Shown here one piece after another: positions 1-38,597 of a DNA stretch of 38,597 nucleotides (position 1 is the first letter of the stretch; each line of letters starts with the position of its first letter). Position numbers and translations under genes: made by a program. The notes under the pieces were generated by a model. It saw only the letters and a program-made list of their open reading frames with translations. It searched no databases and had not been told where the DNA came from. Location of the stretch: NCBI GenBank assembly GCA_963788655.1, contig CAWBHS010000115.1, positions 1 through 38,597 of the forward strand, written 5' to 3'. Source of the DNA: an uncultured Verrucomicrobiae bacterium (GTDB taxonomy: Bacteria > Verrucomicrobiota > Verrucomicrobiia > Limisphaerales > JAFGQR01).

Positions 1-8
1 CCGAAGAC

Positions 9-965
9 ATGCTCGAGCAGACGCCGCATTTTGTTCCCTGGGACGGCGGCGCTGGACTGAATCAGATGGGCGGCGAGTGGCAGGTGGTAATCCAGTCGGC
101 GGACCCCGGCGACCGTGGCGGCACGACCTGCTGGATGGGCCAGAACTACGGCAACCTTCCCTGGCTCCACGACAGCGAACTGAGTTATAGCAATGCCGCC
201 TGGGTGGCCGAATACAATCGCGTGAACTTCGATCCCGACACCGGCCACCGCTTCCACGCCGGCGACCTGGTGCAAGTGACCGCGCGCGGCTCGGCCTTCT
301 ATGGCGGCAAGGTAAACATCAACGAAACTCACGACATCGATCCGGCCTTCAATTTTGATCTTACGTTGCTGACCGCCAATTATGGATTGCCGGCTCCGGA
401 AACCATTACCCTCGCCGACGTGGTCCGTCCCGACGACGGCAATCCGGCGACCCACGAAGACATTTTTGATCCAACCCGCGCCACCGGCGGCGAACACTGG
501 CAAGGGATGCGAGTGCGGCTCAATGCTCTGATGCTGGTGGACAGCAATGGATGGAATCCGGCCAGTTTATGGGACGACCGGAAATGCACGGTCACGGACG
601 GTGCCGGCCGCTATTTCACCTTACGACTGCCGCGTTACGATCTGGGACCGCCGCCCACAAACCGCTTCGATGCCATCGGCATTTTTAGCCAAGAATCCGG
701 TTCCAGCGAGGACGGCACGTTCGGCTACGAGTTGTTTGTTCAGGAGGTCGTGTATGAAGTCGCGCCGTCCGTGACCATTGCCCAACGGGTGGCCATCACC
801 TGGCCACTGTATGGCGGCGATTATCAACTTGAAGCCACCGACGACGTGGAAGCGGGCAATTGGACCGCCGTCACCAACGCGCCGGTAATCATCGATGGCC
901 GACGAGCGGTATTGGTGGCGCCGGCCGACGCGACACAATTCTATCGCTTGCAGAAAATCAATTAA
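9..965 (+). CDS. Secreted/surface protein, 5'-partial (frame open to window edge), with Verrucomicrobia-type C-terminal beta domain ending FYRLQK
   Basis: 318+ aa ORF, Asp/Gly/Trp-rich. C-terminal segment ITWP..YQLEATDDV...W..V.....QFYRL is typical of verrucomicrobial exported proteins. No stop upstream of ATG 9, so the true start is probably outside the window. Confidence 0.7.
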   Translation: MLEQTPHFVPWDGGAGLNQMGGEWQVVIQSADPGDRGGTTCWMGQNYGNLPWLHDSELSYSNAAWVAEYNRVNFDPDTGHRFHAGDLVQVTARGSAFYGGKVNINETHDIDPAFNFDLTLLTANYGLPAPETITLADVVRPDDGNPATHEDIFDPTRATGGEHWQGMRVRLNALMLVDSNGWNPASLWDDRKCTVTDGAGRYFTLRLPRYDLGPPPTNRFDAIGIFSQESGSSEDGTFGYELFVQEVVYEVAPSVTIAQRVAITWPLYGGDYQLEATDDVEAGNWTAVTNAPVIIDGRRAVLVAPADATQFYRLQKIN

Positions 966-996
966 CCTTTAGAAGCTTGGGCACCCAACCCTTGCG

Positions 997-1653
997 ATGA
1001 GACAGACGCGCGCGCCATCTAAAAGTCAGCGGGGATTCACACTGGTGGAACTGCTGGTGGTCATCGCCATCATTGGCGTGTTGGCAGCGATGTTGTTGCC
1101 CGCCCTGGCCGGTGCCAAAGAAAAGGCCAAAGTCGCCAAGGTCCACGCGGAACTCTACGGCGTGGGATTGGCGCTTGAAATGTATTCGCAGGATGCGGAC
1201 GGCAAGCTGCCGCCGGTGCGGGTGAATTGCAATTCGGACATGGCCATGCACTGGTGCCAATTCCCGGTCGAACTCGCCGAGCAAGGTTATCTGCCGCGCG
1301 GCCACGATGCCGGCATGGCGGCCAACATGGAGGACGTGTTCAATCGCGGCCATACCTACAAATACGCGGCACCCGGCCCCAGCCTGCTGAACGGCAGTCC
1401 GGCCGGCAATTACCGGCTCTGGGTGCCGGAGGATTTTCCGGAGTGCGCCAGTGACAATGGCCGGTACTACTCGACACCGGGTGACGCGCCGATTCGGTGG
1501 GTCCTCTGGAGCCTCGGCCCCAAACCCAACAGTTCCAAAAGTCAGGACTCGCACGCGCCGATGGCCGGGCGCAGTTGGTATCGTGGCACCCGCGACGGCG
1601 GCGTGATCGTGCGCTTCGCCACGCGCGAAGGAATGCCGGTGAAAAGCCCGTGA
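997..1653 (+). CDS. Prepilin-type N-terminal cleavage/methylation domain protein (pseudopilin/DUF1559-like)
   Basis: [33 protein letters not shown]: class III signal peptide with Glu5. C-terminal LWSLGP motif resembles GspG-like C-termini. Confidence 0.9.
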
Positions 1654-1742
1654 ACTTGAAGCCAAGCCCAATATCCCAACCCCCGAGGCGCTGGGGCTGT
1701 TGCCGTGGCAGTCTGGCAACCCGTTTAAGAACCATTCCTGAA

Positions 1743-1819
1743 GCAGCAGCCGAGGTAATGAGGTTCATTCTTTCCGCGAAACATGCGCGATGTCAGAGCC
1801 TCCTCACGTCGGCTGCTAC
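1743..1819. repeat. REP-like inverted pair (family GTAGCMGCCGACGTRAGGAGGC)
   Basis: Right arm agcctcctcacgtcggctgctac (1797-1819) with degenerate left arm gcagcagccgaggtaatgagg (1743-). The same family recurs at 9046-9117 and 14110-14133. Confidence 0.65.
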
Positions 1820-1829
1820 ATTGTTTAGC

Positions 1830-2190
1830 GTGCTGCCGGCGTCCCGCCGGCAGAAACGAATGGAGGACCAAGTTCCGAAAGGGGAATGCCCGTTGGCGTA
1901 CCGAAGCGTCCGTTCCAAACTGCCGGCAAGATGCCGGCAGCACGCTGGATAACGTGCTGCCGGCGTCCCGCCGGCAGAAACGAACGGAGGACCAAGTTTC
2001 GAAAGGGAAATGCCCGTTGGCCTGCGAAACGCCCGTTCCAAACTGCCGGCAAGATGCCGGCAGCACGCTGGATAATGTGCTGCCGGCGTCCCGCCGGCAG
2101 AAACGAATGGAGGACCAAGTTCCGAAAGGGAAATACCCGTTGGCCTGCGAAACGCCCGTTTCAAACTGCCGGCAGGATGCCGGCAGCACG
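1830..2190. repeat. Tandem array of three REPIN-like units (period 124/123 bp)
   Basis: Units start at 1830, 1954 and 2077. Each is bounded by ~24-bp inverted arms GTGCTGCCGGCGTCCCGCCGGCAG ... CTGCCGGCARGATGCCGGCAGCAC with a near-identical internal segment. Confidence 0.92.
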
Positions 2191-3036
2191 TTGCTATTGG
2201 GCCACCTGCATATTGACTTCCGATTGATCACGCTAATTCTGTTGCTCGGTCTGGCGGGCTGCCAACGCGCATCGACCGGTTACATGTCGCCCAAACGGTT
2301 TGCGGCGACGAATACTTACTTGGAAAGCGCGGCTCGCGATTTGTTGGGGCCTGACTGCTCCATTCTCCGTTTAGCCGAACCGGGGATGTGTCCCGGCCAT
2401 TTCGATGTGCGCCCCAGCCAAATTACCGAACTGCAAAGTTGCCGGATATTGTTGCGGTTCAATTTCCAGAATTCCATCGACACGAAAGTGCGGCGCGACG
2501 GCGACTCCGGTCTGGCCATCGTGGAGGTCACGCCCGTGGGGGGCTTGTGCCAGCCAGATACTTACCTGGCCGCGTGCCGGCAACTGGCCGCGGCTTTTGT
2601 GGCGCACAACTGTCTGACGCGCGAACAGGCCGAAGCGCGGATGCGAGAGATTGCCAAACGCATGGAAGGGCTGGAGCAATGGGGTCGGGCACAAATCAAA
2701 GTAACCGGCTGGAAGAATCGCCCCGTATTGACCAGCGCCCGGCAAAAGGATTTCTGCACCTGGCTTGGGCTGGAAGTAGTGGGTGAATTCCGCGCTGCCG
2801 ACGTTGCCAGCGTGGGAGAAATTGATCAGGCGGTGCGTGCGGGGGAACAAGCCCGAGGCGCGCTGGTTATTGCCAACCTGCCGGAAGGCCGACGCACCGC
2901 CGACGCGCTGGCCGAACGCCTGAATGCCCGGGTGGTGGTCTTCGGCAACTTCCCGGCGTTGATCGACGGCACGGTTGCTTTCGGCCAACTGTTTCGCTCG
3001 AATGTGCGGGCGCTGGTAAAAGCCGCCGGCTCATGA
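2191..3036 (+). CDS. Metal ABC transporter substrate-binding lipoprotein (ZnuA/cluster A-I-like); start uncertain
   Basis: Lipobox LITLILLLGLAG|C. GMCPGHFDVRPSQ aligns with the DPHxYEP region of ZnuA-type proteins. Overlaps the ATPase gene (ATGA). The called ORF from 1783 is translated repeat DNA up to ~2190; TTG 2191 is in frame. Confidence 0.8.
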   Translation: MLLGHLHIDFRLITLILLLGLAGCQRASTGYMSPKRFAATNTYLESAARDLLGPDCSILRLAEPGMCPGHFDVRPSQITELQSCRILLRFNFQNSIDTKVRRDGDSGLAIVEVTPVGGLCQPDTYLAACRQLAAAFVAHNCLTREQAEARMREIAKRMEGLEQWGRAQIKVTGWKNRPVLTSARQKDFCTWLGLEVVGEFRAADVASVGEIDQAVRAGEQARGALVIANLPEGRRTADALAERLNARVVVFGNFPALIDGTVAFGQLFRSNVRALVKAAGS

Positions 3037-3872
3037 CCTCAGCCGCCATCGCCATCCAGGATCTGGTCGTCCGTGCGGGGCGACAACCGATCTTATCCGT
3101 TCCCAACCTGACGTTGGCGCCGGAAGAGCTGTTGGCCGTGATGGGCCCGAATGGCGCGGGCAAGACCACGCTGTTGCGGTCGTGCCTCGGGCTGCAACGC
3201 CCAGCCTCCGGGACCATCACCCTGCTGGGTCACCCGTTGGATACGTTGGGCAGCCTGGCGCTGACCCGCTTGCGGCGCGCCATTGGTTACGTGCCGCAGC
3301 TCCTGCCGGCTCGTAGTGAAATGCCGTTGACCGTGCGCGAAGTCGTGGCCATTGGACGAACCGGCTTGGCGGGATTGTTTCGTCCACTGCGCCGGGAGGA
3401 TTGGCGTCTGGTGGATGAATGGATGGCACGGTTGGGTATGTCGGCCCTGGCCGGACGCGCGTTCCGGGAAATCTCCGGCGGCGAGCAGCGCAAAACAATG
3501 ATCGCCCGCGCGATGGTGCAACAACCGCGCTTGCTGCTGCTCGATGAGCCCACCGCCAACCTCGATCTCGGCTGGCGCGAGCGCATGGTGGAAACCATCC
3601 AGGCGCTCTACGAGCAAACGCGCGTAGCAGTCTTGCTGGTCTGTCATGAACTCGAAGTGCTGCCCCCGGGCTGCCGGCGTGCGGTCTTGCTGGAGGCTGG
3701 TCGAATCATCGCGGAGGGAGTTCCGGAACAGGTGTTCACGACTGAGCGCGTCGCCTCGCTGTACGGCGCCGGATTAAGTGTGATCCATCAAAACAACCGT
3801 CATGCCGTGGTGCCGGCTTCCGCACGGCCGAGAGCTTTAACCAATGAACGACCAATTGCTGGCTATGATTGA
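3033..3872 (+). CDS. Metal ABC transporter ATP-binding protein (ZnuC/MntA-like)
   Basis: Walker A GPNGAGKTT, Q-loop IGYVPQ, signature ISGGEQRK, Walker B LLLLDEP, H-loop VCHE. Confidence 0.93.
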   Translation: MTSAAIAIQDLVVRAGRQPILSVPNLTLAPEELLAVMGPNGAGKTTLLRSCLGLQRPASGTITLLGHPLDTLGSLALTRLRRAIGYVPQLLPARSEMPLTVREVVAIGRTGLAGLFRPLRREDWRLVDEWMARLGMSALAGRAFREISGGEQRKTMIARAMVQQPRLLLLDEPTANLDLGWRERMVETIQALYEQTRVAVLLVCHELEVLPPGCRRAVLLEAGRIIAEGVPEQVFTTERVASLYGAGLSVIHQNNRHAVVPASARPRALTNERPIAGYD

Positions 3873-4713
3873 CTTGGTTTTCTGGGCGCCGGTGATGGTT
3901 GGCGGGGTAATCGCGGGAGCTTCGAGCGGCTTGCTGGGCGTGTTCATCGTCGGCATGCGCCTTCCATTTCTTGGCGTCTGCGTTGCTCACGCCGCGCTGG
4001 CGGGAGCGGTATTTGGCGGACTTTGTGGACTTCACGGCCAAGCACTGTTGCTGCCGGCGTTGGCGGGCGCAGTGTTGACCGCGTTGGCGCTCGGCCTGCT
4101 CAATCCCCAACGGGCGCACCTCGATGACAACGTGGTGTTGGGGTTCCTGTTTTCCACGACGATGGGCCTGGCCTTCCTGGGCATCGGCTTGTACGGCATG
4201 CTTGGGCGCAGCGACAACGACGTGCGTAGCCTGTTGTGGGGCAGTTTGAATTATTGTCGCTGGCGTGACGTGGCATTGATGGCGGTTGTCTCCGGCGCTT
4301 CGTTGGGGTTCGTAATCACTTGCTTCAAAGAAATGCGCGCCCTGATGTTTTCACGCGCCGATGCGGCGGCGGCGGGCATTCACGCCACCTTGGTCTGGAC
4401 AGCCTTCCTCGTGCTTACGGCCGCTGTGCTCACCGTGAATTTTCAAACCGTCGGGGGTCTGATGATTTACAGTCTGGTCACCAATCCTGCCGCCGCTGCC
4501 TTCCAACTCGCGAAAGGCTGTAGTCGGGCTTTGGCGCTGGCGGTCGGCTTGGGCGCTATCAGCGGGTTGGGCGGATTTCTCATTGCCGCCGTCACGGACC
4601 TGCCCAGCGGCGCGGTGATTGTGCTCTTTTCCTCCGCCTTGGTGGTCGCCGCCGCTGTGATCGCACGGTTTCGATGGGTTGACAATGGTTCACGCCAGCC
4701 AGCTAGAGAATGA
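3865..4713 (+). CDS. Metal ABC transporter permease (ABC-3, ZnuB/MntB-like); alternative start 3844
   Basis: Highly hydrophobic. Motifs GLLGVFIV, AHAALAG, LLWGS, FKEMRALMF, DLPSGAVIV are characteristic of the ABC-3 family. Confidence 0.92.
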   Translation: MIDLVFWAPVMVGGVIAGASSGLLGVFIVGMRLPFLGVCVAHAALAGAVFGGLCGLHGQALLLPALAGAVLTALALGLLNPQRAHLDDNVVLGFLFSTTMGLAFLGIGLYGMLGRSDNDVRSLLWGSLNYCRWRDVALMAVVSGASLGFVITCFKEMRALMFSRADAAAAGIHATLVWTAFLVLTAAVLTVNFQTVGGLMIYSLVTNPAAAAFQLAKGCSRALALAVGLGAISGLGGFLIAAVTDLPSGAVIVLFSSALVVAAAVIARFRWVDNGSRQPARE

Positions 4714-4765
4714 CCAAGGTCCAATGCTCAAGAACCAGAGAATCAGGAACCAATGCCCAAGTGAC
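4709..4765 (+). repeat. Degenerate ~7-bp-period short repeat (AATGNCC/AAGAACC-like) in convergent intergenic region
   Basis: aatgacc aaggtcc aatgctc aagaacc ... aggaacc aatgccc aagtgac. Confidence 0.55.
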
Positions 4766-4821
4766 GGGAGGGCGAAGATTCGGCAAACGCGGGCGCAGCG
4801 GGGGCGATCCGGGATCGAGGG

Positions 4822-5292
4822 TCAGCCTTTGAGAAAGCTATTCAGCATCCAGACGGTTTTTTGGTGCAGCGTGACACGTCCGATCATCAAATCCTGGCTC
4901 TCCGGATCGTTCGCTTCGCCGGCCAAATCGCGGGCGGCCGCGGCGTCGGCCAGCAATTTCTCATTCGCGGTGATAAGCGCGCGAACGTAGTTCTCCTGCG
5001 ACAACGGTGCGGCAAACTCTTTCATCTTGGCGCTCTGGGCAAATTTGCCCAGGCCCCCAATGGCGTAGGCGCCCAAGGCCCGAACGCGCTCGGCGATCTC
5101 ATCGATGGCCGTGAACAATTCCTCGTATTGGGTCTGAAACGCGGTGTGCAGGGCGAAGAAGCCCGCTCCTTCCACGTTCCAATGGGCCAGGTGGGTGAGC
5201 GACATCAGGGCGTAGGAATCGGCGAGCACCTGGTTCAGACTGTCGGCCAGGCGCGCGTTGGTTTTAGTGGCTTTGCTTTTTGCAGTTTTCAT
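4822..5292 (-). CDS. dps: DNA starvation/stationary phase protection protein Dps (mini-ferritin)
   Basis: 156 aa. HWNVEG..FFALH..F..QYEEL...IDEIAER ferroxidase signature; C-terminal KTVWML. Confidence 0.95.
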   Translation of the reverse strand: MKTAKSKATKTNARLADSLNQVLADSYALMSLTHLAHWNVEGAGFFALHTAFQTQYEELFTAIDEIAERVRALGAYAIGGLGKFAQSAKMKEFAAPLSQENYVRALITANEKLLADAAAARDLAGEANDPESQDLMIGRVTLHQKTVWMLNSFLKG

Positions 5293-5344
5293 AAAGTGTG
5301 TTTTATCCGGTCGGGCGAATGATTAACCAAGCGATCGCTGCCCG

Positions 5345-5614
5345 TCAATGCGGCGGTTGCTCGGCACTGTTCTTGAGCGGATACAATCCCGGACAGCACC
5401 CGAACACCTCCCGGAAGGCGACCGTAAAATGGCTCAGGCTGTTGTAGCCCACTTCCAGCGCCGCTTCGGTGACATTGTGGATGCCCGCGCGCAGCAATTC
5501 GGCCGCGCGTTCCAGGCGCGCCTGGCGAAGGAATTGTTGAATGGTCAATCCCGTGGCCTCAGTGAATTGGCGGCTCCGTGCGGTCAGCGAACAGAGAATT
5601 CCCCCACGCAGCAC
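5345..5614 (-). pseudogene. AraC-family regulator remnant (C-terminal HTH only)
   Basis: SRQFTEATGLTIQQFLRQARLERAAELL....NVTEAALEVGYNSLSHFTVAFREVFGCCP is an AraC HTH C-terminus. The first HTH and sensor domain are absent and similarity stops near 5575. Confidence 0.75.
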
Positions 5615-5717
5615 TTCCGCGGGGAGTTGGAATGATTTCGACGCGAGCCGTCGCCAGATGCTTTCCCCGCAGCTTCAGCGGAAACGGGCGCAAGCACCCG
5701 GTCAACGGGCAATGGCG

Positions 5718-6146
5718 TTATTTCATTCGTGCCGGAACGACGAGCACAGGAATCGAGGCTTCGTGCCGCACGGCGTGGATGGTGCTGCCGTGGATGAGGT
5801 CACCAATCAACCGGTGCCCGTGACTGCCCATCGCGATTAAACCGCACTGGCTGGACTCCGCCGCTCTCAGAATCTCCTGCGGCGGATTGCCCAGCGCCAG
5901 CAGTGTTTTGACGGTCAATCCGGCTGGACGCATGCGTTCCGCTTCATGCTCCAAATAGGCACGGTCGGCTTTCATTTCCTCGGATTCAGCGAGCTTGAGC
6001 TGCTCAAAATTTCGGGCGGCAAAACCTTCGGCGACATGCACCAGCAGCAGTTCCGAGCCGAGCCGCGACGCCAGTTCCTTCACGTGCGGAAGGAGCGCTT
6101 CATCCGCTGGACCGTTTTCCAAAGCAACCAGAATTCTTCGATACAT
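5718..6146 (-). CDS. Universal stress protein (UspA family)
   Basis: MYRRILVAL...LLLVHV...GNPPQEIL...LIAMGSHGH...IHGSTIHAVRHEASIPVLVV. Start at ATG 6146, 13 nt after mntH stop. Confidence 0.93.
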   Translation of the reverse strand: MYRRILVALENGPADEALLPHVKELASRLGSELLLVHVAEGFAARNFEQLKLAESEEMKADRAYLEHEAERMRPAGLTVKTLLALGNPPQEILRAAESSQCGLIAMGSHGHRLIGDLIHGSTIHAVRHEASIPVLVVPARMK

Positions 6147-6159
6147 AAAACCTCTTCGG

Positions 6160-7572
6160 CTACGGCGTTGGCGAGGGCAGGCCGAAATGCCCGTAGAACG
6201 CTTGCAGCAACGTGGCGGGCACAAACGTGTCGAACAACAGTTTCAAGTTGAGAATGATGATGATCATCGCTGTCGTCCAGCCAAGGATTTTGATCCAGAG
6301 CGGATTGACGAATTCGCCCATCTTGGCCTTCTCGCCGGTGAATCGCATCAGCGGCCAAACGGCGAAGCCCAGTTGCATGGACAGCACCACCTGGCTGGCG
6401 ATGAGCAGTTCCGTCGTTTTGCCTTCACCAAAATAGCCGATCACGCAGACGGCGGGGACAATCGCCAGCGCGCGGGTGATGAGCCGGCGGAGCCACGGCC
6501 GCAACCGGATGTTAATGAAACCTTCCATGATGATCTGCCCGGCCAGCGTGCCCGTCAGCGTCGAGTTTTGTCCCGAAGCCAGCAGCGCGATGATGAAGAC
6601 CGCGCTGGCCCCCGACACGCCCAGCAGCGGAGTCAGCAACTGGTAGGCGTCTTGAATCTCCGCCACTTCCTGGTGGCCCGACCAGTGGAACGCCGCCGCC
6701 GCAAGAATCAGAATCGCCCCATTGATGAACAGGGCGAACATGAGCGCCACACTCGAATCAATCGTGCCGAACTTGATGGCTTCGCGCCTGCCCGCCGGCG
6801 TCCGTTCGTATTGGCGCGTCTGGACGATGGATGAGTGCAGATACAAGTTGTGCGGCATGACCGTCGCGCCGATGATGCCGATGCCCACATAAAGCATGTT
6901 TTGGTTCTTCAGGATTTCGGCGCTGGGGACAAATCCCGAGAGGATTCCCACAATGCCCGGTTTCGACCACAGAATCTCGGCGGCAAAACAAATGCCGATG
7001 GTGGCGATGAGCGTAACCACGACGGCTTCAATGTAACGAAATCCCTTGCTTTGCAGATAAAGCACGGCGAGCACGTCCGCCGCTGTGATGACGCAGCCGT
7101 AAACCAGCGGGATGCCAAATAGCAGTTGCAGCGCGATGGCCGAGCCAACGACCTCCGCCAGGTCACAAGCGGCGATCTGGATTTCGCACAGAATCCAAAG
7201 AAACCAGACGGTCGGCGTCGAGTAGTGGTCGCGGCAAGCCTGCGCGAGGTCGCGTCCCGTGGCCACGCCGAGCTTCACGCACAAGTGTTGAAGCAAAATC
7301 GCCATCAGGTTGGAAATCATGATGACGCTCAACAGCGTGTAGCCGAATTGCGCGCCACCGGCCAGGTCGGTCGCCCAATTGCCGGGATCCATGTAGCCGA
7401 CGGCCACCATGAAACCCGGGCCGGCGAACGCGAGCATCTTGCGCCAAAACGAGGCGTTTGGCGGCACCACAATGCTGCGATGAACTTCCGGCAGGGAGGC
7501 CTCGCCCGCCGCTTTGCGCCAGGCAAATTTGTGCCCGGATTCCGTTTCGGAGCGCGACTCAGTTTGATTCAT
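6160..7572 (-). CDS. mntH: Nramp-family divalent metal (Mn2+/H+) symporter
   Basis: YMDPGNW (TM1), GATVMPHNLYLHS (TM6) and SGQNSTLTGTLAGQ motifs; 470 aa polytopic. Confidence 0.96.
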   Translation of the reverse strand: MNQTESRSETESGHKFAWRKAAGEASLPEVHRSIVVPPNASFWRKMLAFAGPGFMVAVGYMDPGNWATDLAGGAQFGYTLLSVIMISNLMAILLQHLCVKLGVATGRDLAQACRDHYSTPTVWFLWILCEIQIAACDLAEVVGSAIALQLLFGIPLVYGCVITAADVLAVLYLQSKGFRYIEAVVVTLIATIGICFAAEILWSKPGIVGILSGFVPSAEILKNQNMLYVGIGIIGATVMPHNLYLHSSIVQTRQYERTPAGRREAIKFGTIDSSVALMFALFINGAILILAAAAFHWSGHQEVAEIQDAYQLLTPLLGVSGASAVFIIALLASGQNSTLTGTLAGQIIMEGFINIRLRPWLRRLITRALAIVPAVCVIGYFGEGKTTELLIASQVVLSMQLGFAVWPLMRFTGEKAKMGEFVNPLWIKILGWTTAMIIIILNLKLLFDTFVPATLLQAFYGHFGLPSPTP

Positions 7573-7609
7573 AAAGCTCTTCTGCGAATTGTTTCCGGGC
7601 GCTTGCCTT

Positions 7610-8349
7610 TCAAAATCTCACGCTGATTCCGGTGAATGGGTTGAAGTCCGGCGCGGAGGCGGTGACGCCGAAATTGCAACCGCAGTCCAGTTGGCTGTTC
7701 TCGCTCAGCAGATAGCTCCAGCCCACGTCCACCTGTCCCTGCCATTGGAAACCGGGTGCGGTGTCGGCGGTGGCCGCGAACTCAAGATACATGCCGAGCT
7801 TCCGGGTCAGTTCGTGGCCGACGGTGATGGTGTTGACAAATTCCGTGTCATAACCGCCTACTTCGCCGGCCACGAAGCCGAATTCCGTCATCGCTCCCAA
7901 ATCCCAGCCTTCGGCGATGTTCCCCGCCAGCGGGAAGATTACACCGCCCTCGGTCTGGCCGTTGCGCAGGCTGGACGATGGCAGCGGCCATTTCACAAAC
8001 GGCATGATACCGAAAGCCGTCCTGCCGCCGTCGTTCCCCCAGAAATTGAGCTTGAGCCGCGTCTGCACGTCGCCAAAACCAGACGCCTGGTTCAACGTCC
8101 CGCGTCCACCGTGTAAGGCGATTCCGTCTGATCGGGCCGGTCCGTGCTCATCCCGCGCATGAACTCACGCGGCGTGGGCTTGAACAGATTGTAGCTGCCT
8201 TTATCCCGGGCCGTCCCGGAAGCGATCTCTTTTCCCGGTGGGTTCTGGGCCTTGGCGGCAAGGCTGCCCGCTGCCAGAATCCCGAATCCGAGTCGGAGCC
8301 AGGTCGCCAGGTCAGTAGTGCATACTAGATAATGTCTAATGCATTGCAT
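7610..8349 (-). pseudogene. Outer-membrane beta-barrel of the 'transporter'/Phenol_MetA_deg-like family, disrupted near 8095
   Basis: 5' part: signal peptide (GILAAGSLAAKA|Q) and STDRPDQTESPYTVDAG. 3' part in another frame: SGFGDVQTRLKLNFWGNDGG...QLDCG...FTGISVRF with terminal Phe. Frame break at 8092-8100. Confidence 0.75.
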
Positions 8350-8369
8350 AATGTAGCGCACGCTACATT
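8350..8369. promoter_or_regulatory. MntR-type operator palindrome
   Basis: AATGTAGCG-CA-CGCTACATT: perfect 9-bp arms, TAGC-N4-GCTA core as in the E. coli MntR box. Lies between divergent mntR and the barrel-mntH unit. Confidence 0.85.
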
Positions 8370-8421
8370 TTACCGTCTCGACAGTCAACGGTTTCCTGAT
8401 TATTTTTGCGATGTAAAAACC

Positions 8422-8880
8422 ATGACTCCGAAGCCTGGAAAATCCGCCCGGCCATCCAAAGCGGGCAGCGCCCGAAAGCAACAGGCCGAAAACCTGTCGC
8501 AGACGCGGCGGGAACACGCGAATGAAATCGCCGAGGACTATGTGGAAGCCATTGCCGATCTCGTGACGGAGACGGGTGAGGCGCGGGTGGTGGACCTGGC
8601 CAAACGGCTGGGCGTGACCCACGTCACCGTCAACCGCACCATTGCCCGTCTGCAAAAGTCCGGCTTCGTCACGTCGCAGCCCTATCGGGCGATATTCCTG
8701 ACTTTGGCGGGGCGTGAACTGGCGGCAACGTGCAAGCGCCGGCATGAAACGGTGGTCGCTTTTCTCCGTTCAATGGGAGTTTCCGAGCGGGCGGCGGAAA
8801 TGGACGCCGAAGGGATCGAGCACCATGTCAGTCCGGAAACCCTGACGGCCTTCCAACGGCATCTCACGCAAACTGGCTGA
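8422..8880 (+). CDS. mntR: Manganese-binding transcriptional regulator MntR (DtxR family)
   Basis: AEDYVEAIADL, ARVVDLAKRLGV.HVTV, PYRAIFLT, RHE.V..FL, DAEGIEHHVS; E. coli MntR-like without FeoA domain. Start ATG 8422 preferred because 8332 overlaps the operator. Confidence 0.93.
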   Translation: MTPKPGKSARPSKAGSARKQQAENLSQTRREHANEIAEDYVEAIADLVTETGEARVVDLAKRLGVTHVTVNRTIARLQKSGFVTSQPYRAIFLTLAGRELAATCKRRHETVVAFLRSMGVSERAAEMDAEGIEHHVSPETLTAFQRHLTQTG

Positions 8881-9045
8881 CGACATGCGCCCTCCCGACG
8901 GTGCGGCAGAGTTCGTGACGGCGCCGGCTTCGCGGGAGTGATGGCGTTTTCCCCCGGCTCTGGCCGCCGAGGTCAGCCCTGCCGTTGGCAGCTTGCCCTT
9001 AATCGGCATATCAGCGTGCCCACCAGCTCGAATAGTTACACGCGC

Positions 9046-9117
9046 TGTAGCCGCCGCCGTGAGGAGGCGGACCTGATGGCTAATTCTGAGCTGCGCCTCC
9101 TTACGTTGGCGGCTACA
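9046..9117. repeat. REP-like inverted pair (GTAG-type REPIN)
   Basis: tgtagccgccgccgtgaggaggcg (9046-9069) and cgcctccttacgttggcggctaca (9094-9117): 24-bp arms, 3 mismatches. Confidence 0.85.
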
Positions 9118-9338
9118 GGCTGTGGGCATTTTAAGCTCGGGGGGAACTGTCAGGGTTAGCTGCCATGCCGCCAATGGCCGCGCAAGGACGCCTTTGGTTT
9201 CTGAGCCGGCGGGTTTGCCGGGAAACTTGTTCCCAATCTTGCGCCACGACCTTTGGTGGTACGCCGACCGTAGCGAATATGCAGGAACAGCAGAACCGGT
9301 CCGGTCACGCCGAGCCAAAGGTGAACATTCGCCAAGTC

Positions 9339-9540
9339 TTGGAGTGCCTGCGGTGTTCCGCCGCTATCGAACGACTCGTCCTCCCTGAGATCAGGAGTGC
9401 GTCGGCTAATTTGCCCAGGCACCCGCCGTGCGAAAGCGCCGGCAAGCCGGACGCACTCCAAACGCTGGCGCGTCGTGGCGGATGGGCCCAGCCCAATGTC
9501 GCGCAGCGTTTGGAGTGCGTGGAGCTTGCTCCCGCTTTCG
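9339..9540. repeat. Cluster of three alternating REP-like elements (TTGGAGTGC family)
   Basis: Copies at 9339-9369 (+), 9431-9472 (-) and 9500-9540 (+). The last two are near reverse complements over ~41 bp and each contains an internal hairpin. Confidence 0.85.
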
Positions 9541-9634
9541 TTGGAAACGAAACATGCACAGCTCCAGCAACGCCACGCACGGACATCGCCAACTTAAGCT
9601 CGCTCTCCCCGATTGCCGCTGCATCACTGGAGAT

Positions 9635-9872
9635 ATGAAATCAATCCTGTTTGCCGGCTGCGCTTTCGTCGCCGTTCTCATCTTTGGGCAACCCGCGCCT
9701 TCGAACGCGGCTGCCCCGGAACCAGCCCGCGGTGCCGACGTTAAACCGACCTCGCCCGCCCCAGCCGCATCCCCGGCGAAACGGGCCATCGACCAACTCA
9801 CTCAGGCGTACGCCCAGTTGCGCGATGGCAAACTCGACGCCGCAAAGCAGGAATTCGAGCAGCTCCTTAACC
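9635..9872 (+). pseudogene. 5' end of a secreted protein (signal peptide, Pro/Ala linker, start of a TPR-like helix pair) truncated by IS66
   Basis: MKSILFAGCAFVAVLIFGQPAPSNA.. then AYAQLRDGKLDAAKQEFEQLL; frame runs into IS66 sequence at ~9873. Confidence 0.6.
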
Positions 9873-9930
9873 GTATCCGGGTGAGTAACCCGTCTAGTCG
9901 GCGGCGGGCGAGGCGTGCGAAGCTGACGGC

Positions 9931-10260
9931 ATGCGAATTAAATCATCCGCTCGACAACAACGCAGCGCTTCCGACAAGGCCCGAATTCTCGCCGCTTAGC
10001 AACGCTGGGAACTCACCGATAAAGCCTTTGCCGCCCAGCAGGGCGTCGGCCTCTCCACCCTTTATGGCTGGCAGCGGCGGCAACGGACACGCGCGGCCGC
10101 CGGCCAGGCGCAGTGGGTCGAAGTCCCCAATCTGTTAACGAAGGAGACCACCCCAGCCCCCTACCGATTGCATTTACCGGGCGGTCGAATGCTGGAGGTC
10201 ACCCGAAACTTCGAGCCGGGTGAAGTGCGGCTGCTGGCGCAATTGCTTCAGAGCCTATGA
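9931..10260 (+). pseudogene. tnpA: IS66 accessory protein TnpA with in-frame TAG at 9997-9999
   Basis: Manual translation gives an HTH (AFAAQQGVGLSTLYGW) and the C-terminal LPGG-L-V motif; missed by the ORF track because of the stop. Confidence 0.8.
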
Positions 10261-10408
10261 TGCCCATCGGACCGGCCACGCGCATTTACCTGGCGGCCGG
10301 CGCCACGGATCTGCGCCAGAGTTTTGAGGGACTGAGCGACTTGGTGCGGCACCGCTTCCACGAGGATCCCCTCAGCGGTCATCTCTTTGTTTTTGCCAAC
10401 CGCCGGCG
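10257..10408 (+). pseudogene. tnpB: IS66 accessory protein TnpB, N-terminal ~50 codons
   Basis: RIYLAAGATDLRQSFEGL and DPLSGHLFVFANRRR match IS66 Orf2 (TDMRKSFDGL/DPxSGHLFVFxNR). Confidence 0.88.
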
Positions 10409-10558
10409 TTGTCGGTTGGTAAACACGTAAAGATGACCGGATAGTGGATCCTCCGCCAAGTGCTGTTGGACCCAGGCACAGAGCCGGTTGAACGAAGCGC
10501 GCAAATCCACCGGATCCAGGGCCACAAAAATCCGCGTCGCCGGAGTGAGGGTAAACAT
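10407..10558 (-). pseudogene. tnpB: IS66 accessory protein TnpB, N-terminal ~50 codons (second copy)
   Basis: MFTLTPATRIFVALDPVDLRASFNRL...EDPLSGHLYVFTNRQR (manual translation). Confidence 0.88.
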
Positions 10559-10561
10559 CGC

Positions 10562-10906
10562 TCAACTCCTGTCCAACAACGCGGCCACCGCTTCGCGCGC
10601 GAAGTCACCTCGTAGCCGAACGGTCCAACCGTCGGGCAGACTGATCTCGGCGGCCCACGGTGTCGCTGAGGTCCAGTCGTTGCGCTGGATTTCCTGCAAG
10701 CGGGGAGCGGGAATTGGACTCTTCTTTACTGGTTTCGGGTGATAGAGCCAGTAGCGCAGGCGGCTCACGGGCAGCCCGTGTCTCTGGGCAAAGGTCCGCT
10801 GGCTTAGCCCGCTGCGACGGTAGCGCTCGATCCAGCGGGAGGATTCTGCGGGTTGGGGACCAGAAGAATTTAAAGGTTGGAGTAAGTTTTGACGCGATGC
10901 ATTCAT
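10562..10906 (-). CDS. tnpA: IS66 accessory protein TnpA
   Basis: WIERYRRSGLSQRTFAQRHGLPVSRLRYW HTH and EISLPDGWTVRL motif; directly upstream of tnpB. Confidence 0.85.
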   Translation of the reverse strand: MNASRQNLLQPLNSSGPQPAESSRWIERYRRSGLSQRTFAQRHGLPVSRLRYWLYHPKPVKKSPIPAPRLQEIQRNDWTSATPWAAEISLPDGWTVRLRGDFAREAVAALLDRS

Positions 10907-11181
10907 CGCTCAAGGTTAAATCACCTCAGCCCCCTGTCGCTAGTGCCCCTTCCACTGACGCATACGCTGCTTAAGCGTACCAACGGTTGGAATAGCAGAA
11001 TTAGGCAGAAAACCTTGGGTCTTCATAGGGGCAAGAACACCCGATTTTGCCACCATTGTCAACTCCGAATTCTTTGCTCATCGAAATCTCAAATTGTTCG
11101 AAGGTGGATGGCCGATGGAACAGGCAGCGTTGTCCGCGCCTGTGGGCCGATACCAATCCCCGCGCTAAACGCCGGGGTTGG

Positions 11182-14037
11182 TCATGGGTCGTCCCCCCGC
11201 GCCGGCAGCGGCACGATGGCTTGCAGGGTGGTGCCGTGACGGGTTGAGCGAATTTCCAGCCGGCCACCGAGTTGCCGGACCCGTTCCCGCATGCCCGGAA
11301 TGCCAACGCCAAGGCCTTGCGTTGCATGGTCGGTGGCTTTCAATTTGTCCGGCGGAATCCCCCGGCCAGTATCGGCAATTTCGAGCCAAATCTCGTTTTC
11401 ATCCTGCCACAAGCGGACCGCCGCCGTGGGGCTGCCCGAGTGGCGATGGATGTTAATCAAGCCTTCCTGCGCCACCCGGAAGCAGGCCAGTTCAGCTTCC
11501 TTGGGAAGTGGTCCCAGTTCGGCGGCCAAGTCGCACTCGACCTGAATCCCGCTCCGTTGCTCGAAGCCCATCGCGTAATCGCGCAACGCGCCTTGCAGCC
11601 CCAAGTCTTCCAACACTGGCGGATGGAGCAGGTAGGCAAACGTGCGCAACTGTTCGGTGCATTGATGGGCCAGTTGCAGGGACTCTTCCAGCACCTTCCC
11701 GCCGGCAGGATCGGTACGCGGGACACTTTCTTGGAGGGCCCGCAAATTCATGTTTAACGCCACCAGGTTCTGGCCGGTGGTGTCGTGCAGTTCGCGGGCG
11801 ATGCTGCGCTGCACGGCCTCCTGGGTGTGCAGCAGGCGGCCGGAAATGTCGCGCAATTCCTGTTCGGCCCTTTTGAGCTTGGTAATGTCATGGGCCACGG
11901 TGGAAAAATACCGCACCGAACCGTCAGCCGCTTGGTGGGCGACCACCACTTGCAGTGTGGGAATCTCCCGGCCGTCGCGAGCACGCCACACAATCTGGCC
12001 GCTCCAGGTCCCGTCCCGCTGCGCGGCGGGCAAGGCGACATTAACCAGCTTCTCGTGAGATTGGGGCGGGTGGAAGTCCGCCATTTGCGCCGGCCCAAGT
12101 TCCTCCTGATCTCCCAGCCCGAGCACGCGGCGCGCGGCGCGGTTGAGATAGAAAATATGACCTTCCGGCGTGGCACTGCCCACGAAGTCCGGGGTAGCTT
12201 CCACGATTCCCGCCAGGCGCGCACGTTCCTCCTCCGTGCGTTTGCGTGCGGAAATGTCGCTCATGATCGCCAGAATGAGCCCATCGGGCAGCATTTTGGC
12301 CCGCAGTTCCCCCATAAACCGCGAGCCGTCGCTGCGGTTGCAACTCCATTCGCTGCAAATCGTTTCACCGGCGAAAATCCTGGCCATCGTTGCGGGCACG
12401 CGCGGCAGTTCTTCCGGAGCAATCAAATCACTGACGTGCCGCCCAATGATTTCGTCCTTGGACAAGCCGGGAATCAGGCAGCCGGCGGGATTGGTGCCCA
12501 CGAACCGACCGTCCTGATCCACCAGGAAAATGCCGTCCACGGATTGCTCGATGAGAGTCCGGTACTTGGCCTCACTGCGGCGAAGCGCTTCCTGGGCCCG
12601 CTTCCGCTCGGTGATGTCGAGCAACAATCCCAGAATGGCGGGCCGGCCCTCCCATTCGGCCAGACTGCCGAAGGCTTCCACGTCGATGCGCGTGCCATCT
12701 TGGCGGAGGCCGACAAAAAGATACTGCACGCTTTCAATCTCTCCGGCCAGGCGACGCCGGATATTTGCTTCGACGGCAGGGCGAGATTCCGGAGCGACAA
12801 CTTCCATGACGGATTCCAGCTTCAAGGATTCGCCCGGCTGGTAGCCGAAAATTTCTTCCAACCGCGGATTGGCATACACCACCCGGCCGTCCTGGATGAT
12901 GTAAACCCCGGCCAGCGCCTGTTCGACCAGCGGGCGGTATTTCGCCTCGGCGGCGCGGAGTCGTTCTTCGACTTGTTGGCGCGAGGTCGCCATGAGATTA
13001 AACGCACGGGCCAGTTCGATCACCTCGCGGGGACCTTGCTCCGGCACGCGGATTTCCCACTGTCCCTCACCCGCCTGCTGCAAGGCTTGAGCCAGAGCAC
13101 GAACGGATCGGTTGATGCGCCCGCTGAGCCAAAGCGCCAGGATCACCGTCAGCCCGATGAGCGCCAGCGCCAACAGGCTGCTCCGGAAGGCATTCTTGAC
13201 GACCGGCGCAAATGCGGCGGCCTTTGGCACGCCAACCACGACGCGCCAGTCAGCGTGGGACATCGCAGTGAATCCGTAGAGTCTCGCAACGCCATCGGGT
13301 TCCGTCGCCGTCGTCTCCCCTTCGGGTTGGGGCAGGAGCACTTGGGATTGCGCGCGGCCATGGCGGTTGGATCCCATCAGGCGCTCCGGTTCCAACGAGC
13401 AGGCCAGCACCATGCCCTGACCGTCCAAAATGGCGATAAGGCTTCCCTCCGGCAGTGATGAATTGGTGAGCACGTTTTGGAAGTTGTGCAAATCTATCGT
13501 GGCGCAAAGTCCACCGCGAAATACACCGGCTTCCGTGAAGACCGGGCAAGCCAGAATCGACACCCGGCGGCCATTGATCGGGTCTTCGAAGAGCCAACCC
13601 ACCGTGAACATTCGGGTTTCCTTCAATTGTTGAAACCAGCGGGCTTCCGCGAACGAAATTTTCGGCGTGGACGCTTGTGGGAGCGCGGAATGCACAAGCC
13701 GGCCATCCCGGTACACCAGGAATAGGTTCTGGAATTGCGGATACTGCGCTATGACGCGATCAAAGATACCCGGACGCAGGTTGGGATCCATGGCGCGCAC
13801 CCCGGAACCATCCGCGAATTGCGATAAGACCTCCTGGGAGCGAGACAGTTTTTCATCGAGGTGCGTGGCGGTCAGATGTGCGAGGGCCACCGCATTTTCG
13901 CGGGCCTGCCGCGCCTCGTTTCGCGCTGAATTGTAGATGCACAAGCAGAGCACTCCGGCAAACGGCAGGATCAGCGCCAGCGCCAGCAGTGACAACCACG
14001 TGCGAATGGACCAGGAAGCTTGCTTGAATGCAGCCAT
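11182..14037 (-). CDS. Membrane sensor histidine kinase: Cache - HAMP - 3x PAS - HisKA_3 - HATPase (NarX/UhpB/DegS-type)
   Basis: Two TM segments flanking a dCache-like domain, HAMP (GPREVIELARAFNLM), three PAS/PAC repeats (DITERK, DISARK, DITKLK), IARELHD H-box, LHPPVLEDLGL, QEGLINIHRHS, DTGRG, GVGIPGMRER. Start placed at ATG 14037; the longer ORF from 14565 crosses REP DNA. Confidence 0.92.
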   Translation of the reverse strand: MAAFKQASWSIRTWLSLLALALILPFAGVLCLCIYNSARNEARQARENAVALAHLTATHLDEKLSRSQEVLSQFADGSGVRAMDPNLRPGIFDRVIAQYPQFQNLFLVYRDGRLVHSALPQASTPKISFAEARWFQQLKETRMFTVGWLFEDPINGRRVSILACPVFTEAGVFRGGLCATIDLHNFQNVLTNSSLPEGSLIAILDGQGMVLACSLEPERLMGSNRHGRAQSQVLLPQPEGETTATEPDGVARLYGFTAMSHADWRVVVGVPKAAAFAPVVKNAFRSSLLALALIGLTVILALWLSGRINRSVRALAQALQQAGEGQWEIRVPEQGPREVIELARAFNLMATSRQQVEERLRAAEAKYRPLVEQALAGVYIIQDGRVVYANPRLEEIFGYQPGESLKLESVMEVVAPESRPAVEANIRRRLAGEIESVQYLFVGLRQDGTRIDVEAFGSLAEWEGRPAILGLLLDITERKRAQEALRRSEAKYRTLIEQSVDGIFLVDQDGRFVGTNPAGCLIPGLSKDEIIGRHVSDLIAPEELPRVPATMARIFAGETICSEWSCNRSDGSRFMGELRAKMLPDGLILAIMSDISARKRTEEERARLAGIVEATPDFVGSATPEGHIFYLNRAARRVLGLGDQEELGPAQMADFHPPQSHEKLVNVALPAAQRDGTWSGQIVWRARDGREIPTLQVVVAHQAADGSVRYFSTVAHDITKLKRAEQELRDISGRLLHTQEAVQRSIARELHDTTGQNLVALNMNLRALQESVPRTDPAGGKVLEESLQLAHQCTEQLRTFAYLLHPPVLEDLGLQGALRDYAMGFEQRSGIQVECDLAAELGPLPKEAELACFRVAQEGLINIHRHSGSPTAAVRLWQDENEIWLEIADTGRGIPPDKLKATDHATQGLGVGIPGMRERVRQLGGRLEIRSTRHGTTLQAIVPLPARGDDP

Positions 14038-14109
14038 AGCCGAATAAAACGTGGTTCCATCTTGGCCCCCGAACCTGGCCGTAACAAGGCCAAAGAGGCA
14101 AGATGTTTG

Positions 14110-14176
14110 CGCCTCGTTACGTCGGCTGCCACAGGATTTTGAAATTGCCTCAGCAGGTTGAAGATCTGCGTTACGG
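14110..14176 (-). repeat. Two adjacent REP-like elements of different families
   Basis: 14110-14133 revcomp tgtggcagccgacgtaacgaggcg (same family as 9046). 14151-14176 revcomp ccGTAAcgcagatcttcaacctgctg (tetranucleotide plus hairpin). Confidence 0.6.
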
Positions 14177-14661
14177 AGAGGCCGTGAAGTGGCGTGAGGC
14201 ATAGCCGTGCTCCTGTTCCAAACGTTGGCAAAGGGGCCTGGGCAGGCAGGATTAAGGGTGGAAGCGGTTGAGGGCCAGATCGACGAGCGAAAGAGTTGCA
14301 AGGTTGTTGTCATAGGCAAAGCGTTTCCCCACTGCACTGTTGGGGGGGACACGAACTGCCTGCGCCGATTCGAACCATTCAGTGTGATGCTCTGAGAATT
14401 GAATCTGCCATAACGCCAGCTCCGAAGATGGAGAAACAACGCTGCGGCCATCATGAACAATAACTGCCCATAACCTTCTCGGTGTTCCTCGTAACTCTGT
14501 GGTTCCTTCCAATGGGTCGCGCTTGCGGTGCCGCGATGAGTTAACCACGGCGCCACGAGGGACACCGAGGAGGAGTTGGCTCGGGTCAGTTTTTCCAGTG
14601 CTTTCTAAGCGAGTACGTGACCGTCCGGCGCGCTCGCTGCAAATCCAGATTGCGACGTTCG

Positions 14662-16080
14662 CTACTCGTTGATGAGTGTCAGCGCTTCCTGATCCTGTTG
14701 TTGTTTCAACCAGGCGATCAAGCGCTGCTTCAGGACCGTTACTCGTTCGGCATTCTTTCCTTGGGCGATGAGGTTGTTCAATTCATAAGGATCGTTTGCC
14801 GTGTCGTACAGCTCCCAGCGCGGATGATGTTCGATGGTGTTTAACAGCTTGGCGGCGGTCGGGTCGGTTCGCGCTTTGGCAACCCAGGTTTGATAGACTT
14901 CACCGTGACTGTCCGGGATGACCATGACCTTGGTAAAGTGCGTGGTCCATTTGTTTTCCGGTTTGAGGTTGAAGATGAGTTTCCAGCGCGGGTCACGCAC
15001 GCAGCGTTGCGGAAACATGTTCATCGTCCCGTCCCCCGTGTGGCTGGCGAAGATGAACGCGTGGTGCTGGCTCGTTTTTCCGATCAGCACGTCCTTGAAA
15101 CTGCTTCCGTCCAAGTCCGGTACGGGTTGCCCGCCGGCCAATTCCACGAACAGCGGCGTGAGATCGGCAAAGGAAATCATCGCGTCGGTGGTTGCTCCGG
15201 CCGGCACCACGCCGGGCCAGCACACGATGAACGGCACCCGCAAGCCGGTGTCGTAACAGGTCCATTTGCAGTGCGGCCATTCGGCGCCTTGATCGGTCGT
15301 GTAAATCACCATCGTGTTCGCGCCCCAGAAACCATGTCGCTTCAACGACGCCATCACCTCGCCCACACGCGTATCGACGGTCGTGATGTCTTGATAATAA
15401 TTGGCCAGGGCCCGGCGCGTTTTCGGGGTATCGACCATGATGGGCGGCAGCGGCAATTGCGCCGGGTCGTATATCCGGTTCTTCTCCCACACCACGTGCG
15501 GGCCATCGTCGCCGAGCAGCAGACAGAGCGGCTGGTTGGGATGCTCGCGGCGATGCGCGGCCAGGAAGGCATCCACCTGGCGCGGATCCAATCCCTCGGC
15601 GCGGTAACGGCGATTAATCGCCGGATTCTTCGGCAGCGTGGCCCGCAGCACCTCCCAGTCAAAGACCGACTTCGGGCGCACATCGGTCTTGTTGGCGGCG
15701 ACAACTCGGTAGCCGAGAGCCTGGAGATACGAGGGCAAGGATTTGAGGTCAGGCCGGCAATCCGTGTGATTGCCCATGGTGCCGTTGCGGGCCGAGTACA
15801 AGCCGGTGAACAGAATGGCGCGGGAAGGCGAGCAGGTCGGTGAGCCGGCAAAGGCGCGCGTGAAGCGCAGTCCTTCCCGCGCCAAAGCATCGATATTGGG
15901 CGTATGAATTACTTCATTGCCATAGCAGCCGACGAAGTCCACGCCATGATCGTCGGACAGATAAAGGATGATGTTGGGGCGCCGAGGCGGATCCGGCTGT
16001 TTCAGTGGCGGAAGGTCGGCAGCGTGCAGGGTTCCCCACATGGGCAACAGACAAAATGGGATGATGAAGCAGGATTTCAT
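14662..16080 (-). CDS. Secreted formylglycine-dependent sulfatase (sulfamidase/N-sulfoglucosamine sulfohydrolase-like)
   Basis: Signal peptide, PNIILYLSDDHG, TPNIDALA, CSPSRAILFTG (CxPxR), GLRVPFIV, WELYD..NDPYELNNL. Alternative start 16101. Confidence 0.93.
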   Translation of the reverse strand: MKSCFIIPFCLLPMWGTLHAADLPPLKQPDPPRRPNIILYLSDDHGVDFVGCYGNEVIHTPNIDALAREGLRFTRAFAGSPTCSPSRAILFTGLYSARNGTMGNHTDCRPDLKSLPSYLQALGYRVVAANKTDVRPKSVFDWEVLRATLPKNPAINRRYRAEGLDPRQVDAFLAAHRREHPNQPLCLLLGDDGPHVVWEKNRIYDPAQLPLPPIMVDTPKTRRALANYYQDITTVDTRVGEVMASLKRHGFWGANTMVIYTTDQGAEWPHCKWTCYDTGLRVPFIVCWPGVVPAGATTDAMISFADLTPLFVELAGGQPVPDLDGSSFKDVLIGKTSQHHAFIFASHTGDGTMNMFPQRCVRDPRWKLIFNLKPENKWTTHFTKVMVIPDSHGEVYQTWVAKARTDPTAAKLLNTIEHHPRWELYDTANDPYELNNLIAQGKNAERVTVLKQRLIAWLKQQQDQEALTLINE

Positions 16081-16359
16081 GGGCTGGATTCCTTTCGACA
16101 TTGGAATGGGATCCGTCGCGTCGTCCGAATGAACGCGACGATACCGAACGCGTGCTGCGGAGCCATCACCGCATGAATACGGCTCGGCTCAGGAAATTGA
16201 TCTTTCACAAGCACAGTTTCGAGCCTACCCACAATGGCCGCACGGTTTCCAGTGCTTGCTCGGTCTAATCAAGTCTCACGGGACGATTGTTCTGATTGCA
16301 CGTCGTTTGTCGCTCCACTTGGACGCAGTTTGCACCATTGCACCAAAGACGGCATTTAC

Positions 16360-16373
16360 TTGACTTAAATCAA
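16360..16373 (+). promoter_or_regulatory. FNR/CRP-family binding site upstream of hemerythrin gene
   Basis: TTGACTTAAATCAA vs consensus TTGAT-N4-ATCAA (1 mismatch). Centre 16366.5; -10-like TATCGT at 16397-16402. Confidence 0.8.
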
Positions 16374-16408
16374 CGCACCGGACCGCTGCTCCTCGTTATC
16401 GTCCAGTC

Positions 16409-17029
16409 ATGAACAAATGTATTGAAGCAATGATGCGGGAGCACGACCTGATCGTACAGGTGCTGGCCTCGTTGCAGGACTGGACGGAACAACATCGGGC
16501 GGGCGGCGTTCCCATCCGTCAGGATCTGGCGGACTTCGGCCGGTTCTTCCGCGATTTTGCCGACAAGTGTCACCACGGCAAAGAAGAGGACCGGCTGTTT
16601 GTCAAAATGGTCGAGAGTGGGTTTCCCCAGGATGCAGGACCGATCGCGGTGATGCTCGCCGAACATGATGAGGGCCGCGCGGAAGTGCGGGGCTTGCTCA
16701 AGATCGGCGCGGGCACCGGACCGGTTACCGAGGCGGAAAAAGCGAGCGCAGTCGAATACGCCAGTCGGCTCGTGCCGCTGCTCTATGCGCATATTCAAAA
16801 GGAAAACAACATCCTTTACCCGATGGCGCAACAGGCCATTCGCGCCGATGAGTTCGCGCGTCTGGATCAGGATTGCGAAGCCTTTGACCGCCACGTCAGT
16901 GAGACCTTGGATGTTGGCGGACTCAAAGATCTCGCCACGGACCTGAGGCGGCGTTTCCCGGCGGACCCCGCTCGCCTCGCGCAGCATGGAGGGTGTGGTG
17001 CCTGCCATCCCAGCGCCCAGCACGCATAA
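16409..17029 (+). CDS. Hemerythrin (HHE cation-binding) domain protein
   Basis: MREHDLI, DKCHHGKEEDRLF, MLAEHDEGR, HIQKENNILYP: H/HxxxE/H/HxxxE di-iron pattern. Confidence 0.93.
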   Translation: MNKCIEAMMREHDLIVQVLASLQDWTEQHRAGGVPIRQDLADFGRFFRDFADKCHHGKEEDRLFVKMVESGFPQDAGPIAVMLAEHDEGRAEVRGLLKIGAGTGPVTEAEKASAVEYASRLVPLLYAHIQKENNILYPMAQQAIRADEFARLDQDCEAFDRHVSETLDVGGLKDLATDLRRRFPADPARLAQHGGCGACHPSAQHA

Positions 17030-17049
17030 AGGACAAACGAGACGAATCC

Positions 17050-17063
17050 TTGAATTGGATCAA
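17050..17063 (+). promoter_or_regulatory. FNR/CRP-family binding site upstream of the nar operon
   Basis: TTGAATTGGATCAA (1 mismatch to TTGAT-N4-ATCAA), ~47 nt before ATG 17110. Confidence 0.75.
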
Positions 17064-17109
17064 CGCACCTTTGAGGTCACCTCGTTGGCTTCGGAACGAC
17101 TGAGATGGC

Positions 17110-18015
17110 ATGATGCAACGTGAACAACATTCGTTGACTGCCCTCGAAACCTTGGCTTCACCTCGCGGCAACAGTACGCGGCGCTTGCTCCGATTAGTTG
17201 CCGCCGGTTCTCTGCTGCTGATGGGGACGACGCTCTCAACTCACGGGGCCGCGTCACTAGCAGCCGCCGTTCTGTCCCAGTCCAAGGATCCTTCCACCAA
17301 CACTGTTCCTTTACCGACCGAAACGGCTTCGACAAACACGGACCTGGCCGCGGCGCGTTTCGCGACCACCTGCGCCGGCTGCCACAGTCTCACCGCCAAG
17401 CTGACAGGTCCACCGCTCGCGCCGGTCAGTGCCTGGCCGATGGAGCAATTAAAAACCGCGATCAAGCTCATGGAAAAAAACGTGGGGCCGCTGACGGAGG
17501 ACCAGATCACCGGACTGGCGGAGCTGCTGAAGTCGCCGAACGTGGACGAGCGCATCAAGACGGCGCAGGTCCGCATTCAGGCGCAGTTCATGGCCAAAAT
17601 GGCCCCGCCGGACGCGGCGATTGGCAAAGCGTTGTTCCTGGGTCGGCGACCGCTCCAGAACGGCGGGTTGGAATGTTCGGCCTGCCATACGGCCGGGAGC
17701 TTTGGCGGCAATCTGGGGCCGGACCTCGATGGAGTTTACGCCAAGATGGGCGACATGGCGCTGGTGTCGGCCATCGAAAAGGCGGCGTTCAAGGTCATGG
17801 AACCGGCCTACCGCTACAAACCCGTAACAACGCAGGAAGCAATGCATCTAGCGAAATATTTTTCCACCCTCGATCCGAAGGCGCCGGCGACGGGTCCCCT
17901 GCCCTACGCCCCGGTGGGCGCCGGTTGCGCGTTGGCCGGTCTGGTCAGCATGGTGATCTATTACCGCCGGGGGCGGTCGGGCCGAACGCGCACCCTCCAA
18001 CGGAGAAGGAAATAG
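17110..18015 (+). CDS. narC: Membrane-anchored diheme cytochrome c (NarC-like)
   Basis: N-terminal signal-like segment, CAGCH and CSACH motifs, GPDL and Met-containing distal segments, C-terminal TM plus basic tail. Ends 1 nt before narG, the position of Thermus-type narC. Confidence 0.82.
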
Positions 18016-18016
18016 C

Positions 18017-21000
18017 ATGAGCTGGATTCAAGACATTTTTGCCCCCGAAGACCGGACCTGGGAAACATTCTACCGGAGCCGCTGGGCTTACGACAAAAAA
18101 GTCCGCAGCACCCACGGCGTCAATTGCACCGGCTCGTGCAGTTGGGAAATTTACGTGAAGAACGGGATCGTGGTTTGGGAACTCCAGGCGCTCGATTACC
18201 CGATCATTGACCAGGAAATTCCACCTTACGAACCGCGCGGCTGTCAGCGGGGGATTTCCTATTCGTGGTACATCTACAGTCCGATTCGCGTGAAATACCC
18301 CTACATCCGTGGCGCGCTGTTGGACCTCTGGCGCAAGGCGAAGAAGAAATATCCGGATGATCCGGTGGAGGCATGGCGTTCGATCGTCACAGATCCGGAT
18401 TCGCGCAAGAAATATCATCAGGCGCGGGGCAAAGGTGGATTTCGGCGCAGCACCTGGGCCGAGGTCAATGAAATCATGGCGGCGGCGAACCTGCACACCA
18501 TCCAGCGACATGGGCCGGATCGAATTATCGGGTTCTCCCCGATTCCGGCGATGTCCATGCTCAGCTTCGCGTCGGGCGCGCGGTTTCTCGAACTCATGGG
18601 CGGCGTGGCGCTGTCTTTCTACGACTGGTATTGCGACCTGCCGCCGGCCTCGCCGGAAGTCTGGGGTGAGCAGACCGACGTCGCGGAGAGCGCCGACTGG
18701 TATCACGCGAAGTTCATCGCCACAGTCGGATCGAACGTGCTGATGACCCGCACGCCGGACGCGCATTTCCTCGTGGAAGCCCGGCATGGCGGCGCCAAGG
18801 TGGTGGTCTTTTCGCCGGATTTCAGCCAGACCTCGAAGGTCGCCGACGAATGGATCCCGCTGCACCAGGGCACGGACGGCGCGTTCTGGATGGCGGTTGG
18901 CCATGTGATCTTGAAGGAGAATTACGCCGACCGATCAGTGCCCGCCTTTGCCGACTACCTGCGGCGTTACAGCGACGCCGCTTTTCTGGTCACGCTTGAC
19001 CGGCAGCCCAACGGAACCTTCCGTCCCGGCAAACTGCTGCGCGCCAGCCAGCTTGCCGCCACGAAGGACCAGGAAAACGCCGATTGGAAATTTTTCGTCG
19101 TGGATGAAACCAGCGGCGAACTCAAAATGCCCAAGGGCACCATCGGCCATCGCTGGCAGAAGAAGAAAGGCGAGTGGAACCTCAAACTTGAGGACTGCGT
19201 GACCCACCAACCGATCCGGCCAAGGCTCGAACTCAAGGGTCAGTGCGATGCCACGCTCCCGATCGAAGTCACCGATTTCTCGGACAGCACGAACTCCCGC
19301 GTGATTTCCCGCCATGTTCCCGTGCGCAAGGTAGAGACCATGAACGGACCGGTGTTCGTCACCACCGCGATGGAGCTTTACTTCGCGCAATACGGCGTGA
19401 ACCGGGGTTTCGAGGGCGAGTGGCCCGCGGGTTACGAAGACGATTCCCAGCCGTTCACGCCGGCCTGGCAGGAGCGATTCACCGGTGTCAAAGGCGAGGT
19501 GGCGGTGAATTTCGCCCGCGAATGGGCGCGCACCGCCGAACACACGGGCGGCAAGTGCTGTGCCATTATCGGTTCAGGCGTCAACCACTGGTATCACAAC
19601 AACCTCATCTATCGGGCCGTCATCAACGCGCTGATGTTTTGCGGCTGTATCGGCAAAAATGGCGGCGGGCTGAACCATTACGTCGGCCAGGAAAAGCTGG
19701 TGCCGCAAGCCTCGTGGGCGCCCATTGCGTTCGGCGCCGACTGGGCCGGTCCGCCGCGGCAGCAGAACGCGCCGTCCTTCCATTACATGCACTCGGACCA
19801 ATGGCGCTACGACCGCGCCTTCAGCGAGATGTGCCCGGTCAGCGACGCGAAGCATCCGATGGCTCATGGCCACACGGCGGACAAGCAGGCGATGGCGGTC
19901 CGCCTCGGCTGGCTGCCGTGCTACCCTCAGTTCACGAAGAGCAATTTCGAGGTGCTCAAAGAGGCGCAGGCTGCGGGCGCAAAAACCGACGAGGAAATCG
20001 TTGCGCACACGGTTCAACAGTTGAAGGAGCGCAAGCTCAAGTTCGCCATGGAAGACCCGGACAACCCGGAATGTTTCCCGCGCGTCTTCTACATCTGGCG
20101 TGGCAACGCCCTGATGTCCTCCGCCAAGGGCCACGAGTATTTTCTCAAGCACTACCTGGGCACGCACCACAACGCCATTGCCGAGGAAGTCGCGAAACCG
20201 GATGTCCAGGACGTGACCTGGCACGACAAGATCGAGCTGGGCAAGATGGACCTGATCGTGGACCTCAACTTCCGCATGGACACCTCCGCGCTGTACTCGG
20301 ACATCGTCCTGCCCGCCGCGACCTACTACGAGAAGGACGACCTGAATTCGACCGATATGCACAGCTTCATTCACCCGCTGCAAGCCGCGGTGCCGCCGTG
20401 CTGGGAGTCGAAGAGCGATTGGCAGATTTTCCGGGGCATCGCCGAAGCCACCGCGAAGCTCGCTCCGCAATATTTCCCTGAACCGGTCAAAGACCTCGTC
20501 GCGTCGCCGTTGATGCACGACACGCCGGCGGAACTGGCGCAGGCGACGGTGAAGGACTGGGCCAAAGGCGAATGCGAGGCCATTCCGGGCAAGACGATGC
20601 CCAATTTCAAGGTCGTCACCCGCGACTATGCGAATCTGCTCAACCGCTTCGTCTCGCTCGGCCCGAATTTCCGCAACAACGGCCTCGCCGTTCACGGCAC
20701 GCATTACGACGTGGACGACGCTTACGATGCCTATCTGCGCACGCACACCGTCGAGAAGTGGGGCGGCAAGGAATATCCGTCGCTGCGCGACGACAAGGAC
20801 GCGTGCGATGTCATTCTCCATTTCGCGCCGGAGACCAACGGCGAGATGGCCCATCGCGCCTATGTCTCCGAGTCCATCAAGACCGGCCTTGACCACACGC
20901 ATCTGGCCGCCGATACGCGGGCGGTGCGGTACACGTTTGACGACTTGATCTCGCGTCCCTGCCGCACGTTGACGTCGCCTTATTGGACCGGCATCACCAA

Positions 21001-21649
21001 CGGCAAACGCACCTACTCGGCCTACTGCCAGAACGTCGAGGAATTGATTCCGTGGCGCACGCTCACGGGCCGGCAGCATCTCTACCTCGACCACGAGGTT
21101 TACGTCGCGTTTGGCGAGAACCTGCCTACCTTCAAGCCGCGCGGCGAATTGCGCCAGACGCGAGACCTGGAGAAAACCGCCAAAGCCGCCGGGAGCATCG
21201 TGCTGAACTACCTCACCCCGCACGGCAAATGGCATATCCACTCGACCTACGGTGACACGCTGCGCATGAAGACGTTGTCCCGCGGATGCTACCCGGTCTG
21301 GATGAACGACAAGGACGCCGACCTCATCGGGCTGGAGGACAACGGCTGGATCGAGGTGTTCAACGACCACGGCGTCGTTTGCACGCGGGCCATCGTCAGC
21401 GCCCGCATCCCGCCCGGCATCTGCCTGCTTTATCACTCGCCGGAGCGGACCCTCGGCGTGCCCAAGTCCCCCGAACGCGGCAACCGCCGCGCCGGCGGCC
21501 ATAATTCCTTGACGCGCGTAAAGCTCAAACCGCTGCTCATGATCGGCGGCTACGCGCAGTTCACCTACGCCATCAATTATTGGGGGCCGCCGGGGGTGAA
21601 CCGCGACACGTTCGTGGTCATCAAGAAACTCAACAAGGTGGAGTATTAG
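18017..21649 (+). CDS. narG: Respiratory nitrate reductase alpha subunit (Mo-bisPGD), cytoplasm-facing (no Tat signal)
   Basis: 1210 aa. FS0 motif [17 protein letters not shown], Mo-ligand [33 protein letters not shown]. Confidence 0.97.
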
Positions 21650-21652
21650 CTT

Positions 21653-23146
21653 ATGGATATCCGCGCCCACGTTTCGATGATTTTCCACCTCGACAAGTGT
21701 ATCGGATGCCACACGTGCAGTGTCGCCTGCAAGAACGTGTGGACCGACCGGCCAGGCGCCGAATATATGTGGTGGAACAATGTGGAAACCAAGCCGGGCA
21801 CGGGCTATCCCACGCACTGGGAGGACCAGCCGAAATTCAACGGCGGCTGGAAATGGAACGGTAACGGCAAGCTGAATCTCCGGTGTCAGAACAAGGCCGA
21901 TGCCTTCCTGAAGCTGTTCTACAACCCGAATCAGCCGAACCTCGACGATTACTACGAGCCGTGGACCTACAAATACGAGAACCTGTTCACCGCCAAGGCG
22001 GGCGACGACCAGCCCACGGCCGTGCCGGTGTCGCAGATCACCGGCGAACCCATTGAAATCAAGCAAGGCCCGAACTGGGACGATGACCTCTCCGGTTCGC
22101 CGATTTACGCGGAGAATGACCTGAACCTCGACAAGCTCAGCGAGGAGGAGCGCGCGCAGCTTTTCGAGATCGAGCGCGTGACGATGTTCTATCTGCCGCG
22201 CATCTGCAACCACTGCACGAATCCGAGTTGCGTCGCCGCCTGCCCTTCCGGCGCGATTTACAAACGCGGCGAGGACGGGATTGTCTTGATCAACCAGGAA
22301 AAATGCCGGGGCTGGCGCGCTTGCGTCGCCGCCTGTCCCTACAAGAAGATCTATTACAACTGGAAGACAGGGAAGTCCGAAAAGTGCATCCTGTGTTTCC
22401 CGCGTCTGGAAACCGGCCAGCCGCCCGCGTGCTTTCATTCCTGCGTGGGCCGCATCCGCTATCTCGGCGTGGTGCTTTACGACGGGGACCGCGTGCCGGA
22501 CGCGATGAAGGTGAGCGACCGCGCCCTGGTTGAATCCCAGCGCGACATCATCCTGGACCCGCACGATCCGAAAGTTGTGGCCGCCGCGCTCAAGAACGGC
22601 ATCAGCGAGGAGTTTCTTGATGCCGCGCAAAAGTCGCCGGCCTACCAATACATCATCCAATGGAAATTGGCTCTGCCGCTGCACATCGAGTATCGGACCA
22701 TGCCGATGCTGTTTTACGTCCCGCCGCTGCTGCCGGTCATGGGCAAGGCGACCAACGGCACGTACGGACATGAGGCGAAGGATTTCTTCACTGGCCTGGA
22801 GCAAGCGCGCCTGCCCATCAAATATCTGGCCAGTCTGTTCAGCGCGGGGAATGAGGAAGTCATCGAGGCGGTGCTGAAGAAGCTCATGGCGGTGCGGCAC
22901 TACAAACGTTGGCAGAACGTGCGCGATCTGCCGGAGAACGAGGTGCATAAGATTCTTCGTGAGGCGCAGACCACAGCGGAGGAAGTGGAGGAAATCTACC
23001 GGATGACCGCCCTCCCAACGCAATATCAGCGTTATGTTCTCCCGCCGCTGCAACGCGAGGAAGCCGTTCAAAACAGTTGCGATCCCGAAATCTGCAAGGG
23101 CTGTTCGGGCTTCAGCCTCAATCCCAGCTTGTCTCCCCGCTCATGA
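21653..23146 (+). CDS. narH: Respiratory nitrate reductase beta subunit
   Basis: LDKCIGCHTCSVACKN, PRICNHCTNPSCVAACPSG, CRGWRACVAACPYKK, KCILCFPR, CFHSCVGRIRY. Confidence 0.97.
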   Translation: MDIRAHVSMIFHLDKCIGCHTCSVACKNVWTDRPGAEYMWWNNVETKPGTGYPTHWEDQPKFNGGWKWNGNGKLNLRCQNKADAFLKLFYNPNQPNLDDYYEPWTYKYENLFTAKAGDDQPTAVPVSQITGEPIEIKQGPNWDDDLSGSPIYAENDLNLDKLSEEERAQLFEIERVTMFYLPRICNHCTNPSCVAACPSGAIYKRGEDGIVLINQEKCRGWRACVAACPYKKIYYNWKTGKSEKCILCFPRLETGQPPACFHSCVGRIRYLGVVLYDGDRVPDAMKVSDRALVESQRDIILDPHDPKVVAAALKNGISEEFLDAAQKSPAYQYIIQWKLALPLHIEYRTMPMLFYVPPLLPVMGKATNGTYGHEAKDFFTGLEQARLPIKYLASLFSAGNEEVIEAVLKKLMAVRHYKRWQNVRDLPENEVHKILREAQTTAEEVEEIYRMTALPTQYQRYVLPPLQREEAVQNSCDPEICKGCSGFSLNPSLSPRS

Positions 23147-24231
23147 ACTCGAAAGCAACCAGTATGACGGCGATGCACAAAGCCGATTCGATGAAAGCCG
23201 AATGGGGCGCTGTGCTCAAAGCGCTTGCCGGCTTGTTGGAGTATCCGGGAGCGGAATTCGATAGTAGGATCGAAAAAGTGCGGACGGCACTGCGGCGACT
23301 GGCTGCTGGGCCTGAATTGAACGTCCCTTCCCCCCTCACCCCGGCCCTCTCCCTCAGGGAGAGGGAGAATGATTCGCCGCCGGCGGGGCAAGGCGTTGCC
23401 ACAAAGACATTGAGACCGTCTATTTGCGAACCGACAGACGGCGACGACGATACCAATGGCAATGGCGCCACCTCGCTGCGTCCGTTGCTGTTCCCTCTCC
23501 CTGGGGGAGAGGGTCAGGGTGAGAGGAAAGAACGCGTCCATGGATTCAAGCCGATCATTACCTTCGAGCGTTTCCGCAATTCGATCAGCACTTTGTCCGC
23601 TGACGCACGCGAAGAGCTTTACACCGGCACGTTCGACGTGACGCCGGCCTGCGTGGCTTACGTCAGCATCCACCTGTTCGGCGAGGAGAATTTCAAGCGC
23701 GGCGAGTTCATGGCGGCGCTCAACGCGCGCTATGAGCAAAGCGCTTTCGATTGCGGCGGCGAACTGCCCGATCATCTTTCCGTCCTGTTGCGCTTTGCCG
23801 CGACGTTCCACGAGGATGAGCGCCGCGAATTGACCCAATTCTGCCTGCTCGGCCCAATTGAGAAGATGATCGCGTCACAAACGCCGGACAATCCTTACCG
23901 CGCGCTGCTCGAAACCGTGCGTGAAGTTTTCCAGGCCGCCTATCCGGGAATGAAACCCGCGCTCAGTCCGTGGGAACAGATGCAGCAGCACGGCGCCGGT
24001 TGTGCGGCCCTGACCGCGGGCTGTGGATGCAACCTTCTCTGGTCAGATGACGACGCACCGCCCGCCGAGGGGCGCATCAGGTTCGGAGTCCCGCCTTCAG
24101 GCGGTCCGGGCGTCGTGCCGCCTGAAGGCGGGACTCCGAACGGGAGTTTTCCAACAAACTCGAAGAGCGTTGCCAGCCAATCTGGAACGTTGAACCCCTT
24201 GTCTGCCCACTCAAATGAACTCCCTGGTTGA
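23143..24231 (+). CDS. narJ: Nitrate reductase Moco-insertion chaperone NarJ, enlarged by in-frame palindromic insertions
   Basis: ATGA overlap with narH. LLEYP, EELYTGTFD, LFGEENFKRG, ELPDHLSVLLRF, NPYRALL motifs. About 362 aa versus the usual ~180-240. Confidence 0.88.
   Translation: MNSKATSMTAMHKADSMKAEWGAVLKALAGLLEYPGAEFDSRIEKVRTALRRLAAGPELNVPSPLTPALSLRERENDSPPAGQGVATKTLRPSICEPTDGDDDTNGNGATSLRPLLFPLPGGEGQGERKERVHGFKPIITFERFRNSISTLSADAREELYTGTFDVTPACVAYVSIHLFGEENFKRGEFMAALNARYEQSAFDCGGELPDHLSVLLRFAATFHEDERRELTQFCLLGPIEKMIASQTPDNPYRALLETVREVFQAAYPGMKPALSPWEQMQQHGAGCAALTAGCGCNLLWSDDDAPPAEGRIRFGVPPSGGPGVVPPEGGTPNGSFPTNSKSVASQSGTLNPLSAHSNELPG
23331..23526. repeat. REP-like inverted pair (CCCTCACCCCGGCCCTCTCCC family) inside narJ
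   Basis: ccccctcaccccggccctctccctcagggagagggag (23331-23367) and ttccctctccctgggggagagggtcagggtgagagg (23491-23526) are near reverse complements. Confidence 0.9.
24081..24141. repeat. Perfect 24-bp inverted repeat (GGAG-type REPIN) in 3' part of narJ
   Basis: gttcggagtcccgccttcaggcgg (24081-24104), 13-nt loop, ccgcctgaaggcgggactccgaac (24118-24141). Confidence 0.92.
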
Positions 24232-25540
24232 CGCCTTCCTGTTTGTCGGGCTGCCCTACCTCGCCATCGTCACGGCGATCATTGCCGGTTATTGGCGATG
24301 GAAAACGAACCGCTACTCGATGTCGTCGCGGTCGTCGCAGTTCTTCGAGGACCGCCGGTTGCTGTGGGGCTCCGCCCCTTGGCACATCGGCATTATCGTG
24401 GTGTTGCTGGGCCACATCATTGCGGGTTTTCTGCCGACGGTGTGGTCAAGCCTGCTGACCGTGCCCGGCGCGCTCGTCACCGTCGAAACCCTGGGCGTGG
24501 CCTGCTCGTTGCTGGCGATTGCCGGACTTTCCGTGCTCATTTACCGCCGCATCACCTCGGCGCGGGTTCAGGCGGTGACGACGACGACGGACTTGGTCGT
24601 TGTCGCGTTGCTGCTGGTTCAGGTCATCCTTGGACTCGCGAGCGCGCTGCACTTCCGTTACGGCTCCCTCTGGAGCACGGGGACGGTGGTGCCCTATTTC
24701 TGGAGCTTGATCACGCTTCATCCCGATATGAGCTACGTGGCGGGTTTTCCGATGCTCTTCAAGCTCCACATCGTCGGGGCGTGGCTGATCATCCTGCTCC
24801 TGCCGTTCACGCGGCTCATGCACGTGCTGGCGGTGCCGCTGCCTTACCTCTGGCGGGCGCCGCAACTGGTCGTCTGGAACAATGCCCGGCGCCGCCGGCA
24901 GGCCGTGGCCGCCACCATCCGCGCCGACAGTCGCCGCGAGTTTGTCAAAGGCGCCGTCGGAATCGCCGGGGCGACCGGACTGATGGCGCTGGGCGTTTCC
25001 GAGAAGGGATTGAATTTCTTCAAGGGGCCGCGTCCCGATCTCGAGGCGGAAGCCGCGTTGCTGGAGAAGAAGATCGGTCGCTTGCGGCAAACCGCCGCCG
25101 AACACCAATTCGAACTGGAGCGGATGCAAAGCGACATGATTCTCGTCGCGCCTTACACCGAACTGACCGCGAACAAAGGCAAGTATTTCATCGCCTACGA
25201 CATGGCGCCCGGCCTCGCCTTCAAGGACAAGGACGGCCTGCCGTTGTTGATTTCCGCCAAATGCACCCACTTGGGCTGCACGGTTGCCAACGACGTGGAT
25301 AGCGATGGAGACATCCTGTGTCCGTGCCACATCTCGCACTTTGACATCCACACCGGAGAGCCAACGCCGGATTCTCCCGCCAAAGCGCCCTTGCCGTTCA
25401 TCGGCTGGGCGTTGGTGGACAGCGCCGGAAAAGTCGTCCTCAGCAAACAGCCGGGCCAGCCGGTGCGGGGCCAGGCGGATCCGGCGTTGTTCCGGCAATT
25501 CAGCGTGTACATCACCAAACCGGACCACGCAATCGCATGA
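24215..25540 (+). CDS. narI: Nitrate reductase gamma subunit NarI fused to a Rieske [2Fe-2S] domain
   Basis: Residues 1-~225: NarI (SSRSSQFFE, WHIGIIVVLLGH, KLHI...PFTRLMH; four heme His at spacings 10 and 18). Then SRREFVKG plus hydrophobic helix, a helical stalk, and Rieske boxes AKCTHLGC and LCPCHISHF. Confidence 0.93.
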   Translation: MNSLVDAFLFVGLPYLAIVTAIIAGYWRWKTNRYSMSSRSSQFFEDRRLLWGSAPWHIGIIVVLLGHIIAGFLPTVWSSLLTVPGALVTVETLGVACSLLAIAGLSVLIYRRITSARVQAVTTTTDLVVVALLLVQVILGLASALHFRYGSLWSTGTVVPYFWSLITLHPDMSYVAGFPMLFKLHIVGAWLIILLLPFTRLMHVLAVPLPYLWRAPQLVVWNNARRRRQAVAATIRADSRREFVKGAVGIAGATGLMALGVSEKGLNFFKGPRPDLEAEAALLEKKIGRLRQTAAEHQFELERMQSDMILVAPYTELTANKGKYFIAYDMAPGLAFKDKDGLPLLISAKCTHLGCTVANDVDSDGDILCPCHISHFDIHTGEPTPDSPAKAPLPFIGWALVDSAGKVVLSKQPGQPVRGQADPALFRQFSVYITKPDHAIA

Positions 25541-25556
25541 GGAGAAGAACCTTTCG

Positions 25557-26657
25557 ATGAACCTTCCCGAATCTATTCGCCGCACCGAGGATTACCTCGC
25601 GGAGCGTTTTCCCGTCGAGAAAATGAATTACGCCTCGATGGTCCAGAAGAAGGAGGTGCCGGTTCACCGCCTGTCCTGGGGGTATTATCTGGGCGGCTTG
25701 GCGCTGTTTTTCTTCCTGGTGCAGATCGTGACCGGTCTGCTGCTGCTGTTTTATTATCAGCCGACCGTCAGCGACGCGCACGCCTCGGTGGGATTCATCA
25801 CCGGGCAGGTGCCGGGCGGGGCGCTCATCCGCAACATGCACGCGTGGGCTTCTTCGCTGATGATCGGGGCGGTCATGGTTCACCTGATCACAACGTTTGC
25901 GATGAAGGCATTTGCCCGGCCGCGCGAATTGACGTGGATGAGCGGCGCGCTGCTGCTGGGGATCACCTTCGCGTTCGGATTTACCGGCTATCTGTTGCCC
26001 TGGCATCAGATCGCCGTCAATGCCACCAAGATTGGTCTGGATTCCATCGCGCAGATCGGCCAGTACCTGCCGGGCCGGATGGCGCATTGGCCCGCCGTCG
26101 TTGAGGAAACCATTCAAGGCGGTCCCACCGTCGGCCAGGCGACCCTGAGCCGCTTTTTCGCGCTGCACGTCATCGTTCTGCCGCTGTTGATTACATTGGT
26201 ATTGGGACTGCATCTCTTGTCCGTGCAACTGCACGGCATGAGCCGGGGTGTGGACGAAGCGCCACGCCGGCTCGAAAAGTTCTTTCCCACATTCTTCATC
26301 AAGGATCTTTCGGTGTGGGGCGTGGCGTTCATGGTGCTGTTTGTTCTCGCCCTGTGTTTGCCGTTTGAGTCGTTCTACCCTTATCCATTGTTTGCGCCGT
26401 TTAACCCGAACAGCTCGACGCCGGACGGCATCAAGCCCGAGTGGTATTTTTACTTCGTCTATTACCCGCTGGAGCTGCTGCCCTTCTGGGTCATCCTGCT
26501 GGGTTCCCTGGTCCTTGGCCTGATGCTACTGCTGACCCCATGGGTCTTCAAAAACACCAACCGCCGCACGCTGGGAGTGCTGGGCATCGCCATGGCCGCC
26601 TACCTGTTCGTGATGACCGTTTTTGGCGACCGGATTTACCACCTCTTCAAAGGTTGA
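25557..26657 (+). CDS. Cytochrome b of a Rieske/cytochrome b (bc-type) complex, unsplit, with Qo-site PEWY
   Basis: YYLGG, QIVTGLLLLFYYQP, IRNMHAWASSLMIGAVMVHL, FTGYLLPW, TLSRFFALHVIVLPLLITLVLGLHL, IKPEWYF. Start ATG 25557. Confidence 0.93.
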   Translation: MNLPESIRRTEDYLAERFPVEKMNYASMVQKKEVPVHRLSWGYYLGGLALFFFLVQIVTGLLLLFYYQPTVSDAHASVGFITGQVPGGALIRNMHAWASSLMIGAVMVHLITTFAMKAFARPRELTWMSGALLLGITFAFGFTGYLLPWHQIAVNATKIGLDSIAQIGQYLPGRMAHWPAVVEETIQGGPTVGQATLSRFFALHVIVLPLLITLVLGLHLLSVQLHGMSRGVDEAPRRLEKFFPTFFIKDLSVWGVAFMVLFVLALCLPFESFYPYPLFAPFNPNSSTPDGIKPEWYFYFVYYPLELLPFWVILLGSLVLGLMLLLTPWVFKNTNRRTLGVLGIAMAAYLFVMTVFGDRIYHLFKG

Positions 26658-26672
26658 CCAGATGAGCAAAGC

Positions 26673-26697
26673 AAATCCAAAATCCAAAATCCGAAAT
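26673..26697 (+). repeat. Heptamer tandem AAATCCR x3.5
   Basis: aaatcca aaatcca aaatccg aaat; a reverse-complement-like degenerate TTCGGAT array lies at 27016-27074. Confidence 0.7.
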
Positions 26698-26831
26698 GGA
26701 TGGCAGGGCCGCGAAGTGGTTAAGCCACGGCAGCATTCTTGCGCATCGCATCCATCCGCGGGACACATTGACGAGACTGGGGAATGGGCCACACTTTCCC
26801 GTACCCCAACGCGGCCCAACCGCAACCAATA

Positions 26832-26901
26832 CGGAGCGCGGACATTCTTGTCCGCCTCAAATAATTCGCGGCGGGGAGCGGACAAGAATGTCCGCGCTCC
26901 G
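26832..26901. repeat. Perfect 24-bp inverted repeat (GGAG-type REPIN)
   Basis: cggagcgcggacattcttgtccgc (26832-26855), 22-nt loop, gcggacaagaatgtccgcgctccg (26878-26901). Confidence 0.92.
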
Positions 26902-27048
26902 GGGCCTCCGGCGGAATCGTCGCGGCCGGCGACGCTTCGGAGCCATACTGATGAAGTGCGACTCGGCGCTACCGGCCGGGTGCCATTCTGTGGTGCAGCT
27001 CGCGGCTTGTTGAGTATTTCGGGCCTTCGATCTTCGAGGTTCTTTCGA

Positions 27049-27684
27049 ATGTCGGATTTCGGCGTTCGGATTTCTGGGCTCATCACTGCCTTCGTGCTCC
27101 TCGCGGCCCCTTCGCTCCACGCCTATCCCGAATTCCGCGCCTTCATCGTCCAGCATTCTGGCCGGCCGGTGGATTGCGCCATGTGCCACGTTAGTCACGA
27201 CGGCCCGCAAGGCACTGGCCCGGGACAGATCGGCAGCCTGACACCCGCCGGACTGGAAGCGCTGGGTCGCGCCAGGACGGCCTTTGCCCCGGGGTCGAAG
27301 GCGGAAAACCCGATCCTCAACGCCTTCGGGAATCATATCATCCAGAGCATTGGCCTGACCAAGTTTCGTGAACTCCGGCTGATGCCCGCGGAGTTGGCGA
27401 AGGTTCTGCCGCCGGACAGCGACCTCGATGGCGACGGCATCTCCGACGTGCAGGAATACCTGGATGGCACCAGCCCCGTGGACAAGGACAGCGGCCTGCC
27501 GTGGCTGCTTTTCAAAAACAACTTCAAGCGAAATTTATCCGAGATTTTCCTGACCCTCGCGGCAACGGCAGCCGGACTTTACGGCCTCAGCCACCTGCTC
27601 CGCGGCTTCGCGAAGGCCACCGAAGTGACCTCGGAAGACGAAGAGGAACCCGGGCTGGAGGCAATTGAATCGAGACCGTCCTGA
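27049..27684 (+). CDS. Exported monoheme c-type cytochrome with Ca-binding-like DxDxDG motif and C-terminal membrane anchor; in-frame alternative start at 26662
   Basis: Signal-like LITAFVLLAAPSLHA|YPEF, DCAMCH, DSDLDGDGISDVQEYLDGTSP, C-terminal TM IFLTLAATAAGLYGL. Follows cytochrome b. Confidence 0.75.
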   Translation: MSDFGVRISGLITAFVLLAAPSLHAYPEFRAFIVQHSGRPVDCAMCHVSHDGPQGTGPGQIGSLTPAGLEALGRARTAFAPGSKAENPILNAFGNHIIQSIGLTKFRELRLMPAELAKVLPPDSDLDGDGISDVQEYLDGTSPVDKDSGLPWLLFKNNFKRNLSEIFLTLAATAAGLYGLSHLLRGFAKATEVTSEDEEEPGLEAIESRPS

Positions 27685-27717
27685 ACCTCAATCCATGCAT
27701 CGGAAGACACGACGACT

Positions 27718-29082
27718 ATGAAAACATCCAGATCGGAAACTGAAAGTGCGGCGCGGGTGCGTGGCACCCCTTCACAGGGACTATTTGGCGCCACGCTGGG
27801 CTTCTTTATCGGCTTCGCGGCCGTGGCGCTGTTCGGTCCCACCGCCAACAAGTTCAAGGAAGTGATGCACTTGACTCCGGTCATGGTGGGGTTCCTGGTA
27901 GCGATGCCCAGCCTTTCGGGGTCGCTGCTGCGCATCCCCTTCTCCGCGTGGGTGGACACCGATGGCGGGCGCAAACCTTTTCTGGTGCTGTTGGGACTCG
28001 CCATTGTGGGCATGGCTGGGCTGGCCTTCGTGGTTTCGTTCCTCTACCCGAACCGTCTCACGCCGGAGCTCTACCCGTTGTTGCTGTTGCTGGGTTTGTT
28101 CTGCGGAGCGGGCATCGCCACGTTCTCCGTGGGCATCAGCCAAGTTTCCTATTGGTATCCCAAGGAGCGCCAGGGCAGCGCGCTGGCCACGTACGGCGGT
28201 CTGGGCAATCTCGCCCCAGGGATCTTTTCGTTCCTCATCCCGGTGGCGCTGGGGTCAATCGGACTGGCTGGCTCCTACTGGGCCTGGTGCCTGTTCCTTG
28301 TCATTGGCACCGCGCTGTACTTCATGACCGGCCGGAACGCCTGGTATTTTCAACTGCGCTCCAAGGGGCTTTCCCGCGAAAACGCCCGAACAACAGCGGG
28401 TGAGCGGGGCCAGGAAATTTTCCCTTCGGGCAATGTCAAAACCAGTCTCCTGATTTCAGCCAAGGTCTGGAAAACCTGGGCACTGGTCGCGATTTATTTC
28501 ACGACGTTCGGCGGCTTCCTGGCCCTGACGGCCTGGTTCCCGACTTACTGGAAATCTTTCTTCGCCGTCAGCGCCGTCACCGCCGGCCTGCTGACCGCCG
28601 CCTATTCGATCCTCACCTCGCTCGTGCGTGTGGGAGGAGGCAGGCTTTCTGATCGAATCGGTGGGGAACGGACGGCCATCATGGCGCTGGGCACGATGCT
28701 GGTCGGCGCGGTGGTGATGACCTTCTCGCACACCTTCGCCATCTCGATTGCCGCCGCCCTCTTGATGGCGGTGGGCATGGGCGTGTCCAACGCGGCGGTG
28801 TTCAAGCTGGTGCCCCAGGAAGTGCCGCGCGCCGTCGGCGGAGCGGCCGGCTGGGTCGGTGGCCTCGGCGCCTTCGGCGGGTTCAGCATCCCGCCAATTC
28901 TGGGCGTGATTGTCACGCGGCAAGGTTTGGATGGCTACGCGTTTGGATTCATTGTATTTGTGGTGGTGAGCGGCCTCTCCTTGTTGCTGGCCATGGTGTT
29001 GAAACAAACGCATGCGCGGACAGTCCGCCGAAGCAACGTGGTTGCCAGCGCGGGATCCCTGGCCTCCAACCACGCCAAGTGA
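27718..29082 (+). CDS. narK: Nitrate/nitrite MFS transporter (NarK/NNP family)
   Basis: 12-TM MFS. GSLLRIPF, FSVGISQVSYWYPKERQGSALATYGGLGN nitrate signature, TFGGF, VRVGGGRLSDRIG, GWVGGLGAFGGF. In nar operon. Confidence 0.9.
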   Translation: MKTSRSETESAARVRGTPSQGLFGATLGFFIGFAAVALFGPTANKFKEVMHLTPVMVGFLVAMPSLSGSLLRIPFSAWVDTDGGRKPFLVLLGLAIVGMAGLAFVVSFLYPNRLTPELYPLLLLLGLFCGAGIATFSVGISQVSYWYPKERQGSALATYGGLGNLAPGIFSFLIPVALGSIGLAGSYWAWCLFLVIGTALYFMTGRNAWYFQLRSKGLSRENARTTAGERGQEIFPSGNVKTSLLISAKVWKTWALVAIYFTTFGGFLALTAWFPTYWKSFFAVSAVTAGLLTAAYSILTSLVRVGGGRLSDRIGGERTAIMALGTMLVGAVVMTFSHTFAISIAAALLMAVGMGVSNAAVFKLVPQEVPRAVGGAAGWVGGLGAFGGFSIPPILGVIVTRQGLDGYAFGFIVFVVVSGLSLLLAMVLKQTHARTVRRSNVVASAGSLASNHAK

Positions 29083-29125
29083 TCGAAGGAGGCTTGGGAA
29101 TTCAATTGTTGAAGCAATAAAGAAC

Positions 29126-29587
29126 ATGATTCGCGTTTGTCATCTGTTCATTTCACCCGGGCATAATTACTTCGGCCATCACGAACTGCCGGCGGGCACG
29201 CATCCCACGCTGGAGGTGGACCAGGCCGATTGCGTCGCCGGAAGGGGCATTCGGAGTGACCGGTTTTTCGACTTCAAAGAGAACTACCAAGGGCAAATCA
29301 CGTTCTTTTCCATGGACGTGTTCGATGCACTGCGCCGGGAATTGAACCTGCCGGAGGCGGCGCCGGCGGCTACGCGACGCAATGCGTTCGTTAGCGGCGT
29401 GGACCCGAACGCGCTCATCGGCGCTGAATTCGCAATCCAACGTGTACGCTTCAAGGGGATTTGCGAATGCAAACCCTGTTATTGGATGAACTCGGCGCTC
29501 GGCCCGGGCGCGGAGGAGTGGCTCAAAGGGCGCGGCGGTTTGCGGGCGCGCATTCTGACTGACGGCATTTTGCAACGGGACGCATGA
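29126..29587 (+). CDS. MOSC domain protein (Moco sulfurase C-terminal-like)
   Basis: AGRGIRSDRF, QITFF, TRRNAFV, CKPCYWM, GRGGLRARILTDG. Start ATG 29126; overlaps mobA. Confidence 0.88.
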   Translation: MIRVCHLFISPGHNYFGHHELPAGTHPTLEVDQADCVAGRGIRSDRFFDFKENYQGQITFFSMDVFDALRRELNLPEAAPAATRRNAFVSGVDPNALIGAEFAIQRVRFKGICECKPCYWMNSALGPGAEEWLKGRGGLRARILTDGILQRDA

Positions 29588-30162
29588 ACTTCAGCGCGGT
29601 CATACTGGCGGGAGGGGAATCGCGGCGCATGGGCCGCGACAAAGCTTGGCTGGAATTTGAAGGTCAACCACTCATCGCCCGCAGCCTGGCGGTGGCGTGG
29701 GAACTGGGTGCCACTGAAGTTTTCATTTCGGGACGCGTCGGCGAAGACTACTCCGCGCTGAACTGCCCGGTGCTCTTCGACTTGGAACCCGGCTTCGGTC
29801 CGCTCGGCGGCATCGAGCGCGGACTGCACGCCACCACGTCCCCCTTGCTGCTGGTGCTGGCGGTGGATTTGCCGCAAATGACGGCGGATTTTCTGCGCAA
29901 GCTGCTGGCAAAGTGCGATTCGCTGACCGGCGCAATGGCCAAGCTGGACGGCCGGTTCGAACCGCTGGTCGCCATCTATCCGAAACGCTGTCACGCCATC
30001 GCCTTCGATTTCGTCATCCACTCCCGCCACGCCGCCCGGGACTTTGCCGAGGCCTGCGTGCGGGAACACGCCGTGCGAACATTGACTGTCACTCCGTCGG
30101 ACGCCGGTTGCCTGGCGAACTGGAATTCGCCGGCGGATGCATCGCCGCCCGGTTGCTCATGA
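29584..30162 (+). CDS. mobA: Molybdenum cofactor guanylyltransferase
   Basis: ILAGGESRRMGRDKA, GPLGGI, LAVDLP, EPLVAIY, NWNSP. Confidence 0.93.
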   Translation: MNFSAVILAGGESRRMGRDKAWLEFEGQPLIARSLAVAWELGATEVFISGRVGEDYSALNCPVLFDLEPGFGPLGGIERGLHATTSPLLLVLAVDLPQMTADFLRKLLAKCDSLTGAMAKLDGRFEPLVAIYPKRCHAIAFDFVIHSRHAARDFAEACVREHAVRTLTVTPSDAGCLANWNSPADASPPGCS

Positions 30163-30299
30163 CAACGGTCTTGCTCGCGCGAGGCGTGGCGGACGGCGGA
30201 GCGGCCGCGGAGAACCCAATTCTGCTCCGGCCCCTTCGTCGGGATCGCTGAACAGATCGGCTTCCGGTTCGGGTTTTATAGCGAATGAAGGCAGATGCA

Positions 30300-30646
30300 T
30301 CAATGCGGAATTCCGATGCCGTGAACGTGCGCCAGCTGATGAGAGATTCGTCCGCACCTTCAACAAACCAATGGCCCTTTGCTTGTTGAAGGGAAACGGT
30401 CGAGGTCAGGTTTGTCGGAACGTCCTTAAACACTAACACGGGGCAACTCTGGTTTTCCTCATCGAGCAAGGGTGCCAACTCCGGTCGCGGTCGCGGAAAG
30501 TCAACATAGTGGACGTCCGCACATTGCTTGAGCGCTGGATAAAACTCCAGCAGGCCGACGATCTCGGCACAACCCGGACAGAAATATGGCCCCACTCCGG
30601 TGCCCAAAAAATCGGGTTTCAGCAGATATAATTGATCGTTGTTCAT
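30300..30646 (-). CDS. DUF3088-like protein (CPxC), with a one-base frameshift near 30347
   Basis: DQLYLLKPDF, YFCPGC, VDFPRPR, EENQSCPVLV. Restoring one base at the 30347-30348 run gives the family-like end ISHQLAHVHGIGIPH* (TGA 30300-30302). Confidence 0.75.
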
Positions 30647-30748
30647 GATGTGTTTCCTGTGTTCGCTGGTTTGCCTGTCGTCAGAATTCCAGGAGCCCTG
30701 ACGCCATTGTAGGTTCACCTTCGCCAAAAACGAGGACGAATCAAGCTA

Positions 30749-30771
30749 AAGATGTATTTGCAATACAACTT
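30749..30771. promoter_or_regulatory. NsrR-type (Rrf2) operator, 11-1-11 inverted repeat
   Basis: AAGATGTATTT-G-CAATACAACTT matches the NsrR consensus AAGATGYATTT-N-AAATRCATCTT. The palindrome extends to 30746-30774 and lies 40 nt upstream of a globin. Confidence 0.85.
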
Positions 30772-30810
30772 TAGAACAAATACGCTGCTGCGCGTAATGG
30801 CAGGCAGAAT

Positions 30811-31248
30811 ATGAACCCGAACATTCCAAGTCTTTACGAACGGATCGGCGGCCGGGAAACACTGGCAATCTTGTTGCGGCATTTTTATGCGGATATCCGG
30901 CAACACCGGTTGCTGGGGCCCGTCTTCAACCGGCACATCCACGATTGGCCGGCTCATCTGGCCAAGATTGGCGAGTTTTGGACCCGACTGACCGGCGGCC
31001 CCTCCAACTTCGTCGGCTCGCTGCCACATAAACACGCACCGCTCGGAATTGATGCCCGGCATTTTGACGCCTGGCTGGGATTGTGGGAGGCCAACTGCCG
31101 GTGTTATCTCGCGCCTCCCGAAGCTCTGGAATTGTTCGAACTCGCGCAGATGATTGGGCGGCGGCTTCAGAGCATCGTCGTCGCGGAAGCGCAACCGCAA
31201 CCCCAGTCGCCTGCAGCGGAACCGCAGGTTCCGCTGCGTCCAGTCTGA
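30811..31248 (+). CDS. Group III truncated hemoglobin (2/2 globin, trHbP/Ctb-like)
   Basis: FYADIRQHRLLGPVF (TyrB10), DWPAHLAKIGEFW, KHAPL (proximal His), HFDAWLGLW. Confidence 0.92.
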   Translation: MNPNIPSLYERIGGRETLAILLRHFYADIRQHRLLGPVFNRHIHDWPAHLAKIGEFWTRLTGGPSNFVGSLPHKHAPLGIDARHFDAWLGLWEANCRCYLAPPEALELFELAQMIGRRLQSIVVAEAQPQPQSPAAEPQVPLRPV

Positions 31249-31254
31249 TTTGAC

Positions 31255-32341
31255 ATGCTATGGAAACACTTGTCCGACCGATACGTTTGCCGAAGCCGAG
31301 ATCAACCGCCGGCTGACGCGCGAGGAGAAGATTCGCCTCTTGAGCCAGATGTTTCGCATCCGGCGCTTCGAGCAGACGGCGCTCAAGCAATACCAGACCA
31401 GCGGCCAGATGGGAGGTTTCCTGCACCTCTACACGGGCCAGGAGTCGGTGGCGGTCGGCACGATTTCGCTGTGCGGGGAGGACGATCATGTCATTGCCGG
31501 CTATCGCAGTCACGGTAATGCCCTGACGATGGGCATGTCCATGAACGAGTGCATGGCGGAATTGTTCGGCAAGGCCACCGGTTGCTCCAAAGGCAAGGGT
31601 GGTTCGATGCACTTGTTTGCGCCGGACAAGAATTACTGGGGCGGCCACGGCATCGTCGGCGGGCCAGACGCCGCTGGGACTCGGGTCTCGCCTTTGCGTT
31701 GAAATACAAAGGCATGAAAGGCTGCTGCCTGTGCTTCCTGGGCGACGGCGCGGTCAATCAGGGCGTCTATCAGGAATCGTTGAACCTGGCCTCGCTCTGG
31801 GATCTGCCCGTCATTTACATCATCGAGAACAATCAATATTCCATGGGCACCGAGTCTCGAACGTTCCTCGGCATTCAACGAACTGCCTCGCCGCCCGCGC
31901 CGAGGGCTACGGCATGGACTGGGATCGGATCAACGGCGAGGACATTTACGAAATCCGCTCCAGGACCTGGACGGCGATGGAGCGCGCGCGCAACGAACTT
32001 CGTCCCACGGTTCTGCAAATTGATACCTATCGTTATTACGGCCACTCGGTCGCCGGACGCCAACGCGAAGAAATATCGGACGCCGGAAGAAATTGAGAAA
32101 TACCGCCGCCTGCACGATCCGCTCAACTCTGGCAGCAACGACTGCTGGAAGAAGGCGTGGTCAATGACGAACAGATCAGCTGCACTCGACGGCGAAGCCA
32201 AAGCGGAAGCTGCCGAAGCCGTCGAGTTTGCCGAATCCAGTCCATTGCCCGAGCCGGACGGACATTTTCCACGACGTCTATTACGAAGTGGATCGCCAGA
32301 CGCCAGCGGGCCGCACCGGGAAGCATTTTTTCAACGACTAG
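31255..32341 (+). CDS. pdhA: Pyruvate dehydrogenase E1 alpha subunit (multiple apparent frameshifts; start approximate)
   Basis: Fragments across frames: [58 protein letters not shown] (ThDP motif), TYRYYGHS, ending HFFND*. Confidence 0.88.
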
Positions 32342-32348
32342 ATTCTCT

Positions 32349-33323
32349 ATGTCCGCCATCACCTATCGCAAAGCTCTGAACGACGCGCTTGCCGAGGAAC
32401 TCGCGCGCGACGAAAACGTCGTCATCATCGGCGAAGAAGTCGCGCAATACAACGGCGCCTACAAGGTGACCGAGGTCTCTGGAAACGTTTCGGCGACAAG
32501 CGCGTGCTGGACACGCCCATCAGCGAGGCGGCGTTTGTCGGACTGGGCGTCGGCGCCTCCATGCTGGGCGTGCGTCCGGTGATTGAGTTGATGTTCTGGA
32601 GCTTCGCCTATGTCGCCTTTGACCAAATCGTCAATAATGCCGGTTGCCTGCGTTACATGTCCGGCGGCCTGATGAATTGTCCGATGGTCATTCGCGGCCC
32701 GGCCAACGCCGGCACCAATGTCGGCGCGACGCATTCGCACACGCCGGAAAGCATTCTGGCGAACAATCCCGGCGTGAAGGTGGTTTGCCCCGCCACGGCC
32801 TACGACGCGAAGGGCCTGATGAAAACCGCGATTCGCGACAACGATCCGGTGTTCGTGATGGAAAACACGCTGCTTTACGGCGAAACGTGGGAAGTGCCGG
32901 AGGAAGAATACTTGATTCCGTTAGGCGTTGCCGATGTGAAACGCGAAGGCGCCGACGTTTCCCTGATTGCGCACGGTCGCGCGGTGATCACGAGTTTGAA
33001 AGCGGCGGAAATTCTGGCGAATGAACATGGAATCAACGCCGAGGTCGTGGATCTCCGCTCCATTCGCCCGCTCGATGAAGAAACCATTCTCCATTCCGTG
33101 CGCAAGACGCATCGCGCGGTGCTGGTGGACGAGAACAAGCCTTTCTGTGCCGTGAGCGCACAGATCGCCGCGACAATTCAGGAGAAGGCGTTCGATGATC
33201 TCGACGCGCCGGTGATGCGCGTTTGCACGCTGGACGCGCCGGCCATTTACAGTCCGCCGCTCGAAAAAATCCAACTGCCCACGCCCGAACGCGTCGTGGA
33301 AAAAGTCCTGGGCATCTGCCTGA
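32349..33323 (+). CDS. pdhB: Pyruvate dehydrogenase E1 beta subunit (apparent frameshift near 32476)
   Basis: [66 protein letters not shown]. Confidence 0.9.
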
Positions 33324-33334
33324 CACTCTCGCTT

Positions 33335-34578
33335 ATGCCCTACATCGAAATGCCCAAGTTAAGCGACACGATGACTGAAGGCACGGTCGTCATATGGCAC
33401 AAAACTGCCGGCGATTCGGTGGGCGTCGGCGATGTGATTGCCGACATTGAAACCGACAAGGCGGTAATGGAACTCGAGGCGTTTGACGAAGGCGTGTTGA
33501 AAGAGATTTACGTGGGCGAAGGCGGCAAGGCGCGGATTGGCGAAAAGCTGGCGCTGCTGCTGGCGATCGGCGAAACCGCTCCGAAGATTCGAAGGCGAAA
33601 TAACCAAACGCGCAGCAGCCACTCCCTCTTCTCCGCGTCAAGGCGGCGAGCGTGAAATTGTTCAACACGTCGCGCTCGACAAACCGGCGAGCCAGCCACA
33701 GGCAATCGCATCAAAGCTTCTCCGCTGGCGAAGAAAATTGCCCGCACCAAAGGCGTCGATCTGGCTTCGCTCCGCGGATCAGGTCCGGGTGGAAGAATCG
33801 TGGCGCCGACGATGGAATCGGCGCCGATCAGTGCGCCACCGTCAGCGCCAGCCGCCATTCCAGCATTTCCCGGAGGCTGCCGGGCGGCGCGAGCGCATTC
33901 CACTTACCGGCATGCGCAAAATCATCGCCGAGAGGTTGCTCGCCAGCAAAACGCAGATTCCGCATTTCTATCTGAACATCGAAGTGGATGCCGGCGAACT
34001 GGTCCGTTGGCGAACGGAATTGAACGCGCATTTGGAAAAGCCGGCGCGAGCAAAACTGACCATCAACGATTTCATTTTGAAAGCCGTGGTTGCCGCAGCG
34101 GTGAAAGTTCCCCGCGTCAACGCGTCCTTCGCCGGCGATGCGATCATCGAATACGCCGACGTTCATCTGTCGGTCGCCGTCGCCATTGAAGACGGTCTGG
34201 TGACGCCGGTGATTCGCCAGGCGCAGAAAAAATCGCTGCGCGAAATCAGCGAGCCGTGAAAGACCTCGCCATGCGCGCCCGCACCAAGAAACTCAAGCCG
34301 GAAGAATATCAGGGCGGCACGATCACGGTTTCCAATCTCGGCAGCTCCGGCATGGACAATTTCTCCGCCGTCATCAATCCGCCGCAGGCGATGATTCTGG
34401 CGATTGGCGCGATTGTGAAAAAGCCGGTGATCAACGAGCAGCGATCGAAATCGTTCCCGGCCACCGTCTGGCCATCGGCTTGAGCGCGGATCATCGCGTG
34501 GTGGACGGCGCGATTGGCGCGCAATATCTGGCGGAATTGCGGCGATTGATTGAAAATCCGACGCTGATGCTGATATAG
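33335..34578 (+). CDS. pdhC: Dihydrolipoamide acetyltransferase E2 (multiple apparent frameshifts)
   Basis: Lipoyl domain [11 protein letters not shown]...IETDKA, E3-binding [16 protein letters not shown], catalytic [36 protein letters not shown]. Confidence 0.88.
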
Positions 34579-34584
34579 TGATTT

Positions 34585-35968
<1,384 letters not shown>

Positions 35969-35986
35969 CCGGCGAGAGGAAGCGAT

Positions 35987-36226
35987 ATGGAGCAAGACAT
36001 CCAACCAGTTCAGGAATCGAAGACAGCGCCGACCTTCAATGAAAGCGTCGCGTGCGATGTTTGCGGGCGGTTCGGCGCCTACCGCCTTGGCGAGCGCTGG
36101 CTTTGCCCGGACTGTTACACCGGCAGCGGCTCGTGTTGTCCGGAGTTCGGGAAGGATGATTTGTGGGAATTCCAGGCGGAAGACCGCTGCCCGTCCACTC
36201 CGCCTGGCAATGTGACCAGCCAATGA
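35987..36226 (+). CDS. Small Cys-rich hypothetical protein (putative Zn-ribbon/metal-binding)
   Basis: 79 aa with CDVCG-x12-CPDC...SCC; 18 nt after lpdA, with purine-rich RBS-like gagagga. Confidence 0.6.
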   Translation: MEQDIQPVQESKTAPTFNESVACDVCGRFGAYRLGERWLCPDCYTGSGSCCPEFGKDDLWEFQAEDRCPSTPPGNVTSQ

Positions 36227-36293
36227 AAAAGGAGCGTGTTTAGAACATAGACTTTCGCTCAACATAGAAGATTGAGTTTACCTCAAACAGAAA

Positions 36294-38040
36294 ATGAATT
36301 CCAAAATAGCCAATTCTACGCGTGCCAATCCCTACCTGAAATCCACCCGGCCTTTTTCGGCCAAGGTGCTCGACGGCCCGGACCGCGCGCCGAGCCGGGC
36401 GATGCTGTACGCGGTCGGATTCAAACCCGAGGATTTCGCAAGCCGATGATCGGCGTGGCGTCGACCTGGAGCATGGTCACCCCGTGCAACATGCATATCG
36501 ACGAGCTGGCCGCGAGGCCGAGGTCGGCGCCAACGACGCCGGTGGCAAAGCCATGATCTTCAATACCATTACGGTTTCCGACGGCATCTCCATGGGCACC
36601 GAAGGCATGAAGTATTCGCTGGTCTCCCGCGAAGTCATTGCGGACTCGATCGAAACCGTCGCCGGTTGCGAAGGCATGGACGGCTTCGTGGCCATTGGCG
36701 GCTGCGACAAGAACATGCCGGGCTGCGTGATGGCGATGGCGCGGCTGAACCGTCCCGCGGTCTTTGTCTATGGCGGCACCATCCTGCCCGGCTGCCTCAC
36801 CGGAGACGACCGCAAGCTCGACATCGTCTCCGTTTTTGAAGCGGTCGGCGCGCATGCCGAACAAGCGAGATGGATCGATAAGGAATTCCAAGCGATTGAG
36901 ATCCTGCGCCATTCCCGGGCCGGGTCGTGCGGTGGCATGTACACCGCCAATACCATGGCCTCCGCGATTGAAGCCCTTGGGATGAGTCTGCCCAACAGCT
37001 CCGCCCAGAATGCCGTTTCGAAAGCGAAAATCGAAGATTGCCGGCGCGCCGGCGCCGCGGTCGTCGAACATGCTCAAGCGGGCATCTGCGTCCGCTCGAC
37101 ATCATGACTCGGGAGGCGTTTGAGAATGCCATCACCGTCGTCATCGCCCTGGGCGGCTCGACCAACGCCGTGCTGCATCTGCTGGCCATGGCGCATGCGG
37201 CCGAAGTGAAGCTGACGCTGGATGATTTCACCCGCATCGGCCGGCGGGTGCCGGTGCTGGCCGACCTCAAGCCCAGCGGCAAACATCTCATGTCCGAACT
37301 GGTTGCCATCGGTGGCATCCGGCCGCTGATGAAGATGCTGCTCGATGCCGGTCTGCTGCACGGTGATTGCCTGACCGTTACCGGCCAGACCATGGCGCGA
37401 GAAATCTGGCGAAGCGTGAAGCCTTATCCGCAAGAGCCAGAACATCATCCGGCCGCTCGACCAAGCCGATCAAGAGCGGACAGCCACCTGCGCATCCTTT
37501 ACGGCAACCTCGCGCCCGAAGGCGCGGTGGCCAAGATTACCGGCAAGGAAGGCATCCACTTCAGCGGCCAGGCCAGCGTGTTCCATTCCGAGGAAGAAGC
37601 CCTGGCAGCGATCATGGACGGCACCGTGGGGCGGGCGATGTGCATGGTCATCCGCTACGAAGGACCGAAAGGCGGCCCCGGCATGCGCGAAATGCTTGCG
37701 CCCACCTCGCGCCATCATGGGCAAGGGCCTGGGTAAGGACGTTGCGCTGATCACCGACGGCCGTTTCTCCGGCGGCAGCCATGGCTTCGTGGTTGGCCAT
37801 ATCACGCCGGAAGCTTATGTGGGCGGCCCCATCGCCCTGGTTAAGGATGGCGATCCCATCACGATTGATGCGGAAACCCGACAGATTAACCTGGAGCTTA
37901 CGGCCCGCGAGTTGAAGCAACGCCGCCAGGCCTGGAAAGCGCCTCGACCACGCTACACCCGGGGTGTGCTGGCGAAGTATGCCAGCACGGTTGCTTCCGC
38001 CTCACTGGGCGCCGTCACCGATTTGGATCTTGAACTCTAA
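36294..38040 (+). CDS. ilvD: Dihydroxy-acid dehydratase, PCN ([2Fe-2S])-type (multiple apparent frameshifts)
   Basis: [87 protein letters not shown]. Confidence 0.92.
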
Positions 38041-38168
38041 ACCCGAAACAGGCTTCGCCCACCTCGCGCGACAACGCGCCTAGCCTGGATATTTCATAAG
38101 GGCGTTCATAATTGAGGGTCAAAACGCGATTCCACCCGCTGTTGACGCGGTTTTCCACCCCGTTCGGT

Positions 38169-38399
38169 TTAAGCAACCGCCACCGACAGTGTGTTAATCC
38201 TTTCGGGAGCGTTGCCGGGCCTTGGAGCTGGAACCTGTTTTCTGACCAGATGCAATTCGCCCCGGTCGAGCAACTCCCACTGCACCGCTTCGCCGGGTTG
38301 CAGCCCAATGGCCGCGGCCAGGGGAATGGGAAAATAGACATACCGTTTGGGCGTTTGGCCTTTGGGGCGAATGGCCTGCACTTTGAGTAAATATTTCAC
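38169..38399 (-). CDS. Small AbrB/MazE-like (swapped-hairpin) protein of the type found as IS accessory ORF
   Basis: KVQAIR...YVYFPIPLAAAIGLQPGEAVQWELLD matches the AbrB pattern (v.iP..l...lgl.pGe.v.w). GTG start 38399. Confidence 0.6.
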   Translation of the reverse strand: MKYLLKVQAIRPKGQTPKRYVYFPIPLAAAIGLQPGEAVQWELLDRGELHLVRKQVPAPRPGNAPERINTLSVAVA

Positions 38400-38410
38400 T
38401 GGATTTTCTA

Positions 38411-38451
38411 TATCTAGCCTATAGACTAGATACATGGCTAACGCAAGTCAA
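38411..38451 (-). promoter_or_regulatory. Sigma70-like promoter overlapped by a 22-bp palindrome
   Basis: TTGACT (38451-38446), 17 bp, TAGTCT (38428-38423). Palindrome tatctagcctatagactagata (38411-38432) covers the -10. Confidence 0.6.
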
Positions 38452-38597
38452 AGCTTTCTGTTTGAGGATTTTGGGACCGCGGCGCGTGCAAGCCGATTTC
38501 TCTGGCGGCACCCTCTCCACCGACGCCGGCGCGTTGCTCCTGCGCCAGGTCGATCGGAGCCTCGGGTTGAGCGCCGAACTGGCCCGTTGCTTGTTAC
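38449..38597 (+). mobile_element. IS1380-family transposase, N-terminal fragment running off the window
   Basis: QSFLFED then, after a frameshift, GPRRVQADFSGGTLSTDAGALLLRQVDRSLGLSAELARC: typical IS1380 N-terminus (F.GG.LSSDAG.LLL). No start codon seen. Confidence 0.8.

Follow-up and report, generated by a model that had tools for sequence, protein, structure and literature searches.

A NarI–Rieske fusion in a verrucomicrobial nitrate reductase operon with its own cytochrome b and c cytochromes may route electrons to nitrate through a Q-cycle

According to Falke et al. 2021, the Streptomyces coelicolor nitrate reductase Nar1 requires the bcc-aa3 supercomplex and co-purifies with it, and a route that leads from the dihaem QcrC to NarI's haem bD, with 4 H+ per 2 e-, has been proposed (PMC7931247). 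For Thermus, another study reports that NarC binds NarI in two-hybrid tests and that respiration of nitrite and NO requires it under repression of complex III; the same study describes the nitrite oxidoreductase of Nitrobacter as being of the NarG type and facing the cytoplasm, its similar gene cluster including a NarC-like cytochrome (PMC7694296). Nap, Tor and N2O reduction in Epsilonproteobacteria also depend on a bc-type complex (PMC6195509; PMC7931247).

The window analysed here, a stretch of 38,597 nucleotides, comes from a soil Verrucomicrobium and carries, at 17110-30162 on the + strand, an operon for a respiratory, inward-facing nitrate reductase. Gene families were assigned by Pfam profiles and NCBIfam equivalog models with their cut-offs, and the features are as follows.

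16409..17029, + strand: hemerythrin-domain protein, directly 5' of the operon (Pfam Hemerythrin, E 3.6e-24)
17110..18015, + strand: NarC-like dihaem cytochrome c (Pfam Cytochrom_C, E 3e-10; CxxCH at 88 and 189)
18017..21649, + strand: NarG, Mo-bisMGD catalytic subunit (Pfam Molybdopterin and Molydop_binding; TIGR01580 1524.8 bits, cut-off 1084)
21653..23146, + strand: NarH, iron-sulfur subunit (Pfam Fer4_11 and Nitr_red_bet_C; TIGR01660 643.9 bits, cut-off 524)
23143..24231, + strand: NarJ chaperone (Pfam Nitrate_red_del, E 2.8e-7; TIGR00684 46.9 bits, under the cut-off of 59.35)
24215-25540, + strand: NarI::Rieske fusion, 441 aa (Pfam Nitrate_red_gam and Rieske in one ORF)
24215..24907, + strand: NarI domain of the fusion, five membrane helices (Nitrate_red_gam, residues 7-221, E 2.3e-61)
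24908..25540, + strand: Rieske part of the fusion (Pfam Rieske, residues 312-391, E 5.1e-7)
25557..26657 (ORF 25284-26657), + strand: cytochrome b (Pfam Cytochrome_B and Cytochrom_B_C)
26658..27048, no strand: spacer of 391 bp between cytochrome b and monohaem cytochrome c, with a dispersed repeat inside
27049..27684, + strand: monohaem cytochrome c, 211 aa (one CxxCH, CAMCH, at position 43; no Pfam or NCBIfam match)
27718..29082, + strand: divergent NarK-like MFS transporter (Pfam MFS_1; TIGR00886 176.9 bits, under the cut-off of 311.7)
29126..29587, + strand: MOSC-domain protein (Pfam MOSC, E 4.7e-8)
29584..30162, + strand: MobA, molybdenum cofactor guanylyltransferase providing MGD for NarG (Pfam NTP_transf_3, E 2.8e-31)

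All ten reading frames of the operon are open, with 0 internal stops, and each gene of the initial annotation was found at its coordinates on the + strand; its haem counts (two CxxCH motifs in the first cytochrome, one in the second) and its reading of NarI and Rieske as one protein, which recurs in relatives, hold as well. Its description of the operon as contiguous and frameshift-free stands as far as the frames are concerned, but narJ contains an insertion and a repeat-bearing spacer follows cytochrome b. The likely true starts are 25557 for cytochrome b, 27049 for the monohaem cytochrome c and 29126 for the MOSC gene, and the narJ start at 23143 is a probable one, chosen among several candidates. 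The hemerythrin-domain protein has weak, sub-threshold NCBIfam matches to YtfE/RIC/DnrN and may be of the nitrosative-stress or iron-sulfur repair type; its membership in the operon is uncertain.

The NarI domain passes the NCBIfam narI equivalog TIGR00351 (130.8 bits vs a cut-off of 105.6), its residues 5-219 align with E. coli NarI chains (1q16_C and others), and all four haem-ligand histidines, H57, H67, H185 and H203, are conserved in the alignment. The Rieske part consists, in order, of an arginine-rich cytoplasmic linker, the twin arginine R240, R241, invariant in alignments of relatives, a sixth helix (243-261), a long helix (276-305) and the [2Fe-2S] head, in which C350, H352, C355, C369, C371 and H372 occupy invariant columns and for which the AF2 model gives pLDDT of at least 90. 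The sixth membrane helix is weakly hydrophobic (hydropathy 1.58 vs 2.09-2.78 for helices 1-5). With the orientation of NarI borrowed from the matched E. coli structures, the K+R counts per loop, 0/6/0/3/1/9, follow the positive-inside pattern and thus predict an outer N-terminus, an inner C-terminus of helix 5 and an outer Rieske head. This predicted topology would place the Rieske head where the c haems and the outer haem of NarI lie, on the outer side.

Both Pfam domains are present in 120 out of 120 relatives of the fusion among the matches listed, one of them being the window's own protein (57-100% identity), and in nine out of 27 more distant representatives scanned. The order narC-G-H-J-I::Rieske-cytb-cytc was observed in 21 Verrucomicrobiota genomes and is kept wherever the contig permits, the genomes searched being incomplete MAGs (the window's genome is 86% complete): narC lies upstream of narG in 17 out of 17 related loci reaching that far, cytochrome b is found in 19 out of 19 loci extending beyond narI, and the monohaem cytochrome c, in 18 out of 18 extending beyond cytochrome b. 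MAGs bearing the labels Bacteroidota and Spirochaetota contain fused forms, too. Both fusion and gene order are seen again in independent assemblies, and the fusion is neither an artefact nor a matter of chance. Related combinations exist as well: a NarC-like haem domain is fused to the same Rieske type in P0129 (43% identity over 67 residues, E 9e-16), cytochrome c is fused to NarI in P0152 and P0162, and NarI is joined to a different Rieske type, without the long helix, in P0130, P0146 and P0169. In locus L024, a fusion with this second Rieske type follows narG-narH-narJ.

Quinol oxidation in E. coli reportedly needs Lys86 of NarI, a result credited to Bertero et al. 2005, and the structures PDB 1y5i and 1q16 differ exactly at this residue. 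In the corresponding column, Lys or Arg is found in 0 out of 40 members of the Rieske-linked NarI clade (SH-aLRT support 97%) vs 37 out of 68 other NarI representatives, a comparison that rests on the alignment of a variable loop and reflects one clade-level trait, not 40 independent events. The missing basic residue accords with a loss of direct quinol oxidation at NarI, but it is no proof of such a loss, since 31 out of the 68 other representatives also have neither Lys nor Arg there. Apart from this position, the NarI of the fusion retains every normal NarI feature.

Cytochrome b has seven helices, with the b6 and subunit-IV types joined in a single chain, and its closest solved structures are cytochromes b6 (1vf5_A, E 1.4e-43). 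The histidines H95, H109, H204 and H219 and the Qo motif P294-E295-W296-Y297 are invariant, bearing out the PEWY motif and four His of the initial annotation. No Cys for covalent haem cn was found in this cytochrome b: a Tyr aligns with the Cys of 'YCLGG' in b6. The NarC-like cytochrome has two hydrophobic segments, 26-44 (N-terminal signal or anchor) and 266-284 (C-terminal membrane helix), and is predicted to be periplasmic. The monohaem cytochrome c carries a signal peptide, a TSP3-like DSDLDxDG motif and a C-terminal membrane helix; in the alignment of its homologues (252, nearly all without a name) C43, C46 and H47 are invariant, and no invariant Met or second His was found in the soluble part, so that the distal haem ligand is not evident. 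We consider it a candidate c1-like subunit. Redox ligands are intact throughout, namely, the four NarI His, the Rieske C/H/C/C/C/H set, the four His and PEWY of cytochrome b, and the CxxCH motifs.

NarG is identical to E. coli NarG at 573 out of 1196 aligned residues and keeps the FS0 ligands H/C/C/C and the Asp aligned with the Mo ligand D223. As claimed before, it has no Tat signal and is predicted to face the cytoplasm: no RR was found in the N-terminus, which starts 17 residues before the FS0 motif. The presence of NarK is borne out by the best family match and weakened by the score, which lies under the NarK cut-off; in locus L002, two NarK-type genes occupy this place, and the transporter shares 28% identity with the first. 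The top NCBIfam matches of MobA are all MobA models, each under its own cut-off, and an orthologue of the MOSC gene lies near mobA in six related loci (adjacent in L002, L004, L009, L012 and L020, at a distance in L003).

We propose, with about even confidence, that these proteins form one membrane assembly, in which cytoplasm-facing NarGH sits on the NarI domain and a dedicated Rieske/cytochrome b quinol oxidase provides a serial Q-cycle path to nitrate. The dedicated cytochrome b would oxidise menaquinol at its Qo site; the first electron would pass to the Rieske cluster, tethered to NarI through the sixth membrane helix, and then to the outer c haems of the anchored monohaem cytochrome and/or dihaem NarC. 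NarI would take it up at its outer haem b and carry it over the membrane to the inner one, from which NarH would relay it to the Mo site for nitrate reduction by NarG in the cytoplasm. The second electron would return to the Qi site by way of both b haems of cytochrome b. NarI would thus act mainly as a transmembrane wire and not as a quinol oxidase, yielding about 4 charges per 2 electrons vs 2 for E. coli-type NarGHI. The transporter would bring nitrate in and nitrite out, MobA and MOSC would serve the cofactor, and the fusion would probably be inserted in two steps, by Sec/YidC for helices 1-5 and by Tat for helix 6 and the folded Rieske head. We infer the electron-transfer steps, the stoichiometry and the insertion route from the observed parts, conservation, linkage, topology and altered NarI site.

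In E. coli, the potential of the outer NarI haem lies below that of typical menaquinol-type Rieske clusters, hence the proposed step from the c haems to this haem may be uphill. Two futalosine-pathway (menaquinone) matches and TatC were found in the window's genome; since futalosine-type menaquinone genes are present, 4 charges per 2 electrons would be thermodynamically possible on the energetics set out in PMC7931247. If the proposal is true, the energy conserved per nitrate would probably be roughly doubled.

A possible, although rather unlikely, alternative is that the complexes assemble together without a serial path: NarI would oxidise menaquinol directly, as in E. coli, and the Rieske/cytochrome b/cytochrome c module would be a second, co-regulated quinol oxidase feeding other acceptors (nitrite, NO or oxygen reductases, soluble cytochromes), the fusion fixing only stoichiometry and proximity. 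The four haem ligands and the equivalog score of the fusion's NarI, the ordinary NarI without Lys or Arg at the Lys86 position, and the bc-dependent epsilonproteobacterial respirations are consistent with it. So is NrfA, strong in 13 out of 21 relatives and in several encoded together with the nar genes on one contig, but in both loci examined nrfH, encoding NrfA's own quinol dehydrogenase, lies directly upstream of nrfA. Moreover, the window's genome has one narG, one narI and four other Rieske/cytochrome b loci, partnered with multihaem c, bd-like oxidase and caa3 (the latter with its own cytochrome b::c), by which other chains are already served. Because of these four loci, the module in the operon is an extra set, dedicated to Nar; the built-in module of the initial annotation is real and conserved. 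Enzymes that usually draw on a bc complex through cytochrome c are scarce: a family search of the window's genome gave no match for NirK, scores under the cut-offs for NrfA and NirB, short partial NirS matches at the cut-off in large unrelated frames, and a match to only the last 60 positions of the NosZ model. Among the 21 relatives, NirK is above the cut-off in one; the NirS and NosZ searches there were run without a positive control. Finally, simple co-regulation can do without a covalent fusion, and yet NarI, Rieske and NarC-like domains became fused in more than one way.

It is improbable that the locus is a Thermus-like outlet, with quinol oxidised at NarI and NarC passing electrons outwards to acceptors in the periplasm under nitrate scarcity; in that reading, the Rieske/cytochrome b tethered to NarI would be an alternative entry or a valve that works both ways, linking the quinone pool with the c haems. 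The NarC-like cytochrome is indeed first in the locus, and the requirement for NarC under complex III repression provides a precedent; however, in Thermus this role substitutes for a bc complex, and candidate acceptors were not found in the window's genome among the families searched.

Decay or weak function of the operon in the window's genome only, which would say nothing against the family in other genomes, is equally doubtful. The in-frame NarJ insertion (~85 residues) is missing in eight out of eight relatives compared and in E. coli, and is a dispersed repeat with 120 further blastn matches in the genome; NarG maturation by this copy may therefore be poor. The NarJ score is under its cut-off. 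The spacer repeat has 26 further blastn matches, and the corresponding spacers of relatives are far shorter than 391 bp. Contig genes downstream, at 31.5-37.7 kb, match families only partially, and one divergent transporter stands in place of the two NarK-type genes of L002. On the other hand, the ten frames are open, the insertion preserves the frame and sits between conserved blocks, and every catalytic or cofactor ligand checked is intact.

Operation in reverse as a nitrite oxidoreductase, with NarGH oxidising nitrite in the cytoplasm, electrons leaving via NarI and the c haems to an oxidase, and Rieske/cytochrome b pushing part of them uphill to quinone at the expense of the membrane potential, is very improbable: it has the Nitrobacter enzyme as a model and the caa3 locus as an outlet, but NarG is above the nitrate reductase equivalog cut-off (a score that alone does not exclude NXR), and the NarK-type transporters and nrfHA by the operon in relatives suggest conversion of nitrate to ammonium.

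The serial Q-cycle path has, as an idea, already been proposed for Streptomyces Nar1, so that the initial claim of no described system stands for the architecture, a fused, operon-encoded NarI::Rieske being absent from the literature searched, and falls for the mechanism, proposed by Falke et al. 2021 (PMC7931247). The same route is proposed in S. coelicolor for Nar1 with bcc-aa3, whereas here the module is fused and encoded in the operon. Thermus narCGHJIK(T) opens with NarC, as this locus opens with a NarC-like dihaem cytochrome, but the Thermus NarC replaces a bc complex, while the verrucomicrobial locus has a bc-type module built in.

Ten open frames, all on the + strand, span 17110-30162, and their Pfam and NCBIfam identities confirm the nar operon with a Rieske/cytochrome b/cytochrome c module named in the initial annotation. 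The same annotation described the gene run as contiguous; this holds for intergenic gaps of -70 to +43 bp, but not for the sole exception, a 391-bp spacer with a repeat. The genome assembly (G000) comprises 8.96 Mb in 115 contigs and is 86% complete; the window corresponds to contig C115 (38.6 kb) in its entirety.

Features of the nar operon, in gene order
First gene of the operon, + strand: dihaem cytochrome c, CxxCH at positions 88 and 189
Operon, + strand: NarG, TIGR01580 at 1524.8 bits (cut-off 1084)
Operon, + strand: NarH, TIGR01660 at 643.9 bits, over its cut-off
Operon: NarJ, Pfam Nitrate_red_del at 31.1 (cut-off 22.2), TIGR00684 at 46.9 (cut-off 59.35)
Operon, + strand: NarI::Rieske, 441 residues, Nitrate_red_gam at 7-221, Rieske at 312-391, TIGR00351 at 130.8 bits, over its cut-off
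Operon, + strand: cytochrome b, assigned by Pfam/NCBIfam
27049-27684, + strand: monohaem cytochrome c, 211 residues, no Pfam or NCBIfam family matches
27718-29082, + strand: NarK-like MFS transporter, assigned by Pfam/NCBIfam
Operon, after the transporter, + strand: MOSC protein, assigned by Pfam/NCBIfam
Last gene of the operon, + strand: MobA, assigned by Pfam/NCBIfam

NarG is 48% identical to NarG of E. coli (573 of 1196 aligned residues), and in the alignment residues H33, C37, C41, and C76 (FS0) correspond to H50, C54, C58, and C93 of E. coli, and D207, the Mo ligand, to D223. The FS0 motif starts 17 residues after the N-terminus, and the earliest twin arginine is at residue 143. Since NarG has no N-terminal twin arginine, its active site is predicted to face the cytoplasm, as had been claimed. 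The narK gene of the initial annotation indeed encodes a NarK-like MFS protein, but one that scores below the NarK cut-off and is 28% identical to the first of two NarK-type genes located 3' of the cytochrome c gene in a related locus (L002:13087-15868), where that first gene exceeds the cut-off. A scan of 16000-30600 for promoters and terminators yielded counts equal to those in shuffled sequences.

Several neighbors of the operon are worth recording. A hemerythrin-domain protein is encoded immediately 5' of narC (16409-17029, + strand), with sub-threshold similarity to YtfE/DnrN, di-iron Fe-S repair proteins associated with NO stress. A large sensor kinase with dCache, HAMP, several PAS, HisKA_3, and HATPase domains lies 2.5 kb 5' of the operon (11182-14565, - strand); HisKA_3 is the type present in NarX/NarQ-like sensors. 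On the 3' side, open frames at 31549-37736 match mere parts of the pyruvate/2-oxoacid dehydrogenase E1, E2, and E3 families and of IlvD (e.g., profile positions 111-170 of 300), and these partial matches suggest frameshifts, pseudogenes, or assembly errors in this region.

The NarI part of the fusion protein aligns with residues 5-219 of E. coli NarI, and its haem ligands H57, H67, and H185 are invariant, with H203 conserved in at least 90% of sequences. According to hydropathy, helices 1-5 score 2.09-2.78, and a sixth helix at 243-261 is weaker (1.58). The numbers of Lys and Arg in successive loops (0, 6, 0, 3, 1, 9) fit the orientation of E. coli NarI, in which the N-terminus lies outside and helix 5 ends inside; given this orientation, helix 6 would return the Rieske head to the outside. 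The twin arginine R240-R241 (SRRxF), immediately before helix 6, is invariant in alignments of 16 and 31 sequences, as are C350, H352, G354, C355, C369, C371, and H372 of the Rieske head. Positive charges (K264, K270, R273) follow helix 6, and then come a long helix (276-305) and the compact head, for which solved bc1 and b6f Rieske proteins provide matches. The AF2 model (mean pLDDT 77.9) is confident for the NarI bundle and the head, not for the linker.

According to passages of Tooke et al. (2017; PMC5449189), a twin arginine, a weak last helix, and positive charges after it are the hallmarks of insertion by Sec followed by Tat. All of these sequence hallmarks are present in the fusion, and the genome encodes a Tat system (TatC, 171.8 bits). 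NarI does not occur in the text of that paper (PMC5449189). The fusion is a candidate six-helix addition to the short list of membrane proteins believed to depend on both Sec and Tat.

The fusion is real. Both Pfam domains, NarI and Rieske, are found in all of the at least 120 relatives listed (57-100% identity, 377-441 residues), a count that comprises the window's own protein and draws on many independent assemblies. The order narC-narG-narH-narJ-narI::Rieske-cytochrome b-cytochrome c is retained, within the limits of the contigs, in 21 species-level Verrucomicrobiota genomes. By source name, some carriers are Bacteroidota MAGs, Spirochaetota MAGs, and one "Eisenbacteria". Among 401 evenly sampled genomes of the phylum, only two, the window's included, have NarI at E <= 1e-10, and in both it is fused; NarI is rare in the phylum, and where Nar occurs, it is of the fused type. 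An annotation reading just "nitrate reductase subunit gamma" conceals the fusion.

A profile-free exhaustive search of 1.84 billion representatives returned 1761 matches, and 27 of these, chosen for unusual length or match range, were scanned for domains. NarI and Rieske occurred together in nine, two of them fragments. Three database proteins (P0130, P0146, P0169) have a short-linker Rieske of a different type fused to NarI, and a metagenome scan with P0169 (two short loci) found a relative of this type 3' of narG-narH-narJ. P0129 links a NarC-like haem domain with the Rieske type of the long-helix fusions (E 9e-16), and P0152 and P0162 link a cytochrome c with NarI. Other database proteins combine NarI with an MFS transporter (P0155), a SLAC1/TehA-type anion channel (P0228), or a multihaem cytochrome c7 (P0227). 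No longer fusions turned up when the range of 773-2205 aa was searched, which is weak evidence.

On the NarI tree, the long-helix fusions form one clade with five standalone sequences (97% SH-aLRT), and the other three fusions are placed outside it with weak support. The standalone members of the clade sit on short contigs and may be genuine split forms or the product of truncated gene calls. The starred branches allow all NarI::Rieske fusions to have arisen once, which the tree as a whole neither forces nor excludes.

The cytochrome partners are similarly constant. Wherever the contig of a related locus extends far enough, the three genes occur without exception: narC (17 of 17 loci), cytochrome b (19 of 19), and the monohaem cytochrome c (18 of 18), the last always adjoining cytochrome b, possibly in the position of a c-type acceptor. 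Cytochrome b has seven helices with a fused subunit-IV-like part; it matches chains of cytochrome b6 and bc1 cytochrome b (E 1e-43 to 1e-19), the nearest solved chains being cytochrome b6 (E 1.4e-43). Residues H95, H109, H204, and H219 and the motif P294-E295-W296-Y297 are invariant in 11 sequences, and Tyr occupies the position of the b6 Cys for haem cn.

The monohaem cytochrome c represents an unnamed conserved family of 252 homologues, one of them in a Calditrichota-labelled MAG, with a signal peptide, an invariant CxxCH, and a C-terminal anchor. The family has an invariant DSDLDxDGIxDxxE motif (TSP3-like acidic, of the calcium-binding type) and a nearly invariant His within the membrane anchor; as candidates for the distal haem ligand, neither an invariant Met nor a second invariant His is seen in its soluble part. 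Foldseek against the PDB gave nothing at E <= 0.001, and a wide VIA-align search gave merely long-helix matches to the C-terminal helix (Z < 5), the haem domain having no solved relative there. In the protein atlas it forms its own Verrucomicrobiota cluster, with a lead of 0.90 to Temptin_C-bearing clusters.

We think that the Rieske/cytochrome b/cytochrome c module serves Nar itself, and gene content offers several reasons. The genome has a single narG, a single narI, and a single narC, and four further Rieske/cytochrome b loci, i.e., five modules in one organism; these four have different partners, as follows.

Further Rieske/cytochrome b loci of the genome and their partners
Contig C17, 14606-18043: 617-aa multihaem cytochrome
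Contig C98, 9205-10775: bd-oxidase-like subunit
Contig C58, 105196-111482: caa3 oxidase with a cytochrome b::c fusion
Contig C93, 17285-19653: cytochrome b::dihaem c fusion

In addition, NarI, Rieske, and NarC-like domains are fused in other combinations elsewhere, and the column of E. coli Lys86 holds Lys or Arg in none of the 40 members of the NarI clade containing the long-helix fusions, vs. 37 of 68 other NarI representatives. Finally, the customary enzymes dependent on a bc complex are scarce among the families searched. In the 86% complete genome, NirK had no match, NirS had short partial matches at the cut-off, NosZ was matched only in its last 60 positions, and NrfA and NirB stayed below their cut-offs. 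Of the 21 relatives, one has NirK over the cut-off and 13 have a strong NrfA, with nrfH, the quinol dehydrogenase gene, directly 5' of nrfA in both loci examined. At E <= 1e-20, none of the 21 relatives had a match to NirS or NosZ, a count that does not establish absence since there was no positive-control match. In two related loci, nrfH and nrfA lie just 3' of the nar-bc cluster (L001:3217-4877 and L006:18140-20286), in the latter after a gene for a CRP/FNR-type regulator and before a ResB-like gene.

Textbook cytoplasm-facing Nar bypasses the bc complex and moves 2 charges per 2 electrons. We tentatively propose, as a reading with a sizeable chance though short of an even one, that NarI of this family no longer oxidises quinol and is purely a transmembrane wire, fed from outside by the built-in Q-cycle module. 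On the serial path, which we consider the best reading, electrons would pass from menaquinol at the Qo site via the Rieske cluster and the c haems to the outer and then the inner NarI haem, NarH, and NarG, with the second electron recycled via cytochrome b; per nitrate, the Q-cycle would contribute 2 charges and inward transfer through NarI another 2. Two futalosine-type menaquinone genes are present in the genome. According to passages of Falke et al. (2021; PMC7931247), who proposed a serial route for Nar1 of Streptomyces coelicolor with the bcc-aa3 supercomplex, which Nar1 requires and co-purifies with, the menaquinol-to-nitrate span of ~505 mV is able to drive 4 H+ per 2 e-.

The window NarI has Ala at the position equivalent to Lys86. 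In E. coli this lysine is reportedly required for quinol oxidation, a finding ascribed to Bertero and colleagues (2005), and the structures PDB 1y5i and 1q16 differ exactly at this lysine. The missing basic residue is suggestive of lost direct quinol oxidation; it is one clade-level change, aligned in a variable loop, and hence only suggestive. The co-assembly of two independent quinol oxidases seems unlikely. The first cytochrome, a dihaem protein with hydrophobic segments at both the N- and C-termini, is encoded 1 bp 5' of narG, and it is improbable that this NarC is the outlet, in a Thermus-like role.

Local decay of the window's operon copy, compatible with the other readings, we consider equally improbable as an explanation, and it draws on two repeats. 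At 23340-23640, narJ is enlarged in frame by about 85 codons, inserted after the conserved LLEYPG block and before the remaining NarJ. This insertion is absent from all eight relatives compared (8/8); it is built from units, each 40-50 bp long, of a dispersed repeat that has 120 further blastn matches in the genome, coding for Pro/Gly/Glu-rich peptides on either strand. Another dispersed repeat, with 26 further genome matches, lies within the 391-bp spacer (26658-27048) that separates cytochrome b from the monohaem cytochrome c, and in relatives this spacer is far shorter. That the enzyme works in reverse, as a nitrite oxidoreductase, is scarcely credible. The serial interpretation put forward initially is now better founded and plausible, but unproven.

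The initial annotation knew of no described system with this architecture. This stands for the hard-wired fused form, which we did not find in print: the main texts of the literature searched contain no description of a NarI::Rieske fusion, nor do passages of PMC3509893, PMC3475470, PMC5600118, PMC2700814, and PMC4683180. It does not stand for the mechanism, the idea of which is in print for Streptomyces Nar1.

If the proposed wire is true, the operon encodes a hard-wired nitrate "respirasome" that conserves, for each nitrate, roughly double the charge of textbook NarGHI, Sec and Tat would act in succession to build its central six-helix subunit, and the fusion of two unlike Rieske types to NarI would mean that the coupling was selected more than once. 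The covalent, conserved link of NarI to a Rieske/cytochrome b module constitutes genetic evidence for a Q-cycle coupled to inward-facing nitrate reduction, an idea supported until now by indirect biochemical work on Streptomyces spores. With this family as a defined stoichiometric complex, the debated hypothesis becomes directly testable via structure, inhibitors, and H+/e- ratios, and the growth yields to be expected of nitrate reducers among the Verrucomicrobiota, the Bacteroidota, and other uncultured bacteria of soil and water change.

The window system shares with E. coli the predicted cytoplasmic active site and the presence of a NarK-like transporter, and its NarI has the same five helices and four haem His. 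E. coli NarGHI oxidises quinol directly at NarI, with 2 charges per 2 e-. NarG, NarH, and NarI, homologous to those of E. coli (PDB 1Q16), all exceed the NCBIfam equivalog cut-offs, and NarG with FS0 and the Mo-ligand Asp, the lack of a Tat signal, NarH, and the NarI haem His place the enzyme, as far as sequence goes, with NarGHI. Unlike in E. coli, NarI is fused to Rieske, the operon has its own cytochrome b and two c-type cytochromes, and the quinol site has no basic residue where E. coli NarI has Lys86.

S. coelicolor Nar1 is likewise a cytoplasm-facing NarGHI with a Rieske/cytochrome b partner, on which it relies (PMC7931247). The mechanism we propose coincides with the one put forward there, in which a dihaem cytochrome c donates to haem bD of NarI and a Q-cycle yields 4 H+ per 2 e- (PMC7931247). 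In Streptomyces, separate enzymes from separate loci associate loosely, depending on conditions (PMC7931247), whereas in the window the link is covalent and the module, which includes no oxidase, is encoded within the nar operon.

The Thermus thermophilus NarCGHJI(KT) system, according to passages of PMC7694296, also has a gene for a membrane-bound periplasmic dihaem cytochrome c before narG and transporter genes 3', as in the window, where the first cytochrome, predicted to be of the same kind, resembles Thermus NarC in build and gene position. The Thermus enzyme has four different subunits, a heterotetramer with contact between NarC and NarI; its operon is described without Rieske or cytochrome b, and Nar is thought to replace complex III (PMC7694296).

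Archaeal pNar of haloarchaea (PMC3509893) and Methanoperedens (PMC4683180) also has Rieske (NarB) and cytochrome b (NarC) in the nitrate reductase cluster, and passages of both papers propose a path from quinol via a Q-cycle and a periplasmic carrier to Nar. There, NarGH is Tat-exported and outward-facing, without NarI (PMC3509893, PMC4683180); in contrast, the window NarG lacks a Tat signal, the operon includes NarI, and electrons would cross the membrane inwards.

The module itself has the marks of the bc1/b6f family, namely, the Rieske cluster motifs with an RR-anchored helix and a four-His PEWY cytochrome b. Similarly to Sco2149, the actinobacterial three-helix Rieske protein, and to five-helix families, according to passages of PMC5449189, the twin arginine directly precedes a weak last helix, positive charges follow this helix, and the C-terminal cofactor-binding domain is predicted to be extracytoplasmic. 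Unlike these proteins (PMC5449189), the fusion has six helices, and the part predicted to be inserted by Sec is a complete NarI.

Follow-up and report, generated by a model that had tools for sequence, protein, structure and literature searches.

A single gene in the window (the whole stretch of DNA analyzed, 38,597 nucleotides) encodes one polypeptide in which a Rieske protein, apparently with its own Tat signal-anchor retained, adjoins the C-terminal end of a complete NarI of five predicted helices and two predicted haems. We propose that this fusion is built by Sec and Tat together and functions in a Q cycle, and we put the probability of this reading as a whole at roughly 0.6. Pfam assigns residues 7-221 to Nitrate_red_gam (PF02665; E 2.3e-61; 207.7 bits, cut-off 22.9), the match spanning profile positions 2-216 of 217, and residues 312-391 to Rieske (PF00355; E 5.1e-7; 30 bits, cut-off 20.3). 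The earlier note had named a sequencing error, hiding a stop between narI and a separate Rieske gene, as what would undo the fusion. The reading frame is uninterrupted, both domains are present in all 120 of its best relatives in a database search, and 458 relatives were found among species-representative genomes. Because these relatives share the fusion, a sequencing error or concealed stop was rejected as its source, indicating that the fusion is genuine. The fused gene is also the sole NarI of this genome.

Table 1. Positions in the window of the genes of the operon and of the segments of the fusion.
Feature	Position	Strand	Residues	Basis and remarks
cytC2, dihaem c-type cytochrome	17110..18015	+		CAGCH and CSACH; Pfam Cytochrom_C; signal sequence, C-terminal membrane anchor
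narG, catalytic subunit	18017..21649	+		Pfam; N-terminus MSWIQDIF...HGVNCTGSC
narH, iron-sulfur subunit	21653..23146	+		Pfam Fer4_11, Nitr_red_bet_C
narJ-like chaperone ORF	23077..24231	+		Pfam Nitrate_red_del at residues 173-254; start uncertain
narI::Rieske fusion gene	24215..25540	+	441 aa	Uninterrupted ORF; PF02665 and PF00355 matches
NarI domain	24215..24886	+	1-224	Five helices; haem ligands H57, H67, H185, H203
Cytoplasmic linker, basic and variable (RRRRQAVAATIRAD)	24887..24928	+	225-238
Internal twin-arginine motif S-R-R-E-F-V-K	24929..24949	+	239-245	Read directly from the sequence
Sixth helix, predicted Tat signal-anchor (FVKGAVGIAGATGLMALGV)	24941..24997	+	243-261	Within model helix 225-270
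Basic stretch after helix 6 (SEKGLNFFKGPRPDL)	24998..25042	+	262-276	3 K+R in the query
Predicted periplasmic "stalk" helix, conserved	25040..25129	+	276-305	AlphaFold2; invariant residues
Rieske [2Fe-2S] head	25136..25537	+	308-441	Pfam Rieske; box I CTHLGCTV, box II CPCHISHF
Cytochrome b	25557..26657	+	366 aa	Pfam Cytochrome_B, E 2.3e-38; PEWY Qo motif, two His pairs
cytC1, monohaem (CAMCH)	27049..27684	+		Signal peptide, C-terminal anchor
MFS transporter, probably a NarK-type nitrate/nitrite carrier	27718..29082	+		Pfam MFS_1

The NarI part of the fusion aligns with residues 4-221 of the 225 of E. coli NarI (E 1.6e-24), its four ligands H57, H67, H185 and H203, located in helices 2 and 5, falling on H56, H66, H187 and H205. 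In the wider alignment (A2) none of the four histidines varies; alignments A1 and A3 bear this out for all but H203, which is almost fully conserved in A3. The modelled domain matches the NarI chain 1q16_C at a TM of 0.81-0.82 (Foldseek). These results fit the NarI topology assumed beforehand: given the alignment with E. coli NarI and the retention of the four haem histidines, the C-terminus of the NarI part is expected to be cytoplasmic, and one more helix would therefore put the Rieske domain outside. Lysine and arginine counts point the same way, with 6, 3 and 9 in the predicted cytoplasmic loops of the query and 0, 0 and 1 in the predicted periplasmic ones. The positive-inside rule is thus obeyed by the fusion, the sole exception being the three basic residues after helix 6.

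Reading the codons at 239-245 (agt cgc cgc gag ttt gtc aaa) bore out the twin-arginine motif that had been claimed there. An xRRxFxx motif is present in 120/120 of the best relatives (119 in one count, with the N-truncated P0106 taken separately), and the arginine pair is kept in all 38 of the more distant fused copies, which come from other phyla at 42-60% identity; conservation of the pair across fused homologues had been proposed as a check. In a linker that otherwise varies, R240 and R241 never change and F243 changes rarely if at all, indicating that the motif exceeds chance. The columns of linker 225-238 vary except at R225 (invariant or nearly so) and R226 (nearly invariant in A1). The cytoplasmic segment 199-242 of the query holds 9 K+R, and AlphaFold2 gives a pLDDT below 50 at residues 217-225.

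The residues after the motif, GAVGIAGATGLMALGV, form the least hydrophobic of the six helices of the query, at +4.3 against -1.7 to +2.0 for the others on a crude 19-residue sum (higher means less hydrophobic). By the same crude sum helix 6 is least hydrophobic in 38 and second-least in 20 of 63 family members (58/63 combined), its family mean of +4.1 being only slightly above the +3.3 of the His-bearing helix 5. The 15 residues that follow carry 3 K+R in the query and 2.6 on average in the family, with a minimum of 1; K264 of this stretch is invariant in A1. Basic residues behind the last helix have been linked to release from Sec (Tooke 2017, PMC5449189; here and below, statements taken from papers refer to the excerpts used). 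The earlier note was right in calling the helix weakly hydrophobic, but its statement that there is no clear cleavage site needs correcting: a small-x-small pattern (A/S/T/G-x-G) closes the helix at residues 258-260 in 61 of 64 sequences, so that a signal-peptidase site is possible there. Beyond it, the segment described as a stalk is modelled as a helix at 276-305 (block pLDDT ~90), followed by a beta-rich Rieske head at 308-434. Six of the stalk residues are invariant in A1 (L283, K285, R289, L290, L301 and R303), and stand-alone Rieske relatives have the stalk helix as well. The pTM of the whole AlphaFold2 model is only 0.52, leaving the relative placement of the domains uncertain.

By sequence, the closest solved relatives of the Rieske head are the Thermus and bc1/b6f Rieske proteins. 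Box I reads CTHLGCTV in 119 of 120 relatives and box II C-P-C-H in all 120, disulfide cysteines included; the two extra box cysteines presumably form the disulfide of the bc type. CPCHISHF, on which a statement about redox potential had been built, is present in the query and exceptional in the family (1/120), where CPCH[IV]SYF is the norm. The replacement of Tyr by Phe after box II makes a lower-potential centre plausible.

Relatives of the Rieske part also occur on their own. The stand-alone proteins P0127, P0129 (present on 17 contigs) and P0131, of 224-229 aa, run through arginine pair, helix, stalk and head from their own N-terminus, and an RRxFL motif also stands at the N-terminus of three further Rieske ORFs of this genome. 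When metagenomes were scanned with P0127, the 2 loci obtained were both fused forms within the same type of operon. In another lineage P0125 joins a cytC2-like haem domain to the same type of Rieske protein, its resemblance to cytC2 amounting to 40% identity over 95 aa (E 2e-17).

Insertion of the fusion by Sec plus Tat is well supported in silico, by the NarI topology, the weak helix 6 with its basic residues, the N-terminal position of the motif in stand-alone relatives, and TatC, which is encoded in this genome and in each of the 5 further carrier genomes examined. The computational checks proposed in the earlier note all turned out in its favour. We consider it quite probable that biogenesis is divided between Sec for helices 1-5 and Tat for helix 6 and the Rieske domain. 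Sec/YidC would insert helices 1-5 co-translationally with the N-terminus out, and the weakly hydrophobic helix 6 with its trailing basic residues would escape Sec insertion. The [2Fe-2S] cluster would be loaded into the Rieske domain in the cytoplasm, after which the internal SRRxFLK motif would direct the folded domain, together with helix 6, to TatABC, and this helix would remain as an uncleaved anchor. The sequence features of "class IV" Tat substrates are found in the fusion and its genome: an arginine pair before the last helix, a C-terminal cofactor domain, TatC in the genome and, by our crude method, a last helix of low hydrophobicity with charges downstream. Polytopic Sec and Tat substrates, Sco3746 among them, were already established, so that the "new class" of dual-pathway substrate announced earlier was an overstatement; judged by its sequence, the fusion would be a new family within class IV.

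The fusion belongs to an operon. The order cytC2, narG, narH, narJ, narI::Rieske, cyt b, cytC1 is conserved in the 80 best loci, which span Verrucomicrobiota, Obscuribacterales, Hydrogenedentota, Planctomycetota, Acidobacteriota and others. Cytochrome b, which starts 16 bases downstream of narI::Rieske, follows directly in 77/80 of these loci and keeps PEWY in 74 of the 77, and cytC1 is present in 73/80, with exactly one CxxCH in all 73 homologues; every locus that misses cyt b or cytC1 is one whose DNA ends first. Upstream of narG, cytC2 is found in 57/80, and a relative of the MFS transporter lies nearby in 57/80. Pfam also identifies MobA and MOSC genes in the operon. The N-terminus of NarG lacks an arginine pair here and in 55/55 homologues, which gives no sign of a Tat signal in this subunit. 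For positions 23900-27700 no RNA run is listed, and only two soil DNA runs are, with small shares.

Co-folding of the fusion with cytC2 scored 0.70, whereas the best of three controls scored 0.00. The score is the model's own confidence and not a measurement; among solved complexes 116 of 157 pass the mark, against 2 of 215 mismatched pairs, and these counts apply only approximately here, since our own alignments were used. Between runs, at least 83% of the contacts are shared, and the partner pLDDT is at least 76. The region of the second haem motif of cytC2 (186-192 and 228-235) contacts the periplasmic loop 145-179 of NarI, and the anchor helix of cytC2 (264-285) contacts NarI helix 3, suggesting that cytC2 docks on the periplasmic face of NarI. 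The only solved NarI-family chains that matched by sequence are those of E. coli NarGHI, which contains no cytochrome c, so the result is unlikely to reproduce a known structure.

In textbook bacterial nitrate respiration NarGHI draws electrons directly from quinol. Our preferred reading, to which we give an even chance, is that the nitrate reductase of this operon is fed through a Q cycle, the fusion tying NarGH to the Rieske/cytochrome b complex encoded next to it. The fusion would tether cytoplasm-facing NarGH to a dedicated complex of the same operon, in which the Qo site of cytochrome b would oxidize menaquinol. The Rieske cluster would hand one electron to the membrane-anchored cytC1 and/or the dihaem cytC2, and this electron would enter the periplasm-side haem of NarI and cross via the two NarI haems to NarH/NarG, where nitrate would be reduced. 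A nitrate reductase coupled to a Q cycle in this way would move ~4 charges per 2 electrons instead of 2, roughly doubling the charge moved per nitrate reduced. More tentatively, at slightly less than even odds, the operon would encode a respiratory supercomplex complete in itself, which gene transfer would have carried into more than 10 bacterial phyla and in which the Q cycle feeds Nar, NarI acts as an electron acceptor for cytochrome c and not as a quinol oxidase, and the fusion is at once tether and N-out Sec/Tat substrate.

Loss of the quinol site of NarI was considered as a test of the electron route. K86 of E. coli NarI acts at this site, and the fusion has no equivalent, K86 aligning with A86 or V88. 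The nearest stand-alone NarI relatives likewise lack K86 and share E91 with the fusion, indicating a feature of the clade and not of the fusion, and the test is uninformative; nor is K86 a residue that defines the NarI family. No difference was detectable between the NarI domain of the fusion and these relatives, so nothing shows a loss of the quinol site, and it is possible that NarI of the fusion still oxidizes quinol directly.

This resemblance to ordinary stand-alone NarI of the same clade is also what a mere scaffold would predict, in which two independent enzymes are co-assembled, NarI oxidizing menaquinol while the Rieske/cyt b complex serves other periplasmic acceptors (nitrite, NO or N2O reductases, or oxidases, for example) through cytC1/cytC2. 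Four further Rieske/cyt b gene pairs in the genome fit bc complexes that serve several chains, and in characterised bacterial chains electrons reach Nar without passing the bc complex (Baymann 2012, PMC3509893). We nevertheless regard a scaffold as unlikely, because the seven-gene set from cytC2 to cytC1 moves as a unit over many phyla, as expected of a self-sufficient system and unexpected if the acceptors lie elsewhere, and because the co-fold puts the second-haem region of cytC2 on the periplasmic face of NarI. A lower chance still is left to a processed precursor, whose helix 6 would be a cleavable Tat signal, cut after the A/S-x-G of 258-260 to release a separate Rieske protein, so that the fusion would serve only targeting or stoichiometry. 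The small residues kept at both 258 and 260 in 61/64 family members would suit such cleavage, but Rieske proteins of bc complexes generally retain the Tat signal as an anchor (2026 Tat review, PMC13673990). Stand-alone relatives moreover share the helix and have no other anchor, and the Gly-rich pattern may equally be a helix-packing motif.

Fed by a Q cycle, as we prefer, the enzyme would reduce nitrate; run backwards, it would be a nitrite oxidoreductase, sending electrons via NarI to c cytochromes, with some of them driven in reverse into the quinone pool by way of the bc complex. The Nitrobacter-type nitrite oxidoreductase is arranged in this manner, with an enzyme of NarGH type facing the cytoplasm and a subunit resembling NarI. 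However, the NarK-like transporter, MobA and MOSC of the operon are typical of nitrate respiration, and none of the named carriers of the fusion is known to oxidize nitrite, which makes reverse operation very improbable. We give scarcely any credence to an artefact or a non-exported protein, that is, to a frameshift hiding two genes, a Gly/Ala segment that does not span the membrane, or export independent of Tat. Fragmentary genes elsewhere in the window, perhaps assembly errors, would suit an artefact, but the same uninterrupted fusion recurs in hundreds of independent assemblies. Against a Rieske domain left inside, the arginine pair is invariant, the extra box cysteines are kept, and the partner cytochrome b retains the PEWY of the Qo site, which faces the periplasm.

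Several known systems share parts of this design. E. coli NarGHI (PDB 1Q16) has the same NarI fold, haem ligands and narGHJI order, but its NarI ends at residue 225 and oxidizes quinol directly, whereas here a Rieske protein extends the chain and K86 has no conserved counterpart. In the polytopic Rieske proteins of actinobacteria (QcrA, S. coelicolor Sco2149; Keller 2012, Tooke 2017) Tat likewise exports the Rieske domain behind Sec helices, and an internal arginine pair directly precedes a last, weakly hydrophobic helix followed by basic residues. The extra helices of that type are two (once four), N-in and, in these sources, of no known cofactor function, whereas the extra part of our fusion is a complete five-helix, two-haem NarI, predicted to be N-out. 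The Sco3746 family (PMC5449189), an established dual Sec/Tat substrate, also combines a predicted two-b-haem membrane domain with a Tat-exported cofactor domain. It differs in its haem-b fold, in exporting a molybdenum-cofactor domain and in having four Sec helices and one Tat helix, N-in, and is described there without a link to nitrate reductase or bc complexes.

On the side of electron transfer, haloarchaeal Nar operons (NarB/NarC, pNarGH) contain Rieske and cyt b genes, and a Q-cycle complex has been proposed to feed Nar there (Baymann 2012, PMC3509893). Haloarchaeal NarGH, as described, is exported, faces outward and lacks NarI, whereas our NarG lacks a Tat signal and a NarI exists, fused to the Rieske protein. 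Likewise, Streptomyces Nar1 needs the bcc-aa3 supercomplex, and electron flow from QcrC to the NarI haems has been proposed (Falke 2021, PMC7931247), so that in S. coelicolor a cytoplasm-facing NarGHI would be fed by a bc complex via a dihaem cytochrome c. The Nar1 genes are separate and unlinked and the association is known from co-purification; in our case the connection takes the form of a fused gene in a conserved operon. A periplasmic cytochrome c is also combined with a dihaem b protein of the NarI family in the Hmc-type complexes of sulfate reducers (PMC10924467), with other partners and chemistry and, in the text excerpted, no Rieske/cyt b module.

A search of freely accessible literature found no paper describing a NarI-Rieske fusion. 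Neither Tooke 2017 (PMC5449189) nor the 2026 Tat review (PMC13673990) contains the word "NarI"; PMC8862662 and PMC10924467 contain both "NarI" and "Rieske", in contexts that are unrelated in the passages at hand. If our reading is true, a large, widespread family joins the few membrane proteins that require both Sec and Tat. Its N-out topology with five Sec helices is absent from those reported in the excerpts of Tooke 2017 (PMC5449189), a paper that sets out rules for the Sec-to-Tat handover, and would therefore provide a natural test of these rules. The fusion suggests that two respiratory enzymes usually regarded as distinct are hard-wired to each other. Together with the conserved operon it would lend independent genetic support to a Nar wired behind a Q cycle, an idea so far proposed, in the excerpted sources, only from indirect evidence in Streptomyces and haloarchaea. 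The energy yield of nitrate respiration would then be underestimated in Verrucomicrobiota, Obscuribacterales, Hydrogenedentota, Acidobacteriota and others, and a plain "nitrate reductase gamma subunit" annotation would conceal a different machine.

Some minor observations concern neighbouring genes. cytC1 matches no Pfam family; its Atlas cluster is unnamed, with 280 members that are mostly from Verrucomicrobiota, and Atlas leads to Temptin_C and TSP3_bac are weak. Other parts of the window hold some fragmentary genes, which may reflect assembly errors. The narJ-like ORF contains palindromic insertions, visible as inverted repeats at 23332-23526 and 24081-24141.

The narI::Rieske gene encodes a complete nitrate reductase gamma domain joined to a Rieske domain, and the SRREFVK motif lies between them (see table). 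The earlier note had proposed this motif as an internal twin-arginine signal; the positions it gives agree with the sequence, and so do its Gly/Ala-rich segment, its helical stretch EAEAALLEKK...ELERMQ and both cluster-binding boxes. A search of 5.8 billion proteins with the fusion gave 435 matches at E ≤ 0.001 among 8000 scored candidates. The best 120 of these 435 are 57-100% identical to the query and 377-441 aa long, and every one carries both Pfam domains. Furthermore, when species were scanned with a single genome each, at least 597 stretches matched, at least 458 of which encode a relative. The best 80 of these loci lie in MAGs labelled Verrucomicrobia, Obscuribacterales/Melainabacteria, Hydrogenedentota, Sumerlaeota, Planctomycetota, Acidobacteriota, Eisenbacteria, Omnitrophota and others. 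Since both domains recur in all 120 best relatives and relatives occur across the species genomes, a sequencing error hiding a stop between narI and a separate Rieske gene is excluded. A genome search indicated that the fused gene is the sole NarI of its own genome.

Family alignments of 32 and 64 sequences show that R240 and R241 are invariant in both, that F243 is invariant in the smaller and nearly so in the larger, and that the linker 5' of the motif is variable. All 120 best relatives carry xRRxFxx, 119 at the expected place and the N-truncated relative P0106 elsewhere; the commonest forms are SRREFLK (38) and SRREFIK (26). The arginine pair is likewise kept in 38/38 more distant fused copies (42-60% identity). 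Using residues 225-441 alone, we searched 1.84 billion representatives and obtained 643 matches at E ≤ 0.001, 15 of them at E ≤ 1e-30. Among the best are three stand-alone proteins of 224-229 aa, P0127, P0129 (found on 17 contigs) and P0131, whose N-termini read ...LSRRYFIRG, ...ERRAFVKA and ...DRRLLVRG, after which helix, stalk and head come in each as they do in the fusion. Three other Rieske ORFs of the own genome have TRRSFLD, RRREFLQ and NRRHFLA at their N-termini, and a fourth gives no clear reading. TatC is encoded in this genome and in 5/5 other carrier genomes tested. Stand-alone relatives with an N-terminal motif, together with TatC, lend independent support to the prediction that the motif acts as a Tat signal.

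We examined on which side of the membrane the Rieske head would lie. The N-terminal half of the fusion aligns with residues 4-221 of the 225 of E. coli NarI (E 1.6e-24), and counted along this alignment the haem ligands H56, H66, H187 and H205 become H57, H67, H185 and H203. All four are invariant in the wider family alignment, A2, and H203 is only nearly invariant in a further one, A3. An AlphaFold2 model of the NarI half superposes on 1q16_C with a TM of 0.82. E. coli NarI has a periplasmic N-terminus and a cytoplasmic C-terminus, an orientation with which the K+R counts of the fusion are consistent; family means by segment follow the same pattern. Since the NarI C-terminus is cytoplasmic and one further membrane helix follows, the Rieske domain would lie outside. 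Thus the NarI alignment, the charge counts and the sixth helix together predict a periplasmic head, as the earlier note had supposed. The periplasm is where a bc-type Rieske protein must work, which fits the retention of both extra box cysteines and the PEWY Qo motif of the partner cyt b. In bc-type Rieske proteins these two cysteines form a disulfide.

Several features of the fusion resemble those of a Sec-to-Tat handover. The text of Tooke 2017 (PMC5449189) ties such a handover to a last helix of low hydrophobicity with positive charges behind it, and requires the loop before the RR motif to count 8 residues or more; in the fusion this loop has more than 30. On a crude hydrophobicity sum over 19 residues, helix 6 (residues 243-261) scores +4.3 and is the least hydrophobic, helices 1-5 lying between -1.7 and +2.0; by the same sum it ranks least hydrophobic in 38 and second-least in 20 of 63 family sequences, with family means of +4.1 for helix 6 and +3.3 for the His-bearing helix 5. 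The low hydrophobicity is real but modest. In the query, three K+R stand among the 15 residues that follow helix 6 (family mean 2.6, minimum 1). An AlphaFold2 run on the fusion (64 sequences, mean pLDDT 86.5, pTM 0.52) gave a long helix at 225-270, the conserved stalk as a second helix at 276-305, and a head rich in beta structure that spans 308-434. Signal peptidase may instead cut after a conserved A/S/T/G-x-G at the end of helix 6, a pattern kept in 61/64 family sequences. We predict that narI::Rieske forms a new family among the substrates that use both Sec and Tat. In the literature searched, no paper was found to describe NarI fused to a Rieske protein. The word "NarI" occurs neither in the main text of Tooke 2017 (PMC5449189) nor in the text of a 2026 review defining class IV Tat substrates (PMC13673990). 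The N-out screen, in the text of the former, yielded the YkuE family only.

The fusion gene sits within a tightly packed operon. We compared the operon proteins by tblastn with the best 80 of the at least 458 loci, and gene order was identical everywhere. At all loci without a match to cyt b or cytC1, the DNA stops short of the expected place. Exactly one CxxCH is present in 73/73 cytC1 homologues, PEWY in 74/77 cyt b homologues, and RR, sought at the N-termini of NarG homologues, is absent in 55/55. The own genome has four further adjacent Rieske/cyt b gene pairs, making five in all (contigs C17, C98, C58, C93 and C115).

Operon genes, fusion segments and their matches in the best 80 of at least 458 loci
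Feature	Position	Strand	Matched loci	Remarks
cytC2	17110-18015		57/80	dihaem c-type cytochrome, C-terminal anchor
narG	18017-21649		66/80	N-terminus without RR
narH	21653-23146		71/80	
narJ-like ORF	23077-24231		72/80	
narI::Rieske	24215-25540	+	NarI 80/80, Rieske 80/80	fusion; single uninterrupted frame, 441 aa
gamma domain of nitrate reductase, complete	residues 7-221			Pfam, E 2.3e-61
SRREFVK motif	codons 239-245, 24929-24949	+		read from sequence
Rieske domain	residues 312-391			Pfam, E 5.1e-7, 30 bits vs cut-off 20.3
segment, predicted periplasm	residues 1-6			K+R = 0 (query)
segment, predicted cytoplasm	residues 26-57			K+R = 6 (query)
segment, predicted periplasm	residues 77-91			K+R = 0 (query)
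segment, predicted cytoplasm	residues 111-126			K+R = 3 (query)
segment, predicted periplasm	residues 146-179			K+R = 1 (query)
segment, predicted cytoplasm	residues 199-242			K+R = 9 (query)
cyt b	25557-26657		77/80	
cytC1	27049-27684		73/80	monohaem CAMCH protein, signal peptide, C-terminal anchor
MFS transporter	27718-29082		57/80 (NarK-like)	probably NarK-type

As described in the text of Baymann 2012 (PMC3509893), haloarchaea have Rieske and cytochrome b genes inside the nar cluster, proposed as feeders of an outward-facing NarGH; as for Bacteria, the same text has Nar bypassing the Rieske/cyt b complex in those that are characterised. In Streptomyces coelicolor the bcc-aa3 supercomplex is needed for Nar1 activity, and the text of Falke 2021 (PMC7931247) argues from known potentials that electron transfer from dihaem QcrC to the NarI haems could take place and that the energy span would permit a Q cycle. 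Judged from its gene content, the present operon has, as one unit, the parts that a route from bc complex through cytochrome c to NarI haem would need. What is new in the fusion is that a Nar facing the cytoplasm is tied, at the level of the gene, to a Rieske/cytochrome b complex.

Co-folding of narI::Rieske with cytC2 scored 0.70, against 0.00 for the best of three controls; the mark is reached by 116/157 solved complexes and 2/215 mismatched pairs, a calibration that is only rough here because our own alignments were used. Contacts agreed between runs at 83% or more, with partner pLDDT of at least 76. All confident contacts on the fusion side fall within the NarI domain. Periplasmic loop 145-179 meets cytC2 residues 178-202 and 228-235, the stretches around its second haem motif (C189-x-x-C192-H193) and around the invariant M230. 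The cytC2 anchor helix and tail (264-285) are met by NarI helix 3 (82-103) and by residues 50-55, where helix 2 starts on the cytoplasmic side. The docked orientation agrees with the membrane topology derived for the fusion. Among solved structures, sequence matching gave NarI-family chains from E. coli NarGHI alone, which makes a pass by memorisation unlikely. Docking of cytC2 on the NarI domain is thus predicted, the score being the model's own confidence. The search with residues 225-441 also returned P0125 (433 aa), in which a cytC2-like monohaem domain (40% identity to cytC2 over 95 aa, E 2e-17) is followed by a helix, then by an RR motif with another helix behind it, and finally by the same kind of stalked Rieske domain. 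From this natural fusion there is a hint that cytC2 may sit next to the Rieske anchor, and P0125 would itself be another candidate for insertion by both Sec and Tat. A live alternative is that NarI oxidises quinol directly and the fusion merely serves as a scaffold. The NarI domain may well keep a quinol site of its own: K86 of E. coli is not conserved, but the nearest stand-alone NarI proteins (40-53% identical; labelled Actinomycetota, Chloroflexi, Margulisiibacteriota and Holophagaceae) also lack it and share E91 with the fusion, so that its absence marks the clade and not the fusion.

Box II of the Rieske domain keeps its Ser across the fusion family, with an invariant Phe at the position of the Tyr of bc1 and b6f Rieske proteins. 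Judged by mutagenesis of Rieske proteins, the Phe should moderately lower the potential. Menaquinol is the quinone of Verrucomicrobia, and such a lowered potential would suit it. CPCHISHF is the form of 1/120 sequences, the query itself, the family norm being CPCH[IV]SYF. At this box (25322-25345) the query has His where 110/120 relatives have Tyr, and the SHF form also occurs in two distant Melainabacteria copies.

The operon contains three palindromic elements (23332-23526, 24081-24141 and 26832-26901). The narJ-like ORF is lengthened in frame by ~100 codons through the first, an inverted repeat pair of 35 nt (89% complementary). The other two are perfect inverted repeats of 24 nt, one in the narJ 3' extension just before narI and one in the cyt b-cytC1 spacer. 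The cytC2 N-terminus (17110-17270) has a twin-arginine-like motif in its signal region, unexpected for a c-type cytochrome, and no such motif was seen in the homologue N-termini examined. The conserved, membrane-anchored monohaem protein cytC1 is without a Pfam family; it has an Asp-rich stretch, DSDLDGDGISD, recalling calcium-binding repeats, and belongs to an unnamed Atlas cluster of 280 members, mostly Verrucomicrobiota.

Between 31549 and 37736, dihydroxy-acid dehydratase and parts of pyruvate/2-oxoacid dehydrogenase are encoded by fragmentary genes with partial Pfam profile matches, which suggests frameshifts or assembly errors there. Just upstream of the operon are a large sensor kinase with dCache, HAMP, several PAS and HisKA_3 domains (11182-14565, reverse strand) and a hemerythrin-domain protein (16409-17029, forward strand), candidate regulators or sensors of nitrate, oxygen or NO.
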